In this document: in pieces, positions 1-64,000 of the stretch
Layout: each line of letters starts with the position of its first letter
Position numbering within the stretch: position 1 is the first letter of the stretch
Virus record (IMG/VR): IMGVR_UViG_3300024262_000018
Location: 1 to 64,000 of that record
Length of the DNA stretch: 64,000 bases
Reading direction: 5' to 3' (one strand)
From: a virus
Notes under the pieces: generated by a model
Told to the model about the DNA's origin: nothing
The model's input: the letters and a program-made list of their open reading frames with translations, nothing else
Database searches by the model: none
Translations under genes and position numbers: made by a program

Positions 1-231
1 ATTCATACTGCTGCCTGGGTCATCGAACAGTCCCGCCGTCATATCCACCGTAAGACTGCCCGTGCCCTGGAACGTCAGAGACGCCAGCGAACCCGTTGCT
101 GGAATGCGAGCATCCATAGCAATCGCGTGACCGGTAGCGATAATAGCGTCGTCTGTATCCGCTGGCGCAACGCCACCAACCCATGTGGCCCCCACACTAT
201 AATTACCACTTGCGTTTGATGTAATCGCCAT
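1..231 (-). CDS. N-terminal part (runs off window) of a probable virion fibre/beta-rich protein; not in the ORF track
   Basis: ATG at 231, open frame MAITSNASGNYSVGATWVGGVAPADTDDAIIATGHAIAMD...; the SG-x-S-x-ATW-GG-x-P-x-DD-x-I-x-GH start is typical of G8-like/beta-helix surface proteins; segment is GC-rich. Confidence 0.65.
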   Translation of the reverse strand, partial: MAITSNASGNYSVGATWVGGVAPADTDDAIIATGHAIAMDARIPATGSLASLTFQGTGSLTVDMTAGLFDDPGSSMN

Positions 232-342
232 GCCTTACACCTCTTCCGCCTTGCCCGTCGCGGCCAGCACCAGCGCCCGCGCCCGCATCTGGTCTTTGAG
301 CGTCTCATTTTTAAAATAATTTAAGAACATATTTTCTCCTTT

Positions 343-828
343 TTATGAAACTTTTTCTTCTTCAGTAATAATATTTGCTTCTTTATTTACAATTGCTACT
401 ATAGCATCTTTAGTTGTTTGATCAAATGTAACATTTTTATCTATCGCTGTAAGTATTTTCTCCGCAACAGTTTTATCTACAAGTTCTTTAGCAGCAAGTG
501 CAGCAGATTGTTCAGCTACCCATATAGCCTTACTATCAGCACTCAAATCTTTTTCCCATTTAGCAGCAACAATAACAAATCCAGCAGGAATAGCTGTTTT
601 TATTATAGTCCAAGCAGCTTCGGCAGCAGCATCATCTAAACAGGAACCTGTTATTATTATTCTTACTTCACGTTTTTCGCCAGTAGAAAGAAGAGTTTTT
701 TTCCAAGGAGCAGCAACTGTTCTAAATCCATCTGGAAGAACTGCTATAATAGCATCTACAGCAGCCTGAGCTACTGTTTCTTCTGTTGTATTCCCTACTA
801 TAACTGCTTTAAATCTTTGCATAAACAA
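343..828 (-). CDS. hypothetical protein with two internal repeats
   Basis: AAVDAIIAVLPDGFRTVAAPWKKTL / AAWTIIKTAIPAGFVIVAAKWEKDL; SD AAGGAG upstream. Confidence 0.7.
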   Translation of the reverse strand: MFMQRFKAVIVGNTTEETVAQAAVDAIIAVLPDGFRTVAAPWKKTLLSTGEKREVRIIITGSCLDDAAAEAAWTIIKTAIPAGFVIVAAKWEKDLSADSKAIWVAEQSAALAAKELVDKTVAEKILTAIDKNVTFDQTTKDAIVAIVNKEANIITEEEKVS

Positions 829-918
829 ATACTCCTTAATCTATAAATTTTTGCGCGAAAAATATCTTTTTCTAATAATTTATTACTTCTCTAAATGAAA
901 TAATCCTTTAAAAAGTTT

Positions 919-1722
919 TTATTTCTTTAGGCTAATTAAATCAGGATATACGCTCTTATATGAGATGCTTAATGATTTTTTCTTACGTCTTGAGCATATT
1001 GCCCCAACTACAGACGCAAAAACAAATGGAGATGCCTCTCTGGGCAAAAGTCGGGCATATTTATGTACTCCATAAGGAGATGTAATTTTTAGGCTTTTCG
1101 GATAAGACATGACTACTAAATTCTTTTTTTCTTCTATAATCGACCAGATCTCATCTTTTACCGTATCAGTACGAACTCCCAGAACATAATCTGTGTTTAA
1201 AATATCCAAGTCGCTATCATTTTTATCGATAGGCATAACTACAATAATGCCCAATTTATTTATTTTCTGTAAAATCTCTTGGAAGTCTGGCAAACATTCA
1301 TTTTGGATACTACAAGGAAGAACTACAATATTTACTTGTTTTATACAAGCCCAAATAAACCCAGAAAGCAAAGAAGATATTAGAATATTTCCTTTATTAT
1401 CTATTACTTTTGGAAAAACGACTTCTGCATCTGGCAATAGTCCAAAATCTTCTCCGGTAATAAGTCCTGCCCCAATAGTCGAAAAATTAATAACATCGAT
1501 CATTGGGTCTTTTTCTGATGTAAAATTTTCGAATATAGACACTTTTGGTATTTTATCGTGAGATGGAAAACCTGACCCGAAAACACAGACTGTAATACCT
1601 TCTCCTTGACATCTTTTTGATATTCCAAAAGAGCTTACATGCAAATCTTTATCTGCCTCGGCCTTATCGGTAATTCGGCTAGGACTTATTCTATTAATTT
1701 TTCCTAATTTGATTTCTTGCAT
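919..1722 (-). CDS. subtilisin (S8)-like protein with degenerate catalytic triad
   Basis: GEGITVCVFGSG (cf. GxGVxVAVIDTG), FSTIGAGLI (cf. HGTHVAGII), KVIDNKG, REASPFV (cf. GTSMATP). Confidence 0.7.
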   Translation of the reverse strand: MQEIKLGKINRISPSRITDKAEADKDLHVSSFGISKRCQGEGITVCVFGSGFPSHDKIPKVSIFENFTSEKDPMIDVINFSTIGAGLITGEDFGLLPDAEVVFPKVIDNKGNILISSLLSGFIWACIKQVNIVVLPCSIQNECLPDFQEILQKINKLGIIVVMPIDKNDSDLDILNTDYVLGVRTDTVKDEIWSIIEEKKNLVVMSYPKSLKITSPYGVHKYARLLPREASPFVFASVVGAICSRRKKKSLSISYKSVYPDLISLKK

Positions 1723-1725
1723 AAA

Positions 1726-2445
1726 TTAAATTAAATGTTTAGGAACTCTAAACACACTCCCTTTTCCAAAAAATTCTAATTTAAAATTGAATTTAATAGT
1801 TTCTAAAAAATATATTTCTTTTCTCAATGCTAAAGCGATGTTCAACGAATATAAGTCATCTGTTATTATAGTATTACATCGGTTTATTTCATCTACCTTC
1901 TTAAAAAAGTTTTTCCTATATGGGATATTCCATAATCTTAGATCTTTTAAAGACAAGTTTGAATCAACAAAATCTTTTAATTTAATATTTGACATTGCTA
2001 GTCCGACTCTATTTGCTTTTGATCTATTTTGTGGATAATAATGTAATTCAAATCCTTCTCCGGCCCATTTAAGTCCAGCCAAGCTATAATATATTTGAAA
2101 AATATTACGTTCTGTTTCTTGATCATAATATAAAACTTTTTCATACTTAAAACTATCATCAGAGAAATTAAAGCCCACAGCCTTGTCATAAGAAATTTTT
2201 AGATTATTCTTATCAAAACTGGGGTGTAAATTTATCAATAAATCAAATTTTATATCCGAAAAATTATTAGGTAATTTATTTTTCAAATATATATTTTTAA
2301 CGCTTGGATTATATCTAAAAGGTGCTGCCGCATCTGTGTTGGCGACAAGAATAGATACACTATCATTCTTAAATCTCTTTAATAGGCTTGTAGAGATTAA
2401 ACACTCGTTAGTATTCCCATAATTGATTATTAGAATATTTCTCAT
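1726..2445 (-). CDS. GT9 (heptosyltransferase)-like protein, divergent
   Basis: NILIINYGNTNECLISTSLL, FDLLINL, INRCNTIITDDLYSLNIALALRK match the GT9 layout. Confidence 0.6.
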   Translation of the reverse strand: MRNILIINYGNTNECLISTSLLKRFKNDSVSILVANTDAAAPFRYNPSVKNIYLKNKLPNNFSDIKFDLLINLHPSFDKNNLKISYDKAVGFNFSDDSFKYEKVLYYDQETERNIFQIYYSLAGLKWAGEGFELHYYPQNRSKANRVGLAMSNIKLKDFVDSNLSLKDLRLWNIPYRKNFFKKVDEINRCNTIITDDLYSLNIALALRKEIYFLETIKFNFKLEFFGKGSVFRVPKHLI

Positions 2446-2451
2446 AAACTT

Positions 2452-3108
2452 TTACCCGCCAAGCAGATCATCTGTAATTAGGCTACCTTCATTATCGTTA
2501 GCTGAACCTCTCCCCAAAGATGTCGCAGAAAGGGCGAGAGGATTTCCATCTGACCACATATCCTCATCGGAATCCGATCCCTTTGTTTTTCCCTCTCTCT
2601 TCTGTTTTTCTACTTTAATTTTTTCTTGTTTCTTCATTTTTTCAGTATTTAAATAACCTTTAACAGATTGTATATCCTGTTGAGATAATATTTCGATTGT
2701 CCCGCTGTCTCTTAGTTTCTTCAGCGTAAGATTTTTATCGAGTACATTTTTCCCGAACTTAGCAAGAATATCATCTAACGGTTTAAAATCGTCTGGACCG
2801 TTAAAAGACAGATCTAGTGATTCTATTCTTATAACACCGCGCCCTGTAGATCTAATATATAGTGGCTCTTCATTTTCTATTGCAGATTGTAGACTATTTG
2901 TGTTTATCCCATTAACCATTTTAATAACATCTTTGCTATTAGTTCTAACTGCATTAGTTATATATAGTAGATCATTATCATCTCCAAGGACTTCTTTAAT
3001 TCTTTGTATTCCAGAAAACGGTATATTACTTACACCAGTTTCTGTATAAATTTCTACTACTCTACCCCTTACATTTAAAAATACTATTTTCATTTCAGTT
3101 TTCTCCAA
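2452..3108 (-). CDS. hypothetical protein
   Basis: 218-aa ORF overlapping the upstream glycosyltransferase. Confidence 0.7.
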   Translation of the reverse strand: MEKTEMKIVFLNVRGRVVEIYTETGVSNIPFSGIQRIKEVLGDDNDLLYITNAVRTNSKDVIKMVNGINTNSLQSAIENEEPLYIRSTGRGVIRIESLDLSFNGPDDFKPLDDILAKFGKNVLDKNLTLKKLRDSGTIEILSQQDIQSVKGYLNTEKMKKQEKIKVEKQKREGKTKGSDSDEDMWSDGNPLALSATSLGRGSANDNEGSLITDDLLGG

Positions 3109-4472
3109 ACTTGTTCCAGCCTAGCGTAAGCCATTTTAGAAACATTTTCTATACTATAATTTTCTTTTACATATTCCTGCAAGATTTTATTTCTATCATC
3201 TCTTTCTTCAAAAACTTTTCTCATAATTTTTTGAGCATCTGCGATGACTTTTTCAGAAGTCAATTCTGGAAATAGTTGCCCATCCCAGTAATGAACATCC
3301 ATTAATCCTTGTGGTAAAGGACTTACACTATCTATATCGATTAAATATGAATTATTATTTTTCAAAAACATCGTATGACCGCTGTGGTTAGTGCAAATAA
3401 CAGGTAAACCGCAAAGAGAAGCCTCACAGGCTGGAATGTTAAAACCCTCGCCTCTCGAAAAAAGTGCAAAGGCATTAGCCGACCTATACAGACTTGCCAT
3501 ATTATTTTCTGGAATTATATTTGAATATAAAGAGATATGAGGAGTATTCTCTGGTGCATATCTACTAATATAATCTTTAATAGTCTTTTTTATTCCTACA
3601 TTTTTATTAGTATTATAATTTACCCTTGTCGCCAGCAGCAAAGACACATCATCTTGACTATTAAACTCTCGCAGATAAGCTTTAAGTAGTACATCGTATC
3701 CTTTTCTATAACTCCACCCAAAAACGCTTAAAAATGTAAAATTACCGAGCGGAGGATTAAATTGGAATTTATCACCATTCGGTTGATAATCAGTAATATT
3801 AATCGAGTCTGGAATAACGAATATTGGTCTTTGTATATTATATTTATCCAATATTTCTTTACAAAAATCCGAGGCCACCCAAATCTCATTATAACTGTTG
3901 CAGATATCTACAAATTGTTGCGGGATAGAACTTGCTTCAATCGTCGTATATAAAATTCTATAAGCCCCACCTGACATATTACTAAAAGTGGGAATCATAC
4001 TATCAATAACAATTGCAGACCTACTTACTGTTTTATTTATTTTATTTAATGCTCGAATTTCATCTTCTTCAAGATTATTAAAAGACTTGTTTACGGGATC
4101 TAACTGGACTTTACATCCTAATTTATTTAAACCAAACGCCAAATTTCGATTAACTTTTGCATATCCACCCGCTTCGTACATATGTCCACATATTTTAACT
4201 TCTATTGCGTCATCTTTTTCTGGAAGTTTTTCTTCTTCTACTTTTTTTATAGGAACCTTATATTGATCTTGCATATTGGTTAAATTTTTTTCAAAAACGG
4301 TATCGTCATGTTCTACAATCTGGAATTTACCTAATTTAACTAATAGTCTAAAGTTATCCGATTTTTTTACTAAATCGGCATTGACAGTCTGGGGTTCATC
4401 TTCGATATAAGGAACAACTAAATCGATATCTCCAACGACAACAGTATTTTTAGTTGTATTTATAAATCTCAT
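3090..4472 (-). CDS. GT4-family (GT-B) glycosyltransferase with extra N-terminal module
   Basis: GGYAKVNR, FLSVFGWSYRKGYDVLLKAY, SRGEGFNIPACEASLCGLPVI (Ex7E motif). Confidence 0.9.
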   Translation of the reverse strand: MRFINTTKNTVVVGDIDLVVPYIEDEPQTVNADLVKKSDNFRLLVKLGKFQIVEHDDTVFEKNLTNMQDQYKVPIKKVEEEKLPEKDDAIEVKICGHMYEAGGYAKVNRNLAFGLNKLGCKVQLDPVNKSFNNLEEDEIRALNKINKTVSRSAIVIDSMIPTFSNMSGGAYRILYTTIEASSIPQQFVDICNSYNEIWVASDFCKEILDKYNIQRPIFVIPDSINITDYQPNGDKFQFNPPLGNFTFLSVFGWSYRKGYDVLLKAYLREFNSQDDVSLLLATRVNYNTNKNVGIKKTIKDYISRYAPENTPHISLYSNIIPENNMASLYRSANAFALFSRGEGFNIPACEASLCGLPVICTNHSGHTMFLKNNNSYLIDIDSVSPLPQGLMDVHYWDGQLFPELTSEKVIADAQKIMRKVFEERDDRNKILQEYVKENYSIENVSKMAYARLEQVWRKLK

Positions 4473-4478
4473 ATTATT

Positions 4479-4492
4479 ATTTTCGGCAAAAT
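4479..4492 (-). promoter_or_regulatory. ATTTTGCCGAAAAT motif (copy 1), putative -10 element
   Basis: near-identical copies at 9159-9172 and 13239-13252; 6 nt before the ATG at 4472. Confidence 0.6.
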
Positions 4493-4557
4493 TCTATTTT
4501 TTGTACAAAAAAAATACCCCTAAAAATCAGGAGTATTTTAATTTCGCGGTGAAATAT

Positions 4558-5334
4558 TTAATTTGGTGTTATTCTTTCGATATAGTCCCAACAGGCTTCC
4601 AGCATATCTTTCCACATTATATTTGATTCGTCTATTTCAGTTTCCCTACCAGACTTGTCCTGAATGCGTATATCCTCTACGAGAGGTTCTTGTCTATCTG
4701 GGTCATGATTATGCTTGTGCTGCCAACCTGGGCTTCCTGGAGTAAAATAGAATATGACAACGATATCGGACTCTGTTGGATCTATCTCATACGGCATATT
4801 CCATCTAAATGACAGTTTTTTAGAGCTAAGCCTTGCTACTTTTATATTTTCACTTGTTTCTGATTTTTTTCTGGGTTTATGCTTTTTAGGATTTATATCT
4901 TTTAGACATCTATCATATCTATTCTTGGCATCTTCGCTCCATTCTGAACGTTTATTTGTGCCTTCTTTTCCTCCGACACTTGTATTGCAGACAGCATATT
5001 CATTTACTTTTTTTGACTTTTTAGCAGACTTCAATAAATTGAAAAGGTTCTTGGCTTTTTTAGCCTTTTTGTCCTTCTCTATTTCTTTTTCCATTTTATC
5101 TAGTTTGTCATAATATTTTCCACCGTCTTTACCCTTTTTGTCACCAGATTCTTCTAAATGATCCATAACAATTTCTTTTGCTTTTTCAGGATCATCTGTA
5201 TGTTCTTTCTCAACCTTAACCCCTTTATCTATCTGATCTTTATCAAAGTCTTCAGGCTTATTTTTATCTGCTAATCCGCCTTTTATTTTATCTTTCCATT
5301 TCGCTGTTTTTAAAATTCTCATTTTTATCTCCAA
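4558..5334 (-). CDS. DUF5661-like protein
   Basis: IKGGLAD...GVKVEKEHTDDPEKAKEIVMDHLEE...YYDKL. Confidence 0.7.
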   Translation of the reverse strand: MEIKMRILKTAKWKDKIKGGLADKNKPEDFDKDQIDKGVKVEKEHTDDPEKAKEIVMDHLEESGDKKGKDGGKYYDKLDKMEKEIEKDKKAKKAKNLFNLLKSAKKSKKVNEYAVCNTSVGGKEGTNKRSEWSEDAKNRYDRCLKDINPKKHKPRKKSETSENIKVARLSSKKLSFRWNMPYEIDPTESDIVVIFYFTPGSPGWQHKHNHDPDRQEPLVEDIRIQDKSGRETEIDESNIMWKDMLEACWDYIERITPN

Positions 5335-5346
5335 AATAAAATTTTA

Positions 5347-8247
5347 TTAATGCCAGAAATAACCTTGCAATAAAACAGATACGATATAGATATTGCCGTT
5401 GTAAGTATCGCCAGTTGGACCTGGAGATCCAGCGGCCTGCCTTCGCAAAGCTAATACTATAGTATCACCCAAAATAGCATCTGGAATACTGAATTGTATT
5501 GTCGATTCATACACTTGTTCGGCAGTATTAGCCGTCGTTGTTACTGAGTCAGATTTTTCTTGCTCCGTATTCGCCCCATTAAGAACTGTTCCAACTTTAA
5601 TGGTGCCATATGTTAGATCAAGAACGACATCTCCAGACGCGACATCAGTGGTAGGAGCCCACCTTGTTTTAAACTCTAATGGTAATGAAGTATCAAGACC
5701 TTCTGGAATAGCAACTGTTTGACCAAAGCCGTCTGTTGTTCCATTAGCAAATTCATTATCCGTAACAACAAAACGAGCCACAGCACCATATGATATGTTC
5801 TCGTTAGCAGGCGATGCTCCTACCAGTTCTTGTTTATTTCCGATATGGACCTCAGGAAGCTTGCGAAGTTTCCTGGCTTTTCCCATGTACTCAACAAAAC
5901 CGTCTGCATTTATTTCTGTTCTGTTACTGTGAACTTTAAACTGCTCAAAAATAGGAACTGTAGTTACATCAGTCTTTACTCTAAATCTTACCCAAAATCG
6001 GTTGGTTCCTGTAGCCGGAGGATCATTTTTAGCCCAATCAAATCTAGTAGTATCAGTAAGGTCATCAAATCTTATTTGTTCTGAATTAACCCTTTCGAAT
6101 ATAAGATTAGAATATTCGGTATACGGAGAATTAGATAGACAAGACATTGTAGCATATTCAACCCACGATCCTCCTCCGGCTGTTCCATCCCAATATTCTG
6201 CAACTATTTCTCCAGCTCCAAGGACCGCAGCTGTTGTAATAGAGGCTTTAATCCCTAAAAATTGTTTATAATCAGTAGCGTCTTGCAAATCAGATGATAC
6301 ATAAATGGCATTATCTGCTGCAATTGCCGGGAACGTAAATGTTGATCCAGACGAGCTTGCGGCTTCTGTGCTAACGTTCGTAAACACATTGCCAGCAGTT
6401 TCGGTATAAACCAGCATACCGCGAATGTAACTATCTCCTTCGCCAAAAACCGATTCGCGGCCTCGTTCTGGAGAACCGACTTGTAATTCTTCATATAATA
6501 GAAGCCCTTCGTCTCCCTCTAATTCACTATCAAAGGATAAGTTTGTCGCTGAAGAGTCTACCCTAGAAATTTTGGTAGCCAAAAACTTACAGAACGCTAA
6601 ATTAATAGTGGAGGAAGCATCCTCTTGTAATATATCCCATGTCGATGATGCTCCCAGAGCATTCTCCCTAGAACTAACGGTATTTCCTAGAACCTTACTA
6701 GTATTATTTACCCTAATAATATTAGTCGTTCCCATGCAAGATGTTAAATGCGGATAAATTGCGCCACCATTATTGGCATAGATTCCATTAGTTCCTCCCT
6801 GTGTGCCACTATTCTGAATCCAAATATTGCCGCCGTCAGCATAAAAATGAGTAGTAGTGGCCTTCGACAGAATGTTACTGCAACTTATAGATGCACCATC
6901 AGTAGCTCGGATGCCCGTGATTACATCTGGCTTAAACTTCGATTCCTCAATTGTAAGCTTTGTCCCAGCCCCATCGGCATGTATACCTGACAAAGAATTT
7001 GTGCAAACAACACGAACAATTTCACCCTCATTTCCGCTATTCAGCAAAATAGCATCATTGTTAGCCGGACCACTTGTTCTTAGACTGTAAACTTGCGAGT
7101 CATCAGACATTGTCAATAAAACTGAAGCGTTATCATTAGCTTGAATGACAGAAGCCTCATCATTATACCCTTGTACCGTTACATAAGATGGGACAACTAG
7201 CGGATTATTTTCCACATATGTTCCAGGAGTTACTTCGATAACATATCTGTTGGTAGTACTCGCCTCGTCCGGACCTCCAGCATAACTGTTAATTTCGTCT
7301 ATAGCCTCTTCAACTGAGGCAAAAGTCGTGCCAGCAGAACCTGTTACTTGTGTTACGATTAAAACATTAAGATTAGCTTCTCCACCGACCTCAACGGCGG
7401 CGATGAGATTATTAACTTGATCTTTAGTATAAAAATCATAATTTTTCGGACTCACAAAAATAGAACCTTCTGTTGCCGAAGAGACGACTATTCTACCTAC
7501 TTTGTAAATAAATGAGTTCGGTTCGTCATCAGTAAGGGCTCCGGCAGTTGCAGCAGAAACCCATACATCTGCCCCAGCAGCAAAAGCTGAGGTATCTAGA
7601 TCATTAACAATTCCTAATGCGGTTATAAAGCCAGAAGTTCCATCTGCGATATGTTGTGTCGTCAACCCGGCAACAATATAAGTAGTTTCTGACGAAGCTT
7701 GGGCCAAAGCAACCGTTGGAAGCCCCGTGACAACATCTGCTCCGCTGATATAGACAGCCTGACCATCAACGAGATCAGATCCAGTGTCATTATAAACATA
7801 AACCCATTGTTCTTGCCCCACCTGCAAGGCTATGTCTGACTCGCTGTTATATACCGCTAAACATTTATTTACGGTGTCATAAAAAATCAGACCTTCTTCG
7901 TAGTCTGGATTAGCTGCTAAATCTGGATTTAATTTAAGAAAATCAAATGTTGTCTCGTCTTTTATTTCTTCTATAATACTTCTTTCTGCAACCGTAACAT
8001 AATCTGAACTTTCCACGTCTGTAGAACTATTATCTAAAATCTTTTGCATCGAGATAAAACCAGCAGTTAGAGCCATAGGAATCTGTTTACATTGTTGAAT
8101 TTCGTCTTTTTCGTAATATATTAGCAGGTCTACAGATTCACCAGATGAAATTGTTGGAAGTAGGGGTAATTCACCGAAGGCTAGTTCAGATAGGCTTATA
8201 TTAGTGAGTACCCATCGCTCTCTATTATTTTCGTTATTTATAGTCAT
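5347..8247 (-). CDS. multi-domain virion fibre/appendage protein (cement-like domain plus pectin-lyase-like beta-helix)
   Basis: VYNDTGSDLVDGQAVYISG...GLTTQHIADG...GIVNDLDTSAF module; TFASVEEAID...IEVTPGTYVE beta-helix cap; probable start MTINNEN. Confidence 0.7.
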   Translation of the reverse strand: MTINNENNRERWVLTNISLSELAFGELPLLPTISSGESVDLLIYYEKDEIQQCKQIPMALTAGFISMQKILDNSSTDVESSDYVTVAERSIIEEIKDETTFDFLKLNPDLAANPDYEEGLIFYDTVNKCLAVYNSESDIALQVGQEQWVYVYNDTGSDLVDGQAVYISGADVVTGLPTVALAQASSETTYIVAGLTTQHIADGTSGFITALGIVNDLDTSAFAAGADVWVSAATAGALTDDEPNSFIYKVGRIVVSSATEGSIFVSPKNYDFYTKDQVNNLIAAVEVGGEANLNVLIVTQVTGSAGTTFASVEEAIDEINSYAGGPDEASTTNRYVIEVTPGTYVENNPLVVPSYVTVQGYNDEASVIQANDNASVLLTMSDDSQVYSLRTSGPANNDAILLNSGNEGEIVRVVCTNSLSGIHADGAGTKLTIEESKFKPDVITGIRATDGASISCSNILSKATTTHFYADGGNIWIQNSGTQGGTNGIYANNGGAIYPHLTSCMGTTNIIRVNNTSKVLGNTVSSRENALGASSTWDILQEDASSTINLAFCKFLATKISRVDSSATNLSFDSELEGDEGLLLYEELQVGSPERGRESVFGEGDSYIRGMLVYTETAGNVFTNVSTEAASSSGSTFTFPAIAADNAIYVSSDLQDATDYKQFLGIKASITTAAVLGAGEIVAEYWDGTAGGGSWVEYATMSCLSNSPYTEYSNLIFERVNSEQIRFDDLTDTTRFDWAKNDPPATGTNRFWVRFRVKTDVTTVPIFEQFKVHSNRTEINADGFVEYMGKARKLRKLPEVHIGNKQELVGASPANENISYGAVARFVVTDNEFANGTTDGFGQTVAIPEGLDTSLPLEFKTRWAPTTDVASGDVVLDLTYGTIKVGTVLNGANTEQEKSDSVTTTANTAEQVYESTIQFSIPDAILGDTIVLALRRQAAGSPGPTGDTYNGNIYIVSVLLQGYFWH

Positions 8248-8321
8248 ATTTTTCTTTTTTCGTACAAAAAGCAACGGATTCCTATTATGTTGCGATTATA
8301 TTCTGTTTTTCCTTTAAAAAA

Positions 8322-9152
8322 TTATATATCAAGTAATAAAGTTTCTCTATTCATCGCCCGGAAAACAAGTTCTTCTTGAGAAATTTTTATAGTTAAATCT
8401 TCTTCGATATTACTAGTAAAAGCATAGCTTTCTGGTAGTAGTATTTTTCTTATATCATATTCGTTATTCTTCCTAAAAACCATAGTGAAATTGGGAATAG
8501 ACGCGATAATGCTTATCGAATTAGAAAAAGAAGGATTATGATAGAAACAGTCAGGCGTGTCAGTCGCTAAAGTCGCTGAACACCAGGGAGTGTCATATAT
8601 CTGAATAAAAGGTTTTCCAGAAAATACAGAAATATTAGCGTGTCTTAAAGCCAAAACCTCTGTTTTTTGTAATTTATTAGTTTTAAAAACTTTAGCAGGA
8701 TATTTTTTAATATTATCTTTTGGAAAAAAATCAGAAGTAATATAACAATCATCTTCTTCGCTAAATTGATAAGATGTATCTTCTGGACAAAGAGATTTGA
8801 TAAAAGAAAGAAAATTTTCATTTTCTTTTTTAATTAACTTATCTATAAGTCCCGTAATTATCGTTATTATATTTACTTTGTTCATCTCTAATTCCACTTT
8901 TGAAATCGAATAAGAGATGCAATTAGAAGAGGTTTCAATAGGTTTACTTGTTTCGAGAAAAATAGTATCGTTTTTATCACAGTCGAAGTAATAAACATCT
9001 TGCTGAGGGATGGGTGCTAGATAAAACTTATTTTTATCGATAATATCAACAGGGCAGATTTTGCGACACAATGATTGCGAATGTAGACTTTGACAGAAAG
9101 ATTTGCTCGCAACCTCAGAAATCCCCTCTATGTCTTTTAATTCGTTAATCAT
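8322..9152 (-). CDS. highly diverged paralog of the major capsid protein
   Basis: SLHSQSLCRKICPVD vs MCP SLEYQAVGRKLLMVD; IKKENENFL vs IQKEEDSNIF; SQEELVFRAMN vs IYEEVGIVVVN; similar length (276 vs 289 aa). Confidence 0.6.
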   Translation of the reverse strand: MINELKDIEGISEVASKSFCQSLHSQSLCRKICPVDIIDKNKFYLAPIPQQDVYYFDCDKNDTIFLETSKPIETSSNCISYSISKVELEMNKVNIITIITGLIDKLIKKENENFLSFIKSLCPEDTSYQFSEEDDCYITSDFFPKDNIKKYPAKVFKTNKLQKTEVLALRHANISVFSGKPFIQIYDTPWCSATLATDTPDCFYHNPSFSNSISIIASIPNFTMVFRKNNEYDIRKILLPESYAFTSNIEEDLTIKISQEELVFRAMNRETLLLDI

Positions 9153-9158
9153 ATTTAC

Positions 9159-9172
9159 ATTATCGGCAAAAT
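9159..9172 (-). promoter_or_regulatory. ATTTTGCCGATAAT motif (copy 2)
   Basis: 6 nt before the ATG at 9152, no SD. Confidence 0.6.
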
Positions 9173-9175
9173 GTA

Positions 9176-9644
9176 TTAATTTTTAACGGCTAAAACTATT
9201 TGATATGAGATAGCAACCGGCGGCCATTCCAATATTATTCCAGAGTTCTTCATTGTCTCTGTTAAATTGACGCCCTGAGCCTCGGGACAGCCAATAATTT
9301 TATAATCCCTATGTTGCCTCAAAAAAGACTTAATCTCGCTTCTCAAGGCTAATCTAGCTTCTCAAGGCTAATCTAGCAGTACCCTGCCAGTAAAGAACAC
9401 ATCGAACTTGTCGTTCTGACCAGTCTTTGTGTTTTAATCTCATTTTGTCAGTATGAGCTTTAAAATCAAATATATTATATATTGCGAAAACAGAGGAATA
9501 ATTGCTTTTAAAATGAGGAGCTTGAGGAGGGCAACCTTTCTTGACCCCGAAATTCGGGCAACCTTTTTTATGAAGAGGATATGGTTTAACACATAACCCC
9601 CTCATTTTTGAATCAATTACAGGTTTAACTTCAATCCACGGCAT
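9176..9644 (-). pseudogene. DUF2284-like metal-binding protein frameshifted by a 19-bp tandem duplication
   Basis: GCPNFG...GCPP N-terminal half; removing one repeat copy restores ...RSEIKSFLRQHRDYKIIGCPEAQGVNLTETM...WPP...KN*. Confidence 0.7.
9338..9375. repeat. exact 19-bp tandem duplication GCTTCTCAAGGCTAATCTA x2
   Basis: directly visible. Confidence 0.95.
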
Positions 9645-10164
9645 CTAATAATAACTCCTTAACTGCGTCTTTCCAGTACTCTAATGATGTGAAATTAAAT
9701 CCAATAGGATTTTCTTCTACTAATTTAATTAAACACTTATAGAATGCCAAACTGACGTTTTCTAGCCCCAATGTTTTTAAACTTATTAAAATTCTTGTTA
9801 TTCGTAGAAAATTATGATTTTTACCTGTCTGCCAATTTCCTTTTCTTTCCTCATAATTCTCACCTTTATAAATAAGAATATTAGAATTGTTTAAATCACA
9901 AGACAAACCATAAAAGTCTAACATAATTAAAAACGAAATCAATAAATTATGTCGAAGGCTTTTATTATTTTTAAATTGACTAATATCAGAAATTAATAAT
10001 TTAGGGGTAGATCTATTAAAATAGGAAGGTTCAATAATAGGAAATAGATATTGTATATAATCATGCGTATGCTCAAGCTCTTTATAGCTATATTTCCATA
10101 TATCTTCTATCGATCTTCCAGTATGATCGGGTTTTTCACTATAAAAATCGACTATTGCTGACAT
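9631..10164 (-). CDS. opioid growth factor receptor (OGFr) conserved-domain protein
   Basis: LEHTHDYIQYLFP, MLDFYG, NHNFLRITRILISL. Confidence 0.85.
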   Translation of the reverse strand: MSAIVDFYSEKPDHTGRSIEDIWKYSYKELEHTHDYIQYLFPIIEPSYFNRSTPKLLISDISQFKNNKSLRHNLLISFLIMLDFYGLSCDLNNSNILIYKGENYEERKGNWQTGKNHNFLRITRILISLKTLGLENVSLAFYKCLIKLVEENPIGFNFTSLEYWKDAVKELLLDAVD

Positions 10165-10198
10165 ATTATTTTCCCTTGTATTAATAATAGTGTACATA

Positions 10199-10230
10199 CA
10201 AAAAGGTTCACTTTTTAGGGCAAACCTTTT
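10199..10230. terminator. probable intrinsic terminator
   Basis: AAAAGGTT...AACCTTTT stem in an intergenic gap. Confidence 0.5.
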
Positions 10231-10242
10231 CGTATGTTTATA

Positions 10243-10932
10243 TTATTTTCTAATAACGTCTATAACATCTTTGCTATTAGAGTCTTGTGCTTTCTTTAAC
10301 TCGTTGTTAATAGCATCTTTTGCATCAGGATTCGCGGCTTTAAAAGCGTCAACGCCTTGTACCGTTTGAACCAATGCGGTTTCTGTTTTCTTAGTTTTAA
10401 CCCAAGTGATTAAACCGGATATCGCAGATATACCTCCTGTCGCAATTGCCGCCATAATCCCAGCGATTACTCCTGCTGGAGGCCAAACAATTGAAACAGC
10501 AGACAATATAAGCCAAATAGCAAAATAAAGAACAATAAACCAGAATATGGATTTAACAAAGTTCCATAATCCAGTTATCCAACTTTGTCCTTTAGATTTT
10601 CCAATTGATATATTGTCATTTTGAATACCTTGATCACCGGCAGCAGCTTCTGGACCACCTAAACCAAACCAACTAAAAGCTCTAAAATAAATTTTCTCGG
10701 AAGTAGCCCCCCTCCATTCTTTTTCTTCTACAACGGTTTGTAACTCGTTTTCCTCAATTGTGATCTCTGAACCCTCGGGCATTGAATTAATTCGGCTAAT
10801 TAGGTCTGAAGAGGTCTGTGACGAGGTTTGAGATTGAGTGATGTTAGATTTAATCTGTCCAACCGAATAGCCAAGAATCGAGCTGCCTAATCCTACGACA
10901 ATACAAAGAAATATTACACTTAATTTATTCAT
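10243..10932 (-). CDS. membrane protein (N-terminal anchor plus 2 TM segments)
   Basis: hydrophobic segments LSVIFLCIVVGLG, IFWFIVLYFAIWLILSAVSIVW, VIAGIMAAIATGGISAISGLI. Confidence 0.7.
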   Translation of the reverse strand: MNKLSVIFLCIVVGLGSSILGYSVGQIKSNITQSQTSSQTSSDLISRINSMPEGSEITIEENELQTVVEEKEWRGATSEKIYFRAFSWFGLGGPEAAAGDQGIQNDNISIGKSKGQSWITGLWNFVKSIFWFIVLYFAIWLILSAVSIVWPPAGVIAGIMAAIATGGISAISGLITWVKTKKTETALVQTVQGVDAFKAANPDAKDAINNELKKAQDSNSKDVIDVIRK

Positions 10933-11183
10933 TATTTATACTCCTTTGATATAACTGTTTTGCCATTTATTTTTTTAATAGTTATTATTCTGGTTTTAAT
11001 AGGAGCAGTCGTTTCTTTATAAGAATGAGTTATTCCGTCAGGTCCACCTATCTGATTCTTTATGATCGCATGAGAACAGCCAATACTGGACAATCCAATC
11101 ATTAAAAGAAAACCATACGTCAATATTCTTTTCATTATATTTCCCATATTTCTCTCCATTTTTAACAGATAGAGCTCAATCAC
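10932..11183 (-). CDS. small putative lipoprotein
   Basis: MKRILTYGFLLMIGLSSIGC lipobox-like; true start probably internal. Confidence 0.55.
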   Translation of the reverse strand: MIELYLLKMERNMGNIMKRILTYGFLLMIGLSSIGCSHAIIKNQIGGPDGITHSYKETTAPIKTRIITIKKINGKTVISKEYK

Positions 11184-11293
11184 TAATCACTTTTTCAACA
11201 AGATGTTTTGAGTTCCTCTTTTTTTTTCTAGTACATCAAAATAAGATTCAAGAGACAAGTCCCTTGAATCATTATTTTGAACTATATTTTAAT

Positions 11294-11821
11294 TTAAGCT
11301 ATTTTAATGCGAACAACGGCTTCGTAACTAATTCTTCCGCCCCAGAAAATAGCTGCCGTTAAAGTGATAACATCATCAGCAAAAACATAAGCTCTAGTAT
11401 CGCCCTTAGAAAGATGCTCGTCAAGACGGGCAAGAGTAAATGGCTCCGTATAGACTTCACCTTCTGTTAAAGTAGGCATTCTCCCGCCAAACGCATACAA
11501 AATATTTCCAAGGCCATTCTTATCTGGAAGCAAGCCAGTTGTGTGATTGGTGTCACGCGTTGGCGCAGGAGCGTAAGTTCTTAATCTTACTGGAACATTA
11601 TTCTCGTCAAAATAGCCAGGTCCAGAACCGGTCAGAGTAATTCTGACTCTCTTCTGAAAAACATATACATCATCATTGTAAACATCGATGGGTGTTCCGC
11701 TTTGAGTCGCTTGATTTCTTACTGTTCCTACAAATGATGGAACCCACGTACCGTCTGTTTTTCTCAAGTCACCAGCAAGCTGGATAGCGGGAGCCCTAAT
11801 TGGTCTAATAGCTTGGGTCAT
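11294..11821 (-). CDS. hypothetical (probable virion) protein
   Basis: 175 aa, SD AGGAG, followed by hairpin at about 11245-11270. Confidence 0.7.
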   Translation of the reverse strand: MTQAIRPIRAPAIQLAGDLRKTDGTWVPSFVGTVRNQATQSGTPIDVYNDDVYVFQKRVRITLTGSGPGYFDENNVPVRLRTYAPAPTRDTNHTTGLLPDKNGLGNILYAFGGRMPTLTEGEVYTEPFTLARLDEHLSKGDTRAYVFADDVITLTAAIFWGGRISYEAVVRIKIA

Positions 11822-11923
11822 ATTTTTATCTCCTAAAATTATACGAATCGGTATCTATGTATTATATAGAACAAATAAAATACCTTTAAGTATTTTGAAA
11901 ATTATTTATTTTTTGACAACAAG

Positions 11924-12430
11924 CTATCTGCGAGAGCCCGGATGAACAGCTCTGCCAGAAGTATCACTCCGAGGTCTTGTTGGAATATTACTATGCGAAG
12001 GAGACATACTGTTAGGTCTCATCGGAGATACTTTAGGAGACATACCAGGTCTAGATGGCATATTACCATGAGGAACTATTGGAGTCAATCTAGGCGATGG
12101 AGTCAATCTAGGCGATGGAGTCAATCTAGGCGATGGAGTCAATCTAGGCGATGGCATAACTCTATGAGGCATTACCGGTGCTGTTCTATATGGTATCGTT
12201 CTAGACTGCATATGAGGATTCATAGGATTGGGTCTATAGATCGTAATAGGAGGACGATGGACAGTTATCGGAGGACGATGCATTGTGCGAACTGGAGGAC
12301 TATATCTAGGATATACTATTGTTGGATGACTGGTATACCGCATATTCGTTCGCCCACGTTCATCACAGCCATACAACACAGAACTTGCCAATCCAAGAGT
12401 CAAAATCGCGATACAAAGTATTTTGTTCAT
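11924..12430 (-). CDS. Pro/Arg-rich exported protein with SPRLTP repeats
   Basis: signal-like N-terminus ending VLYGC; low-complexity body. Confidence 0.6.
   Translation of the reverse strand: MNKILCIAILTLGLASSVLYGCDERGRTNMRYTSHPTIVYPRYSPPVRTMHRPPITVHRPPITIYRPNPMNPHMQSRTIPYRTAPVMPHRVMPSPRLTPSPRLTPSPRLTPSPRLTPIVPHGNMPSRPGMSPKVSPMRPNSMSPSHSNIPTRPRSDTSGRAVHPGSRR
12080..12151. repeat. 18-bp in-frame tandem repeat x4 (TGGAGTCAATCTAGGCGA)
   Basis: directly visible, no spacers. Confidence 0.95.
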
Positions 12431-12516
12431 AATTTTCCCTTTCTATTAACTATATGAATAGACACTTATCTAACTATAACAACGCGAACAAAATTAAAAA
12501 TCTACAAGGAAAAATA

Positions 12517-12672
12517 TTATTTTTTCCACTCTTCTCCTTCCTGTTCGGCTAGTTTTGCTTCTATTATCTCTTCTTTTAATCTTTTTATCTCTTTCTTTGT
12601 TTCTACTATCTTTACATTAATCTCAGCGATTTGCTTCAATAATAGTTTTTTGCGCCAAGGAAGTGTCTTCAT
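12517..12672 (-). CDS. small coiled-coil hypothetical protein (51 aa, below track cutoff)
   Basis: MKTLPWRKKLLLKQIAEINVKIVETKKEIKRLKEEIIEAKLAEQEGEEWKK*. Confidence 0.55.
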   Translation of the reverse strand: MKTLPWRKKLLLKQIAEINVKIVETKKEIKRLKEEIIEAKLAEQEGEEWKK

Positions 12673-12685
12673 AAATAAAGCAATT

Positions 12686-12907
12686 TTATCCATTTTTTAT
12701 TTCCCTTTTTAAATTATATTCTTGTTTTGGTATAGCACAACCACATCCACAAGTTCCTGGCGAGCCACACCTATGATACCATGTGTTTTCTAATTCATAT
12801 TCCCAACAATAATGAATACCAAATGGATGCTTTTGCCAAGAACTACTCATATTGTTAAAAGCTGTTCCGCACTTGGAGCAAACGTGATTATCTATATTTT
12901 TATTCAT
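12686..12907 (-). CDS. small Cys-rich hypothetical protein
   Basis: CSKC...HRC...CGCGC. Confidence 0.55.
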   Translation of the reverse strand: MNKNIDNHVCSKCGTAFNNMSSSWQKHPFGIHYCWEYELENTWYHRCGSPGTCGCGCAIPKQEYNLKREIKNG

Positions 12908-13211
12908 CTGTTACGGGCCCAGACGATTGTGCGGCAATGGGATTGCCACCAAGACCTTGATATGGAGCATAATAGATCGGCACCATTTCTGTGGTTATAG
13001 CATGATGTGTAATAAGAATAGGAGACCGTCCTGTTTTTTCAGAGTCTTTAAGAGCCTCTCCTAAACATCTAGCAACGTCTTTAAGATCTTCTGGTTTAGC
13101 CGGACGAATATTATCTCCTACTTTTATCAAAGTAAGCATGCAATTTTCAGAACTTTTCCAAGGAATAGATACCGATGTTTCACTACCTGATACAACAATT
13201 TTAATTTCCAT
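12900..13211 (-). CDS. stand-alone protein homologous to the clip segment of the portal
   Basis: LIKVGDNIRPAKPEDLKDV...ILITHHAI vs portal VIKIGDKERPATAADIMDV...TLVTHHAF; SD AAGGAG. Confidence 0.75.
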   Translation of the reverse strand: MEIKIVVSGSETSVSIPWKSSENCMLTLIKVGDNIRPAKPEDLKDVARCLGEALKDSEKTGRSPILITHHAITTEMVPIYYAPYQGLGGNPIAAQSSGPVTDE

Positions 13212-13238
13212 TTTGTTCTCCTTAAAAGTATTACATAT

Positions 13239-13252
13239 ATTATCGGCAAAAT
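13239..13252 (-). promoter_or_regulatory. ATTTTGCCGATAAT motif (copy 3)
   Basis: identical to copy 2; upstream of SD and ATG at 13211. Confidence 0.6.
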
Positions 13253-14409
13253 TATTTTTTCAAAATAAAGATCGGTTCAGTATGGTAATTTACTTGTCCC
13301 TTTTTCCTATGGAATTCATTATTCGCTAATTTCATTTGATATGTTTTTTCCAATACAAAACCAATTTTTTGCGAATATGAGAGAAAATCATCAGCAATTG
13401 AAAACTTATCGTAGTTTTTTATGTTTATGGCTAAATAAGATCCAGCCTTTAAAACCCTATAACTCTCATCTACAATTTTATACAAAAATCCATCCAGCCA
13501 GTCTTGATAAATAGGGAATTTTACAGAACTTTGATTTTTATCTTTAGAATACTCTTCTACATCAAAATAAGGAGGAGACGTAAAAACTAAATCATAATAA
13601 TCACTCCGTAACAAGGGCATTACCTCCTCTGCACATCCAAGATGGAATCCTGTTCTAAAGGAGTAATCATTCTTAAAAAATGAAGCACACTCTATGTTCC
13701 CTTTTATTGTTCTTTCATCTGGGTCTATACCTGTATAATTAATATTTTTATTAGCAGATATGACTCCACACAATCTTCCAGAGAATCCAGCACAAGGATC
13801 TATTATATTCCCGTTCAATGGGATATAAGTATCATAAATAAATTTTGCTATTACTGGTTTAAAATTACAAACAGTTCTAACTCCATTCCGAGTTTTTAAA
13901 ATCTTCCTCATCCCAACGTTACTAGGAACAATGTCTAAATCTAATGCTCTTTTTATACAATCTCTAAACTTCTTATCATCCAAAAAAGCTGTTATAGGAC
14001 TGAAACGACTACGATTTCCGTGTCCAACTTCTAACATGTGATTGTGAAACGAACTCGCTAATGATGTGCCAGAATAATTCGACTGTAAAAGATTATTATC
14101 TAAAAGCGGAGAAGATGAACGAGAAAGAGATAACATTTTTTTATTCTTTTCTTCATCAGACGGTTTATAATAGGGAAATCCAGCGTCTCTATAATGCTTA
14201 AAAATAATATCAATAATAGAATTCCGATATTCTTCGTTTTCGTGGTACGCTTTTAAAAGTTTTTTAAAATCATTTTTGTCATTTATATAGGATAAAGCGG
14301 CATCTCTAATAAAATTACTCTTGCTTTTCCCGAATAAAGCAGATTTTATTTTAATTGTCCTGTGATCTTCTTCACTTATCCGAAGAAGTATGTTGCTTGA
14401 TTTTTCCAT
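13252..14409 (-). CDS. amino-DNA methyltransferase (m6A/m4C) with N-terminal RHH-like domain
   Basis: IDPCAGFSGR (SAM-binding motif I), FTSPPYF (motif IV); ILLRISEEDHRTIKIKSALFGKSKSNFIRDA at N-terminus. Confidence 0.85.
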   Translation of the reverse strand: MEKSSNILLRISEEDHRTIKIKSALFGKSKSNFIRDAALSYINDKNDFKKLLKAYHENEEYRNSIIDIIFKHYRDAGFPYYKPSDEEKNKKMLSLSRSSSPLLDNNLLQSNYSGTSLASSFHNHMLEVGHGNRSRFSPITAFLDDKKFRDCIKRALDLDIVPSNVGMRKILKTRNGVRTVCNFKPVIAKFIYDTYIPLNGNIIDPCAGFSGRLCGVISANKNINYTGIDPDERTIKGNIECASFFKNDYSFRTGFHLGCAEEVMPLLRSDYYDLVFTSPPYFDVEEYSKDKNQSSVKFPIYQDWLDGFLYKIVDESYRVLKAGSYLAINIKNYDKFSIADDFLSYSQKIGFVLEKTYQMKLANNEFHRKKGQVNYHTEPIFILKK

Positions 14410-14410
14410 A

Positions 14411-15337
14411 TTATTTCTCCCAATTAATTTCGTCTTTAAATCGCCTTTTAAACATATCATATTCTTTTTTGCCAACAATTGTTATTTTAACTCCAAATTT
14501 CTTCACAACTTCTTTCATTATCGCTCTATTTTTAACACATGTCTTACACGGGCAAATCCACTCACTAGAAGATCTTGCATGCCCCTTTATCTCATAATAT
14601 CTATTTTTATCTGCAAAATAAAAATCTGGACAATACGAAAAACTGTCATTTCCTAGTTTAATATAAAAACGTTTTGTTTCATATCTATACTGCCTATTAA
14701 ATTTTTGATATATCCTCGCCATGTTCGCTTCCCAAGTACTTCTTACATAATGCCCAATATCAACTCTTATCCCTCCCTTGCCCCTTCCAGAGCCTTTAGG
14801 AGAAGGTTTTCCGTACATAGGGTTTCCTTTACCTCTAAAACTTCTTCTATTTTTATAGCCTTTTGCACGAGCTTTTTTACAATCATCCGTATCAAATTTT
14901 CCATCCTTCCATGCTTGCTTAACTGCTAAAGATACATTTTTATTATGATCTGCTGTTTTTTGGATCTTCTTCATTTCTCTAGATATTTTTCTGCGTCGGA
15001 TATCTTCCATGTTATCAATTTTTAATTTATTTTTAAACATATCAAGAACGTATCCATTGCTAATCGCGGCAAAAATATTTTTAGCATTATATAATTTTTT
15101 AAAGAATTCAAAGACATTCCCTTTATGATCAAGATAAATTTTAAGTGCCTGTTTTATATTTTTTTTCAAAAAAGATTGATGTTTAATGTCTTTGCTTTTC
15201 TTTATGTGAACAAATATTTTCCAATATTTATCATATTTTTTGTTGCAAATTGGACACTCTTCGAAAAGAGCATATTCGGTTTTCATGTCTCTAAATTTTT
15301 TATTTCTTTTTGCGTTAGTCTCTTTTTTGCAAGGCAT
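14411..15337 (-). CDS. homing-type endonuclease: zinc finger, NUMOD3, PD-(D/E)xK domain
   Basis: CPIC...H; GKGNPMYGK (NUMOD3); RSTWEAN...YCPDF...YEIKG. Confidence 0.8.
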   Translation of the reverse strand: MPCKKETNAKRNKKFRDMKTEYALFEECPICNKKYDKYWKIFVHIKKSKDIKHQSFLKKNIKQALKIYLDHKGNVFEFFKKLYNAKNIFAAISNGYVLDMFKNKLKIDNMEDIRRRKISREMKKIQKTADHNKNVSLAVKQAWKDGKFDTDDCKKARAKGYKNRRSFRGKGNPMYGKPSPKGSGRGKGGIRVDIGHYVRSTWEANMARIYQKFNRQYRYETKRFYIKLGNDSFSYCPDFYFADKNRYYEIKGHARSSSEWICPCKTCVKNRAIMKEVVKKFGVKITIVGKKEYDMFKRRFKDEINWEK

Positions 15338-15428
15338 TTTATATCTCCAACTTATGTATATACATCTATACTTTATATAAGTTCCACTTCCTTTGTTAAA
15401 TTTTATAAAACAAAAACAGGTGTATATG

Positions 15429-15468
15429 CAAAAAGAAGGCCCGCTAAATTAGCGAGCCTTCTTTTTTT
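15429..15468. terminator. intrinsic terminator after the capsid gene
   Basis: AAGAAGGC-CGCTA/TAGCG-GCCTTCTT stem with A and T tails. Confidence 0.85.
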
Positions 15469-15492
15469 ACTTATAAAACTATTATAACTTCA

Positions 15493-16362
15493 TTAGGTAG
15501 CAGAACTTACATCAATTCTTGAGACGGCATAGTCGTTAACGACTACTATACCCACTTCCTCATAAATTACCCAACCCAAGCGGAGCTTCTTTGGATCGTC
15601 AGCAGGCAATACTGTTATATCTTGACGAATCGGAAAAGCGCCAACTGTATCAGGCGAAGCAACTACTAGAACTGTTGCAACTGGCATACGGCTTGAAACG
15701 TGAATATCAGCGGTGTAGAGGTGACCATAAAGGCCAGTTGTGATAATTTCACGCTGAGTTGCCTCATCATAGAAAGTCTTGCCGAAGGCACGGACGCTAG
15801 CGAACTGGCGAGCATGCATAACAATCTTCGTAGCAACAAGGTCATGCTCTTCGATCATGCGGAAAGCAGTGTTCAAAGAAGCGATTGACAAGGTTCCGAA
15901 GTTAGAAACGATGTTACCAGCAGTCGTTGCAGCAGCTAGAAGGGCATTGAAGATATTGCTATCTTCTTCCTTCTGGATAGCTTCCTTAGCCTTGATCTGA
16001 GCTCGGTCTACGATGTAGAAACGACGAGCCTTGATCTCGCTAAGACGAACTGTTGGATGAGCAGCAATTTCGAACGTAGGAACTAGGATTTCCTCGCCTT
16101 CCTGAATTTGATCAGGTACGGCACCTCTACGAGAAACTACGTGAGCAACTGAGGCAACGTCACGCTCGTAACGAGCAAGAGCACCTTGGGGAAGCTCATC
16201 AACCATCAAAAGCTTACGACCGACAGCCTGATACTCTAACGAACGGCGAATTGGTTCTACCATTGCCTGAGCTAGAGCAGTACGTCCCTCGTCTGTTTCC
16301 AGAGCTTGGGCAATAACATCTTCCTTCTCTCTATCTGTTAAACTATTTTTACTTAAAGACAT
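15493..16362 (-). CDS. major capsid protein (HK97 fold)
   Basis: LAQAMVEPIRRSLEYQAVGRKLL, PTFEIAAHP, KLRLGWVIYEEVG; follows protease/scaffold and decoration genes; biased codon usage; strong terminator. Confidence 0.9.
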   Translation of the reverse strand: MSLSKNSLTDREKEDVIAQALETDEGRTALAQAMVEPIRRSLEYQAVGRKLLMVDELPQGALARYERDVASVAHVVSRRGAVPDQIQEGEEILVPTFEIAAHPTVRLSEIKARRFYIVDRAQIKAKEAIQKEEDSNIFNALLAAATTAGNIVSNFGTLSIASLNTAFRMIEEHDLVATKIVMHARQFASVRAFGKTFYDEATQREIITTGLYGHLYTADIHVSSRMPVATVLVVASPDTVGAFPIRQDITVLPADDPKKLRLGWVIYEEVGIVVVNDYAVSRIDVSSAT

Positions 16363-16454
16363 TTTTTATTCTCCTTTGACTATTTTTAGGTATTCGCTTT
16401 GCAAATCCTAAAATGATAATCTTAATTTTGTTAAAAACCAAATCCCAAAAACTA

Positions 16455-17000
16455 TTATTCCGTGCCCATATTCAGAATGAAGGTAACGTAATCCCCAAGA
16501 CTTAGACTACCATTGGTAGTATCTACGCCAGGAACTCCTGAATCCCAAGCCTGGACAGCGGCAGCAACTACGCCAACTACCGGACCAGTACCATTTGTCG
16601 TGGTAAGAAGACCGTTAGCGGAACAGAAGAGCAAAGCTCCAGGAGCGGCAGCATCAACAGTTGTTTCGAACAAGTCGGTAGCGAACTTGCCACCGCCTGA
16701 ATAGACTGTCATTCTTCCAGAAGCGAGTGTCTCGTTGAAGAAGTCACTTACTCTGTTTTCTGTCTGTCGTGTTGCACCAGCACCATTGACGATAAGAGAG
16801 GCGGCATATGGCGTACCAGATGTCGTGTTGCTCTCAGTATCACCAGCGATACCGATATTAACTGACGTTGCATCTCCAGGAACAGCTTCGCCAAGAGCAG
16901 AAAGCTGAGCTACCATACCCTCTAGGAAGTTTGTTCCATCCCAGTCTGCGTCTACAGGATACATATCTGCGACTACATGATAAATTTCGATTAAAGCCAT
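16455..17000 (-). CDS. capsid decoration/cement protein
   Basis: Gly/Ala/Thr-rich beta protein directly upstream of MCP; GALLFCSANGLLT. Confidence 0.7.
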   Translation of the reverse strand: MALIEIYHVVADMYPVDADWDGTNFLEGMVAQLSALGEAVPGDATSVNIGIAGDTESNTTSGTPYAASLIVNGAGATRQTENRVSDFFNETLASGRMTVYSGGGKFATDLFETTVDAAAPGALLFCSANGLLTTTNGTGPVVGVVAAAVQAWDSGVPGVDTTNGSLSLGDYVTFILNMGTE

Positions 17001-17047
17001 TTTAAATCTCCTTGTTATTTAACATTTTTATCTGTTAAAAAATTTTC

Positions 17048-20000
17048 CTATAATAACCTAAACTCTTGAGCCTGCTTATTTTTGTGGTCTAGTGAGAACA
17101 TTCCCTGCAATTGACTCTTTAAGGTCTCTCTTGGAACTGCACTAGCCTCGCTAATAATTACGGGAGACTCCAACCCGTCTGACGCCGCAGTAAGTCCTTT
17201 TTTAGTTGCGAACAAACTTTTTTCCAGATCCGAGATTGTTGCGACCTTATACGAACTTAGCTCTTTAATCTTAGTCGCAAGGTCATCTACTGAGATATTC
17301 CCTGCTGCTAACATCTTTCCTGCTAATTTCGTTGCCGCTTCAACTTGTTTCTGGCTGGACTCCGCAATCACGGTGCCTTTATCTTGTTCCTGTTTCTCAG
17401 GATCATTTGTGTCTGTTTTCATTTTTCCGCCGCCCGCTGGGAACGATGGTTGATCTTTTGGCTCATCTGGCTTGGATTTAAGTGTTTCTTTTTCCTTACC
17501 AATAAAACCGCTATCTGACTTAACTTTGCCAGGATCGTCGGCTGTGAATTTATCTTCATCGCCAATTGTGCTATCACCGCTTATCGGCTGAATATCTTTA
17601 TCATCTGCTACTGGCTTTTTAGGAGCCATTTTCTTTTCCTTCGGAGCGGATGTTTTAGTCTTTTTAATGTCATCAGTAGCTTGAAGAATTCTACCAGCTA
17701 AATCTGATATTCTCTCTTTTACGGAAGCAGCTTTATGACCGGCTCCATCGCTACCTGAGCCTTCTTCGCCGCCTGTCATTCTAGTATCTCCATCGGTTAA
17801 CTCTTTATTATCTTTTTCGCCACCGATAGGAGGACTTCCAGCAGGAATATCTAATTTGTCGCTAGCCTTGGGCTCTTCGTTTCCGATTTTAGCCTTACCT
17901 GCGTTATCTGGAACACTCGGTCCACCTTCTGTTAAGGCGTTTTCATTAGCCATAGGTTTTCCATCTTTATATTTTCCTATATCTGGGGAATCCTGAGCAT
18001 TCTGCTGCTCGGTAGATTTGGCCTGCTTATTAAGAACTGCCAAAACGCCCGTTAAGTCAAGATTTATGCGGCTAGATTGACCGACATAACCAGGTTTCAT
18101 TTGATTCGCCTCTTTCTCGATATTCTCGATTGTATTTGCCATGCAATCATCATCATTATCATCGTCATCATCACCTTCTTTTTCAACTGGTTCATCTGTT
18201 TCTTCTGTATTCATAACACCATCGTTATCATTTTCTTTATCCTCTTCCCTACAAGGACATAAATTTCCTTCTTTATTTTTTTCATTTTCTGTATTTTTTT
18301 CTGTCATATACATTTCTTTCTCTTCTGTCTCTTCATCCATTTCTGAGTTTTCCTCTGGAATTTCTACGAAATCATCTTCTTGTCCATCATCTTCCATATC
18401 ATCTTCTATTGAAGGTTCTGATCCAAGTTCCGTATCAAGAACGTCATCTACAACTTCATCAATCGCTTCAGCGGCATCTCCTGGAACATCAATAGCGACA
18501 TCAACGTCTGGAACGTCTACCTGATGATGAGCCTCTTCCTCTGGATTCTCTCCATGAGCTATATCTAAAGCCTTATCTATTTGCTCAACAACATCAAGCG
18601 GCAACTCAATCGTAACTGTTTCTCCCATCTCGGCATCGGCTCCGAAAGGATCGGCCTCGATGAAATCAACCTCTACTTCTCCGTCTTCGAAATTATCGTC
18701 AGTATCAAACTGGTCTGGAAGCATTCCATCTCCATCGTCTCCATCCATACTATCGTTAGATAGTTCAGTTGCCAACATATCATCCATTTGAGCGTACTTG
18801 GCTTTCATTGCTGTGCAAATCGTAGAAGCTTGTTTTAGTTCAAAGCCCATACGAACGAAATCTTCTACACATTCAACTGAAGCTTCCTTTTCCATCCAAA
18901 TATCTGCGACCTTAATAGCTAAACCGTTTGAATAGAAACCAGCATTTTTAAGAGAATTGCATACACAATCATAGATCGGTTTGCCTTCGCATGGTCCGCT
19001 TAAGGCAATCGCATTCTCTCCGTATCTATTAGCTAATTTTTGCCTACAGGTCTCAATTGGGAAAATATTTCCATCAATAGCTGCCAATTTGGCTTTATAT
19101 GCCTTGACAACAGACCCATCCTTAACACTTGCTGTCTTTACCGCCTTTAACAAACCCTTATCCTTCATAGCAATAATGGTCTTGCCCTTATCTTTAATAT
19201 TAAGGGTATCAAACTCGCTTTCGCTAAGTCCATATTCTTTAAGAGCCTTAACGAATCTGCCCTTTGATCTATTGCAAGATTCGCATCCGGCTGTTACGTC
19301 TGGATTCCATGACCATCTAGCATAAACATTCTTGGCATTCTTCTTATCTACTGCATATTCTACGTTATAAGGAACGCCGGTATCTAGGCAAACAAAAGTA
19401 TTATTTGCGATCTTGAGCGTATTTGTGGTGCCAGTTAATGGGCTAACAGTTCCTATCGAAATTCCCTGATCTGAGGCAATTTTAATCGCTTTTGGATCAA
19501 TTTTGGTTACAAGGGCAACTCTATCAACATTTATAGAAGCCTTTTTAACCATTCTGCTAGTTGCTATAGACGCAGCCGCTGCCATGGGGGCGGGCTCTTC
19601 CGCGATAGGAGCTTCAAAACCTTCTCCCTCCAATCCCATAGGAGTTTCCGACTCTTCTTCCCCGTCATCTTTTTCGCCTGTCAATCCGGCCCACTCAGGA
19701 ACTCGGATGACAACTTCTACAAGGAATCTAGAACCACAGTTATTACAGCGACCTTCGCCTTTAATAATATCGACATCATTACTCGTGCAAACTGGGCAAC
19801 GTGATCCTGGAGGAGCTGGCTCTAGAGCTCCAGCTTCATCTTCAAGACCCTCAGACAGATCAGATGCCTCAAAGCTCTCTAATGGAGCCTCTGCCCCACC
19901 TGGAGGCTGAGGAAGTGTAGCTCCGGCTCCGGGACCAGCCCCGGCTCCACCCATTCCGGGAGCTTCGGCACCAATGCCAGGACCGCCCTGTCCACCGAAC

Positions 20001-23000
20001 ATCTGAGCTTCTTTTACCAATTGCTCTCTAGATAATTTTCTGGAGGCTACTCTAGCAGCATCTTGAATTGAAAATTCATCATCAGCTATCTCGCCTTCGT
20101 CAGCAATAGCGTCTAACTCTGTATCGCTTGGCTCAATATAATCTAAAGCCTCTGTAGCAGGAGCATCAACGTCATCGACGATATCAGGATCTTTTAGCCA
20201 TGTTCCAACTTGAGCAAAAGCTGTTTTTTCTTCCTCTGTTAGCATTGTTACATCTTTAAGTGTAGCTACAACTACGCCATTCTCTTCATCTATGTCAGCA
20301 TTAATCAATGCTGTAGTAATATCTGGGTCATTAATCTCTTTTTCTGCGACTTTAATAAGAGCATTTAAGAAACTAGCCTTTTTAACGCTATTCTCAGATG
20401 GTTCTACACCAATCTCTTTGAGATCAGCATGAACCTGATAAATTCCATCTTCCGGTCTATCTAATTCTCTAATGGCATTTTCCATTTGAGCGGTTTTATC
20501 GAGAACTTTCTCCATTTTGGGTTCATCATTAATTTTAGTTTTTACAAGGTTCTCTACCTGAGCCATGCCACTATCGCTATTGGCAACGACTTTAATAGCT
20601 GAGATAATATCATCAGCGCTATATCCGCCGATATATCCAGAGGCCGAAGTAATAAGAGCATCAACCGCCGATAGTGTCTTAACAGTTGAAGAAGCTATTT
20701 TCGAGAAATATGAATATCTATCTTTCTCGGCAACTCTTTCTGTTGACTTATGGGGCATAGCATTAATTAATGTTAAATACGCAGCCTTATCAAACGTCTT
20801 TGTGTTTTGATTGATAAAAGAGGCTGCTCTGACAACTTCTGAGGGCGATTTTCCAAAGAAAGCAATAGTGTCAGCGATAGCGTTCATAGCTATTTTAACA
20901 ATATCTTTTGTATTTGTAGACGCCCATCTATTAACCAAACCAGTTTTGCCCTCTAATTGCTTTTCAGTAATTACACCCCAGTCGTTAAAAGAGTGATGAG
21001 AGGTGAAATCAGCTAACTGCTTCTCTGTTATGCGGTCTTCCTGGCTCTCACTTAAAATAGAACCGACCAAACGACTAGTCTCGTTCCATTGTTTTTCAGT
21101 GATTACTTCAGGAAAATCATTCCAACGACTTACGTGGCCTTCAGTTATGCTAGCAAGCTGTTTTTCTGTAATAACATCATGAGATCCAAGACGAGCTTGC
21201 GGGCTTGTGCTTGTGGTCACATTCGGATTTGTATTAGAAGTCGGATTGTCTAGCTGCTTTTCTGTAATAACAGCAGGAGCATCATCCCACTTTTTCCCAG
21301 CACCCTCGGCGCTATCTAACTGTTTTTCTGTGATAACAGAAGTGTCGTGAGATGCGACTTTCTCATTATCATCTACATTGCTATTCTTAGTTGCCATTCT
21401 TGACTCCTTAATATTGTCTGTATCTTTATTATTATCGATAAATTTATCTAGCGACACAGCTAGAGTTTGCAGCCTGTTCTTGAAATTTCCAAATACTGTT
21501 AGAAAATCCTCTTTTTTTTCTTGATTATTTTCTGGATTTGAAGAAGTTTTTGGTAATGTTACAGATCCTATATCTCCTATAGGCTCTTGGATAGCTCCGC
21601 TATTGCCAGATGGCATAGGTGTTTTTTCTACTGGTGGGGCTGTTGGAGGAACAATCGTAGCTTCCGGCAAGCCTCCTGTTAATTCGGATCCGGTATCGCT
21701 TGCCATAATTTCTGGAGATGGTAGTTGAGCATAACCCATTTCTATCAATTCGTCCAATATCCCCTGCACACTTGCCATAGCCTCTACTAAATCGCTAACA
21801 TATTCCATAGAAACAAATTGTTTCTGGCTCATCATACTCTTAGCAACCTTTTCTATTTTACTCATTGCTTCAGCAAGATATTCCAGTTCTTTTCTGCCCG
21901 CGACTTTTGATAAACCACAACTATCTTCTTGTACGTCGCCATTCCCAAGTTTAGTAACCGACTCTCTAAGACACGCAACTTTTTTATTTAATTCTGATAC
22001 ATTAAAAATTTCATGCACTAAACAGGAATGACAAGCGGGATTAACTACAAAAGAGTCTTCAATAAATTTAACACCATAGTTATGTTCATAAATTTGAGCG
22101 TCTTTATGAACTAATTCTTTGGCTTCTGAGCCTTTACTGCCACAGATAGGACATGTATCTTGAGATTTTTCTTTACTTTTGTGATATTGGCATTTTATTG
22201 TACCGCTGAACTTTTTATTTTTTCTATGTTGAACATGATCACAATAATCATCAGCAACGGCAGAGGAATTATGACATATAGAGCACAAAGAATGGTGTAC
22301 CGAACAATTATGCGTAGCTATGTCGTTAATTATATAACTGTGATCGCTATTATTGTCTTCTAATTTTCCAACTTGGACATAATATGTTGTTTCTTCATTG
22401 GGTATGATCTCTACATTTTTAATTTTATGAGCCATATAGCAGTCATATAAAAATGAATCTGATTTAATTCTAATAGCTTTTAAATTGGTGTGTGCTTTAG
22501 AACTATATTTATTAAGAACAGCACTAATCCCATTTGTCATATATAACATATACTCAACATATTGTGTGCTTTGATCCATAACCGTAGAACTAGAAGCCGT
22601 TCTTTCATGTTTAGATAAACAGGCAGAAACGCCAAGTCTCATACATATAATACGCATTCCAGAAAGAAGATCAACTGATGCAGAAGATGCTTGCATGGCT
22701 CCTTGCCCAAAAGACTGTCCATCTTTTGTAGTTCTTTTTTTTACAGAACATCCATCTCCGTCCAGATACGCTCCGAGTATTAGTTTTTGTTGATTTTTCG
22801 GAAGAGATAATACATCGTTATGAAGCTTTTTCTCACGACTTCCTCTACCTACATATTTGTCACACAATTCAGCTAATTTTTCATTCCATGTAACAACATA
22901 TAAACCATTTCTTTCTAATTTCTCATCTATTCTTACTTTTGAATCAGGAAAGTTAGTTTTAAGAACATTCAACAATTTAATATAATGTTGACTTTCTTTA

Positions 23001-23926
23001 TCTTGCATTCCGAGACAAAATCCTACACTTTTTTCGTTTATATATCCTTCAGCAGCATATATCCCCAGCAAAAAAGCGATATCATCATTAATTTCATCTA
23101 CTATTATTTCTTTTTGAGGAACATATTCAAGTACATAGTCTCCGGGTTTAATTGATCTAGATTCAATAAATGATGGTTTTATTTCATCTCTAATTTCATT
23201 TGGAGTTTTTCTGTATAGTTTTTTAGATTTGTTAGTATAGTATATATCTTCTGATTTAATTGCTAATAATGGATGTTCATGACTTAAAGCTAATCCTTTT
23301 GTATTCCCATTCCATTTGACAAGATATAATTCATCGTGTTCTTGGGTTTTACAGACAGCTTCAATTTGTTCTTTTTTGCCTGTATGAGTTAGTACTGTAT
23401 CTCCTTTTTTAAGATCTTTAACTTCTTTCTTTGATCCATCTCCCATTAATACGAGGTCGTTTCCACGAGTTGCGCCCATGCTGGTCCCCACAATATATTT
23501 TTCCTCTATACCTCTAGCTAATTTTGGATAGGCAATCCTATCTACCATAGCCACAATAAAAATTCCACCAGCATCGTCATCATACCAAGCATGTACACAT
23601 TTACCGCGAGCTTTTTCTATATCATCATTTTGATGATTACAAAAAATTGGAACTCCGATAAATGAGTTAGCGGCTTTTTTTAATTCTGGACCACTAAAAC
23701 AATCACCATTATCGTTAATCTCGTCCTTTTTTATAGCAAAGATTTTAACGAATAGATGATCTGGATTATCTTTAATCGCCGCAGAAATATCGAATCCATT
23801 TAAATCCGTATCTTTTTTGATGGATGCGGTCTTAATAATACTCATATTAAATTCTTTCCAATCCGGAGAATTTAAGGCTTCTATGGGAAATGGATTATGA
23901 GTTCCAGCTCTTTTTGTTATTGCCAT
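17048..23926 (-). CDS. giant prohead protease/scaffold polyprotein with intein
   Basis: NDNGDCF, FIGVPIFCNHQNDD, SMG|intein|CSVHHSLCSIC, EDSFVVNPA protease motifs; ITEKQL repeats, Zn ribbons, acidic tracts; probable start MAITKRA. Confidence 0.8.
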   Translation of the reverse strand: MAITKRAGTHNPFPIEALNSPDWKEFNMSIIKTASIKKDTDLNGFDISAAIKDNPDHLFVKIFAIKKDEINDNGDCFSGPELKKAANSFIGVPIFCNHQNDDIEKARGKCVHAWYDDDAGGIFIVAMVDRIAYPKLARGIEEKYIVGTSMGATRGNDLVLMGDGSKKEVKDLKKGDTVLTHTGKKEQIEAVCKTQEHDELYLVKWNGNTKGLALSHEHPLLAIKSEDIYYTNKSKKLYRKTPNEIRDEIKPSFIESRSIKPGDYVLEYVPQKEIIVDEINDDIAFLLGIYAAEGYINEKSVGFCLGMQDKESQHYIKLLNVLKTNFPDSKVRIDEKLERNGLYVVTWNEKLAELCDKYVGRGSREKKLHNDVLSLPKNQQKLILGAYLDGDGCSVKKRTTKDGQSFGQGAMQASSASVDLLSGMRIICMRLGVSACLSKHERTASSSTVMDQSTQYVEYMLYMTNGISAVLNKYSSKAHTNLKAIRIKSDSFLYDCYMAHKIKNVEIIPNEETTYYVQVGKLEDNNSDHSYIINDIATHNCSVHHSLCSICHNSSAVADDYCDHVQHRKNKKFSGTIKCQYHKSKEKSQDTCPICGSKGSEAKELVHKDAQIYEHNYGVKFIEDSFVVNPACHSCLVHEIFNVSELNKKVACLRESVTKLGNGDVQEDSCGLSKVAGRKELEYLAEAMSKIEKVAKSMMSQKQFVSMEYVSDLVEAMASVQGILDELIEMGYAQLPSPEIMASDTGSELTGGLPEATIVPPTAPPVEKTPMPSGNSGAIQEPIGDIGSVTLPKTSSNPENNQEKKEDFLTVFGNFKNRLQTLAVSLDKFIDNNKDTDNIKESRMATKNSNVDDNEKVASHDTSVITEKQLDSAEGAGKKWDDAPAVITEKQLDNPTSNTNPNVTTSTSPQARLGSHDVITEKQLASITEGHVSRWNDFPEVITEKQWNETSRLVGSILSESQEDRITEKQLADFTSHHSFNDWGVITEKQLEGKTGLVNRWASTNTKDIVKIAMNAIADTIAFFGKSPSEVVRAASFINQNTKTFDKAAYLTLINAMPHKSTERVAEKDRYSYFSKIASSTVKTLSAVDALITSASGYIGGYSADDIISAIKVVANSDSGMAQVENLVKTKINDEPKMEKVLDKTAQMENAIRELDRPEDGIYQVHADLKEIGVEPSENSVKKASFLNALIKVAEKEINDPDITTALINADIDEENGVVVATLKDVTMLTEEEKTAFAQVGTWLKDPDIVDDVDAPATEALDYIEPSDTELDAIADEGEIADDEFSIQDAARVASRKLSREQLVKEAQMFGGQGGPGIGAEAPGMGGAGAGPGAGATLPQPPGGAEAPLESFEASDLSEGLEDEAGALEPAPPGSRCPVCTSNDVDIIKGEGRCNNCGSRFLVEVVIRVPEWAGLTGEKDDGEEESETPMGLEGEGFEAPIAEEPAPMAAAASIATSRMVKKASINVDRVALVTKIDPKAIKIASDQGISIGTVSPLTGTTNTLKIANNTFVCLDTGVPYNVEYAVDKKNAKNVYARWSWNPDVTAGCESCNRSKGRFVKALKEYGLSESEFDTLNIKDKGKTIIAMKDKGLLKAVKTASVKDGSVVKAYKAKLAAIDGNIFPIETCRQKLANRYGENAIALSGPCEGKPIYDCVCNSLKNAGFYSNGLAIKVADIWMEKEASVECVEDFVRMGFELKQASTICTAMKAKYAQMDDMLATELSNDSMDGDDGDGMLPDQFDTDDNFEDGEVEVDFIEADPFGADAEMGETVTIELPLDVVEQIDKALDIAHGENPEEEAHHQVDVPDVDVAIDVPGDAAEAIDEVVDDVLDTELGSEPSIEDDMEDDGQEDDFVEIPEENSEMDEETEEKEMYMTEKNTENEKNKEGNLCPCREEDKENDNDGVMNTEETDEPVEKEGDDDDDNDDDCMANTIENIEKEANQMKPGYVGQSSRINLDLTGVLAVLNKQAKSTEQQNAQDSPDIGKYKDGKPMANENALTEGGPSVPDNAGKAKIGNEEPKASDKLDIPAGSPPIGGEKDNKELTDGDTRMTGGEEGSGSDGAGHKAASVKERISDLAGRILQATDDIKKTKTSAPKEKKMAPKKPVADDKDIQPISGDSTIGDEDKFTADDPGKVKSDSGFIGKEKETLKSKPDEPKDQPSFPAGGGKMKTDTNDPEKQEQDKGTVIAESSQKQVEAATKLAGKMLAAGNISVDDLATKIKELSSYKVATISDLEKSLFATKKGLTAASDGLESPVIISEASAVPRETLKSQLQGMFSLDHKNKQAQEFRLL
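22307..23473 (-). mobile_element. LAGLIDADG intein starting with Ala, in the protease SMG|C motif
   Basis: ATRGNDLVLMGDG...LSHEHP...FLLGIYAAEG...LGAYLDGDG...IATHN|C. Confidence 0.85.
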
Positions 23927-23990
23927 TTTTATAATTCCTAACAATTATATACTTTTATTAAAGTATTGTATTATCGATAAAAATCCTTTA

Positions 23991-24635
23991 TTAAATATCA
24001 AAGTCTTTCGGGTTTGTTGCAAAGATGTTTTCAATTGCTCCCCCTACTTCTTTAATAATCAGCATTTTCTCTTCTCCGATATCACAATTCTCTTCTTTAA
24101 AATGGACCCCGAGATACCCTATAAGACGTTCTCCAATAAGTAATCTATATTTACCGAAAGTTTTAATTCCTAAACTTGACAAGTGATTATAAAGGAATCC
24201 GCCATTCAAAAGACCTTTAGAGCATTTCATAACCGGTCTATTTGTTTTCTTAGATTGAGAGACTATCTCCATCGCTCCCGGTATCAGTGAAGTTAAAATG
24301 TTTTGACAAGATATAAATTCATGAGAAACTCCCTGCATGCAAGTTTCATGAGTTTTAGAAACCTTTTTTATAGCAGTTCCATCAAAATATTCCTCACCAT
24401 TATGAAATTTAGAGATATAAACTCTTTCTGCCCCAATCTTAACGCGTAATTCCGCCAGCTTATCTTGTATTTTAATATCTCTCGCTAGCGTATCTAGCGG
24501 GTTATAGTTCTTCTGGAATTTTTTTCCATATTTGTCACTTAATTTCTCCTTTATTTTAGGCAAGATGGATAAGATAACCCCACCGATAAAGGCCCCTGCG
24601 ATAATCGCTATAAATATAAAAGTTTGAAGCTCCAT
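23991..24635 (-). CDS. putative holin-like protein (N-terminal TM plus GAF-like domain, T4 T-type architecture)
   Basis: single N-terminal TM; RVYISKFHNG...KVSKTHE...GVS...IGYLGVHF. Confidence 0.5.
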   Translation of the reverse strand: MELQTFIFIAIIAGAFIGGVILSILPKIKEKLSDKYGKKFQKNYNPLDTLARDIKIQDKLAELRVKIGAERVYISKFHNGEEYFDGTAIKKVSKTHETCMQGVSHEFISCQNILTSLIPGAMEIVSQSKKTNRPVMKCSKGLLNGGFLYNHLSSLGIKTFGKYRLLIGERLIGYLGVHFKEENCDIGEEKMLIIKEVGGAIENIFATNPKDFDI

Positions 24636-24669
24636 TATTTTTTCCTTATTCTAACAAATTAATAAATTA

Positions 24670-25131
24670 CTAAGCTTTGATGCGTCTTGGAATCTTTTTA
24701 TTTGCTAAATCGGCAAGAGTCATATTAGTCTGGTGAGGAGGAAACTGCACCCCCCACATCTGGCTTGCATGCCTCAAAGCAGATAGCAAACTTGGAAAAT
24801 ACTTTCCACTTGGAGCATAAACTTTTTTACGTTCGTGTTTAGGAGGTAATTTTTTAATTCCAGCAAAGAATGCTACTTCTCCATATTTTTTCTTGGCCGG
24901 TCCAACAACTACAAAATAATCAGAATTTGTAGTGTAATCGTGCCCCTCCCATCTTCGATAAGCTCCCTCTCCTATATCTTTGTCAAATCTTTTTTTAAGG
25001 GGAAGAGATTTTTCTGAGTAATGTTCTTTCCACCTTATACCCCTATCTCTAATTCTTTTTCTTTTATTAGTAGATAAGTATGTGGCGTATTTACATAGAT
25101 TATAAAAAGATCTTATCATTTTATTGCCCAA
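24670..25131 (-). CDS. hypothetical basic protein
   Basis: overlaps the portal stop. Confidence 0.7.
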   Translation of the reverse strand: MGNKMIRSFYNLCKYATYLSTNKRKRIRDRGIRWKEHYSEKSLPLKKRFDKDIGEGAYRRWEGHDYTTNSDYFVVVGPAKKKYGEVAFFAGIKKLPPKHERKKVYAPSGKYFPSLLSALRHASQMWGVQFPPHQTNMTLADLANKKIPRRIKA

Positions 25132-28100
25132 TTAGATATAAACAACCTAAGTCGTCCTCTAATACTATTTTATTATAAACTATATTATCCTTTGACAAAT
25201 TCTCAAATGTTAATATATTCGCTATTTTTTCTAATGGGTCTCCAGAAGATTTTTTATTGAATCTCTTTTTCTGATCGGCAGAAGCAGCAGCGATTTGTTG
25301 GTCTATAATACTTTTAATGGCATCGGGTTGCTGCTGGATCGCGTCTTCTTTGAATCTTAAAATTCTCCAACCAATATTAGCTAATTTCTGATCCCTCTGG
25401 TTATCTCTTATCTTAGAATCTACGTTCTCATGCCAGGCTTTTCCATCCGCCTCAATCCCGACTCCAAGAGCAGGGTAAGCAAAGTCCATAACGAATGGCT
25501 GGTTCTCTCCTGTCGGCTGTACTGCATACTGTAAATATAGTTGCTGGGAAATATCTACTCCCTGTATTATTTTATATAATTTTTGCTCTAAAGTCGTTAA
25601 CTTGATAAAGCGAGGAGCAGCAGGCTTCATCTGTTCATCTAATTTCTTGCCACCATGTCCCTTTTTTCCTACTTTAAAGTTAGAAGGGAGAGCTCCTGCA
25701 CTCGGACCCATACCACCGGCTGCACCTGGAGCCATTGGAGCCCCGCCAGCACCTCCCGGCATCCCGCCCTCCATACCTCCTGGCATGCCGCCCGGCATAC
25801 CGCCCGGCATACCGCCCATATCAGCCCCACCAAGACCTTCTGGCATCGGAGGAGCGCCACCGAGACCGCCCAGATCTCCCATGCCACCCATACCCGGCAT
25901 ACCGCCGCCACCTGGCATTTGCCCTTGCGGTCCTGCGACAACTTGCTCTTCTCGCAATCTTTCGACTTCTTGATCATAATCAACATCAAATTCTTGCAAT
26001 AGTTTTTGGCTACTAATCAGTTGCTTATCATGTAGCTGCATCATCAGTTGTAAGTGCCCACTTTTGTCTCTAAGATTCAAATCTTCCCATTTCAGTTTGG
26101 GATATAGAAACTCTGTTTCGCCTAACTCTTCTGAATCTTTCTCATTAATGAATCCCTGCATCATAGCAACAGGAAGGAAAATGTGATTTTCAACCCATTC
26201 TGCTAAAGTGGTTCGCCAACTCTCTAATCTCCGAATCATCGTTTCAACGCCGACTTGGGCAGAAGAATAACTATTTCCCTGTATTGTTATTTTACCATTT
26301 CTCTTTGTTACGAAAAGCCCATGTGGAACTTCGAAACAATAAACCTTGCCAGAATAATCTATTTGTGAGATTTCATCTAAAGTTAAATTTATCATTTCAA
26401 TATTCTGACAATTGCCATCAAAACCATTTGTAATTCCAAGTATCTTCGCTCGTCTTCTAACATCTTGAGCATCTACAAATCTAAAACCATCGTGTTCCCG
26501 AGGCTGTATCCACATTCTATGGTTAGGAGTAGTTAAAATATCAATTTTATCAGTTTTAAATTTTATCATTTTTCCAGAATAGTCATATACGTTTTTATTG
26601 ATAAAATTATGATATTCTAACATTTTTGTTTCAGGATTATAACAAGCGATTTTATCATTTTCATCTATGTCAAAATGATTTTTAAAACCATCATCTGTTA
26701 GCGTCAGTGTTTCTTCGTCATGACAGCTCATTTCTCCGTTCAATAAAGCTTGATTAAGCATCAATCCATCAAGAATTTCTTTGCCGATTTGTTCAAGTTC
26801 GGCAGTAATGTTGTGTATTTTGCCGGTGTTGCCCTGTATCGCAACTCTTCCGTTTCTCATTGTAACGAAGAAGCCAGTAGAAGTTGTATAGCACCAAACC
26901 TTGCCTTTATAATATTTAGATTTAATATGTTCCTGTTTAATACGAGGGAACCTCCCCTTCCCGGTATTAGTTAAATTACAATTTACAACAAATTGTTTAT
27001 CTTTTTTGTAAGGACTTAATACAGGAGAATAACCAGCCTTAAACATTATTTCTACAAGATCGTTAGCTAAATGCTCAGAATCGGTCCCGCACTGAACAGC
27101 CTCTGTCGTTTTATAAAAATATCTACTTGCATCTCCATTGCAATAAGAATCTATAAATATTTTTAATTTTTCTGGAGGCAAATTTTTAATAAATTGAGGT
27201 ATTTTTTTATTATTAGAATTTGTTCCAAACCATTCCTTAAGAACCTTTACCACTTCTTTTATTAAAATGTCCCAAGTTGTTACTCTTCCCTCATAAGCAT
27301 ATTTATGATATTTAATCCCCAATTTTCCCATAATTTGATCTATTTCATCACAAATGTCAGCATTTTTTTCAGGACATTGAGAAAATGAAAGCCTATACGC
27401 TCTTTTATCTTTATCAAATATAGAATATCCTTCTGCAACATAATATCCAGCAAATTTAAGAAATGGTTCTATATCTACATCGTGTCCCGCAATATGAACA
27501 GACTCTATATCTTGATCAGAAATATAATCTGCTACGCATCGAACATAACTGTCTCCATGACCCGCAATCTTAGCAAACTTACGAGCTTCCATTGTATAAG
27601 CTGTTTTTTTGTCACGCTTATATCCTAACATTTTGTGATTAGGAGTTACGCACATATCTATTTTATTACCCTTAAACTCTACCATATAATTATCGAAATC
27701 ATATACATGCAAAGCCTCAGGTTCCTCATATCTCATTTCATTAGAGTCTGGATCAAAGACCATAATTTCGTCATTTTCTTCTATATCCCAGTAATTTTTC
27801 CATCCTCCAGATTTACATAAAGCCTTAGTATCACTGGAGTTACAGGCCCCGTACCATTCATAGTCAAAAGCGTGGTGGGTAACTAGGGTCAAGTTTGGAT
27901 CATTTGCAACAGCAGTGATTTGGTTAGAGACATCCATAATATCTGCTGCTGTAGCTGGACGCTCTTTATCTCCGATTTTAATAACTCTAACTGGCAGAAT
28001 AAGTCTTTCAGCGACGATCCAGTTAGCTGTCATTAATTTTGTTTTATATGCTAATATAGTGAATAATCTTCTAAGTAGAGACGTTCCATAGATCCCATAT

Positions 28101-30022
28101 GGACTAGCATTGTGTTTAATATGGCTAACACATCTATTTGATAGAGGTATTGGTCTTCCATTCGACACCATATCTATAAGTCTTTTAGGCAATCTGCGAT
28201 ATATTTGTATTGGATCTTTTTTAGAAACTATTTGTCTCAATTCTTCATCAGGAACTAATGTTATACTGGGCTCGCTCGCTAAAACATTGCTTTGAACTTC
28301 TATCCAATCTGGGTTTAAAACAACAAGTCGTTTTATTGTTCCTCCGGGGTGATTGCAGGGTTCTCCATCTGATTTAACATTTGTCCCATTACAAACGCCA
28401 CACTGGATTTCGGTAAAGGGGAATACATCTCCAATCATGAAATACTCATGACTTATCAATTTAAGCCAATGATTTAATTTTAAGTCTTTAACTAATCTTT
28501 CATAGTACTTAAGAACTTTCTTATTAGAGCATTCTAAAGTGAAGCCATTCATGGAAAAGTTCGAATAAAAATCGACGCCAGCGGCGATTTTTGGCTCATT
28601 TTCGTAGTAGAAACGACTATTTTTTACTACAATATTTTCAGCAATATAGCTATTATCTTGGTCAATTTCGATATTATATACAAACCCGCTATAAGGGACC
28701 GTATATACATCTTGTATTTTTCTAGCTATATAATTTTCATCTATTTTTCTTACACCTTTAAAATTACCATTTTTCGTTTTAAGATTTTCTTTATCTTTAA
28801 TTTTTTCTATTTTATTCTTTTCGCAAGCCCCTTTTGGCAATAAAATATGATAATGTGTAATATCATCTTTTGTTACTTGATCGTATAATTTAAATTCTAT
28901 ACCAAGTCTCATACAAAGAAAACAAATTTGTTGAGACATATCTTTGCTAGCAGAGACAAGTTCCAAGTACCCCCATTTTTTATTAACATGTCCGTCGCCA
29001 GTAAATAGTCCTGTTAGAAATGATGAAATACTATCTAGGGGAAGTCGAATCAAATTATCATTTAATTTTTTATTTCTCGCTCCATGCCCCACAAAAGAAT
29101 AGCACAGGTCGGCAAGACTCTTGTTATAGATATGAATATCCCAAGAATTATTTATTCCATTTATCCCTCTATTGGGATATATATTAATTTTACAATTATA
29201 ATATTTATTAACTATTTCTTTTAATTTTTTTATTACATTTTCTTCTGTTTTAGATATTGTTAGGCGTATTCCTTTGGGTCGTTTAGTGTCTTTATATTCA
29301 TACCAAGCAATGCAGCCTTCAGCAGCGTACAGACCAAGTAAAAAGCAAATATCTTGATTTAGTAAAATATCTTTATTCTCCTCAACCTTAACTATCGGTG
29401 TAAAAAGATAATCCCCAACTTCAATTTTTGATGAAGGAGTCCAATCTATATCTTTAGGTTGATTATCATACTCTGCAAATTGATTTATGAGTTCAGAAGA
29501 GGCAATTTTACTTTTTGAACAACCAACAAGTTCTTTTATATTCTCTTTTGATAAATGTAATATCTTATGATTTCCTGTTATATTAATCTTTCTTTTTAAC
29601 CCACAAGAAGATATGCGATAAATATCTTCATTAACATATCTTTTCCCCTTATCTATTACTTTTCTCGACTGTCCAGTATGACTAATAACACAATCTCCGA
29701 CATTCACTTCAGATATCGGTTTTGATGTCCCATCGCTCATAAGTATTAACGTTTCAGGGACTAAACACCACATATATACTTCTCTTCTTTTTGAAGCGAT
29801 TTGCCAATTCTGCGGAGTATGCAGTGGAGAGAAGAACATTGGTTGAGCCATAGTCACATTCGCGGCTGAGCCTGCGAACTGAGCATTTTTAGTAATAGGC
29901 AGATTAGCAGTAACACTGCTAGAATAATGAGTTTTATCAGAATTCCCAGTTTTTACTATGTTATTGGAATTTGATATCTTATCCTGCGTAGCTTTATTTG
30001 GTATGGAGAATTTTAGTGGCAT
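25121..30022 (-). CDS. portal protein with three inteins, Gly/Met/Pro linker and C-terminal DUF559/Vsr-like nuclease domain
   Basis: exteins RFYYENEPKIAAGVDFY, LNPDWIEV, YGTSLLRR, SSAQVGVE, PKLKWEDLNL; C-terminal MDFAYP..GIEADGKAWH..RDQKLANIGWRILRF. Confidence 0.85.
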   Translation of the reverse strand: MPLKFSIPNKATQDKISNSNNIVKTGNSDKTHYSSSVTANLPITKNAQFAGSAANVTMAQPMFFSPLHTPQNWQIASKRREVYMWCLVPETLILMSDGTSKPISEVNVGDCVISHTGQSRKVIDKGKRYVNEDIYRISSCGLKRKINITGNHKILHLSKENIKELVGCSKSKIASSELINQFAEYDNQPKDIDWTPSSKIEVGDYLFTPIVKVEENKDILLNQDICFLLGLYAAEGCIAWYEYKDTKRPKGIRLTISKTEENVIKKLKEIVNKYYNCKINIYPNRGINGINNSWDIHIYNKSLADLCYSFVGHGARNKKLNDNLIRLPLDSISSFLTGLFTGDGHVNKKWGYLELVSASKDMSQQICFLCMRLGIEFKLYDQVTKDDITHYHILLPKGACEKNKIEKIKDKENLKTKNGNFKGVRKIDENYIARKIQDVYTVPYSGFVYNIEIDQDNSYIAENIVVKNSRFYYENEPKIAAGVDFYSNFSMNGFTLECSNKKVLKYYERLVKDLKLNHWLKLISHEYFMIGDVFPFTEIQCGVCNGTNVKSDGEPCNHPGGTIKRLVVLNPDWIEVQSNVLASEPSITLVPDEELRQIVSKKDPIQIYRRLPKRLIDMVSNGRPIPLSNRCVSHIKHNASPYGIYGTSLLRRLFTILAYKTKLMTANWIVAERLILPVRVIKIGDKERPATAADIMDVSNQITAVANDPNLTLVTHHAFDYEWYGACNSSDTKALCKSGGWKNYWDIEENDEIMVFDPDSNEMRYEEPEALHVYDFDNYMVEFKGNKIDMCVTPNHKMLGYKRDKKTAYTMEARKFAKIAGHGDSYVRCVADYISDQDIESVHIAGHDVDIEPFLKFAGYYVAEGYSIFDKDKRAYRLSFSQCPEKNADICDEIDQIMGKLGIKYHKYAYEGRVTTWDILIKEVVKVLKEWFGTNSNNKKIPQFIKNLPPEKLKIFIDSYCNGDASRYFYKTTEAVQCGTDSEHLANDLVEIMFKAGYSPVLSPYKKDKQFVVNCNLTNTGKGRFPRIKQEHIKSKYYKGKVWCYTTSTGFFVTMRNGRVAIQGNTGKIHNITAELEQIGKEILDGLMLNQALLNGEMSCHDEETLTLTDDGFKNHFDIDENDKIACYNPETKMLEYHNFINKNVYDYSGKMIKFKTDKIDILTTPNHRMWIQPREHDGFRFVDAQDVRRRAKILGITNGFDGNCQNIEMINLTLDEISQIDYSGKVYCFEVPHGLFVTKRNGKITIQGNSYSSAQVGVETMIRRLESWRTTLAEWVENHIFLPVAMMQGFINEKDSEELGETEFLYPKLKWEDLNLRDKSGHLQLMMQLHDKQLISSQKLLQEFDVDYDQEVERLREEQVVAGPQGQMPGGGGMPGMGGMGDLGGLGGAPPMPEGLGGADMGGMPGGMPGGMPGGMEGGMPGGAGGAPMAPGAAGGMGPSAGALPSNFKVGKKGHGGKKLDEQMKPAAPRFIKLTTLEQKLYKIIQGVDISQQLYLQYAVQPTGENQPFVMDFAYPALGVGIEADGKAWHENVDSKIRDNQRDQKLANIGWRILRFKEDAIQQQPDAIKSIIDQQIAAASADQKKRFNKKSSGDPLEKIANILTFENLSKDNIVYNKIVLEDDLGCLYLIGQ
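26273..26725 (-). mobile_element. portal intein 3 (mini-intein, no endonuclease)
   Basis: CHDEETLTLT...TTPNH...VYCFEV...IQGN|S, 151 aa. Confidence 0.9.
26828..27844 (-). mobile_element. portal intein 2 (LAGLIDADG)
   Basis: CNSSDTKAL...VTPNH...AGYYVAEG...VWCYT...IQGN|T. Confidence 0.9.
28619..29767 (-). mobile_element. portal intein 1 (LAGLIDADG)
   Basis: CLVPETLILMSDG...ITGNH...LLGLYAAEG...FTGDG...VYNIEI...VVKN|S. Confidence 0.9.
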
Positions 30023-30038
30023 TTATATATCCTTAATA

Positions 30039-30458
30039 TTATCTGTCATAAGAGAGATCATCCATAGACTGCTGAACTTCATCTATATTGCTATCGGAAT
30101 TATCCTCGTCAGGATCGCTCATCATTTTTATTTCTTCGCTACGATGGATTCTTTCTCTTTTCTTTTTTTGCTCTTTTTTAATCTCTTTATCTTCTTTATC
30201 TTCTTTATCTTCTTTATCTTCTGGCCCTACAGCCAAAGCATCATCTACTCCAGGCATCATAGGGGATTGCATTTCTGGTAGCAAAGGCATACCTTGAGCC
30301 GCAACATACATATCTTGTGTCCCAGGTTGTTGAGAAACGCCCCGTTGATCTTTTCTCTTATATTGAACACCTAAATTGTTTATCATATTAGAATTGCAAT
30401 TAGGGCATTTGGTCGAGCCTGGAGCGACTCTAGAGTTGCAAACAGAGCAAACCTCCAT
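30039..30458 (-). CDS. Zn-ribbon/acidic protein; possibly the -1 frameshift extension of 30533..32146
   Basis: CSVC...CPNC; frame open upstream to the A10 run at 30538-30547; no SD. Confidence 0.6.
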   Translation of the reverse strand: MEVCSVCNSRVAPGSTKCPNCNSNMINNLGVQYKRKDQRGVSQQPGTQDMYVAAQGMPLLPEMQSPMMPGVDDALAVGPEDKEDKEDKEDKEIKKEQKKKRERIHRSEEIKMMSDPDEDNSDSNIDEVQQSMDDLSYDR

Positions 30459-30532
30459 TGTTGTAATAGGATCGCCCTCAAGCCATTTACCGCCTTTAGG
30501 AGCCCTATCTTTAGCCGGGAGATCAGCGACTA

Positions 30533-32146
30533 CTATCTTTTTTTTTTAGAAGATGCCGTTAAGGGCGGTTCGTCAGCATCATACAGCTTCTCTACTTCAG
30601 CGTCTATATCTTCGCCGACTTTCCTAATCGCAGCTTGCCATATCTGCTTATCGAGGTCCATAGGCTTGCGATAGGAAGGCTCTATAGCTCCTGGACGCCC
30701 ATATTCCTCATCAAAATCTTCTTTTGCGTATCCTCCGATAGTAAACATAATATCTTCAGGACTAAATTTCCCCTCATTTACATATGAGGCGGCAATAATA
30801 GAAGAATCAGAGCCTGCTTTGGCAGCTTCTTGAGCTAAGTGTTGTATATCCTCATAATACTCGTTTGCGTAATTTTGTGTTTGGAATTGAGCCAGTTTCT
30901 CTTTTTTCTTTTTAGATTGTGCTTCTTTCCAATTAAAAGGCTTGCCTTCGGTTACAGGTTCATACCCACGAGCCTTACCTTCTTTTTCCCTCATAGCTTC
31001 TAAACGCGCTTCCGTGCTACGAGTTTCTGGTAAATAGGCTTTTCTTTTTTGGCCAGGAAGAAGTTGTAGATTATTTCCTTCCGGAATCCACTTATCGACC
31101 TCAAAGCGTTTTTGAATATATCCGCCAATCCATTCGCCTGTTTTCGTATCTCTGTAGGGTTTGGAATACTTATCCATGATCGTTCCGCGCCAAATAGCTT
31201 CCCAGTCGATATTCCAAACATCATCAACAACAAGACCGAAGCCTTTGTTTCTTTCTGTTATATGCCAATCTGAAATAGGTTGACGCAGGAAGGCATCAAA
31301 TCTCTTCTCAGATGGGCCATACATCATAACATTTTCAGTAGTTTTGGCTTGAGCCTGCTTCTTAAGGTTAAAAGTAGAACTTTTATTTTTCTTAGAGTCA
31401 TTCTCTGCTAATTTTTTAATACTGTCTGTTACATTATTTATAAAAGATACAACGCTATAAGGGGCATTTTCGATAACCCCTGACTGTGCAGTTTCTGCCT
31501 TTACAGAAGGATTCAAATGTTCCCAAATAGGAAGAACCATTTCTATTTGTTTCGTTCTCGGGTCATCAACCAGATCCCAATCAGTCTCATAATACGTTTT
31601 TAAAATCTCATCTAATGTGCTACCGATTTCAGTTGGAACATTTTCTAGAATTTGAGATCTAGCTGTTACATAGTCTGAAATATCTAAGAAATTATCTATA
31701 AGAGCATCTACACTAGATAATTGTAGATCAGCCAAAGACATGTCAATGTCTTCTGTTGGTTCTTCAATATAATCTGTAGGAGTATCAAAATCGTCCATAG
31801 GAGTTTCTAGTCCCTCCTCTGGAGATATCATTTGCTGAGCTTTTTTTAGGTTAAAGGGTTTCATATTAGCCTCTATCTTTGTTTTAATACCTTGTAATTG
31901 AGTCATTTCGTTCAATTGTTTAGTATATTCTTGTCCTGTCAGTTCTGTTATATTTGCCATCGCCTTCTGATTTTCATCAGCCGTATTATTAATCTCTTCC
32001 AGCCATGCATGGGACTGCTCTGGGTCGTTTAATAATTTAATATTATCAGGAACTTGAATGCCTTGAGCGGCCAAATCAAGAATCTCTGCTTGAATCGCCT
32101 CCAACTGGTCTAGCGTTCCTTGATTTTGATTTTGTGCTTTTTTCAT
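30533..32146 (-). CDS. probable head/internal virion protein
   Basis: repeated FNLKKAQ-type motifs; WRGTIMDKY...WIGGYIQKRFEV core. Confidence 0.7.
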   Translation of the reverse strand: MKKAQNQNQGTLDQLEAIQAEILDLAAQGIQVPDNIKLLNDPEQSHAWLEEINNTADENQKAMANITELTGQEYTKQLNEMTQLQGIKTKIEANMKPFNLKKAQQMISPEEGLETPMDDFDTPTDYIEEPTEDIDMSLADLQLSSVDALIDNFLDISDYVTARSQILENVPTEIGSTLDEILKTYYETDWDLVDDPRTKQIEMVLPIWEHLNPSVKAETAQSGVIENAPYSVVSFINNVTDSIKKLAENDSKKNKSSTFNLKKQAQAKTTENVMMYGPSEKRFDAFLRQPISDWHITERNKGFGLVVDDVWNIDWEAIWRGTIMDKYSKPYRDTKTGEWIGGYIQKRFEVDKWIPEGNNLQLLPGQKRKAYLPETRSTEARLEAMREKEGKARGYEPVTEGKPFNWKEAQSKKKKEKLAQFQTQNYANEYYEDIQHLAQEAAKAGSDSSIIAASYVNEGKFSPEDIMFTIGGYAKEDFDEEYGRPGAIEPSYRKPMDLDKQIWQAAIRKVGEDIDAEVEKLYDADEPPLTASSKKKR

Positions 32147-32809
32147 TTATTTACTATCTTTCATTAAATCATTAAATAGTCTGTTTACAACGTCTTTACT
32201 CTTAAATGTTCCTTTGTTATTTCTCCAACTGGTATCCGCTTCTTTTTCTGCTCTGACATTATCTGCCATTATTTCGCCTGCCGTTTTTTCTGGCATATTA
32301 TCAAAGACATTACTATCGAAAATACTTAAATTATTACTGACAGGTTTTCTATAATTTACAGATTCCCTCTCGCTAAGACTGCTTACATCTGAAGCCTTTC
32401 TTGTATCTGTCTGCGATAAAGCTTCCGTCATATTGTCTAACGATTCTTGACGAACACTTTTTCTCATAGCCTGTCTATTTTCTTTCTCCGCATCTGTTTT
32501 TTCTTTATTACTTAGTGTCCCTGACAATTTCTCTACGACATCTGTATCCCAAATGCTATTTTGAGTTTCTGATCCAATATATTTTCTAGGTCCACCTTCG
32601 TCTCTAATAGACCCACCACCTGCATTTAATACAGAATTTGCCGACCTAACAGAATTAATAACTTCTGAATTATCCAATTTTTTAGATTTTTGGTCTTCAA
32701 AAGTGTTTGTGTTTTTTGGTAAATTACCTTTAGCGGCTTCAACAGGAGCTACATCAGTTTCTTTTTTTGTAAACTGTATTTTTCCTTGATCTGACATTTT
32801 TTGTATCAT
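32147..32809 (-). CDS. hypothetical (head module)
   Basis: 220-aa ORF in operon. Confidence 0.7.
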   Translation of the reverse strand: MIQKMSDQGKIQFTKKETDVAPVEAAKGNLPKNTNTFEDQKSKKLDNSEVINSVRSANSVLNAGGGSIRDEGGPRKYIGSETQNSIWDTDVVEKLSGTLSNKEKTDAEKENRQAMRKSVRQESLDNMTEALSQTDTRKASDVSSLSERESVNYRKPVSNNLSIFDSNVFDNMPEKTAGEIMADNVRAEKEADTSWRNNKGTFKSKDVVNRLFNDLMKDSK

Positions 32810-32814
32810 TATTA

Positions 32815-33465
32815 TTATTTTCCCTTCAAAATAGAAAGCATTGTCTGAAAAAGATCTTCTTTATTATGCTTTAGAAGTTCATTTATCGTTGAGGCTTTCT
32901 TATTCTTTTTTTGTTTGGATGGACCTTCTCCACCACCATATACATCGTCTAAAACATCTCCTGCCATAACCTCTTCTTCGTTCTCATCTTTTTGAGTTTG
33001 AGAAGTAAAATTCATTTTCAAATTTTTATCTTTTCTCTCGGCATCAACAAAATTTAGCTGGAACTGGTCTTGCATCTCTTTTACTATAGAAGCTACATCT
33101 TTATCTGCTAGTCTTTTTCTTTTTGCATAGTACCTATCAGGTAAAGTTATAGAAAGTTCGCGAATACCACCTGGATAAAGTTTTTCATCCACAAACTTAT
33201 TCTCAAACTGTTCTAGACGACGAGGTGGATACCCAAAGCTCTCTAATTTCTTAAAGATATATTCGGTGATATCTGGTGAAGAACCCCCATCGTTGTCCTC
33301 TTTATTATCAAAAAGACCTTTAGGTAGAAAAGAACCGGACGCATCATCTGTCGATGACATCGGCTTATCCATGTTCATATTCTCTAATTGGGGATTAAAT
33401 GCTGGTTGCTGACCGAAAGCCTGAGCAACCATCAATTTTCTTGTCCCGCTAGGTACAATAGCCAT
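32815..33465 (-). CDS. hypothetical (head module)
   Basis: 216 aa, SD AAGGAG. Confidence 0.75.
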   Translation of the reverse strand: MAIVPSGTRKLMVAQAFGQQPAFNPQLENMNMDKPMSSTDDASGSFLPKGLFDNKEDNDGGSSPDITEYIFKKLESFGYPPRRLEQFENKFVDEKLYPGGIRELSITLPDRYYAKRKRLADKDVASIVKEMQDQFQLNFVDAERKDKNLKMNFTSQTQKDENEEEVMAGDVLDDVYGGGEGPSKQKKNKKASTINELLKHNKEDLFQTMLSILKGK

Positions 33466-33496
33466 ATCCAGCTCCTTATTATTCTATAAAATCAGC

Positions 33497-34009
33497 TTAC
33501 TGATCAGTCAACATAGCTTCAACGAACTCTGCCGGATACAGGTTGCTCCAGTAAGACTTCAACATCGTCCTTGTTTTGGCATCTAGCTTAGCGACCTTAA
33601 CATAGACTGGGGAAGTTTTAGCCTCTGTTTTCTTGTTCTCACAAGTAACAGCAGAAGGCTTTACACTTTCACCCTTCTGATGATTAGGCTCGCCCTTAAG
33701 CTGACCGCTTGTAGCAGCTTCGCCAGCCGAACCTTTTGCTTTAGTAGCAGTTGGTTTGGCCTTCTTTTCTTCTGCCTCTTCCTCTTCCGTCTCTTCTGCT
33801 ACTTTTACAGTCTTTTTGCCTGACGCCTCTACAGTTTCGTCTTCGACTTCTTCAACGTCATCGTCAGTTTCGTCGTCAGCATCTTCGATGGCGGCGGTTT
33901 TAACGACCTCATCTTTAGCAGCGGTTTTACTCATCTTCTCGTTAACGAGATCAGCAAAACTCTTTCCTTTTCCTACTTTAACTGTGTTTGTCATAAACTT
34001 AATAGCCAT
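33497..34009 (-). CDS. acidic scaffold-like/internal head protein
   Basis: KTA/KVA motifs, acidic tracts, C-terminal YWSNLYPAEFVEAM; SD AAGGAG. Confidence 0.7.
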   Translation of the reverse strand: MAIKFMTNTVKVGKGKSFADLVNEKMSKTAAKDEVVKTAAIEDADDETDDDVEEVEDETVEASGKKTVKVAEETEEEEAEEKKAKPTATKAKGSAGEAATSGQLKGEPNHQKGESVKPSAVTCENKKTEAKTSPVYVKVAKLDAKTRTMLKSYWSNLYPAEFVEAMLTDQ

Positions 34010-34107
34010 TCTTTAACTCCTTATGTATTTTTTGAAATACAGTCCTATTCTAAGTAATAATATATTCTTATCGAAAATCCTTTTATTTTTATTTATTTAT
34101 TCCGAAA

Positions 34108-35730
34108 TTATTGTGGGGTTCCTATTATTCCGCTGCCGGGAACCGCTTCTCCTGCCGCCCCTTGTTGATCATAATATCCCATCATTGGCTTTTTGCTCTG
34201 AACTTTTGCTTGAGCGGCCTCAATCTGAGCCATAACTCCTTCTATCGATTGGACCATTTGGTGAACTTTTCTAATAGCGTTGACTTTGCTCATAAATGAT
34301 TTTTTTAAGTTGTCAGGCAAACTATTAGACATTTTTAATGCTTTATTGGCAAAAGCGTCTAATAATTGTATAGCCTGGTCCATTCCCATTTGTTCCTCTG
34401 CTTGAGGGGCAGGTTGCGCTGCCGCTGGTTGTAAGCCTAGCACTGATTCGAAAGCAGTGCTAAACCATTGATTAAATTTGGGACCAAATTTATTCGCAAC
34501 AGCAGCCATAATTTGAGGAACCATCTGCGGGCTTATCTCAGGAAGAGTTTGTTGTGGAGTTTGTTGTGGATCTTGTTGGACTGCACCTACTTGAGACATT
34601 TTATAATTTTTAAGATTATAAGATGCTGATCTGGCTGGCTGTAGTGTACTTATGAACCACTGTCTTGCGGCTGCAAGGCCGTCAGGATTGCTCATAATAT
34701 TATTAACAATCTCAGATAGCTTAGACTCGTCAGCAGATTGGATTACTTCCATGATATCCTGCTGTTGCCCTTGTTGCCCAGGCTGTTGTTCTGTTTGCTG
34801 TTGAGTCTCTTCTTCTGCTTTTTGTTCAACCAAGCCTTCTTGCTGCAATAAGGCATCTAAAGCAGCCGTTGCTTGAGTAGCAATTTGAACTGCTTGATTC
34901 GCTTCCTTAACCGTTAAGAAAGCATTACGGAATGTAAGTAAAGATTTTTCGGCCTGCGTAACGAATGGTCTGATAGCCCGCGAGCCAAGACCGCTCCATT
35001 GCTGTAATTTATTTAGATTATTTACGATACTCTGAAAGAGATTTCCAATATTTCTGGTTTGCTTTAAGGCTTCTTGAGGATTGCTAATAACTTCTTGTAG
35101 ACGTTGTTTAATTAAATTTGCATCTTCCTTAAAGATATTTAAACTTTGCTTATAAAACTCATTTTTCCCCATAAGACCGCCCCAAAAACCAGCCTCTTTA
35201 ATAAGATTATGCGAAATAATCAGCAACTCATTAGATGCTTTTTTATCCATCTTTACTAATTTGGCGGATATTTTTAGAAGATCATCTGCTTTTTCGATCA
35301 AAGCGGTCGTTAACTTATAGCGTTCATTCGCGTCTATAGTAGAAAAAGCTTCAGTAACTGTCGCTCCAGATTTAACCAAATCAACTATTTTATCTGATAA
35401 TTCTTTATTTGCGGTTTTAACTATTGGAGTATCTATATCTGCGTATTTATCCCAACTGCTATCATTATCGTTAATAGACTTATTATACTCTTCCCAGCAA
35501 GAAAGAACGATATCTTGAGCAGACGTACCAGGCTTTTTAACCCTATTTTCACGGTAACATTTTTCCCAACAACGGGAGTTACGAATAGCGTACCCAAGCC
35601 CGCCTTCAAATTGGGCTTTGACAATTTTGTTTATAGACTTAGCAGTCTTATCTATCTGATCTGCATATGATTCCAGGCCAGACTTGTCTAATCTTTCAGA
35701 TAAATTAGCTAGAGCTTTAATTGTTTCCAT
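34108..35730 (-). CDS. Gln-rich probable internal head protein
   Basis: LANLSERLDKSGL..YADQID, IVKAQ, LIKEAG motifs. Confidence 0.7.
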   Translation of the reverse strand: METIKALANLSERLDKSGLESYADQIDKTAKSINKIVKAQFEGGLGYAIRNSRCWEKCYRENRVKKPGTSAQDIVLSCWEEYNKSINDNDSSWDKYADIDTPIVKTANKELSDKIVDLVKSGATVTEAFSTIDANERYKLTTALIEKADDLLKISAKLVKMDKKASNELLIISHNLIKEAGFWGGLMGKNEFYKQSLNIFKEDANLIKQRLQEVISNPQEALKQTRNIGNLFQSIVNNLNKLQQWSGLGSRAIRPFVTQAEKSLLTFRNAFLTVKEANQAVQIATQATAALDALLQQEGLVEQKAEEETQQQTEQQPGQQGQQQDIMEVIQSADESKLSEIVNNIMSNPDGLAAARQWFISTLQPARSASYNLKNYKMSQVGAVQQDPQQTPQQTLPEISPQMVPQIMAAVANKFGPKFNQWFSTAFESVLGLQPAAAQPAPQAEEQMGMDQAIQLLDAFANKALKMSNSLPDNLKKSFMSKVNAIRKVHQMVQSIEGVMAQIEAAQAKVQSKKPMMGYYDQQGAAGEAVPGSGIIGTPQ

Positions 35731-35743
35731 TGGACAGTCCTTA

Positions 35744-36337
35744 TTAAATATATTTATTTCTTAACTTTCTATTTTTTCTACGTCTTAACCTTCTTTTCAA
35801 ATTTTTTCTTCCTTTAGAAAAATTAAATTTGGGCGAAAATTTTTCACCAGTGAACTTATATCCATCCGGAAAATTAGCATCGTGTGTTATATTTTCTAAG
35901 ATATATGTTCTTATTCCTCCAATAGTTTGATCCCAAACTGCAATATTTCTTCTATGGGTAGTCTTCGCATAAAAATCTCCATGTGGCTCGACATCTCTTA
36001 TAATATTAGTTCCATGTAATGTTCTATAATTAATTCTTATTGTTTCATTATTCTGTTTTGCCCAGCGTATTGCTTGGAACAGTGTTCCGAATTCAGGATA
36101 TCCTTCAGGTTCTATGGCGGTCGGATCTTCATTAAGAGTTTCATCTTCCTCTATTTCATTTTCCTGCATCTCCTCCAGATTCTCTGGAGTAATTGTCATT
36201 AATTCTTCATTCATTGTCTCATCTAATTCGTTATTGATATCTAACATATCATCATAAGTATCATCTAAATTAAAATAATTCTCTACCTGTTGAGAGATGA
36301 TAAATTTATTCAAATTTTTACTTATAATTTTTTTCAT
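35744..36337 (-). CDS. WYL-domain protein with acidic N-terminus
   Basis: IRINYRTLHG...RDVEPH...WDQTIGGIRTYILENI. Confidence 0.7.
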   Translation of the reverse strand: MKKIISKNLNKFIISQQVENYFNLDDTYDDMLDINNELDETMNEELMTITPENLEEMQENEIEEDETLNEDPTAIEPEGYPEFGTLFQAIRWAKQNNETIRINYRTLHGTNIIRDVEPHGDFYAKTTHRRNIAVWDQTIGGIRTYILENITHDANFPDGYKFTGEKFSPKFNFSKGRKNLKRRLRRRKNRKLRNKYI

Positions 36338-36692
36338 TTTTTATAAACTTAACTGAAAAATTACCATCATCTTCCTTTAATTCTATGACATCTCCAACTT
36401 TTATTTCATTATCTCTGAAAAAACCATCATTAGCTTCAATTGCGATAACGGACTTATCATCGCTAGAAACTCCGGAGAAAGACATCTTTTTTATTCTATC
36501 AATTTTTATTATTCTATTATTTTCATTAACAAATGCTATATCTAAAGGAATATAAGTATTCATCCCCCAAAACTTTAAAACTTGAGGGTTATCAAATTTA
36601 AAAAGCATACCAGCATTCTTGGGCAAATGTTCTCTAAACATTAGCCCTTGTCGCCACAAATCAGGAGTATCCGCTATCTCTACATATAACAT
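36318..36692 (-). CDS. DUF192 family protein
   Basis: VEIADTP..RQGLMFR...GMLF...FWGMNTYIPLDIAFV. Confidence 0.9.
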   Translation of the reverse strand: MLYVEIADTPDLWRQGLMFREHLPKNAGMLFKFDNPQVLKFWGMNTYIPLDIAFVNENNRIIKIDRIKKMSFSGVSSDDKSVIAIEANDGFFRDNEIKVGDVIELKEDDGNFSVKFIKNEKNYK

Positions 36693-37198
36693 TATATTAT
36701 CTCATAAACCAAACGGTCATCATTTAACGAATCACAAAAACTCTGTATATCATTTCTTTTACCTTCAAAAATTATATTATCTTCAAAATCTTCTCTAATC
36801 TCTACTGATGAGTTATTATAATTTTTATAAGTGTCAAACCACTTATTAAGATTAATAATTGTCGGGTTATCGAACTTACCTCTCACCACTTCTGGATACA
36901 ATCTATATTTTGTTAAAACATTGCAATTATCATTTATTATTTTTTTAGATTGATAGTCAGAAATCCATTTTCTGTTTTTTGCGTTATGTTCTCGAACAAT
37001 TTTAACAGCATCATCTATAGATAGCGGGCCATCATCTGTCTCTATATACTCTTCTTTTCTAACAATAAATTTTAAGCCTATTCCCTCAAAAGTTAATAAA
37101 GATTTATAAAATGGATCATACCAAGTTATATCATCTTTATTCTTTTTGGGTTTTATAGGCTTTTGTTTATGTACTAAAATAAGAACCTTATTTTCCAT
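36692..37198 (-). CDS. hypothetical protein
   Basis: coupled ORF. Confidence 0.7.
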   Translation of the reverse strand: MENKVLILVHKQKPIKPKKNKDDITWYDPFYKSLLTFEGIGLKFIVRKEEYIETDDGPLSIDDAVKIVREHNAKNRKWISDYQSKKIINDNCNVLTKYRLYPEVVRGKFDNPTIINLNKWFDTYKNYNNSSVEIREDFEDNIIFEGKRNDIQSFCDSLNDDRLVYEII

Positions 37199-37613
37199 CT
37201 ATATTTTTCCACCACAGGTTGTCTGTTTTTTTATTTTTCTTTTTTAACCGTTTTGTATTCTTAGAAGCAGTTGTATAATCCAGATCTCTGCCGTCTTCAT
37301 ACGAAGACCGATCATCTCCCAATATCATAGTTTTTATGATATTAGAGCCCTTATTTGTTATTTTGAAGCCATTAGCAGCACGCTGCATGAGCCCATATGA
37401 AATGAGACTATCGAGGTCACCTTGAGAGATATTTTTTGGTTGTTTATAAACTTTATTACCAATTTTATTATTCGGATTTTTCCAAATATTATATAGAACC
37501 TGAACGGATTTCGGGTCTAGAATGTCGTTTCTGGGTTTAAAATCTTGAGGCAAGATTTTAGTTAAAAAATCTACTAATGAAAATTGTGTAAACTTGCGCA
37601 TGATTATCTCCAA
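37188..37613 (-). CDS. hypothetical protein, possible winged-helix
   Basis: LISYGLMQ...FKITNKG. Confidence 0.6.
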   Translation of the reverse strand: MEIIMRKFTQFSLVDFLTKILPQDFKPRNDILDPKSVQVLYNIWKNPNNKIGNKVYKQPKNISQGDLDSLISYGLMQRAANGFKITNKGSNIIKTMILGDDRSSYEDGRDLDYTTASKNTKRLKKKNKKTDNLWWKNIDGK

Positions 37614-38416
37614 GTCCCAGGATTTAATTGAGGATACGGACTATCCTCATACCTATCCTTCCAAGAAAAAGGTTCATTTCTTAATTCTCTCCAATAAAAG
37701 CCTTCTCCGACTTTACCGGATTTGTTATAAGTATCATACCCCATCAAATATCTCTGTTGCATCCTCTTATCTCTGTCTCTTCCATAAGTTTCTCCAGAAA
37801 CCTCATCCCAATTAAAAACGCGTTCTTCCATAGGGAGGTCTAAGTTCCCCCACGGCCCCTGAATTCCCTTTGCAACTTTAATTACAACATTATCAATCTT
37901 ATCTTTTCCATCTAATAGTAGAGAGAGAAGAGACGCAATATATTCTATTTTTTTATTTGATCTATAAATCCAATCTAGAGCTATTCTATAATTCGATATA
38001 CAATTCATTATCTCATACGAAAAATGTAATATATCTTTGTCAAAAACTTTTCTAAAGATAGAGCAGATATCGTGTTTCTTTATAAATTCCTTATAATCTT
38101 GACAATAATCCAATAATTTTATAAGATCCCAAATGCCGTATAATGCATCTATGGCGATGTTCAAGTTTTTATCGTTGATAACTACGCTATTCCCCATCGA
38201 CACGGGTTTATTAAAGTTTAATAAGTTTGCTACTTCTAGGAGTAGATGTCTAATTATTTTAGTATTAGAGATATGATCTTTTTTTAATAGATATATCTTG
38301 CTGGTTATCTTAGACTTGAATTTCCGATTGCCAATAGAAAAAGAGCACTCGGTGTCGCCCATAACAGCAATACCATACTTATCAAGTTCTTTTATTAGCA
38401 ATTCCCTATTATTCAT
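37604..38416 (-). CDS. hypothetical protein
   Basis: 270 aa, coupled. Confidence 0.7.
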   Translation of the reverse strand: MNNRELLIKELDKYGIAVMGDTECSFSIGNRKFKSKITSKIYLLKKDHISNTKIIRHLLLEVANLLNFNKPVSMGNSVVINDKNLNIAIDALYGIWDLIKLLDYCQDYKEFIKKHDICSIFRKVFDKDILHFSYEIMNCISNYRIALDWIYRSNKKIEYIASLLSLLLDGKDKIDNVVIKVAKGIQGPWGNLDLPMEERVFNWDEVSGETYGRDRDKRMQQRYLMGYDTYNKSGKVGEGFYWRELRNEPFSWKDRYEDSPYPQLNPGTWR

Positions 38417-38985
38417 TTGCTCTCTCTCACAGCCACAGTAATATGAAACTCATGCCCCTTATCCTCATATGTTTCGGGTAATCCGTAATTTTTTCTAATT
38501 TTGACTAATTCGGGAATATCTACTGCAACGAACCAGACCCGGCTCATTTCGTCCCATCCTTGAGGATTGGTAGAGTATACCTCTTTAAAAGTAAAAGGTA
38601 TTTCTCTGCCAATTTCTTTTATTTTTTTTATCTTGTTATCCTCTATTTCGTCTTTCGTTATTGCGCTTATATGAGCCCCTATTCCATCTTTATCAAAATA
38701 GGGAGGCTTTTTTATATTAGCATCATCTAGCAAAGGAAATATTCCATCGATAAAATCATCATCGATTTTAACATAGACAAATCCATCGTCTTGTTGTTTT
38801 AAAACTCCAAACAGCTTGACCTCTTTATTCTGTTTACTAGCTTTTTTGATCTGCTCTTTTATTGACTGGGCCACCATCAGCTCAACGTAGCTTTTTGGTT
38901 CCAAGACCGTCCAATATCTTTTAAGAAACTTTTTATTTTTTGTTTCTTTTTTCTTTTTTTTATTTTTAGAAAATATTATTTTCAT
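38413..38985 (-). CDS. 2H phosphoesterase
   Basis: two Hx(S/T) motifs GAHISA and FHITVA about 75 aa apart. Confidence 0.8.
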   Translation of the reverse strand: MKIIFSKNKKKKKETKNKKFLKRYWTVLEPKSYVELMVAQSIKEQIKKASKQNKEVKLFGVLKQQDDGFVYVKIDDDFIDGIFPLLDDANIKKPPYFDKDGIGAHISAITKDEIEDNKIKKIKEIGREIPFTFKEVYSTNPQGWDEMSRVWFVAVDIPELVKIRKNYGLPETYEDKGHEFHITVAVRESK

Positions 38986-39783
38986 TTACTGTGTTTCTTT
39001 TAAGGGTAAACGTGACGATGCTCTTTCTCTATCTTGTTCCACATCTACAAATGAAAGATCTCCTTCATCAACTAGGCTTCCCTCATTAGATAAAAATTCA
39101 TCTCCGATCATATTAGATAAATCTCTCTTTTTCCCAATAGGTTTAAGCCTTTTAGACTTGCTGAATTTCTTTGTTGTAGGGCTATTTATCGTAGGTATTT
39201 TCTTTTTAAAACTCTTTTTTAAAGCATCAGTAGTTTTGTCAATTTCCTTTTCAAAATCCACGGCCTCATCTTTTGACGATGATTGGACGGTCATATCTAC
39301 ACCGTTTAGATCTGACAAAACCTTTTTCATACTATCTTCTTTATTAATCATCTCTCCGCTTTCGGGATTCCATGCAGACATATTAGTCTTTGGTTCATTT
39401 AGACGATTTTCTTCCAAATCTATAGCTATTTCCGCCTCGTCTACTTCTTCAGCCTCTGGCTCAACTTCTGTTATTTTTTCTACAACATCTTCTTCTTTTG
39501 CTATCTTTTTCTTTCTTCCGCGCTTTTTTTTAACAGTTTCTTTTACTTCTACTACTTTTTCCGCCATCTCTTCTTTTTCCATTTCTACTACTTCCTCTAC
39601 GACTTCCTCTACCGGGCTATCGATTATTAGCGTTCCAGACCGAATAGCCATTCTGATATGCGGATTTTTTAACTGGTCATCACTTAAATGAATTACACTG
39701 TTGCTTGTTAACATTTTATGCTCAAGCGTTGGTAGAGTAAGTTCGCCTCTTAAATCCCTGTTAACTTTAAATTTCGTAGACAT
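38986..39783 (-). CDS. hypothetical protein (N-terminal small module, Glu-rich body)
   Basis: SD AAGGAG. Confidence 0.7.
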   Translation of the reverse strand: MSTKFKVNRDLRGELTLPTLEHKMLTSNSVIHLSDDQLKNPHIRMAIRSGTLIIDSPVEEVVEEVVEMEKEEMAEKVVEVKETVKKKRGRKKKIAKEEDVVEKITEVEPEAEEVDEAEIAIDLEENRLNEPKTNMSAWNPESGEMINKEDSMKKVLSDLNGVDMTVQSSSKDEAVDFEKEIDKTTDALKKSFKKKIPTINSPTTKKFSKSKRLKPIGKKRDLSNMIGDEFLSNEGSLVDEGDLSFVDVEQDRERASSRLPLKETQ

Positions 39784-39792
39784 ATTTTCTCC

Positions 39793-40251
39793 TTAATTTC
39801 TAAGCCTTCTTCTTATCTTATCGAAAAAATCAACAGTTTTGTTTACAGTAGATTGATTAAAAGGACCGATTGCCGTATTATCTCTATCATCTTGAATTTG
39901 TCTTTGAGTCTCTTGTGGCCTACCGATTGGGCTATCCGTGTCATACAGTCCGTCTCCAGACTGCATAGCAGGCTTCTCGTCATTTTGATCTGGATCTTCG
40001 CCATCAAAATCACCATTCCATTTATTACGAGTCGCATATTCTGGTTTAATAGATGATGTGGGAGGTTGACTAGTAGTATAATAGTCTACACCATAACCGC
40101 TTGTAGAATTATCTCCGGGCTTATTTAACTCCAAATCTATTCCACCGTCATGCAAACGATATGGATCTTTAAGAGCCTCATCTAAATCGTTCATCATGGG
40201 AATATTTCCGCGAAAAGATAATTTTATTTTTTTATAAAAATTAGCCATCAC
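39793..40251 (-). CDS. hypothetical (head module)
   Basis: 152 aa. Confidence 0.7.
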   Translation of the reverse strand: MMANFYKKIKLSFRGNIPMMNDLDEALKDPYRLHDGGIDLELNKPGDNSTSGYGVDYYTTSQPPTSSIKPEYATRNKWNGDFDGEDPDQNDEKPAMQSGDGLYDTDSPIGRPQETQRQIQDDRDNTAIGPFNQSTVNKTVDFFDKIRRRLRN

Positions 40252-40263
40252 TAGCCTTTATGA

Positions 40264-41067
40264 TTAGAATTTGTCGCCCAGAGCCTTATCTATAGCCCGA
40301 AGCTCCTCTAATTCTTCCTCTTTATCTTCCGCTGATAATTCATCCTGTTCAGATTTTAAATCCTGGTCTAGTCTCTGTGGATCGAAATCTTTAGTAGGAT
40401 CAAATTGTCCTAATATTCTTATTTTTCCAGAGTTGATGTCTAAAACTATCTGCTCCTCTTTCTTCGTTAATTCGCGGCGTTGATCAGAAGCCTTTCTAAA
40501 AATCGAATATAATAAGGCGTCAGCATCTTTTAATTGAGACAGAGTAGATGCTGCCATTTTATTAACTTTCTCAAACTCTTCTCTAGTCTTATAATTAGAT
40601 ACAAGTTGACTTTTACTATCATTGCTGACGATAACTGTCTTTTCTCCCAGCATTTGAGAACCAACTCCCTTATCCCAAAAACTAGTATCTCTTTCTTCCT
40701 TGTTATTCTCTGATTTAATTTTTTCTGCTAATTTATTATCATTTTCTATACTATAGTCCATTAGTGGGGTTTTATTCATCTTATCACTTCTAACATCCAT
40801 GCCATTAATAGGTTTAATGTCGCTTTTATTCATTTCTGCTTCAGTTATTCCCACATCATCCTTAGAAGTGCGAACATCTGCTAGTATAGACTCATAAAGA
40901 GCATCTCCGGCAGGATCTTTGTGACCGGCCTTAAGACGATAAGCATAACTACCAGAATCATCAATTGACTCTGTTCCAAATTCTTTATTTTTGTTAATAA
41001 TCTGTTTTTCTAAAGCGACAAGATCTTTCGAACTAGACATTTTTTTTAGATTAAATTTTTGAACCAT
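40264..41067 (-). CDS. probable internal head protein
   Basis: KFNLKKMS N-terminus; SD AGGAG. Confidence 0.7.
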   Translation of the reverse strand: MVQKFNLKKMSSSKDLVALEKQIINKNKEFGTESIDDSGSYAYRLKAGHKDPAGDALYESILADVRTSKDDVGITEAEMNKSDIKPINGMDVRSDKMNKTPLMDYSIENDNKLAEKIKSENNKEERDTSFWDKGVGSQMLGEKTVIVSNDSKSQLVSNYKTREEFEKVNKMAASTLSQLKDADALLYSIFRKASDQRRELTKKEEQIVLDINSGKIRILGQFDPTKDFDPQRLDQDLKSEQDELSAEDKEEELEELRAIDKALGDKF

Positions 41068-41142
41068 TACAATTCTCCTGCATTTAGTTAATTTAACTTA
41101 TACCATTCTCGCCAATTACCTTTTATTTTTTCATTTTAAAAT

Positions 41143-43050
41143 CTATCTTCTTCTACTATTGGGCCAGGAATTGAGTCTTTCTAGATTTTGGGATACTTGT
41201 TGTCCTGTGCCATAGCCTATAGGCCCGCTCATAGAGTTCCACATTCTACTATTAACGCTACCCGCTGTTCCCATATCTATAACTTGACCATTCGGTAGTC
41301 TTTTAACAGCAAAAGAAATCGAGTTATAACAGGCACCGGCGAGACTGTCAACTACATCGTCCGTCGAGACTTCTCCTTCCCTTTTCGGGAAAACAGAATA
41401 ACCAGAAGGAGGCATAAACTTTCTTTGAAGATTAAACATCTCATCTCTCAATAACGCATAAGGAGGGATTTTTAATCTCCCAGAAATGACCAAATTATAT
41501 AATTCATCATATATAGTCATTTTATATTTTTTGCTATAATGAGTGCATTTTGCGGGAATACCAAATTTTCTCAGTTTATTAATGCTGGCTGTACTATTCC
41601 AGATATCATAAGTAATAACCCCAAAATAGAATTTCTTGCGTAACCCAATAACATAATCATCAATAACCTCAGTGTTAATGGGCTGATCCGGCGTAGGATG
41701 CCAATGTTTAATATGGTCAACTACAATGTTAAAATCATTTTTAGATGTTTTTTTATTAAAAAACACTTCTCTATGAACTACAACCAAGGAGTAGTTGTGG
41801 CTGGAAGTCGCGGGGTCTAAATGGGCAAAATAAACGACTCCCGCTTTCCCCATTTTCTCTATCTTGTGGCCAGGCTTAAAACAGTCTTCCACACAATGCC
41901 TTGGGAAGAAGTTCTCTCCACCCATTCCAGAGAATTCAGCCCCGAATTCCATCATAAACTGAACCTCTGTCATATGGCTATTAGTCTCTCTTAAAGATTC
42001 CTCTGTTAGTTCTGGAACAACAGCCCATGTCGGCAATCTACAGGCTAAACGAGATTCTACTTTTGGGGCTTCTTTATAAATTTCATAAAAAATACCGTCC
42101 TCACCTCTGGGAGAAGAGATACTAATAATCTTACTATCATATACTATTCTAGTTTTAGGCTCACCATCATCACCCAAGACTTCAACGCCATTTGCGTCTA
42201 AAACCTTTACAACTCTTTTATATGTGTTAAGAGAGGGAGACATGCTCGTATAAATACGCTCGCCAGATGAAGATCCGCCAGTTTTTTTATAAGATGCAAC
42301 TTCGTCAAGAATCAAAACAAATACACCCTTACCCAAAAGTGAGTCAGAGTTGCTATGCCCAACCTCTATCAATATAGATCCCTTTTTAGGCATTAATTTT
42401 CGTTCGAGTAAATCTTTATTTTCTATTCTATCACTTTGAGTCAAAAGATATATTTTAGATGTTTCCAAACCTTCTGGCATCATCTTATCTTTAAAATATC
42501 TGCTTCCTAATATTCTATCTTTAATTTCTTTAAATGCTGTATCCGCCTGGTCTTTTGCTGTTGCGACTGTTAGAATATTAATTGTAGCGGCAGAAGAAAT
42601 ACCATAAACGGCATATGGATCACCACCGGGACATTCTAACAACTTCATTGCTTCATATGTCGCAATTAGAGACCCGACGAAGTCTTTTCCAGCTCGTCTT
42701 CCCCAAACCAGAACAAGTTCTCTAAAAATATTGTTATCATAATATTTATTTAATGCATCCCCTCGATCACCATCAAATAAACCGTGATCCTTACACAGTT
42801 TAATCTCTTCTTTTGTTAATGATATATGTTCATTGCCAACAGACCCTCTATAGAATATCTTTAAAATTATTTCTTGAAATGGTCGTAATATTATACCTCG
42901 CTCTAATAAATTAAGATAATCAGGGCTATTGCAAAAAGTTATTATATCTGGAATATATTTTTTTTTACCTATATCGGTAGTCTCATTTTCCATGTCACTT
43001 TTCATCTGAGAGATGATATCAGAGATATTTGTATATTTTTTTCTCGGCAT
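41143..43050 (-). CDS. terL: terminase large subunit
   Basis: LVWGRRAGKD (Walker A), VLILDE (Walker B), ISSPRG, AHLDPA and DDVVD nuclease aspartates. Confidence 0.92.
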   Translation of the reverse strand: MPRKKYTNISDIISQMKSDMENETTDIGKKKYIPDIITFCNSPDYLNLLERGIILRPFQEIILKIFYRGSVGNEHISLTKEEIKLCKDHGLFDGDRGDALNKYYDNNIFRELVLVWGRRAGKDFVGSLIATYEAMKLLECPGGDPYAVYGISSAATINILTVATAKDQADTAFKEIKDRILGSRYFKDKMMPEGLETSKIYLLTQSDRIENKDLLERKLMPKKGSILIEVGHSNSDSLLGKGVFVLILDEVASYKKTGGSSSGERIYTSMSPSLNTYKRVVKVLDANGVEVLGDDGEPKTRIVYDSKIISISSPRGEDGIFYEIYKEAPKVESRLACRLPTWAVVPELTEESLRETNSHMTEVQFMMEFGAEFSGMGGENFFPRHCVEDCFKPGHKIEKMGKAGVVYFAHLDPATSSHNYSLVVVHREVFFNKKTSKNDFNIVVDHIKHWHPTPDQPINTEVIDDYVIGLRKKFYFGVITYDIWNSTASINKLRKFGIPAKCTHYSKKYKMTIYDELYNLVISGRLKIPPYALLRDEMFNLQRKFMPPSGYSVFPKREGEVSTDDVVDSLAGACYNSISFAVKRLPNGQVIDMGTAGSVNSRMWNSMSGPIGYGTGQQVSQNLERLNSWPNSRRR

Positions 43051-43080
43051 TGTTGTCCTTTCGTTAGACCCCGAAACAAA

Positions 43081-45333
43081 TTATGCCTCTTCTTTTCTTA
43101 CGGCATTTAAATAGGCAACCAGTTGTGTATAATCTTTTGGGAGAAATGTCGAATACATCGCCCCATCATAGTTATAAGGTTGTGCGTAAGCCACCCATTC
43201 CTCCTCAAAATCAGTATCAAGCGAGTCATAAAAACCTGCTAATATTTGCCTGTGACCAATACCTCGGAAAAACTGAATAGCACGCTCCCATCGAGGTAAA
43301 CCTCCAGCGTCTAGATTATCATCCTCATCCACAACTTGTTTTTGTCTGTTCCAGTTTATTATTTTCATAGATGCATCAAGACCGAGCCAAGAACCATAAA
43401 ACGAACCAGGATTCATGTACCACGCACCAACCGCTCTCGCGTTATGGTACGGATCGAAAGAGTCGCTCCATGTGGAAACAGTTTTAGATGGATCAGACAA
43501 TTGTATAATATTAAAAATACTAGCAATAAAATCAGCCAATTGCTGTCCCTGTGTCCCAAGGCTCGTACAGGCTGGATCCCAGCCGGACAAACGGATCTCA
43601 TCTGCCATGATAGAGTACTCATCCGGATCCCATTGATTACGCAGCTCTGTCATAATGGTTGACAGCCTAGCTCTATAAACTGTATCACTATAGCAGGGTC
43701 GCCAAGCCCCCCTGTAAAAACCGATATGATAGTAGGAACAAAGAACGACATCATCTGTGCTTAAAGCTGAGCCAACCTTGTTCATTTCAGGGACAGGAGT
43801 ATGCCATATCGAGCCATAGGGCATTGCGGTTCGAATGTTAATATCTTCTGCATTCTCAAAATCAACACCTTCCGTATACGTCGTGAGCCCATCTTCTGAG
43901 GTCATTATAAAAGGTGTATTATCTCGCCGGAGAACGTTCATTATGCCGGCGGGGGCAAATACTAATGTATCGAAGTCAATCGAACCAACCGTGGCGGAGG
44001 TTGATGGAGAAATATAAAAATAAATCTTCTCCGATTCCTGAGTATTAAATGTGAGGTTAATTTCTGTCCAATCCGCGTTAACGCTCTGTTGATAGTTTTG
44101 GAAGGTATATGTGGGGTATTCAACGCCGTCTACCGTACGCCACCCAATAGTAGTAACGCGAATAGTAGAATCATCATAATCTACACTGGCTTTTACGCGA
44201 AATGATACATGAACATAAGTGTGTTCTGTAGGGTCTAACACGCCAACATACCAGGGTGAATCGCCTACAGCGATATTCGTGTTTCCGGCTGGAACGACTG
44301 CATTAAAACGAATATCCAAATCATTCGGATCTGGTACGATAGAACCATCACCTTGCACGATAAACCGCATCTCAGTCGCAGGCATCCCCTCCGCTATAAC
44401 CTCCGCAGACTCGCCATCGGTGTAATAGTTGTCAGTGTAATTACTTGGATTCATACATCCTAACACGAACGTCATGCCAATTTCCCGTGCGTGTTCGCGT
44501 ATCGCAGTCATGCGAGCCAAACTAGCCTCCGACCACTGCTCAATAAACGCCCACCAACTAAATGCGAAAAACACACCTGTGTAACCAGCAGCCAACGCTG
44601 CATCCATAATAGCTATCTGCTCAGTATCATCCCCTTCGTCCTGGCACGAACTACCAGCGAACACCCAATGATTATAATTCCTTAAAATAGGAGAAAGATA
44701 TATATTAAATATAAAAGAAGAAAAACCCATCCATGTTATATAAAAAGTATATGCTCCCACAGTTCTTGTTATAGAATCTCCAATATTTAAAAATGTATAT
44801 TCTCCCGATCCACCAAAATCCCAAACAAACTGATCGTCAGATATCGCTACAGTAAAAGAATTACCATAAACTATAACAGTAGCCGTTGTAAGACCACCGA
44901 TTAAATTAAATTTAATACTTACGTCACTCTCAACAGTATAAGTAGATCCAGCATCTAATATAACATATTCTATATTTTCATCATCTATGGTAAAACCCAA
45001 TCTGTCAGAGAATAAAGCGAAATAATATCCAACCCGGATATCGTTATCTTTGAGATAGGCGTTTAAGTCCCCGTAGCTATTAATAATCCTCTGCTGCAAT
45101 GCTGTGATTACTCTATCTACGGTAGCATATCTATTGATAAAAACAGCGTCATTATTATTGATAGACCTCGAAATCTCATTTTTTAGACTTATAACGGTTG
45201 GGTCATTAACGGGGGCTGCTAAATAAGAAGACGTATTATACATTAACGACTCTATATCATTAATTATATATTCGGACTCTATAATAGAGGATAAGTAGTC
45301 GCTATAATCTTGGTATATCTCTGGAGTAATCAT
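43081..45333 (-). CDS. chimeric protein: phage N-terminal module fused to a glycoside-hydrolase-like TIM barrel with inserted beta-sandwich
   Basis: NVLRRDNTP, IMADEIR, WSDSFDPYHNA, IINWN, GHRQILAGFYD, GAMYSTF; higher GC over about 43330-44670. Confidence 0.6.
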   Translation of the reverse strand: MITPEIYQDYSDYLSSIIESEYIINDIESLMYNTSSYLAAPVNDPTVISLKNEISRSINNNDAVFINRYATVDRVITALQQRIINSYGDLNAYLKDNDIRVGYYFALFSDRLGFTIDDENIEYVILDAGSTYTVESDVSIKFNLIGGLTTATVIVYGNSFTVAISDDQFVWDFGGSGEYTFLNIGDSITRTVGAYTFYITWMGFSSFIFNIYLSPILRNYNHWVFAGSSCQDEGDDTEQIAIMDAALAAGYTGVFFAFSWWAFIEQWSEASLARMTAIREHAREIGMTFVLGCMNPSNYTDNYYTDGESAEVIAEGMPATEMRFIVQGDGSIVPDPNDLDIRFNAVVPAGNTNIAVGDSPWYVGVLDPTEHTYVHVSFRVKASVDYDDSTIRVTTIGWRTVDGVEYPTYTFQNYQQSVNADWTEINLTFNTQESEKIYFYISPSTSATVGSIDFDTLVFAPAGIMNVLRRDNTPFIMTSEDGLTTYTEGVDFENAEDINIRTAMPYGSIWHTPVPEMNKVGSALSTDDVVLCSYYHIGFYRGAWRPCYSDTVYRARLSTIMTELRNQWDPDEYSIMADEIRLSGWDPACTSLGTQGQQLADFIASIFNIIQLSDPSKTVSTWSDSFDPYHNARAVGAWYMNPGSFYGSWLGLDASMKIINWNRQKQVVDEDDNLDAGGLPRWERAIQFFRGIGHRQILAGFYDSLDTDFEEEWVAYAQPYNYDGAMYSTFLPKDYTQLVAYLNAVRKEEA

Positions 45334-46118
45334 GTATATATTATATCCGAAAAACGGCTGTAGTTATAATCTATCAAATCAGCCTTTTGCCTAATTCTAA
45401 AATAATATTCTTCTCCGCGAGTTAAATATTGCAGAGCGGAACTTTCATATTTTATCCTATATCCCGCAAAGACTGAACTAACACCGGCGGCCGGGACAGA
45501 CACAAATATGTTATCGGCATTTAGGTACTCCCATCCAGTCTGACTAGATTCTGAATCTAAAGAATATAGAATATTAGTAAAATTAACATCAGTAGCGACA
45601 TCTAATTCAAAATGATAAGAAACAGGTGACGAAATTTCATCAAGTATGTCCGTCTCAAAAGTCCAAAACCCTTCTGTATATAGATTATCCGAACTAACAT
45701 CAGTTAATAACTCCGACATGCCAACAAAAAAACTGCTAACCTTAAAGCCCGTATAATCTAGAAAATCTTCTAAATCAACAAGCCTCTCTTCATCATCCTG
45801 ATTTATTCTGGGGATTATTGTCCTAATGGCGTGTCGTAATAATAACTCAACATGTTTTGAGAATCTAGCAATTCGTCTTGCTTCTGAAGAGTCTAATGCC
45901 AAATCGTATGTTCCATATAATAAGGTTGTGGCAGAATCAATTTCGCTATCTGCGATGATTACATTTGTTACTGCGGAAGCGAAAAATTCTTTTCGCCAAT
46001 GATAAACTATATTCCTTGAGAGATAGTTATTTAAATAATTCCACAAAAGAAGTGTTTCCTGCAAAGTAGCAGGCGATGTAAAACTTTCAAAAATATCAGG
46101 TATCTCTGGAGCATTCAT
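45330..46118 (-). CDS. hypothetical virion protein with C-terminal FN3/Ig-like segment
   Basis: HFELDVATDVNF...LTRGEEYYFRIR. Confidence 0.6.
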   Translation of the reverse strand: MNAPEIPDIFESFTSPATLQETLLLWNYLNNYLSRNIVYHWRKEFFASAVTNVIIADSEIDSATTLLYGTYDLALDSSEARRIARFSKHVELLLRHAIRTIIPRINQDDEERLVDLEDFLDYTGFKVSSFFVGMSELLTDVSSDNLYTEGFWTFETDILDEISSPVSYHFELDVATDVNFTNILYSLDSESSQTGWEYLNADNIFVSVPAAGVSSVFAGYRIKYESSALQYLTRGEEYYFRIRQKADLIDYNYSRFSDIIYT

Positions 46119-46120
46119 AA

Positions 46121-46735
46121 CTAAATCTCTATTATATCGTTTTTAATATCTTTAATATTGTGAGTTGAGACATACCATCCTAATGGTATATTCGACAATA
46201 TCTTATTAAAATAATGATCATAAGCATTACACCATCTGTATTTCTTTTCTTCGTCTACCCGCGCTATTTTTTTTCTTAAGATGCCGGTCTCTTGTAGAGC
46301 GTATCTTTCTGCCTCTTCTTTTATCTCTTTCCACTCTTTTTCATCTTCTAGCAATGCTCCCCAATGAACTATTTCTCCTTTTTTTGCCGAAGCCCAATGA
46401 TCGATATTATAAGACGATATTTTTATAAACTCTTTAGTAAATTGGAAAGCGTCTGGATTGAACCCCTCTTCTTCTAATTGCGCTTTTTTAAGATTAAAAG
46501 GTAACGTAGATGGATCGGTTATAGATAGTAAATCTTCGTATTCGAAATCAGTTTGTGCTATTATGTCTAGATCTCGTATAGCACAATTAGGTTTATCTTT
46601 ATTTTTAGCATATGATCCCCAGATATAAAACTTATTGATTCCGCTTATATTATATAGGTCACTAGCCAAAGAAGATAAATTACTTTTAATATCTTTTACC
46701 TTTGGCATCGCTTTCTTATACCAGGAGTTGAACAT
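46121..46735 (-). CDS. minimal nucleotidyltransferase (Pol beta superfamily)
   Basis: YIWGSYA...RDLDII (GS + DxD). Confidence 0.75.
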   Translation of the reverse strand: MFNSWYKKAMPKVKDIKSNLSSLASDLYNISGINKFYIWGSYAKNKDKPNCAIRDLDIIAQTDFEYEDLLSITDPSTLPFNLKKAQLEEEGFNPDAFQFTKEFIKISSYNIDHWASAKKGEIVHWGALLEDEKEWKEIKEEAERYALQETGILRKKIARVDEEKKYRWCNAYDHYFNKILSNIPLGWYVSTHNIKDIKNDIIEI

Positions 46736-46777
46736 ATTTATCCTTTTTATCTTATTTCTTCCAAATATAATTGGGTA

Positions 46778-47170
46778 TTATACCCCGGCACGCCAATTTA
46801 GATTCAAATTTCCTCCATCAAAGAATACGATTATAAAATCTGTTGTTTGAGCCAATTGAATCGTTACTCTACCCGCTGCTGGCCAATATTTAGGAGATCC
46901 GGCATTGGCGACTCCGCTAGAAGAAACTTGAACATTTGAAGCCCCAGTATCTAACCAAAATTCAAAATAATCGCATCCATCATTAAAATCGATTTGTACG
47001 GCCCCAGCCACACATGGCGTTACACCCTCATCCACCATCGTAAAGCTTCCTTGAGTTGCCGCCTGCCCAGCCAATAGCTGCCTAAGAGCATATGTCATCT
47101 GATCTTGCTTTCCAATCGTCGCGGGCGAATTTGAATATAAATCTAAATCTGTATAATTAGTATCTACCAT
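46778..47170 (-). CDS. small probable virion protein
   Basis: probable start MVDTNY with SD AGGAG. Confidence 0.65.
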   Translation of the reverse strand: MVDTNYTDLDLYSNSPATIGKQDQMTYALRQLLAGQAATQGSFTMVDEGVTPCVAGAVQIDFNDGCDYFEFWLDTGASNVQVSSSGVANAGSPKYWPAAGRVTIQLAQTTDFIIVFFDGGNLNLNWRAGV

Positions 47171-47194
47171 AATTTTTCTCCTGTATCTATTTAT

Positions 47195-47218
47195 ATTCGT
47201 TTTTTTTAACAAAAACCT
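47195..47218 (-). promoter_or_regulatory. AGGT-N16-GAAT promoter-like motif heading the structural arm
   Basis: recurs as AGGA-N17/18-G(A/T)A(T/A) at 8258, 11193, 15368, 47701, 50111, 51694. Confidence 0.5.
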
Positions 47219-47284
47219 TTTTACAAAAAAAATATTAAAATTTTCCTAAATGGCTAAACCGAAAAAAATAATTTTATTTTTTTA

Positions 47285-47313
47285 TTGCTTTTTTTAAGCA
47301 TCATGACTATAAT
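47285..47313 (+). promoter_or_regulatory. sigma70-type promoter for the tRNA cluster
   Basis: TTGCTT-N17-TATAAT ending 5 nt before tRNA-Met. Confidence 0.75.
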
Positions 47314-47318
47314 GTTAT

Positions 47319-47392
47319 AGCGGTTGGGTGAAACAGATAATCATGCGAGCCTCATAAGTTCGAGATAGCAGGTGCAACTCCTGTAGCCGCAA
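47319..47392 (+). tRNA. tRNA-Met(CAT), initiator-like 1x72 mismatch, no encoded CCA
   Basis: AGCGGTT/AGCCGCA acceptor, CGAGC-CTCATAA-GTTCG anticodon arm, GCAGG-TGCAACT-CCTGT T arm. Confidence 0.85.
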
Positions 47393-47465
47393 TTTTACAA
47401 GGTTTGGAAATTTGCCATGAATAATAACATTATATTCTTCGACGCCCCAGCAAATGCCCAACCTG

Positions 47466-47514
47466 ATCCCGCGCAGATATAATCTATATCTTGCGGGATT
47501 CATTTCTTTTCTTT
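47466..47514 (+). terminator. terminator-like hairpin within the tRNA cluster
   Basis: ATCCCGC..AGATATA/TATATCT..GCGGGAT followed by pyrimidine tract. Confidence 0.55.
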
Positions 47515-47578
47515 CCTTAAAATGTTTTCCCGCGAGAATTCCCTGCGTTGTTTGAAAAGTTAATAAGAGTTTATATTA

Positions 47579-47652
47579 CGGAGTGTGGGCTAACGGCTGG
47601 CCGCCAGTTTTGGGAACTGGACATCGTGGAGGTTCGAATCCTCTCACTCCGA
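47579..47652 (+). tRNA. tRNA-Pro(TGG)
   Basis: CGGAGTG/CACTCCG, CCAGT-TTTGGGA-ACTGG, GGTTCGAATCC. Confidence 0.92.
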
Positions 47653-47758
47653 TTATAATGCAGTTCACGCCTCTTTTGGGTGAAAGTTCAAATACCCCAA
47701 AGGAATGTGTGAAAAATATACGAATATACTATAGAAACTTTTTATAAAGGAATATGGT

Positions 47759-48541
47759 ATGAAAGTGACATGTGACCAATGTAAAAAAGAATTTGAAAGA
47801 ACTGAAAGAAAAATAAGGATATATAAAACGCATTTTTGTAGTAGAAAATGCCATACTGATTATGTAAAACAGCACAGTACATATACTGAAGAAAAGTGTT
47901 CACATTGTGGAGAAAGTGTTTTCAGGAATAACGGCCAAAAAAAGAATAGTAAAACTGGCATTTATTTTTGTGGCAAGTTATGCCAAAATAGATATTTGGC
48001 AAAAAAATCAAAACTACACATAAATCCCTTTAGCCACCAAAGACGCAAAAAAAGAGTTCTTGAAAAGGCGAATTATACTTGTCAAAAATGCGGATACAAC
48101 AAAGACAAAAAAATGCTAGACATACACCATGCAGACAAAAATCATCACAACAATGCTTGGGACAATTTAAGATGTATATGTTCATGGTGTCATACCAAAC
48201 ATCATAGAAATGTTGAAGAAATAATCGGTCTTTTATCATTATTTGAAAGCACAATAGAACAAGAAAAAATTTTTACCAAAGAGAACAAAAGATATAGAAT
48301 ACCAGATGGACCCAAAAAGTCTGAACTAAATCCAAATTGGAGAAATTCTATTCGACCTAACCAAAGAAAAGTAGAACGTCCCTCTAAAGAAGAATTAGAG
48401 AAATTGGTTTGGGAAAAATCTACAGAAAAAATAGCAAAAGATTTGGGAGTTAGTGGAGTAGCAATAGCAAAATGGTGCAAAATATATGGAATAACAAAAC
48501 CGCCTAGAGGTTATTGGGCGAAAAGATACGCAGGAAAATAG
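47759..48541 (+). CDS. HNH homing endonuclease (Zn fingers, HNH, C-terminal HTH)
   Basis: CDQC..FCSRKC; CQKC...LDIHHADKNHHNN...NLRCICSWCH; IAKDLGVS...PPRGYWAK. Confidence 0.85.
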   Translation: MKVTCDQCKKEFERTERKIRIYKTHFCSRKCHTDYVKQHSTYTEEKCSHCGESVFRNNGQKKNSKTGIYFCGKLCQNRYLAKKSKLHINPFSHQRRKKRVLEKANYTCQKCGYNKDKKMLDIHHADKNHHNNAWDNLRCICSWCHTKHHRNVEEIIGLLSLFESTIEQEKIFTKENKRYRIPDGPKKSELNPNWRNSIRPNQRKVERPSKEELEKLVWEKSTEKIAKDLGVSGVAIAKWCKIYGITKPPRGYWAKRYAGK

Positions 48542-48546
48542 CATTC

Positions 48547-48617
48547 GGGGCCGTATTTCAACGGGAGAATATTTGTTTTGCACGCAGAAGATGTCAGTTC
48601 GATTCTGACCGGCTCCA
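48547..48617 (+). tRNA. tRNA-Ala(TGC)
   Basis: GGGGCCG/CGGCTCC with G3.U70; TTTGCAC loop. Confidence 0.9.
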
Positions 48618-48620
48618 TAA

Positions 48621-48693
48621 GGTCTTATAGTGTAATGGTTTATCACGCAAGATTGTCGATCTTGAGATCGGAGTTCAATTCTCCGTAAGACCG
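48621..48693 (+). tRNA. tRNA-Asp(GTC)
   Basis: GGTCTTA/TAAGACC, CAAGA-TTGTCGA-TCTTG. Confidence 0.92.
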
Positions 48694-48777
48694 TTTAACA
48701 AAGTGCATCTATTTCGCATATCGTGTAGAGGCGAAACTTAATTGGCAAGGTTGCCTCCGTTAAAAAGGAAGAACAAA

Positions 48778-48966
48778 ATGACTAGATACAAAGAAATTGA
48801 AGAAGCAATCAAAACAACAGAGAAAATGATATCAAGCATTGAATGTGATCGTAATTTCGATGGACCTGCGACTATTAAACAAATTTTAGAAAATCAAATA
48901 ATAATTATAAAATTACTTTATTATTCTAAAAACCAATCAACAACAACTATAGAGATGGAGGCATAA
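48778..48966 (+). CDS. hypothetical protein
   Basis: probable start MTRYKE after AAGGA. Confidence 0.55.
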   Translation: MTRYKEIEEAIKTTEKMISSIECDRNFDGPATIKQILENQIIIIKLLYYSKNQSTTTIEMEA

Positions 48967-48967
48967 T

Positions 48968-49201
48968 ATGAAACTTTATTTTTTAGATAAGTGGGGATGG
49001 CCTGTTGAAAGAATTAAAGGAAGATATGTTGTTAATTTTTTACGTCTTTTAATTTATACGCGAAAAATAGCAACAAAAAAGCAATGGGAGACGCGACTTA
49101 GTAAGCATATGAAAAGGATAAAAGCAGGCGAAGGAGGTTCATGCTCACAACAGGTAATAGAAACAGATAGTAAAAAAACGGAGGAGAAGCTCAATGGTTG
49201 A
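48968..49201 (+). CDS. hypothetical protein
   Basis: SD GGAGG. Confidence 0.6.
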   Translation: MKLYFLDKWGWPVERIKGRYVVNFLRLLIYTRKIATKKQWETRLSKHMKRIKAGEGGSCSQQVIETDSKKTEEKLNG

Positions 49202-49487
49202 TTTAGGACCAGTAGAAGAAGGATATCTAACTGAAAATGAAGCAAAAGCCCGTGCGCAGATTGATATTAAATATTATAAATTATATTGCATAAAAGAAAA
49301 AATAGTAAAAGATCTTCTGCTTAAAGTCGCATTAGAAAAAATGTTTAACGAAATAGAAACAAGTAACGAAGGGCGGCGATGGACGGAAGCAGAAATTAAA
49401 GAAAAATTAGATCAATTCGTCGGAGTAGAACTTTTATATTATTGGGAGAACAAATACGATGAAAGAGACTACATCGCTATCCATTGA
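49194..49487 (+). CDS. hypothetical protein
   Basis: coupled, SD GGAG. Confidence 0.6.
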   Translation: MVDLGPVEEGYLTENEAKARAQIDIKYYKLYCIKEKIVKDLLLKVALEKMFNEIETSNEGRRWTEAEIKEKLDQFVGVELLYYWENKYDERDYIAIH

Positions 49488-49505
49488 AGAAATGGAAAAT
49501 ATAAA

Positions 49506-49772
49506 ATGAAAATTAGCGGTCCCATACAAATATTTGAAACATATGACGAAGCCATTGATTTTTTATATAAACATATTAAAACATATGACTTATCTTATAT
49601 TTCAGAAGATATAAAAAAAGATATTTTACATGATGCGTCTGGACCTGTTCACTTTAATATTCTGCTTAGGCACACAGAGTGGGCATCAAGCGATATAAAA
49701 AATGAATGTGATAGACAAGTAGGCTGGAACCTCTTAAGATATTTAGAATGGAAAGCAAAAAATGAAAAATGA
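49506..49772 (+). CDS. hypothetical protein
   Basis: 88 aa. Confidence 0.6.
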   Translation: MKISGPIQIFETYDEAIDFLYKHIKTYDLSYISEDIKKDILHDASGPVHFNILLRHTEWASSDIKNECDRQVGWNLLRYLEWKAKNEK

Positions 49773-50112
49773 CGAATCAATGACGCTTAAAAAACTAAAA
49801 GAAATTATAAAATGGGAAACTGATCGACTTACTAAGGCTCGTCCTGGCTCAAAACGAGATCATATTTTTTGGGCAACATTAAAAATTTCAGAAGAAGTTG
49901 GAGAAGTTGTCGAGCAGGTTTTAGCCTCAGAAGGTTTTCAAAGACAACCCAAATTAGATGCTTACAAAAAGGAACATCTTAAACACGAAATTGCTGATGT
50001 TCTTTTAGTCACAATGATTTTAGCAGAACGCTTGGGAATCGATATAGAAGAAGCATTAAAAGAGAAGATAGAGATAGTAGAAAAAAGGACATACGAAGAA
50101 TATAATACATAG
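49762..50112 (+). CDS. MazG-like NTP pyrophosphohydrolase
   Basis: KISEEVGEV...HEIADVL...LAERLGIDIEEAL. Confidence 0.88.
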   Translation: MKNDESMTLKKLKEIIKWETDRLTKARPGSKRDHIFWATLKISEEVGEVVEQVLASEGFQRQPKLDAYKKEHLKHEIADVLLVTMILAERLGIDIEEALKEKIEIVEKRTYEEYNT

Positions 50113-50209
50113 GATCAACACTATTTTTACAGAATATTAAATTATGAATATATACATAAAACACATTCTCCCCTTCCTTTGAGTTAGTTCAACTTAAAGG
50201 AGACACAAT

Positions 50210-50650
50210 ATGGGAAGTTTTAGGCACCCAAGGACTCAACAAGAAAAAAGGCAGAATCAGAATTGCGAATATTGTCGTCCTGCACGAAGACCTCATAATC
50301 TGATAGACGCTTGGGATGATGATCGTAAACATACTGACAAATGTTGGAAGAACTACAGAAAAACTCAATATAAAGTAAAAGCCCTTCCTAAAAAGAAAAA
50401 GAATAGTTCTTCTTTCGCAAAATCTATGGAGAATAAAGATCATTGGCATTTAAATCACAGATGCCAATATTGGTGTCATCGTCGTTTTTACGAAAATAAA
50501 TGCAAAGGCTGTGAAGATAGAGAATTGAATAGAAAAGAATATGAGCAAAGAGAGTTTAAAAAATTGCAGGCTCAATATGCGTTAGAACAAAAAGAGCGTC
50601 AACGAGAATGGAATAAAGAGTGTTACGAGTATTATTGGCATGGAAACTAA
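50210..50650 (+). CDS. basic hypothetical protein (RHPRT..E.R / AWDD / WK..RK.Q family)
   Basis: motifs visible; SD inside a hairpin. Confidence 0.65.
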   Translation: MGSFRHPRTQQEKRQNQNCEYCRPARRPHNLIDAWDDDRKHTDKCWKNYRKTQYKVKALPKKKKNSSSFAKSMENKDHWHLNHRCQYWCHRRFYENKCKGCEDRELNRKEYEQREFKKLQAQYALEQKERQREWNKECYEYYWHGN

Positions 50651-50978
50651 AAAACAAAAACTGAAAGAATTAAGAAGATTATTTAGAGAACAAGTTCTTA
50701 AAAGGGACAATAACCAATGCGCATTTTGCGATTGCAAAGAAGATCTTGATGCTCATCATATAACAAATAGAAATTATATGCCCATGTATGGATATGTAAT
50801 CTCAAATGGGATAACATTGTGTAATGCTCATCATGCGTTAGCAGAACATTATTCTAGAGCAATTCTTAAAGAAAGTATGGAAGAGTTTTCGCCAGAGAAC
50901 TTATATAAAATAATTGATTCCTCGTATGACAAAGCATTATCAGATTGCGTAAAATTAGAAGAAGGAATTATAGGGTAA
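50640..50978 (+). CDS. small HNH nuclease
   Basis: RDNNQCAFC...DAHHI...NGITLCNAHH. Confidence 0.85.
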   Translation: METKKQKLKELRRLFREQVLKRDNNQCAFCDCKEDLDAHHITNRNYMPMYGYVISNGITLCNAHHALAEHYSRAILKESMEEFSPENLYKIIDSSYDKALSDCVKLEEGIIG

Positions 50979-50984
50979 TAAATT

Positions 50985-51055
50985 GGGCTCATAGTGTAGC
51001 AGTAGCACGAAACACTTTGAATGTTTTAGCTCCGGTGCAAATCCGGGTGAGCCTG
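50985..51055 (+). tRNA. tRNA-Gln(TTG), short variable loop
   Basis: GGGCTCA/TGAGCCT, AAACA-CTTTGAA-TGTTT. Confidence 0.88.
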
Positions 51056-51066
51056 TTAATGTGACT

Positions 51067-51105
51067 AGGGCAGTAGCTTAGTTGGTGGTAGAACACGGCT
51101 TTGAA
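51067..51105 (+). pseudogene. 5' fragment of a split tRNA
   Basis: AGGGCAG-TAGCTTAGTTGGTGGTAGAAC...CTTTGAA; complement CTGCCCT at 52533-52539. Confidence 0.7.
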
Positions 51106-51114
51106 TATATAAAA

Positions 51115-51486
51115 ATGAAAATACATCCAACTAAAATAACTGAATATCCATATTGGCAGGAAGACTCACCAGAAAAAACGATGAGTGCTTCATACTCAGG
51201 ATACTATAGCATTTGGCCCGACAATGAATATAACGACTGTTCGTTTATTTCTAGTGGATTCAATTTCTCTGGTAATATTGTTATAGCCCTTCGACCAGGT
51301 GGGAATCAAACAGACGGTGATGTTTTTGTAATTTGTAATGGTGACAAATGGGAATCCCCCTCTGGCTATCATCTATCTCATTTTAAGATTTCTGGGGAAA
51401 GATTAAATGCAGACATGTTAGCTCAAAATAGCGGATGTACATATGAATATATACGAAAGACAATAGAAAAAATAATCTGCAAATAA
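51115..51486 (+). CDS. hypothetical protein inside the split tRNA
   Basis: probable start MKIHPT. Confidence 0.6.
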   Translation: MKIHPTKITEYPYWQEDSPEKTMSASYSGYYSIWPDNEYNDCSFISSGFNFSGNIVIALRPGGNQTDGDVFVICNGDKWESPSGYHLSHFKISGERLNADMLAQNSGCTYEYIRKTIEKIICK

Positions 51487-51490
51487 ATAT

Positions 51491-51573
51491 AGAGTGGTAG
51501 AATAATTGGTAATTCACTGGACTTTGAATCCAGGTCCGAAAGGATAATGAAGGTTCAAATCCTTCCCACTCTA
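51491..51573 (+). tRNA. tRNA with TTG (Gln) anticodon and long variable arm
   Basis: AGAGTGG/CCACTCT, CTGGA-CTTTGAA-TCCAG, V-arm GTCC-GAAA-GGAT, GAAGG-TTCAAAT-CCTTC. Confidence 0.88.
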
Positions 51574-51586
51574 TTATAATATTTAT

Positions 51587-51669
51587 AGAGCGATAGAGTA
51601 ATTGGCAACTCACCGGACTCTGACTCCGGACTCGTAAGGGTATTGAAGGTTCAAATCCTTCTCGCTCTG
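51587..51669 (+). tRNA. tRNA with CTG (Gln) anticodon and long variable arm
   Basis: AGAGCGA/TCGCTCT, CCGGA-CTCTGAC-TCCGG, V-arm ACTC-GTAA-GGGT. Confidence 0.88.
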
Positions 51670-51756
51670 TTAAACAAATATTTAGTTTCTTGAAGGAAAT
51701 AGCGTAAAGAGTTAGTATGTATTATCACGCTACGTTATTTGCTAAGGAATTATAAA

Positions 51757-52551
51757 ATGAGAAAAAGAACAAATCCCATCTGGAAAGTAGATATAAAAAA
51801 TTTTGTTAAAATAATTGACGAATCTAATACTATATCAGAAGTTGTAGACAAGATAGGAATAAAAGGTAGATATAGACAAACCTGTTGCAAAACGGTTGTC
51901 CGAAGAGCAGAAGTTGAAAAAATATCTTTAGACGGTTTACGAAAACGTTTTAAAAAATATAATAAGAACTTTTTAGCAAACATTAATAAAGAAAAAACGA
52001 TACCGCTTAAAAAAATACTTATTAATAATTCACACTACAACCGTGGGCATCTAAAAGACAGGCTAATAAAAAATAAAATACTTAAAAACGAATGTGCTAT
52101 TTGTAAACAAAAACCGAAATGGAACAATCAAATCCTCGTAATGGTTCTAGATCACATTAATGGCGTAAAAAATGACAATAGGTTAAACAACCTTAGACTA
52201 TTATGTCCCAATTGCAATAGTCAACAATCTACATTTGCAGGACGAAATATTAAAAAACAACGAAAATTAAAAAAGTCAGAAATAAACCCAGAATGGAGAA
52301 ACGCATGCCGCCCAAAAACCCGAAAAGTTAAAAGACCAGATAAAGAAGAATTACTTAAATTACTATGGGAAATACCAACCGCTCAACTCGCTAAAAGATA
52401 TGGAGTAACAGACAAGGCTATAGAAAAGTGGTCAAAAGCCTATGGTATAACAAAACCAGCAAGAGGTTATTGGGCGAAAAAAAGTAAAAGTGACAAAAAA
52501 TACAATAAGCTTACAATAGGTTCAAATCCTTCCTGCCCTGTTACAAAGTGA
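51757..52551 (+). CDS. HNH homing endonuclease with C-terminal HTH
   Basis: CAIC...LDHINGVKNDNRLNNLRLLCPNCNS; LAKRYGVT...PARGYWAK. Confidence 0.9.
   Translation: MRKRTNPIWKVDIKNFVKIIDESNTISEVVDKIGIKGRYRQTCCKTVVRRAEVEKISLDGLRKRFKKYNKNFLANINKEKTIPLKKILINNSHYNRGHLKDRLIKNKILKNECAICKQKPKWNNQILVMVLDHINGVKNDNRLNNLRLLCPNCNSQQSTFAGRNIKKQRKLKKSEINPEWRNACRPKTRKVKRPDKEELLKLLWEIPTAQLAKRYGVTDKAIEKWSKAYGITKPARGYWAKKSKSDKKYNKLTIGSNPSCPVTK
52518..52540 (+). pseudogene. 3' fragment of the split tRNA
   Basis: AGGTTCAAATCCTTCCTGCCCTG: T loop plus acceptor strand complementary to 51067-51073. Confidence 0.7.
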
Positions 52552-52602
52552 AGCATTTTGATCTATAATATGATAACTAGCGTATCGAAGAAGGGAAAAA
52601 CT

Positions 52603-52986
52603 ATGAATAAAGATTACGTTGCTAAAGCTAAACACCTTGCTCAGAAGATCCAGGACGACAAACAAAAAATGCGTGAGGATAGTATTAAAGACACCAAAAA
52701 GTTTGTCGCAGCTACGACTAAAATGAGGGACAAAGTGAAAGCAGCCCTGATGCCATTTGACAATCTCCCATTAAATAGCGGAAAATTGCATATCGTATCG
52801 GATGAGATATTGAATATTCAACTTATCCAACGTAAACCGAATGAGAAAGACATAGAACTGCTCAGTCTTGGTATATATCCTAATGAAATCGTATTTGCCT
52901 ATCCGGCACATTGGAATTATAACACGTACAGGTCTATAAATGAGTTGTTAGACTTTATAGCGAAGTTCGTTTCCAAACGCTTATAA
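52603..52986 (+). CDS. hypothetical protein
   Basis: probable start MNKDYV. Confidence 0.6.
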   Translation: MNKDYVAKAKHLAQKIQDDKQKMREDSIKDTKKFVAATTKMRDKVKAALMPFDNLPLNSGKLHIVSDEILNIQLIQRKPNEKDIELLSLGIYPNEIVFAYPAHWNYNTYRSINELLDFIAKFVSKRL

Positions 52987-53016
52987 AACCCTATACCACC
53001 ATATTAGGAGAAATGA

Positions 53017-53553
53017 ATGTTGAAGATCAACGCTTGTAGTACAACTGATGAATTTGTTTTCTTTTGGGACAGTCTTTTCAGCCAGTGGTATTCTTGTGAA
53101 TTTACAGATTATACCGACAAGACAGAATATGTCTCGGCAGAACAATATATGATGCGACAAAAAGCCCTTTTATTCGGAGATGAAGAAATAGCAGAAAAAA
53201 TCATGTCTGCTAAGTCTCCCTATATATGCAAGTCTTTAGGCAAACAAGTCAAAAACTTTTCTAATGAAAAATGGATTGCAAATAGGATGTCAATCGTAAC
53301 ACAAGGTAATTATCTAAAATTTTCTCAGGATTTAGATCTTAAGAATACTTTAACGTCTACCGGAGATAGAATTCTTGTTGAGGCTAGCCCTAAAGATAAA
53401 ATATGGGGAATAGGACTAGATCGAAACGATTCTGCCGATACCATAGAAGATGTCTCAAGTTGGCAAGGATTAAATCTTTTAGGAATATGCCTCATGAACG
53501 TAAGAAGTCATTTCAAACTTATAGATAACGTTTTTGATGCCTGGAGAAATTAA
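53017..53553 (+). CDS. NADAR family protein
   Basis: FSQWY, SAEQYMM..KALLFGD, KFSQ, LVEASPKDKIWGIG, GLNLLG..LMNVR. Confidence 0.92.
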   Translation: MLKINACSTTDEFVFFWDSLFSQWYSCEFTDYTDKTEYVSAEQYMMRQKALLFGDEEIAEKIMSAKSPYICKSLGKQVKNFSNEKWIANRMSIVTQGNYLKFSQDLDLKNTLTSTGDRILVEASPKDKIWGIGLDRNDSADTIEDVSSWQGLNLLGICLMNVRSHFKLIDNVFDAWRN

Positions 53554-53556
53554 TAA

Positions 53557-54093
53557 ATGAGAGATAGTTGTCTTAATTGCGTAAGAAAACATTTATCAGT
53601 GGCTCATGTTTTGACGTTTGAAAAAACATTTCAAGGAATAGATCTATTAACCCATATCGGTCAAGCAGAAGTTCTGTTTGACGAATTTCTGACAGGCGAT
53701 TATGATGTCCATTTTTGGCTATCCGTTGGTCATCTTGCGCGAATTGAAAATTATTTATATAGTAATCATAAAATTAAAAACTTTATACAATTAGCAGACA
53801 CTATTCGTAAAGAAAGGGTTATGGCTATTGAGAATGCAGATTACAGACCTGATTTTTTATTATTAGGCAAGAATATCAGGAAACTCGTTAAAAATCTAAA
53901 TATCCAGGATATTGACTACGAATGCGGAATTAAAGGTAATATTCTTGAGGCCGTTGAGGAGACTATAAAAGAGTATCCTAAATTATCAAAGAAAATATTC
54001 GCGGAGTATTCAAAAGCGATGGAACAGAAGCAAGGTTGGGAACAAATAGATTTTCTAGAACTGATAGAAATAGCTACAGTGTTAGAAGAATAA
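53557..54093 (+). CDS. hypothetical protein
   Basis: MRDSCLNCVRKHL N-terminus. Confidence 0.7.
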   Translation: MRDSCLNCVRKHLSVAHVLTFEKTFQGIDLLTHIGQAEVLFDEFLTGDYDVHFWLSVGHLARIENYLYSNHKIKNFIQLADTIRKERVMAIENADYRPDFLLLGKNIRKLVKNLNIQDIDYECGIKGNILEAVEETIKEYPKLSKKIFAEYSKAMEQKQGWEQIDFLELIEIATVLEE

Positions 54094-54187
54094 GTATTTA
54101 ATCCGCATAATCTGGTATTCTCTTCAAACTCACCATTTTGCCCTTTTTAATTTATAAAGGTTAAAGAGAGGGATTGTATAATTAATA

Positions 54188-54664
54188 GTGAGTTTATACT
54201 GGAGTTATAAAATGGATAAAAGCGTTTGGAAAATAACAGTTCAGAAATGCGATCTATTATTAGAGAACACTGAAGGGAACCAGATAGTTTCTATTGGTAT
54301 TATTAACCGCCTAGAATCATCGATGGTGAATAAGGGGTTTGTTCGTTTAGATAGATTGCCGGAAGAATGGTGCGAGATTTATGGAATGACAAGATTTGAA
54401 GGACAGATCACGACGCTCAGAAATGTTAAGGACTTTTGGGGAAAAGTATTTCCAATATTATTTTCACTAGCAGATGGACACCCTTTACTATGGCAGTGTT
54501 CAGCCAAACACGCTAGATTTTATAAACTTTCCTTTAGCAGGCAAAATGTATATAAATTCTCTTTTGTGGCCGGAAGTCTAGCCGGTCAAGATCCGATTGA
54601 CGATTATAATAGCCTTACAGGCGGCAGCATTGACGAACAAATAGTTATGCTGGAATTAGCATAA
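54188..54664 (+). CDS. hypothetical protein
   Basis: 158 aa; start may be MDKSVW. Confidence 0.6.
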   Translation: MSLYWSYKMDKSVWKITVQKCDLLLENTEGNQIVSIGIINRLESSMVNKGFVRLDRLPEEWCEIYGMTRFEGQITTLRNVKDFWGKVFPILFSLADGHPLLWQCSAKHARFYKLSFSRQNVYKFSFVAGSLAGQDPIDDYNSLTGGSIDEQIVMLELA

Positions 54665-54726
54665 TCTAAATAAAATCTATAACTTTGTGGCATCATTTCT
54701 CGATAATCTGTATATAACTCTTATAT

Positions 54727-55485
54727 ATGGAGATTAACATGCAGAATAATAGCTCTTTAGTGAGTACTTTAACCCTTGAAAATGCAAAACTTGCCACAAA
54801 AGAAATTATAGATACCTTTATTAATGAAGGTACTGAAGAGAATATAGAAATAGATTATAAGATAACCTTTGGTGTAGCTTCGAGTTGCGAAACGAATACT
54901 GCATTTAAATTCAATTTTAAAGAGAATAGTTTTTTATTCCAACTTGCTTCTTTAGCCTCGACAATCGAGGAATTATCTAGCGAAGAGCATGACGCCCTTT
55001 TAGCATTTGAGAAAATGGTAATTAAAGAAATTGAAGATCATCATTTTAATACAATAAAAGCCAAACTGAGGGAATTCACTCCCTTGGATCATGAGAAGAT
55101 GTCAAAAATAAACCCTTTTACTAGGCAAAAAATATTAGAAACGATTTTTCCAATGACGAATTCTAAAGTCATCTCTTGTCTTTTTAATTTACTATTTGTT
55201 CCTGATGGTGACGATGGTTACATTTTAATGGTAAATAAAAATTCTCCCAAGCCAGGACTCTCTACGACTTCCGTATCTAATGATTTAATTAAAAGGCACT
55301 CTGAAACTGGAAAGAATTTCGATGAAATCATTAAAGACAGAAAAGCGGCTGAGGACGATCAATATAAATATGTAGTAAGTGTAACAAAAAAATATTATGA
55401 ATACCAATGTCAATTATCGCTGCATGTGGACTATTCTCCAGCTCCAAAAGAAGAAGTAGACGCAAAAATGAAAGACATTATTTGA
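54727..55485 (+). CDS. hypothetical protein
   Basis: 252 aa. Confidence 0.7.
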   Translation: MEINMQNNSSLVSTLTLENAKLATKEIIDTFINEGTEENIEIDYKITFGVASSCETNTAFKFNFKENSFLFQLASLASTIEELSSEEHDALLAFEKMVIKEIEDHHFNTIKAKLREFTPLDHEKMSKINPFTRQKILETIFPMTNSKVISCLFNLLFVPDGDDGYILMVNKNSPKPGLSTTSVSNDLIKRHSETGKNFDEIIKDRKAAEDDQYKYVVSVTKKYYEYQCQLSLHVDYSPAPKEEVDAKMKDII

Positions 55486-55500
55486 GGATGAAAGAAAAAA

Positions 55501-56121
55501 ATGGTTGAACCAACAATATGCACCGATTACCGTCGAACGACTGCCGAATTAGAAGAGTTTTTATTATTTAGTATCTCTGTAGCTGGAAAAACCGCGAGCC
55601 AGATATCTACAGCACTAGAGCGTTTTTTTAATTTTGCAGATCAAATTATAATGCAACAGGTAAAAACTTATGATGTAAAAATCCTCATGACAGAAAAAAA
55701 CAAATATAATACACCTTTTAAGGCTATAAAAAGATTGATAGAAATTGAGGAATTAGAAAATACAATTAAAATAAGTAGTCTTGGGCAGCACAATAAATTA
55801 AAAAAATCTTTTACTGAGTTGGTTAAAAGTAACTTGGACTTGAAGAATTGCACAGTAGATGAATTAGAAAAGATCCACGGCATTGGTCCTAAAACATCTA
55901 GATTTTTCATATTACACACAAGACCTAAGCAAAAATTAGCGGTTCTAGATACTCATATTCTAAAATATATTAAACAATACATTGCAGATACCCCAAAAAC
56001 AACACCTTCGAAAAAAAGATATAATGAATTAGAACAATGGTTTATTAAACACTGTGAAACTTTAAAAGTGGATATTGCAGAATATGACTTACAAATATGG
56101 AATAGTTATGCCAGAAAATAA
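55501..56121 (+). CDS. HhH-GPD superfamily DNA glycosylase-like protein (Ogg-like)
   Basis: LEKIHGIGPKTSRFF (HhH with Lys), LAVLDTHIL, YDLQIW. Confidence 0.8.
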   Translation: MVEPTICTDYRRTTAELEEFLLFSISVAGKTASQISTALERFFNFADQIIMQQVKTYDVKILMTEKNKYNTPFKAIKRLIEIEELENTIKISSLGQHNKLKKSFTELVKSNLDLKNCTVDELEKIHGIGPKTSRFFILHTRPKQKLAVLDTHILKYIKQYIADTPKTTPSKKRYNELEQWFIKHCETLKVDIAEYDLQIWNSYARK

Positions 56122-57466
56122 CACAAAATTGAACAGATCTAGGGGAGCTTTTCTCGGTCCAAAAGTTTTAGACACGGCAGGAATAATGAAAAAACAAAAA
56201 AAATCACCAGAAAAAGAAACAGAAATTAAAAAAGTCGAGCCAAAACCGATAGCGGAATTAGCTTCTAAAGAGGCTACTGAGCCAATACCTAAGAAAATAG
56301 GTAGACAGACGCCTTCCATAGACAAACTACCCAACGATACCTATCCAGAGGCTCCTGGTGGCGGTGTAAGAGATGGAGCGGATCAAAGTGCTTTTAGACA
56401 TAACAGAATGCGTGATGTCGGATTTAAAATCGGGAAATACATACAAACGCCACCATTATTATTTACTAGAGACGGCCACTCTCTTTATCTAGGAGATATA
56501 TTCCGTGGGGCGTCTGCCTTCCTAATTGCAGGAGGGCCATCTTTTAAAAATATAGATGTTGAGAAATTATCTTCTGCAGGATTTCTTACTTTCGGTCTAA
56601 ATAATTCTGCAAAAAGTTTTAGACCTAACTTGTGGACATGTGTTGACGATCCAACCCACTTTATCAAATCTGTTTGGTTAGACCCTAAGATTATGAAATT
56701 TGCTCCAATGGCCCACGCTGATAAAAAAATATTTGATAATGAAGCATGGAAAGAAATGGATATGACTGTTGGAGATTGTCCTAATGTGCTTTATTACAGA
56801 CGTAATGAAGACTTTAAGGCCGACCAATATCTCTTCGAAGATACTGTTAATTGGGGAAACCATACCAAACTTGGTGGAGGAAGGTCTGTGATGCTTGCGG
56901 CATTACGCTTATCTTTCTATCTTGGCATTAGAAAAGTTTTCTTGTTGGGAGTAGATTTCGACATGAACGAGAATAATAAATATCATTTTGAACAGGAAAG
57001 AACAGATAAATCTATAAAAAATAATAACGATACATATGATCTGCTAAAATCGAGATTTAAACAACTAAAACCGATATTCGAAGAAAATGATTTTCAGGTG
57101 TTTAATTGCAATCCGGAATCAGGATTAAAAGTTTTTGATTTTATATCTTTTGAAGACGCAATTAAATCGGCCACAAAGATGATGCCAAAAAATTTGGAAA
57201 CAGAAAGAACAGCCGGGTTATATGATCGAGGAGCCTCTAGTAAAAAAGAAAAAGAAAAAAACAAAATCAAAAAAGAGCTAGACATCGCTAGAGAAATATT
57301 AAATAAAGCAAAAGAAAAACTACAAAATACAGACGTGGATAAAATATCCGCCGAAGAACATAAAAAATTAGAACAAGAGATTGTAGATAAAAGACGCGTT
57401 TTTAGAACAATAGAAAGAAAAAAGAATAAAATTTGGTATGGATCTCCAGAAAGGCCAACAGATTAA
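56108..57466 (+). CDS. DUF115/Maf-like transferase domain protein
   Basis: LIAGGPS, GLNN, WTCVD, YLGIRKVFLLGVDF, VFNCNPES. Confidence 0.7.
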   Translation: MPENNTKLNRSRGAFLGPKVLDTAGIMKKQKKSPEKETEIKKVEPKPIAELASKEATEPIPKKIGRQTPSIDKLPNDTYPEAPGGGVRDGADQSAFRHNRMRDVGFKIGKYIQTPPLLFTRDGHSLYLGDIFRGASAFLIAGGPSFKNIDVEKLSSAGFLTFGLNNSAKSFRPNLWTCVDDPTHFIKSVWLDPKIMKFAPMAHADKKIFDNEAWKEMDMTVGDCPNVLYYRRNEDFKADQYLFEDTVNWGNHTKLGGGRSVMLAALRLSFYLGIRKVFLLGVDFDMNENNKYHFEQERTDKSIKNNNDTYDLLKSRFKQLKPIFEENDFQVFNCNPESGLKVFDFISFEDAIKSATKMMPKNLETERTAGLYDRGASSKKEKEKNKIKKELDIAREILNKAKEKLQNTDVDKISAEEHKKLEQEIVDKRRVFRTIERKKNKIWYGSPERPTD

Positions 57467-57469
57467 AAC

Positions 57470-58396
57470 ATGAATAAACAAATAAATTTGAATAAAAAAA
57501 ACACAGGAGTACTTTTCTTTAATTTCGGATCTAGTTGCGCTATGCGTTTAACTATATGCATGTATACTTTAAGAAAATACTATAATGGAAATGCTGTACT
57601 TCTATTACAGCAAAATGAAGAGCATACAGACAGAATTAAAGAAAAGGCAGAACAAATAGGTATAGATGTTGAACTTGTAAATCTGGACAGGATTTGTGAT
57701 AGAAACTTTAAAAGTGTTCTAGCTCCAAAGGTTCTAAAAATCAGCCCCTACGAAGCGTCTGTTCAAATAGATGCCGATGCTTCATTCCGAGCGAGTCCAC
57801 GACCTATATTAGATAGATGTTATGACTATGGCGTTCTAGTCTCACATTTCTGTGATTGGATGTCGAATGGAAGTATAATGAAGAATAGAATATCGAGTTT
57901 TGCAGACGTTATCTCTCAAGAAGATCTATTTGGGTCGTTAAATCGTCGTCCTGCTATAAATTGTGGCGTTGTGGGTTATAGACATGGAATTGGAGATGAT
58001 TTCCAAAAAGAATGGGACGACTTAACTAATAAAACAGCAGGAAGATTTATTGCAGAAGAAATAGCATGTCAATGTGTTTTTTGGAAACATCCCCACTACC
58101 TAGCTCCATCAGAGTGGAATGCTTCAGTTGTGTGGGGGGATTTAGATTCTGCTAAAATTATTCATTATCATGGTCACAAACACACATCCCTTAAAAGACG
58201 GAATAGCCGATATTGGTGGGCCGAAGTAGGTTGGGCAATAGAAGATGGAATTTTAGATTTTGAAGAAGTTAAGTTCTGGTCACAATTTGATAAAAATGCA
58301 AAAAAAGTTATAGCAGAACAGGATTTTGCTCATATAGAGAAAGCAAAAATAGAATTCGGTCATCTCAGAAAACAAAAGGAACTAACATATGGATAA
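57470..58396 (+). CDS. GT8-like glycosyltransferase
   Basis: QIDAD, INCGVV, EWN, IIHYHG. Confidence 0.75.
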   Translation: MNKQINLNKKNTGVLFFNFGSSCAMRLTICMYTLRKYYNGNAVLLLQQNEEHTDRIKEKAEQIGIDVELVNLDRICDRNFKSVLAPKVLKISPYEASVQIDADASFRASPRPILDRCYDYGVLVSHFCDWMSNGSIMKNRISSFADVISQEDLFGSLNRRPAINCGVVGYRHGIGDDFQKEWDDLTNKTAGRFIAEEIACQCVFWKHPHYLAPSEWNASVVWGDLDSAKIIHYHGHKHTSLKRRNSRYWWAEVGWAIEDGILDFEEVKFWSQFDKNAKKVIAEQDFAHIEKAKIEFGHLRKQKELTYG

Positions 58397-59141
58397 AATA
58401 ACTGTTGTAACCGCCGTAGATGACCAACATTTAAATGAGCTATGTTGCTCCTTTAAAACTTGGCTTAAATTTTTTCCAGATTTTTTCAAGAATAATCCTT
58501 ATGTTATAATGTATGATACTTCACAGGTTAAAGATACCGATCCTAGATTTAATATACTTTCTAGCTTAGATGTCACACTTATTCCCTGGGAAGATTCTAA
58601 AAATATATACGCAAATCAAAGAGAAAAGATGCTAACCTCTTTAGTTGTCTGTCCAGGACAACATGTAAAAACTAAGTGGTATCTTAAATTGGATACAGAC
58701 ACCCTAGCTGTAGAGACAAAAGACTGGATTAAACAGGAATGGTTTACCGATGATATAAAAATAATAGGAAGCCCCTGGGGTTACACAAAACCCCCCGATG
58801 CAATAGATATACTAGACGAATGGGGAGATAGCATTCCTGAGATTAGTGAGCATCCTAGGCTAAACTTGCATCCGAATCCAGGATCTAGTTTAGTTAGTCA
58901 TTCAAGACTAGTAACGTGGGTGTCTTTTTGTCAAACCGAATGGACAAAGTACATATCATCTTTTGTAGAAAGAGAAGATGGAGAATATAAGTTACCAGTA
59001 GCATCGCAAGATACCTATTTGATTTATATTGCCCAAAGAATGAAGTATGAATATTTAAAAATTAAATTTAAACGTCTAGGATGGAGTCATATTTCTAGAT
59101 ATCGTAAACTAAAAAGGACATGCGAAGAACTATGTCGATAA
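58389..59141 (+). CDS. GT-A fold glycosyltransferase-like protein
   Basis: ITVVTAVD, WYLKLDTD, SQDT. Confidence 0.6.
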   Translation: MDKITVVTAVDDQHLNELCCSFKTWLKFFPDFFKNNPYVIMYDTSQVKDTDPRFNILSSLDVTLIPWEDSKNIYANQREKMLTSLVVCPGQHVKTKWYLKLDTDTLAVETKDWIKQEWFTDDIKIIGSPWGYTKPPDAIDILDEWGDSIPEISEHPRLNLHPNPGSSLVSHSRLVTWVSFCQTEWTKYISSFVEREDGEYKLPVASQDTYLIYIAQRMKYEYLKIKFKRLGWSHISRYRKLKRTCEELCR

Positions 59142-59938
59142 ATCCTACAATCGAAATTTCTGTTCAAATGTTTGAATTCCAAAAGCGTTTTTGGTGGATG
59201 CTGTCATCTTTAATACAGCAAAAATCTTGGTTAGGTTTTTCAGTGCCAAAAATAAATGTCAAGATTTCGGCAATGTCTTTAAAAGATAGATTCGCCCCAT
59301 TAACACAAAAAATGATAAAAACTTTTGAGGGACTAATTGATATTTCTGTTAAAGAATATACAGATCCAGAGATTTTCGGAAATCGAGGACTGACCAGAAG
59401 TTATGATATTCAAGAGACAAAATCAGATTGGTTATTCTTTACAGACGCAGACATGATCTTTCATCCAGAATTCTTTTCTGAAATCGCTGCCGATTATTTG
59501 GAGCAGTGGCAAGGAACAGGCAAGATAATTACATCACCGAGGATAAATGTTCCAGCAGAAACGGCTTATAGGTTGGCGAATGATTTTAATTATGACTGCT
59601 CGGCTCCAGTTCCAGGGGCGTTTAAAACCTGTTGGGATTTAAAAGGAGATTATTCATGCAAGGGTAGAGCTCCAGGAGCGGGCTATTTTCAACTAATAGA
59701 AGTAAAATATTTGAAAGATAACAAAATAACTTATTGTGATAGAAAAAGAGACAGGAACTTGTTCCATCAGAACGGTAATAAGTTTATCTCTGATAAAGTG
59801 TTCAGGAGAAAATTAAACGGAACGATTGTCATGAAAAAGCCTAAAGATGAACTAGGTAGTCGAGATATACTAAAACCACTGTTGCATTTAAACCATTGGA
59901 GAAAATGCGATTTGGAATGGACTGATGAGGGACGGTAA
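59132..59938 (+). CDS. GT2-like glycosyltransferase
   Basis: DWLFFTDADMIF, GYFQL, SDKVF, LHLNH. Confidence 0.7.
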   Translation: MSINPTIEISVQMFEFQKRFWWMLSSLIQQKSWLGFSVPKINVKISAMSLKDRFAPLTQKMIKTFEGLIDISVKEYTDPEIFGNRGLTRSYDIQETKSDWLFFTDADMIFHPEFFSEIAADYLEQWQGTGKIITSPRINVPAETAYRLANDFNYDCSAPVPGAFKTCWDLKGDYSCKGRAPGAGYFQLIEVKYLKDNKITYCDRKRDRNLFHQNGNKFISDKVFRRKLNGTIVMKKPKDELGSRDILKPLLHLNHWRKCDLEWTDEGR

Positions 59939-59942
59939 TATT

Positions 59943-60329
59943 ATGATATTCACCGTAGGATATCACAATATAAGCCGTAAAGATTTAAAAGATAAGGTAA
60001 ACGAAAAAGATGCCGCTATTATCGATATTCGATATATCCCATTCTCTAGAAATCTTTTCTGGACACAAGATCAATTGCAGGAAGTCTTTGGGTCGAGGTA
60101 TTATCATATTAAGCAGCTAGGAAATGTTAATTATAAGATTAAAAATTCATTCAAAATATCAGACATAAATGCCGGTCTAGAATCCTTATCTCCAATATTA
60201 GAAAAATATAAAAATATCTTTCTATTGTGTGCCTGTAAGGATTTAAAAACTTGTCATCGCCTCATAATCGCTGAAGAAATAAAAAATAAATTAAACATCG
60301 AATACGAAGAATTTGATATGGACTCATGA
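59943..60329 (+). CDS. DUF488 family protein
   Basis: IFTVGY, IDIRYIPFSR, LGN, LLCAC...CHRLIIA. Confidence 0.85.
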   Translation: MIFTVGYHNISRKDLKDKVNEKDAAIIDIRYIPFSRNLFWTQDQLQEVFGSRYYHIKQLGNVNYKIKNSFKISDINAGLESLSPILEKYKNIFLLCACKDLKTCHRLIIAEEIKNKLNIEYEEFDMDS

Positions 60330-61297
60330 TCCTAAAAAATAACAAATCTATAAGTCAAAAGATAGACAAGAAACACAGGCGAGATAGGAGTACTCAAAAC
60401 TCTCTTGTTTTGCCCTCGACTTATCGAAAAAATCCTAATTTTGAATTCATTAAGAATAATTTAGTAAATAGCAAATTGTTCTCAGAAATAAGTTACCAAA
60501 AGCTACTAACGGCAAAGCATAGACAGACAATTAAAGTTAATGATGTGACTTGCGTTATAGACGGCATAGATAGCCCGAGTATAGAACTAGAAGATCTGCG
60601 AACAGATAAGATTTTTGAAAACGTAAATTTCATTTTTGTTTTGCAGTTCTGTGCAGCTAAGGCTGAACATTACGCATATCTAAGTAAGAAATCTGGCATC
60701 AATATACTCCCATTAATATATGGTACAAGTGGTCGTTTTTCTATAAGACAATTCAATTGGAGAAAAACTAATCATAAGTATTTGGCCCATTTCGGATTTG
60801 GAGTTTCGGTCCAAAAACATAGAAAAAAATGGATAGCAAAAGCTAAACAAAACGGTAATTTTCTAGTTAGTTACACTAGCGGAAAGATTTTCGCAGAAGC
60901 TCTTAAGGATTGCAAATGGGGAGTTTCTTTAAAGGGCTCTGGAGTCCGACATGATGGCAAATGTTATAGAGAAGCCGAATTTTTATCATGCGGAATGCCC
61001 TTAGCCCTAGACTATCAGCCTAGCTATTCTTTTCCGTTTCTTCCTAATGTTCACTATTTATACTTAGATAGCCCGTCAATGCTAGATGACCTAGACAAAA
61101 TAGATCCAGAACCTTTTGCGAAGCGGTCAAAAGCGCTTTGGAGGAACTATTACTGTCCGTCAACATTTACTAATTTATTTTTATCTATTCTTTATGATGA
61201 AGATTATAGGGCTTCAATACCGAATTTCTGGCCTGGTAGCAAAAAAACAAGATCTACGATCAAATTAGAAAAAATAAGGTTTAAGAAAAATGGATAA
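60326..61297 (+). CDS. GT-B/exostosin-like glycosyltransferase
   Basis: ALKDCKWGVSLKG...KCYREAEFLSCGMPL...PNVHYL. Confidence 0.55.
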   Translation: MILKNNKSISQKIDKKHRRDRSTQNSLVLPSTYRKNPNFEFIKNNLVNSKLFSEISYQKLLTAKHRQTIKVNDVTCVIDGIDSPSIELEDLRTDKIFENVNFIFVLQFCAAKAEHYAYLSKKSGINILPLIYGTSGRFSIRQFNWRKTNHKYLAHFGFGVSVQKHRKKWIAKAKQNGNFLVSYTSGKIFAEALKDCKWGVSLKGSGVRHDGKCYREAEFLSCGMPLALDYQPSYSFPFLPNVHYLYLDSPSMLDDLDKIDPEPFAKRSKALWRNYYCPSTFTNLFLSILYDEDYRASIPNFWPGSKKTRSTIKLEKIRFKKNG

Positions 61298-62354
61298 AAA
61301 AAACAGTGATATCGGACAAAAACTTATCGCTCTCAACTTTAGACCACCAGAAGATGGAAATATAGAATATAATATAAGTAGGACATTCACTAAAGATAAA
61401 TTTGTTATTATCCAGGTTGCAGATACTGGTAATAAATTTTCAGAGATCTTACTATATAAAAATATATCTTTAGCGGATATAGCTTCTAAAAATACTTTAT
61501 CATCATTATATGGAAAAAATTTGATAGCTAGGTTTGTGAATAGCGAAGAAGGATGGTTATTGGCTATTCATTGTTGTAATAAACTACCAGAAGACGATAA
61601 AGCGAATAATATTTATACAAACGGCATTATGCTGGCTCCAAACGGTGATGTGATGTGTAGATGCGGAAAAGATCGTATTAAATGGTATCTAAAAAAGGGA
61701 TTAGCTAAATTAGAAAGTGATGATCCCCCAACTATAAGATTAAACTTTGAGCCAGAAGCTCATGGAAAGAAAGATGATCCGTACTATTTACAAGAAATAA
61801 AAAATCAGTGCGTTATTTGTGGTGCTGTTCAAGACTTATCTAAACATCATGTAATTCCCTACTGTTTTCGCAAATTCTTTCCAAAAGAAGTAAAAGAAAA
61901 TAGCTCGCACGATGTCCTCTTACTTTGCAGAGATCATCATAATAAATATGAAAAAGAAGCTGATAAATTAAAAAAAGAATTAGCAAAAAAGTATAAATGT
62001 AATTTCTCCGGCACAATAAAAATTGATTTAAATTTAAAAAAAATAAAAGACGCCGCAATCGCGTTACTAAAAAGAGACAACGAGATGTCGGCATCTACAA
62101 TAAGGAAACTCAAACAAAAAATTAAAAAGCACTATAAAAGACAAAAATTTTCCGCGAAAGATCTAGAGAGTGCCGCCAAAATAAAGTATAGAATTAAAAG
62201 CGAAGATCGTCTTGCCTACGGAGAGCATGTAATTCGTTCTATTGGCTCTCTAGACGATTTTATGATTATGTGGAGAAAACACTTCGTAGAGTTAATGAGC
62301 CCAAAATTCTTACCAGAATATTGGGATATCAATAAAAAAATAACCAGAAACTGA
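61290..62354 (+). CDS. HNH protein resembling the C-terminal domain of EXD2
   Basis: MLAPNG..MCRC..WYL.KGLA, RLNFEP, NQCVICG, HHVIP..FRKFFP, SHDVLLLC, WRKHF..MSPKFLP. Confidence 0.75.
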   Translation: MDKKNSDIGQKLIALNFRPPEDGNIEYNISRTFTKDKFVIIQVADTGNKFSEILLYKNISLADIASKNTLSSLYGKNLIARFVNSEEGWLLAIHCCNKLPEDDKANNIYTNGIMLAPNGDVMCRCGKDRIKWYLKKGLAKLESDDPPTIRLNFEPEAHGKKDDPYYLQEIKNQCVICGAVQDLSKHHVIPYCFRKFFPKEVKENSSHDVLLLCRDHHNKYEKEADKLKKELAKKYKCNFSGTIKIDLNLKKIKDAAIALLKRDNEMSASTIRKLKQKIKKHYKRQKFSAKDLESAAKIKYRIKSEDRLAYGEHVIRSIGSLDDFMIMWRKHFVELMSPKFLPEYWDINKKITRN

Positions 62355-62372
62355 ATAAAAAAGGAGAAAACA

Positions 62373-62780
62373 ATGGTTCCATTACGCCGCAAAGAAATTT
62401 ATCAATCAGATGACGGACGCTATGTCGAGGTCTTTACGAAAATTAATGAAATCGGCGAAACAAAAGAGCCAGGAGAAGTCGGTGATAACGAGCAACCCGA
62501 GTATTCTCCTGCTGAACAAGTTTTTGTTGGTGTTGCCCACATTCCTGTCGGTCCAACCGTAAAAGAAATTAAATTTGAGATCCCCGAGGCCACGACAATA
62601 GAAGATGCTTTTGATAAGTATCACGATATAGCATACGGTGCTGCTCAAGAATTTATGAAGATGTTGCAAGAGAATATGTCAAAGCAACAATCAAAAATTG
62701 TAACCGCAGACGCCACCGCGTTAGCGGGGATAGATCAACTTTCTAAACAAAATAACGGAAAGCCAACCATAATCGTTTAA
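62373..62780 (+). CDS. hypothetical protein
   Basis: SD AAGGAG. Confidence 0.7.
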   Translation: MVPLRRKEIYQSDDGRYVEVFTKINEIGETKEPGEVGDNEQPEYSPAEQVFVGVAHIPVGPTVKEIKFEIPEATTIEDAFDKYHDIAYGAAQEFMKMLQENMSKQQSKIVTADATALAGIDQLSKQNNGKPTIIV

Positions 62781-62794
62781 AAGGAATCCCCAAA

Positions 62795-63142
62795 ATGAAA
62801 ATAAGAAACGGATTTGTCTCAAATAGTAGTAGCGCAAGCTTTTGTATTGTAAAAAGCGACCTAACACCTCTACAGCTTGATATGATCCGTAATGGGGAGA
62901 AATACTTAAATATTATGACAGATGCTCGATATCTTGATTTTTATAATAAAGATGATTATTGGGATATCTGTGAAGATCTTGAAGAAATCAAGGGGCATAC
63001 CACAATAGATAATTTTGATATGCGTAGCTATTTAACCTATATCGGCGTTGAAAGTTCTTATATCAAATGGTTTGATGTTATAGGCACAAATAGATATGGA
63101 GAAGATGCTCTATATAAAAAGGATAATGAAAATGAAGATTAG
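62795..63142 (+). CDS. MKIRNGFVSNSSS-family protein 1
   Basis: N-terminal motif. Confidence 0.8.
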   Translation: MKIRNGFVSNSSSASFCIVKSDLTPLQLDMIRNGEKYLNIMTDARYLDFYNKDDYWDICEDLEEIKGHTTIDNFDMRSYLTYIGVESSYIKWFDVIGTNRYGEDALYKKDNENED

Positions 63143-63668
63143 GAACGGTTTCGTAAGTAATTCCAGTAGTTCTAGTTTTATTATATCTAGGGATGCGTAT
63201 GATGACATTTTTGAAGTCGCCATAGAAATGATAGGCCAAAGAGAGTGGGCGGGTGACGAAGAATTGATAAAAAAAATAAAAATGGCTAAAGAATCCGGAG
63301 AATATGCTCTTAATGCTCCTTTAGCTTTTGACTCGTGTAATTATAATACTTTTATAATTCAAGAACATGACATAGAGAGCGGAAAAGAAGTTTATCATAT
63401 TACCACTTGTCACAACCATCCATTCGAACTTAGGGGCGAAGTTGGCGGTGGAGGCGGTGAAGATGATGGAGATAATATCTGTGAAAAATATTATTTCTGG
63501 TGGCCAGAATATGATATACTAGCCAAGACCGCTACTCCTAAAGAAATAGAGAATGCTAAAATTTCTAAAGAAAACTACCATTTTTGCGAAAAACATTATT
63601 ATGATTATCTAATGTTAAGAAATAAAAAAATTATTTGCCCCAAATGCGAGCAGGAGAAGAAAAAATGA
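63132..63668 (+). CDS. MKIRNGFVSNSSS-family protein 2 (C-terminal Zn finger)
   Basis: motif starts at ATG 63132; CEKH...CPKC. Confidence 0.8.
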   Translation: MKIRNGFVSNSSSSSFIISRDAYDDIFEVAIEMIGQREWAGDEELIKKIKMAKESGEYALNAPLAFDSCNYNTFIIQEHDIESGKEVYHITTCHNHPFELRGEVGGGGGEDDGDNICEKYYFWWPEYDILAKTATPKEIENAKISKENYHFCEKHYYDYLMLRNKKIICPKCEQEKKK

Positions 63669-64000
63669 AAATTAGAAATGGTTTCGTGTCGAACTCAAGC
63701 AGTTCAAGCTTTTGCCTCTATGGAGCTTGCCTCGATAAAGGAGAAATGCTTGAAATTAAATTTAAAGATACAAAAAATAAAGAAGATTACGACGAGTATG
63801 ATGACGACGAAGAGTTCGGTGACAATTGGGAAAGGCTAGAAAAAGCCCTCCATGAATTTAATTTGTCTGGGGAGGGGGACTATGACTGGACGGATATATA
63901 CATAGGAAGAAGTTGGACTAAAATAAAAGATGAAGAAACTGCCAGACAATTTAAAGATAATATAGAAAAAGATATAAAAGCCTTCTTTCACACATATCTA
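63665..64000 (+). CDS. MKIRNGFVSNSSS-family protein 3 (runs off window; not in track)
   Basis: ATGA overlap; MKIRNGFVSNSSSSSFCLYG... Confidence 0.8.
   Translation, partial: MKIRNGFVSNSSSSSFCLYGACLDKGEMLEIKFKDTKNKEDYDEYDDDEEFGDNWERLEKALHEFNLSGEGDYDWTDIYIGRSWTKIKDEETARQFKDNIEKDIKAFFHTYL

Follow-up and report, generated by a model that had tools for sequence, protein, structure and literature searches.

A probable second HK97-fold protein and a free-standing portal-clip-like protein share a broad, predicted sigma-28-type promoter class in an uncultured jumbo phage

Phage T4 carries a second capsid-type gene beside that of its main shell protein gp23: the vertex paralog gp24 is recognisably similar to gp23 in sequence, has its gene in the head module and is a conserved protein of the group. 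The satellite SaPIbov5 encodes Ccm, which redirects the capsid size of its helper phage and acts against the helper. Alternative sigma factors are also phage-encoded, as with gp28 and gp33/34 of Bacillus phage SPO1 and gp55 of T4. The clip of the portal is the docking site of the large terminase and later of adaptor proteins (PMC10359639). Promoters of sigma-28 (FliA/SigD) have GCCGATAA as their -10 consensus, located at -15 to -8 in fliC (PMC12784957), and a review of jumbo phages lists group 3, phage G included, as being without sigma factors (PMC7824862).

The window analysed here, a stretch of 64,000 nucleotides, belongs to a 114-kb fragment (~26% complete) of an uncultured jumbo phage with Bacillus phage G as a relative. 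Its authentic head genes include a major capsid protein (MCP) of 289 aa at 15493..16362(-) (phrog_2522, E 8e-66), which is 55% identical to gp27 of phage G, and a 1633-aa portal gene at 25121..30022(-) (phrog_16240, E 5e-34). The latter contains three inteins and a C-terminal DUF559/Vsr-like domain according to Pfam intein and DUF559 matches, and PF06074 Portal_Mu is matched by orthologs without inteins. The segment of aa 668-722 (27857..28021(-)) is probably the clip, judging from its position within the conserved core of the portal; it ends 4 aa short of the intein-2 insertion site. Our analysis supports the presence, beside these genes, of a second HK97-fold protein (P0001) and a free-standing portal-clip-like protein (P0002). 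The first-pass annotation had proposed that they are a degenerate capsid copy and a free copy of the portal clip, expressed behind one motif as immune decoys or as assembly regulators or competitor inhibitors. The three observations underlying that proposal all hold, except that the link between P0001 and the MCP is one of fold and not of sequence alignment.

P0001 (8322..9152(-), 276 aa) had been aligned by eye to the MCP, an alignment to which BLASTP (E 0.8) and hhalign of the two families (probability 0.5-0.6%) lend no support. No match to P0001 was observed in Pfam, PHROG or NCBIfam. The AF2 model was built from a six-sequence alignment (pLDDT 68.4, pTM 0.66; two of the five models exceeded pLDDT 60, and an earlier model from four sequences was unsuccessful, with pLDDT 34.6) and gave HK97-fold matches only, so that a capsid relationship is borne out at the fold level. 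All 121 Foldseek matches in the PDB at E ≤ 1e-3 were HK97-fold. VIA-align returned Z scores of 11-13 over ~200 residues, the top 50 among 48,161 chains all having the HK97 capsid/encapsulin fold, and the best match in BFVD was Gp27 of Bacillus phage G (E 3.3e-8). The label of a degenerate ORF is misleading in view of a dN/dS of ~0.28 (0.27-0.29 against the orthologs in the related loci L084 and L085), corresponding to purifying selection, and of conserved synteny. The few homologs of P0001 remain conserved at identities as low as 26%, and its in-frame codon-usage score (0.39) is similar to that of real genes. The homologs always precede a large beta-helix-like gene (syntenic in three of three known contexts). 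Here this is a 975-aa gene directly downstream (5347..8274(-)) with a weak pectate-lyase-like beta-helix signal (PF12708, E 2e-4, under the curated cut-off), whose homologs come after the P0001 homolog in L084 and L085. As modelled, P0001 is a divergent accessory protein of HK97 fold (capsid/encapsulin-like), complete in length and maintained by selection, whose sequence shows no recognisable link to the MCP of its own phage. It lies outside the head module and was not found in five complete relatives, so an accessory or conflict role would fit equally well with a structural one.

The claim that P0002 (12900..13211(-), 103 aa) copies part of the portal was confirmed through three comparisons: BLASTP against portal aa 668-722 (35% identity over 60 aa, E 1e-6), an HMM of the portal region from 14 other phages (E 3.3e-5 among 1,592 six-frame ORF pieces, the next at 1.2) and a clip-only HMM, for which P0002 was the sole non-portal match among 21,769 pieces (E 1.1e-5). 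Judged by sequence comparison, its homology to the portal clip region is real. Profile searches further place P0002 as a divergent member of a widespread family of small portal-clip-like modules, unnamed and unannotated, with at least 247 clusters of 75-150-aa proteins; calling it degenerate is misleading here too. With P0002 left out, the family matched the portal by hhalign (97.8% probability, E 8.5e-13), and P0002 matched family A7 (97% probability, E 1e-10), whose profile in turn finds P0002 at E 1.3e-8. The family profile matched the portal clip in six of six genomes searched. Its distribution is patchy (three of five complete genomes, at times with two copies), and the canonical genes belong to a compact, conserved gene cluster that includes a PhoH-like ATPase and does not adjoin terminase or portal genes. 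No free-standing clip-domain family was found described in Pfam or PHROGs, nor in GenBank phage records when P0002 and one family member served as tblastn queries. Family and portal clip have the core residues VG, PA and VTHHA in common. Neither P0002 nor the family as a whole, which has NNINCLAF there, keeps the portal's invariant VANDPNLT loop, a detail that argues against P0002 being a faithful mimic. The N-terminal tails of the family are Lys-rich. P0002 itself has an AAGGAG Shine-Dalgarno sequence ahead of its ATG and a phage-like codon-usage score at the top of the region (0.53), and no DNA-level trace of recent copying was found.

P0002 is one of 10 ORFs that make up a hypervariable accessory island (9176..13211(-)); apart from the clip match, no homologs of these ORFs were found in 80 related loci. 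The island is relatively AT-rich and encodes an OGFr_N-domain protein (9631..10197), and no further portal or MCP fragments were found in it in any frame. In the closest relative (L004, MCP 98% identical), a DUF7487/MerR gene occupies the junction instead. Two small ORFs of 73 aa (Cys-rich) and 58 aa (12517..12907(-)) overlap P0002 and each other at stop/start, and all three are therefore probably co-transcribed and translationally coupled; the nearest downstream terminator-like hairpin is at 11245..11270(-).

The 14-mer ATTTTGCCGATAAT has exactly two copies in the window, at 9159..9172(-), 6 nt before the ATG of P0001, and at 13239..13252(-), 27 nt before that of P0002, so the identical motif ahead of both ORFs that had been reported is present. 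Identity over 14 nt is not unusual in itself, because the window contains 138 different recurrent 14-mers where ~31 are expected from composition. The two copies hold GCCGATAA boxes at 9160..9167 and 13240..13247. At P0001, seven nt separate the box from the ATG (9152), and a leaderless start is therefore predicted. A -35-like TAAAAATT lies at 9178..9185(-) with a spacer of 10, and the site is also readable as a weak sigma-70 promoter (TTAAAA-16-GATAAT). The box keeps its position before the P0001 orthologs in L084 and L085 despite differing flanks. The second copy overlaps the stop codon of the upstream methyltransferase; counted from a start predicted ~8 nt past the box, the P0002 leader would be ~20 nt and carry the Shine-Dalgarno sequence.

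The motif is not private to these two genes, since a third copy with one mismatch, ATTTTGCCGAAAAT, lies at 4479..4492(-), 6 nt before the ATG of a GT4 glycosyltransferase gene (3090..4472(-)) and directly after a terminator hairpin (4511..4539). This layout of terminator, box, 6/7 nt and ATG is common to at least 12 related loci, before an orthologous gene of ~450-470 aa. An HTH regulator in the contig also has the box, and a special regulon of two ORFs is not supported. Nor is the motif foreign to head genes, as had been thought: relatives have the box before the portal (L035) and before a head gene upstream of the MCP (L073, L012), and the 15-mer TGCCGATAATATATG is also found directly downstream of the MCP in L012. 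Among the 7-mers enriched in 634 upstream segments from the phage family, GTCGATA (12.5x) and GCCGATA (9.5x) ranked directly after Shine-Dalgarno words, and the family consensus is TTTT-G[CT]CGATA[AT], at times with TAAAG at -35. Across 38 distinct family sites, positions -4 to -1 are T-rich, positions -20 to -16 read (T)AA(G)G, and 13 sites sit 6-7 nt before an ATG. A near-perfect TAAAGTTT-N12-GCCGATAA was observed at G000:100434, and a canonical -35 was absent from the P0002 and glycosyltransferase sites. Of the seven TGCCGAWAA sites that the contig contains, four fall no more than 70 nt upstream of a start in the same orientation, a zone that makes up 4.4% of strand-positions (P 1.2e-4). 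At the sequence level, these data identify the shared motif as the -10 element of a sigma-28 (FliA/SigD/WhiG)-type promoter. The contig itself encodes a FliA/WhiG-like sigma factor at G000 76801..77607 (TIGR02479, 169.8 bits, below the curated NCBIfam FliA_WhiG cut-off of 189.6 bits); its top NCBIfam families are all FliA/WhiG, and homologs are present in five of five complete relatives.

We favour, with moderate confidence, a joint explanation in which a broad sigma-28-type promoter class serves both an accessory shell-fold protein (P0001) and a soluble clip-fold module (P0002). The phage sigma factor would direct host RNA polymerase to the boxes. For P0001 and the glycosyltransferase, whose boxes end 7 nt ahead of the ATG, transcription would begin at the A of this codon and yield a leaderless mRNA; for P0002, a short leader containing a Shine-Dalgarno sequence would result. 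Both genes would be expressed with the broad promoter class, head genes of relatives included, and not as a private regulon. Co-expression of P0001 and P0002 is plausible; a dedicated decoy regulon is not supported, because the box is a sigma-28-type promoter element used for many genes in the phage group. P0001 most likely works at low copy number together with the 975-aa beta-helix-like protein encoded next to it, for instance as a specialised capsomer or capsid-associated anchor. P0002 most likely contacts a partner of the clip scaffold and is no faithful mimic. The presence of two head-protein look-alikes in one 5-kb island is a coincidence that this explanation does not account for.

Alternatively, though this is unlikely, the P0002 family could modulate assembly by engaging a clip partner (large terminase, head-completion adaptor or neighbouring portal subunits), timing or limiting DNA packaging or poisoning that of a co-infecting phage, with P0001 co-assembling with or capping capsid lattices as satellite Ccm does. 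The succession of large terminase and adaptors at the clip (PMC10359639) suits such a role, as do the conserved VG, PA and VTHHA core, the Lys-rich tails, which suggest nucleic-acid contact, and the presence of Ccm, a size-redirecting HK97-fold protein, among the structural matches of P0001 (7rwz, Z 8.8). However, VANDPNLT, the most conserved exposed stretch of the portal, is lost in P0002 and its family, so the likely docking surface differs; the interaction with clip partners is putative, and the canonical genes are not beside terminase or portal genes.

It is rather improbable that P0001 and P0002 serve as soluble look-alikes of capsid protein and portal clip that do not assemble and that bind CapRel-, Avs4- or Lit-type sensors without activating them, or titrate them before the real proteins appear. 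Sensors of both proteins are established: CapRel-SJ46 reportedly senses a capsid protein (Zhang et al. 2022) and Avs4 the portal protein (Gao et al. 2022). Both genes are located in a hypervariable accessory island, a frequent site of counter-defence genes, reproduce hallmark head proteins in fold but not in sequence and have the same promoter type, and the patchiness of the clip-like family is typical of conflict genes. A sensor-binding look-alike would nevertheless be expected to trigger its sensor and not to block it, and the promoter is unspecific to the pair. The linkage of P0001 to the beta-helix-like gene and the clip-gene cluster with a PhoH-like ATPase resemble machine parts more than stand-alone inhibitors, and no PADLOC or other defence/anti-defence family was matched. 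We know of no precedent for such decoys, and a keyword search of the literature on decoys, Avs4 or clip mimics returned none.

Least probable is that the ORFs are by-products without dedicated function, P0001 as a relic of a foreign head module or encapsulin-like gene and P0002 as a stray recombination fragment of the intein-rich portal gene, a source suggested by similarity that stops beside the intein site: the island is AT-rich and unique to this contig, with a mobile-element-type gene at the junction in the closest relative, but purifying selection on P0001, the invariant residues of the P0002 family, the strong Shine-Dalgarno sequence, codon usage and missing copying trace of P0002, the lack of further portal or MCP fragments in the island and the absence of an intein at that site from most relatives with clip-like genes all argue against it.

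Compared with known systems, the promoters resemble those of FliA/SigD/WhiG in that GCCGATAA fits the published consensus and TAAAG(T/G)TT is present at -35 of some sites, with a spacer of 11-13 nt. As in other phage-encoded alternative sigma systems, a phage-borne sigma-70-family factor, here nearest FliA/WhiG, is accompanied by a box enriched upstream of genes group-wide. Unlike in sigma-28 systems, the factor scores under the curated cut-off, many sites are without a -35 and abut a terminator hairpin, and a third lie 6-7 nt before an ATG, from which leaderless mRNAs are predicted. P0001 resembles T4 gp24 (1yue, Z 9.7) in that a large myovirus-type genome has an HK97-fold gene in addition to that of the main capsid protein, but differs in having no sequence link to the MCP, in its place in an accessory island and in its absence from the complete relatives. 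Its best structural matches are family 1 encapsulin shell proteins and the Pyrococcus furiosus virus-like particle (Z 12-13 over ~195-200 residues), with a Z gap to phage capsid proteins of less than 2. As in encapsulins, the match includes the N-terminal helix, the length is similar and there is no scaffold or delta domain; unlike them, P0001 is a phage gene adjoining a fibre-like gene, with no encapsulin sequence-family match and no evident cargo gene with a targeting peptide. Like Ccm, for which action on assembly is a further possible likeness, P0001 would be capsid-fold without being the main shell protein of the virion, but its gene belongs to the phage itself, with no sign of satellite features. 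P0002 and its family, finally, align to positions 288-332 of the portal HMM and share the VG..(R)PA...D/Q(I/L)...VTHHA core of a Mu/SPP1-type portal clip; unlike the portal, they are without wing, stem or crown and have the VANDPNLT loop replaced, and they gain a Lys-rich or otherwise variable N-terminal tail.

Three results of differing weight bear on this region: a family of small proteins resembling the portal clip, a protein with a predicted capsid-type fold, and a promoter class that is most plausibly read by a sigma factor of the phage itself. Of a 113,959-bp IMG/VR virus contig with a completeness of 26% (CheckV), the window takes in the first 64 kb. The major capsid protein (MCP), encoded at 15493..16362 (minus strand), matched phrog_2522 (E = 8e-66) and shares 55% identity with Bacillus phage G gp27. 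MCPs with 69-98% identity were found in more than 80 related environmental contigs, several of which are complete genomes of 460-548 kb. The portal ORF (25121..30022, minus strand) matched phrog_16240 (E = 5e-34) and encodes 1633 aa, including three inteins and a C-terminal DUF559 domain; portal orthologues without inteins are ~745-765 aa long and match Pfam Portal_Mu.

The 103-aa protein P0002 (12900..13211, minus strand) is similar to residues 668-722 of this portal, a similarity found to be significant by several independent routes and confined to that one segment (portal HMM positions 276-330), in agreement with the first-pass annotation, which had described the ORF as a copy of part of the portal. 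Aligning P0002 with nine portals revealed thirteen invariant columns (W, E, G, RPA, D, D, T, THHA), and P0002 carries IKVGDNIRPA...LITHHAI. The invariant VANDPNLT loop of the portal is replaced and lengthened in P0002, which has no wing, stem or crown (103 aa versus ~400 aa or more in a portal), and no other portal segment was observed in any frame of the surrounding island. We infer that residues 668-722 form the clip, a label derived from their place in the conserved portal core together with the general order of portal domains (PMC10359639). The Portal_Mu/SPP1 core match in the intein-free portal L035 (residues 248-431) supports this position, and sequence searches found no solved portal homologue on which to map the clip. 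The orphan status suggested by single-sequence searches was a sensitivity artefact and was overturned by profile searches. A recent copy of the phage's own portal, or an origin at an intein site, was rejected because the two sequences share no identity in their DNA and because every portal lies at about the same distance from P0002.

In the portal gene, intein 1, with a LAGLIDADG domain, spans aa 86-468 (28619..29767, minus strand), intein 2 spans aa 727-1065 (26828..27844, minus strand) and intein 3, a mini-intein, spans aa 1100-1250 (26273..26725, minus strand); sites 2 and 3 flank the helix after the clip. Most relatives carry no portal intein; in L061 an intein occupies site 2, and in L023 site 3. 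The portal ends in a DUF559/Vsr-like endonuclease-fold domain (~25290..25531, minus strand; aa ~1498-1576), preceded by a Gly/Met/Pro-rich linker and weakly matching PDB 3r3p and 3hrl. The same domain was present in all nine intein-free portals (L035, L015, L054, L052, L051, L045, L056, L055 and L037), and this conserved fusion of a portal to a nuclease fold is unusual.

A clip profile also recovered small free-standing ORFs in the complete relatives, and a profile built from four such proteins retrieved at least 247 clusters (90% identity) of 75-150 aa, so that P0002 belongs to a far larger group than the single copied segment first described. None of the 247 clusters had a Pfam domain or an informative name, all being labelled 'hypothetical protein'. 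Members of the family (A7) are ~75-150 aa long with a core of KVG-x4-PA-...-VTHHA(V/I) near the C-terminus, as is P0002. The consensus from an alignment of 44 members, with P0002 left out, has a Lys-rich tail followed by DLEGKFLLVKVG-x4-PAT-x2-QIKD...NNINCLAFVTHHAV-x-MEIIEK. Profile-profile comparison linked the family to positions 288-332 of the portal profile (97.8% probability, E = 8.5e-13) and P0002 to the family (97% probability, E = 1e-10), and the family profile matched P0002 directly with E = 1.3e-8. When searched against genomes, the family profile hit the portal clip in six of six and free-standing copies in three of five complete relatives. With P0002 and one family member as queries, tblastn matched no GenBank phage record.

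In eight large phage contigs (L098:3691-5436 and L099-L105) the clip-like gene lies in a canonical cluster that is tight and conserved, in the order ~100-aa gene, clip-like gene, ~140-aa gene with an EYWY motif, PhoH-like ATPase (present in four of the eight) and, in most, a 600-1000-aa gene. The scanned cluster genes, except for the PhoH-like ATPase, matched no Pfam family, and the 100-aa and 140-aa genes matched no PHROG. None of these neighbours was found in the 114-kb contig, which represents about a quarter of the genome. Since P0002 lies in a different island, it is a divergent family member, a paralogue in a new context. Two free-standing clip-like genes are present in each of the relatives G001 and G005; one of those in G001, a complete genome (L095:3002-3454, minus strand), encodes a 150-aa paralogue with an N-terminal Cys-x2-Cys ... 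Cys-x3-Cys, a zinc-ribbon-like segment in place of the Lys-rich tail. Within the portal, the clip provides the docking site for the packaging motor and, at a later stage, for the neck proteins (PMC10359639), so a soluble clip-fold family, conserved in giant phages and so far without a Pfam or PHROG model, offers a handle on packaging control or on the sensing of portals by host defences.

The second protein, P0001 (8322..9152, minus strand; 276 aa), had been aligned by eye to the MCP, a link that did not hold at the sequence level: BLASTP between the two gave E = 0.8, and two profile-profile runs (hhalign) between their families returned probabilities of 0.5-0.6%. The only aligned stretch, between the C-terminus of P0001 and MCP residues 41-55 (E = 0.1), was not relied on and the sequence link was dropped. 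P0001 had no match among Pfam, PHROG or NCBIfam models, the ESM Atlas returned nothing for P0001 or P0002, and only three close and two distant homologues of P0001 were recovered among 1.8-5.8 billion proteins. AF2 gave no usable structure when supplied with four sequences (pLDDT 34.6); six sequences gave a model with pLDDT 68.4 and pTM 0.66. This model has a helix at 5-26, strands at 52-57/62-66 and 76-84, a helix at 95-120 and then a beta-rich A/P region, and thus the N-terminal arm or helix, E-loop hairpin, P-domain strand, long spine helix and A-domain sheet by which we defined an HK97 fold.

Structure searches with this model upheld its capsid-like character. Foldseek returned 121 PDB chains at E <= 1e-3, and those listed (~40 of the 121) were all HK97-type capsid proteins or encapsulins; in BFVD the best match was phage G Gp27 (E = 3.3e-8), the next lying within about twofold. 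Exhaustive alignment to 48,161 representative chains placed HK97 folds in all of the top 50 positions (Z 8.6-12.4), and the structural matches had Z scores of 11-13 with an rmsd of 3.3-4.0 over 180-201 residues. The model is therefore unambiguously of the HK97-type capsid/encapsulin fold, as far as a prediction can assign one. Because an encapsulin scored higher (Z 12.4) than the solved phage G gp27 (6wkk; rank 37, Z 9.2), descent of P0001 from the phage's own MCP is no more than possible. The gene is not decaying: its dN/dS is 0.27-0.29 at a dS of ~0.9 and its codon usage is phage-like, at odds with the earlier description of a degenerate capsid copy.

P0001 is an accessory gene, since none of five complete relatives and none of 80 MCP loci carries it, and no relatives of it were found in IMG/VR contigs or GTDB genomes either. 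In all three known contexts the next gene downstream is a large one (867-975 aa; here 5347..8274, minus strand) whose product shows a weak beta-helix signal, and this fixed pairing provides a testable partner. A capsid fold beyond the reach of sequence searches suggests that hallmark folds are reused in the accessory islands of giant phages. ORFs between 9176 and 13211 have no counterpart in any related locus. They include a 188-aa protein with an OGFr_N domain (9631..10197, minus strand; PF04664, E = 2.5e-28). The adjacent DNA methyltransferase (13252..14478, minus strand) is conserved across 18 related loci. Its N-terminus carries a segment that resembles a ribbon-helix-helix (NikA-like/DUF6290, below cut-off). 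In the closest relative, L004 (MCP 98% and methyltransferase 90% identical), the position of the P0002 island is occupied by a gene for a MerR-HTH and DUF7487 repeat protein (L004:3414-4142, plus strand) that looks like a mobile-element type, which points to the junction after the methyltransferase as an insertion hot spot.

For the function of the two proteins we lean towards a combined account, in which P0001 would be an accessory structural or assembly-linked protein and P0002 a clip-scaffold interaction module. This role of P0001 is favoured by a fold that is complete over its length, by purifying selection on the gene and by its constant neighbour, a fibre-like gene. The alternative is that phage-G-like jumbo phages make soluble fold-mimics of the shell protein and the portal clip, which would act as decoys or sponges against pattern-recognition defences of the host directed at capsid and portal proteins, or as dominant-negative inhibitors of head assembly and packaging in rival phages. 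It would account for two hallmark look-alikes in one accessory island and, if true, would be a new class of counter-defence, but we consider it improbable in either form: it has no known precedent, the clip loop is altered, and PADLOC gave no defence-related match, returning methyltransferase matches and one weak LeoBC match and nothing else. A decayed foreign head module, with genes in portal ... MCP order, was dismissed, as the island contained no further portal or capsid fragments in any frame and no protease or scaffold family matches.

The two ORFs had further been proposed to form a dedicated regulon on the strength of a shared 14-mer, ATTTTGCCGATAAT. This sequence indeed occurs exactly twice in the window, 6 nt 5' of the P0001 ATG and 27 nt 5' of the P0002 ATG, the latter gene having its own AAGGAG ribosome-binding site. 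As 138 different 14-mers recur in the window (~31 expected from composition), an exact repeat is weak evidence by itself. That the motif is genuine follows from four further observations: its match to a known -10 consensus, a sigma factor encoded on the contig, the enrichment of the word upstream of genes in the phage family, and its conservation before P0001 orthologues. The repeat contains GCCGATAA (9160..9167 and 13240..13247, both minus strand), the published -10 consensus of sigma-28 promoters, found at -15..-8 in fliC (PMC12784957), and a variant, GCCGAAAA, lies at 4480..4487 (minus strand) before a glycosyltransferase gene. Searching for a -35 element (TAAAG(T)TT, ~11-12 nt upstream) identified TAAAAATT with a 10-nt spacer at the P0001 site and none at the P0002 and glycosyltransferase sites. 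A near-perfect form, TAAAGTTT-N12-GCCGATAA, is found at position 100434 of the whole contig, 5' of a gene for a 250-aa HTH protein. A Bacteroidetes-type TAnnTTTG reading of the motif did not fit the orthologous sites on inspection, and a sigma-70 consensus scan of the region was not enriched (57 sites versus 50.3 expected).

When all 7-mers were counted without bias in 634 noncoding segments 5' of genes in the phage family, GTCGATA (12.5-fold enriched) and GCCGATA (9.5-fold) ranked straight below Shine-Dalgarno words, and four of the seven TGCCGAWAA sites in the contig precede a co-oriented start by no more than 70 nt (4.4% expected, P = 1.2e-4). From 38 distinct family sites we derived the consensus TTTT-G[CT]CGATA[AT]; in the -35 region they show only a weak resemblance to TAAAG, (T)AA(G)G at -20..-16. 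The box is kept before P0001 orthologues in two other contigs, at equal distance from the start codon and with differing flanks, and it is not private to P0001 and P0002. The motif had not been seen in front of the true head genes, whereas in relatives the box precedes the portal (L035) and, in L073 and L012, a head gene of ~180 aa that lies 5' of the MCP, and the weaker forms TTCGATAA and ATCGATAA stand 5' of structural-region genes in the window. The first-pass observation was largely right, while the idea of a regulon dedicated to the two ORFs is weakened by these sites and by those at the glycosyltransferase and HTH genes.

In 13 of the 38 family sites the box ends 6-7 nt from the ATG. With the box at -15..-8, this spacing would put +1 on the A of the ATG, so leaderless transcripts are predicted, here for P0001 and for the glycosyltransferase gene (3090..4472). 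At the latter, a GT4 glycosyltransferase, a terminator hairpin is followed by the TTTTGC-GCCGATAA box, 6-7 nt and the ATG (4479..4539, minus strand). The same hairpin-box-ATG order recurs at the GT4 glycosyltransferase gene 3' of the MCP in at least 12 related loci (e.g. L058:10811, L066:11502 and L067:11560), from which a leaderless glycosyltransferase mRNA is predicted throughout the phage group. A ~27-nt stretch 5' of the P0001 promoter, ATATCAAATAGTTTTAGC[C/T]GTTAAAA (9190..9215, minus strand), is shared with the related contig L085 (14-40). There, ~350 bp with a 90-aa ORF on the opposite strand separates this stretch from the box, as if inserted so as to part the -10 box from the -35 region.

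A candidate reader of these promoters is encoded outside the window (76801..77607 of the contig, plus strand), where a 268-aa protein of the sigma-70 family has only FliA/WhiG families as its best NCBIfam matches (TIGR02479, 169.8 bits, below the cut-off of 189.6). Homologues were present in all five complete relatives examined (L090-L094). The box marks a general promoter class, read most plausibly by this sigma-28-like factor of the phage, and the phage-G-like group appears to direct a large part of its gene expression in this way. Together with the recurrent leaderless layout, the box provides a practical rule for promoter annotation in this poorly studied group. Phage G was absent among the best 15 of the 41 records matching the sigma protein by tblastn, and a review of jumbo phages described its group 3, phage G included, as being without sigma factors (PMC7824862); the sigma factor conserved among the relatives studied here qualifies that description.

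What the first reader, a model, noticed from the sequence alone, without database searches (positions are those of the whole stretch)
12900..13211. Stand-alone mini-protein duplicating only the portal clip region
Seen: LIKVGDNIRPAKPEDLKDV...ILITHHAI matches portal VIKIGDKERPATAADIMDV...TLVTHHAF with several consecutive identities; own SD, intact 103-aa ORF. Inference: by position between the stem helices this is the clip domain where terminase and adaptors dock, so a free clip could titrate terminase or a portal-sensing receptor.
Basis: partly seen in the sequence, partly recalled or inferred. Interest (0 to 1): 0.75.

Follow-up and report, generated by a model that had tools for sequence, protein, structure and literature searches.

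The report
Free-standing portal clip mini-protein family
[quoted passage not shown] It belongs to an undescribed family of over a hundred such mini-proteins, and what they do is untested.

Summary
ORF 12900-13211 (-) is intact, has an AAGGAG ribosome-binding site, and matches portal residues 668-722 (BLASTP 21/60, E 1e-6; profile-profile 98.9%, E 2.4e-17).

The clip assignment also holds. In a model of an intein-free portal homologue, the segment lies between the two stem helices of a portal fold.

It is not a lone or recent duplicate:
- An exhaustive search and two DNA-pattern scans found about 120 small relatives. Of the 83 database proteins, 62 have one copy of the domain, 20 have two and 1 has three.
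- All keep KVG-x3-RPA-x3-D and THHA, motifs that the portal family also keeps invariant. They lack the portal-only ANDPN and GATGK loops.
- On a tree, portal clips separate from the minis (support 97.8), and this gene sits deep among the minis.
- Three of five complete relatives of 460-548 kb carry 1-2 copies, far from their portal gene.
- No Pfam or PHROG family covers them.

Function is untested. I read it as a clip mimic that pairs strands or presents the RPA tip. Terminase titration and immune decoy remain open, and a repurposed fold is equally plausible. A note from this scan on the same window (e1-6025108) had flagged the gene; nothing was noted on other DNA.

The parts
12900..13211 (-). 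Mini-protein gene, 103 aa, stop codon included
   Evidence: Intact ORF. The mini-family profile scores it at E 6e-32. The identical protein is in the public protein collection on one 113,959-base contig.
12966..13139 (-). Clip-like core, residues 25-82. Predicted order: strand 1 (ending KVG), RPA turn, helix, variable loop, strand 2 (THHA), strand 3.
   Evidence: hhalign places mini 25-82 on portal homologue P0032 296-348, probability 98.9%, E 2.4e-17. The only secondary-structure hint for the mini itself is a low-confidence single-sequence model (short strand elements 29-31 and 34-36, helix 40-60).
13140..13211 (-). N-terminal extension, residues 1-24, starting with a hydrophobic MEIKIVV-type stretch. 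It replaces the portal's first stem helix.
   Evidence: The same kind of N-terminus occurs in the nearest relatives P0003, P0004, P0008, P0011, P0014 and P0023. That it forms an extra strand is my inference.
12903..12965 (-). C-terminal tail, residues 83-103, rich in Gly, Pro and Ala and not conserved. It replaces the portal's second stem helix.
   Evidence: These alignment columns are poorly conserved and partly gapped in the family.
13218..13223 (-). Shine-Dalgarno AAGGAG, 6 nt upstream of the ATG
   Evidence: Read directly from the sequence.
13239..13252 (-). 14-bp motif ATTTTGCCGATAAT, ending 27 nt upstream of the ATG and overlapping the stop of the methyltransferase gene. Candidate promoter or cassette boundary.
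   Evidence: Three copies in the window against 0.16 expected by chance. Homology with the closest relative L001 (91% nt) ends at 13246, inside this motif.
12686..12907 (-). Downstream 73-aa Cys-rich ORF whose start overlaps the mini gene's end by 8 nt. Possibly translationally coupled.
   Evidence: No Pfam or PHROG hit. In other phages a Zn-ribbon is fused to a mini domain or encoded close by.
27848..28021 (-). Clip segment of the phage's own portal gene (ORF 25121..30022). It ends at the insertion site of the portal's second intein.
   Evidence: BLASTP places the match at portal 668-722. The profile hit covers 27848-27988, E 1.5e-12. Intein-free homologues join ...WYGA directly to TGKI....

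Best explanation
SHOWN:
- The gene encodes a free-standing homologue of the portal clip domain, without the stem, wing or crown.
- It is one member of an old, diversified and so far uncatalogued family of mini-proteins with one, two or three copies of the domain. Some members carry a fused Zn-ribbon, a basic tail or another N-terminal domain.
- Some members lie in huge phages that have this same portal type.
- The family keeps what the portal family keeps invariant in strand 1 (KVG), the turn before the helix (RPA), one helix Asp, and strand 2 (THHA).
- It has lost the portal-only loops (ANDPN, GATGK).

INFERRED mechanism: it works as a clip mimic.
- In portals, the clip strands zip neighbouring subunits into a shared three-stranded sheet, and the clip tip docks the large terminase and later the neck.
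- A clip freed from the ring has open strand edges and an exposed tip.
- It should therefore self-associate side by side. The tandem-repeat relatives would be this arrangement in one chain.
- It could also occupy a protein that normally binds the clip. I rank candidate partners as portal protomers or the packaging and neck machinery (its own or a competing phage's) first, and a host portal sensor second.

Odds: identity about 0.9. Any clip-type protein-protein mechanism about 0.4. Terminase titration specifically about 0.15.
For: Homology:
- BLASTP E 1e-6, family profile E 1.5e-12, hhalign E 2.4e-17.
- The reverse also works: the portal profile finds a mini gene in another phage record at profile positions 302-344, E 3e-5.

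Clip position:
- AlphaFold model with helices flanking 295-352.
- Foldseek top hits are all portals.
- The T4 definition: three strands plus a helix between the stem helices, the only main-chain inter-subunit sheet, and the docking site of gp17 and gp13 (PMC4493910).

Family size and spread:
- 30 hits at E<1e-3 in 1.84 billion representatives; all but one (P0010, a 664-aa repeat protein I set aside as spurious) are 56-204 aa.
- 64 clusters by profile search.
- 83 database proteins: 62 single, 20 double, 1 triple.
- 31 more ORFs in 30 metagenome loci.
- 1-2 copies in 3 of 5 complete relatives.

Constraint:
- G32 and P37 are invariant. V31, A38, D42, T68, H69, H70 and A71 are at least 90% conserved at about 35% overall identity.
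- dN<dS in three pairs (0.43/2.1, 0.51/3.5, 0.46/0.83). dS is saturated, so this is weak.
- Gene order is conserved within subfamilies across 4-11 loci.
- Strong SD.

Tip argument (by eye, not statistical): T4 gp20 reads strand, then N-M-P-A-R-K, then helix. The reported terminase-contact residues N291, M292, R295 and K296 flank the same Pro-Ala that is the family's RPA.
Against: - No binding has been shown for any partner.
- The mini family does not keep the portal family's invariant helix-to-strand loop (ANDPN-LT) or the channel-loop motif (GATGK). It is therefore not a faithful copy of the whole exposed clip surface.
- Three subfamilies sit next to PhoH, dATP/dGTP diphosphohydrolase or RNase H-like genes, not next to terminase or portal.
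- In complete genomes the minis lie 40-280 kb from the portal.
- The shared residues could be purely fold-determining.
- The mapping to T4 contact residues failed statistically (hhalign probability 0.06).
- The mini's own fold could not be modelled (pLDDT 35).
Confidence: 0.4

Rival explanations
1. Repurposed fold. The clip-derived strand-helix-hairpin unit was recruited long ago as a small scaffold for a job unrelated to portal partners. Candidates are a regulator or a nucleic-acid or metal binder working with replication or nucleotide-metabolism genes. The shared motifs would then be fold determinants only.
For: - Conserved neighbours are PhoH, a dATP/dGTP diphosphohydrolase, an RNase H-like protein and a nucleoside deoxyribosyltransferase-like protein.
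- Some members carry fused Zn-ribbons or very basic N-terminal tails.
- The portal-specific loops are lost.
- A Cys-rich ORF overlaps the gene's end in the window.
Against: - The same polar residues (Arg, Asp, Thr-His-His) stay at 81-100% in both families across deep divergence. That is more than a simple fold would need.
- Tandem repeats fit side-by-side clip packing.
- Where complete genomes could be checked, the family co-occurs with this portal type.
Confidence: 0.3
2. Immune decoy. The free clip binds a host receptor that senses portal protein (Avs4, Avs11 or RAZR type) without triggering it, or soaks it up before the real portal is made.
For: - Portals are direct triggers of Avs4, which is said to sense portal monomers (10.1101/2025.11.14.688446), of Avs11 (10.64898/2026.01.04.697583) and of RAZR (PMC13017515).
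- The minis have the distribution typical of counter-defence genes. They are sporadic (3 of 5 complete relatives), multi-copy, fast-diverging, and sit in variable regions among small genes.
- The window gene starts a block (8,300-13,250) with no counterpart in 80 related loci.
Against: - A fragment that resembles the trigger might just as well activate the sensor.
- It is only 35% identical to its own portal clip, and the surface loops differ.
- My paper searches found no phage decoy of a protein sensor of this kind.
- The host and its defences are unknown; the source is a subsurface metagenome.
Confidence: 0.15
3. Decaying leftover. A fragment of a duplicated or recombined portal gene, for example extein sequence dragged along by intein or homing-endonuclease activity, that happens still to be open.
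For: - The matched segment ends 3 residues before the second intein of the portal.
- A nuclease gene and a methyltransferase gene lie just upstream.
Against: - There is no Hint or endonuclease sequence in or beside the ORF.
- The upstream nuclease and methyltransferase are shared by 12-18 relatives that lack the mini.
- blastn finds nothing in 80 related loci, 21 of which include the portal clip, that matches the gene's DNA.
- The ORF has a strong SD and a full-length N-terminus shared with relatives.
- There are more than 100 intact relatives with conserved motifs, and dN<dS.
- It is placed deep inside the mini group.
Confidence: 0.03

Closest known systems
Clip domain of tailed-phage portal proteins, for example T4 gp20 residues 279-358, and the clip of this phage's own portal (phrog_16240; nearest named relative Bacillus phage G gp14)
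   Same: - Significant sequence homology to the clip of this portal family.
- Same order of elements: strand, Pro-Ala turn, helix, strand, strand.
- The same invariant residues: KVG, RPA, Asp, THHA.
- Phage G gp14 has a weaker version of the motif at the same place.
   Different: - No stem helices, wing or crown, and only 103 aa instead of about 750.
- It lacks the portal-invariant ANDPN loop, F338, W342 and the GATGK channel loop.
- It has its own N-terminal stretch and a disordered-looking tail.
- It is encoded as a separate gene and, in relatives, as tandem repeats or fused to other small domains.
Paralogues of virion proteins kept as separate genes, such as T4 gp24 (vertex protein, a paralogue of major capsid protein gp23). 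From general knowledge; gp24 is annotated 'capsid vertex protein'.
   Same: A structural-gene-derived paralogue maintained by selection alongside the original gene.
   Different: gp24 is a full-length paralogue that is built into the virion. Here only one roughly 55-residue domain is copied, the copies are sporadic and multi-copy, and there is no evidence that they are virion components.
Phage or satellite proteins that interfere with packaging by binding the packaging machinery, such as SaPI Ppi binding the small terminase (from general knowledge, not tested here)
   Same: A small accessory protein proposed to act by protein-protein binding on the packaging apparatus.
   Different: Those proteins are not derived from the portal. 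No binding or interference has been shown for this family.

Membership tests
Portal clip domain (as a fold and homology unit) | Sequence homology to the clip segment of a bona fide portal | tested here: met
   BLASTP E 1e-6, family profile E 1.5e-12, hhalign probability 98.9%.
Portal clip domain (as a fold and homology unit) | The homologous portal segment lies between the two stem helices of a portal fold | tested here: met
   Model of P0032 has helix 273-294, segment 295-352, then helix 353-366. Foldseek hits are portals, E 1.6e-10. Definition from PMC4493910.
Portal clip domain (as a fold and homology unit) | Three strands plus one helix in the mini-protein itself | tested here: inconclusive
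   The single-sequence model has pLDDT 35; it shows short strand elements at 29-31 and 34-36 and a helix at 40-60. No further fold job was available for an alignment-based model.
Portal clip domain (as a fold and homology unit) | Strands pair with a neighbouring subunit, or with itself, in a shared sheet | not testable with these tools
   This needs a structure or a biophysical measurement of oligomeric state. Tandem-repeat relatives are only suggestive.
Portal protein (complete) | Wing, stem, clip and crown in one chain of several hundred residues that forms the dodecameric channel | tested here: not met
   103 aa. The match covers only positions 296-348 of a 755-position portal profile. No portal family hit in Pfam or PHROGs.
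Any curated protein family (Pfam-A, PHROGs v4) | Significant match to a family model | tested here: not met
   The window protein has no Pfam hit at E up to 10, and its best PHROG E-value is 0.088. Of 62 family members scanned, none has a Pfam family and only three have unrelated single PHROG hits.
Intein or homing-endonuclease remnant | Hint or endonuclease sequence, or DNA identity to the portal's extein flank | tested here: not met
   No such domains in the ORF. Amino-acid identity to its own portal clip is only 35%.
Anti-defence decoy of portal sensors | Binds or blocks a portal-sensing receptor | not tested
   No host or receptor is known for this uncultivated phage.

The most novel reading that the evidence does not exclude
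Huge phages carry a diversified arsenal of free portal-clip domains in single, double and triple form. These would assemble like segments of the portal's outer ring and act as molecular mimics of the portal. As mimics they would either blind host receptors that sense portal protein (Avs4, Avs11 or RAZR type), or capture the terminase or portal subunits of competing phages. This would be the first case of a virion-protein domain copied out to serve as a decoy.
Probability: 0.2. Interest if true: 0.85.

Novelty: new variant of a known kind. Interest (0 to 1): 0.6.

Why it matters
The clip is the portal's business end. It holds the ring together by strand pairing, docks the packaging motor and then docks the neck. 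Portals are also among the phage proteins that bacterial immune receptors recognise.

A selected, widespread family of clip domains that exist on their own has not been catalogued. There is no Pfam or PHROG model, and my searches found no paper. If these proteins bind clip partners, they would be natural competitors of portal-terminase, portal-neck or portal-sensor contacts. That would make them both a new layer of phage-phage or phage-host conflict and a ready-made tool for dissecting those contacts. If they do something unrelated, they still show how a virion domain can be copied out and reused.

The family can be tested by expression in laboratory strains, even though the source phage is uncultivated.

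Tried and rejected
With the mini itself, P0190 or P0166 it found no relatives in IMG/VR.
- tblastn of the mini against 50,697 GenBank phage records found no match at E 0.1.
- PDB sequence searches with the mini, the portal extein segment and the portal profile found no portal. The only hits were to the C-terminal DUF559 nuclease domain.
- ESM Atlas gave no usable hit.

Modelling and alignment that failed:
- Single-sequence AlphaFold of the mini gave pLDDT 35 and is unusable.
- Complex prediction with the mini (alignment A4) and the stem-clip-stem fragment of portal homologue P0032 (residues 268-420) gave 'no answer', score 0.02 against a mark of 0.32. This is not evidence either way. TerL was not tried because only one job was allowed.
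- hhalign and hmmsearch of the portal or mini profiles against T4 gp20 gave nothing significant (probability 0.06, E 0.14-0.67). The mapping to T4 contact residues therefore rests on an eye alignment of strand, x-P-A, helix and of [AS]TGKI[KH]N.

Other blanks:
- No RNA holder was listed for this stretch.
- In run X3 a contig replaces 12530-13113 with 382 other letters. I could not read that contig.
- Paper searches for a portal-derived decoy or stand-alone clip protein found none.

Ideas rejected:
- Pseudogene or decaying duplicate, and intein-homing remnant (see the rival explanations).
- Recent intragenomic duplication: identity to its own portal is lower than to other portals, and the tree places it elsewhere.
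- The neighbouring idea that ORF 8322-9152 is a diverged capsid copy got no support from BLASTP (E 0.8) or PHROGs (no family).

The direction and date of the split between portal clips and minis could not be resolved with 53 alignment columns.

Full report
**What is there**

ORF 12900..13211 on the minus strand is intact: 103 aa with an ATG start. AAGGAG sits 6 nt upstream of the start. The window is the first 64 kb of a 113,959-base virus record that CheckV rates 26% complete, so it is a fragment of a huge phage. All genes from 343 to 46735 run on the same strand.

Upstream of the mini gene lie, in order:
- the major capsid gene 15493-16362 (phrog_2522, E 8e-66);
- a 308-aa nuclease-like gene;
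- an RHH-methyltransferase gene that ends at 13252.

Downstream, a 73-aa Cys-rich ORF overlaps the mini's end by 8 nt.

**The similarity is real**

The quoted portal string lies in ORF 25121..30022(-), which is 1633 aa long. This ORF is a portal (phrog_16240, E 5e-34) interrupted by inteins and ending in a DUF559 nuclease domain.
- BLASTP of mini against portal gives 21/60 identities, E 1e-6, with mini 18-75 matching portal 668-722.
- A profile of the mini family finds only two places in the whole record: the mini (6e-32) and this portal segment (1.5e-12).
- Profile against profile, the mini family and 62 intein-free portals align with probability 98.9%, E 2.4e-17, with mini 25-82 on P0032 296-348.

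**It is the clip**

341 shorter relatives of the portal were found, and the 120 listed are mostly about 750 aa. Motif context printed for five of them shows WYGA joined directly to TGKI, where the window portal carries its second intein.

I modelled P0032, which is 77% identical over the query segment, using 62 sequences. Mean pLDDT was 70.6, and above 85 in the wing and stem.
- The model has helix 273-294, then segment 295-352 containing a helix at 311-324, then helix 353-366 and a long helix 381-418.
- Foldseek returns only portals at the top: Pakpunavirus P7-1, T4 gp20, T1, HFTV1 and G20c, E down to 1.6e-10.

The T4 gp20 paper defines the clip as three strands and one helix connecting the two stem helices. 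It describes the clip as exposed outside the capsid and as the docking site of the terminase gp17 and the neck protein gp13. [quoted passage not shown]

The low model confidence at 327-344 fits strands that need a neighbour, although that link is my inference.

**It is not a lone duplicate but a family**

- HMMER against 1.84 billion representatives found 30 hits at E<1e-3. Apart from one 664-aa repeat protein (P0010), which I set aside as spurious, they are 56-204 aa long.
- A profile search gave 64 clusters.
- Of 83 collected proteins, 62 have one domain, 20 have two and 1 has three. Among 105 domains, 79 read RPA and 83 read THHA.
- A DNA pattern built from the motif hit the window once. 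It found 1 true member in IMG/VR, on a 297,710-base record, and 31 ORFs in 30 metagenome loci.
- No Pfam or PHROG model covers the family.
- GenBank phages gave no tblastn hit.

**What is conserved**

Across about 35% overall identity, the family conserves these positions:

| Position(s) | Conservation |
|---|---|
| G32, P37 | invariant |
| V31, A38, D42, T68, H69, H70, A71 | at least 90% |
| K30, R36 | 81% |

The portal family is invariant or nearly so at the same positions. The portals also keep P296, R298, Q320, A325-N-D-P-N-L-T331, F338, W342 and G344-A-T-G-K348. The minis do not keep these, and they carry a variable, longer loop there instead.

Bacillus phage G gp14, the nearest named portal at 32% identity, shows a weaker form of the motif at the same place.

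By eye, T4 gp20 reads strand, then N-M-P-A-R-K, then helix. The residues reported to touch gp17 (N291, M292, R295, K296) flank the same Pro-Ala, and T4 also has STGKIKN where these portals have ATGKIHN. These two resemblances are not statistically supported: hhalign probability was 0.06.

**Evolution**

- On a quick maximum-likelihood tree of 159 domains, the 23 portal clips (this phage's own and phage G's included) separate from the 136 minis with SH-aLRT 97.8. The window protein groups with P0003 and P0008 (support 91).
- It is 35% identical to its own portal and 40-42% identical to some other portals.
- dN is below dS in three pairs (ratios about 0.2, 0.15 and 0.56). dS is saturated, so this is weak support.
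- The root, and therefore the direction of the split, could not be resolved.

**Distribution and context**

Eighty loci around related capsid genes (70-98% identity) contain no mini within 10 kb. The mini profile hits only their portals, E down to 6e-12.

Whole-record searches gave:
- three of five complete relatives (460-548 kb) carry one or two minis, 40-280 kb from the portal gene;
- five partial records show only the portal.

The closest relative, L001 (91% nt identity), shares the capsid, nuclease and methyltransferase genes. Its homology stops at 13246, and a different gene follows. That break lies inside a 14-bp motif, ATTTTGCCGATAAT, present three times in the window against 0.16 expected. 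None of the nine proteins encoded from 8322 to 13211 has a counterpart near the capsid gene of the 80 relatives (the mini matches only their portals), whereas the nuclease and methyltransferase recur in 12 and 18 of them.

Elsewhere, subfamilies have their own conserved neighbours:
- one precedes a 141-aa protein and PhoH, in 8-11 loci;
- one sits beside a dATP/dGTP diphosphohydrolase, with a metallopeptidase-like and a deoxyribosyltransferase-like gene upstream;
- one, with an extra N-terminal domain, precedes an RNase H-like gene.

In one complete genome (G002), a Zn-ribbon that is a separate gene near the mini in another phage is fused to the mini domain.

The window gene occurs letter-perfect in a run from a second study. 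The likely source sample is a subsurface metagenome.

**Reading**

Shown:
- a selected, free-standing clip-domain gene family;
- this gene as a typical member, placed at the edge of a variable block with its own SD and a recurrent upstream motif.

Inferred:
- Because the family keeps the two strands that make the inter-subunit sheet and the Pro-Ala tip, it most likely works through clip-type protein contacts. That means self-association (the tandem repeats point this way) and occupation of a clip-binding partner.
- Which partner it occupies is open. The loss of the portal-only loops and the non-packaging neighbourhoods argue against a faithful terminase decoy.
- The sporadic, multi-copy, variable-region distribution fits a conflict gene, whether decoy or inter-phage weapon.
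- A repurposed fold with an unrelated role is nearly as likely.

The one complex prediction allowed (mini with a portal stem-clip fragment) gave no answer and is not used as evidence.

**Verdict**

- "Duplicate of this portal" should be corrected to "member of an old clip-derived mini-protein family".
- The functional proposal is untested.

Noticed in passing
window 25121-30022 (-): The portal ORF carries three intein-like inserts, at about residues 85-468, 726-1069 and about 1104-1260. It ends in a Gly/Met/Pro-rich linker plus a DUF559/Vsr-like nuclease domain. Most of the roughly 750-aa intein-free homologues listed carry the same nuclease domain, so the fusion is a family trait, not a peculiarity of this genome.
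   Followed up: partly
window 4479-4492, 9159-9172, 13239-13252 (-): The motif ATTTTGCCGAWAAT occurs three times on the gene strand, against 0.16 expected. One copy marks the exact point where homology with the closest relative ends, which suggests a promoter or a cassette-exchange boundary.
   Followed up: partly
BLASTP against the capsid protein gives E 0.8 and PHROGs gives no family, so sequence evidence does not support it. No fold comparison was done.
   Followed up: partly
window 13252-15337 (-): The nuclease-like (308 aa) and RHH-methyltransferase (408 aa) genes after the capsid gene recur at the same place in 12 and 18 of 80 related loci at about 50% identity. They are therefore a long-standing module rather than a recent insertion.
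   Followed up: partly
L120 7968-8420 (-) and L089 1605-1802 (+): A CxxC...YCSxxC Zn-ribbon is fused to the N-terminus of a mini domain in one complete 548-kb phage. In another phage it is a separate 65-aa gene about 0.7 kb upstream of the mini, which hints at a functional link.
   Followed up: no
L203 1484-6794 (+): Downstream of a mini gene, one metagenome contig carries about 14 consecutive paralogous small genes. All of them start with MK(I/T)R-x-GFVSNSSSSSF.
   Followed up: no
L125 5994-9116 (+): One mini subfamily sits in a block with a dATP/dGTP diphosphohydrolase N-terminal domain protein and a nucleoside 2-deoxyribosyltransferase-like protein. This points to DNA-precursor or base-modification chemistry in these phages.
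   Followed up: no
L190 235-792 (+): Two separate mini genes lie head to tail on one short contig. This may be an intermediate between single genes and the fused tandem forms.
   Followed up: no
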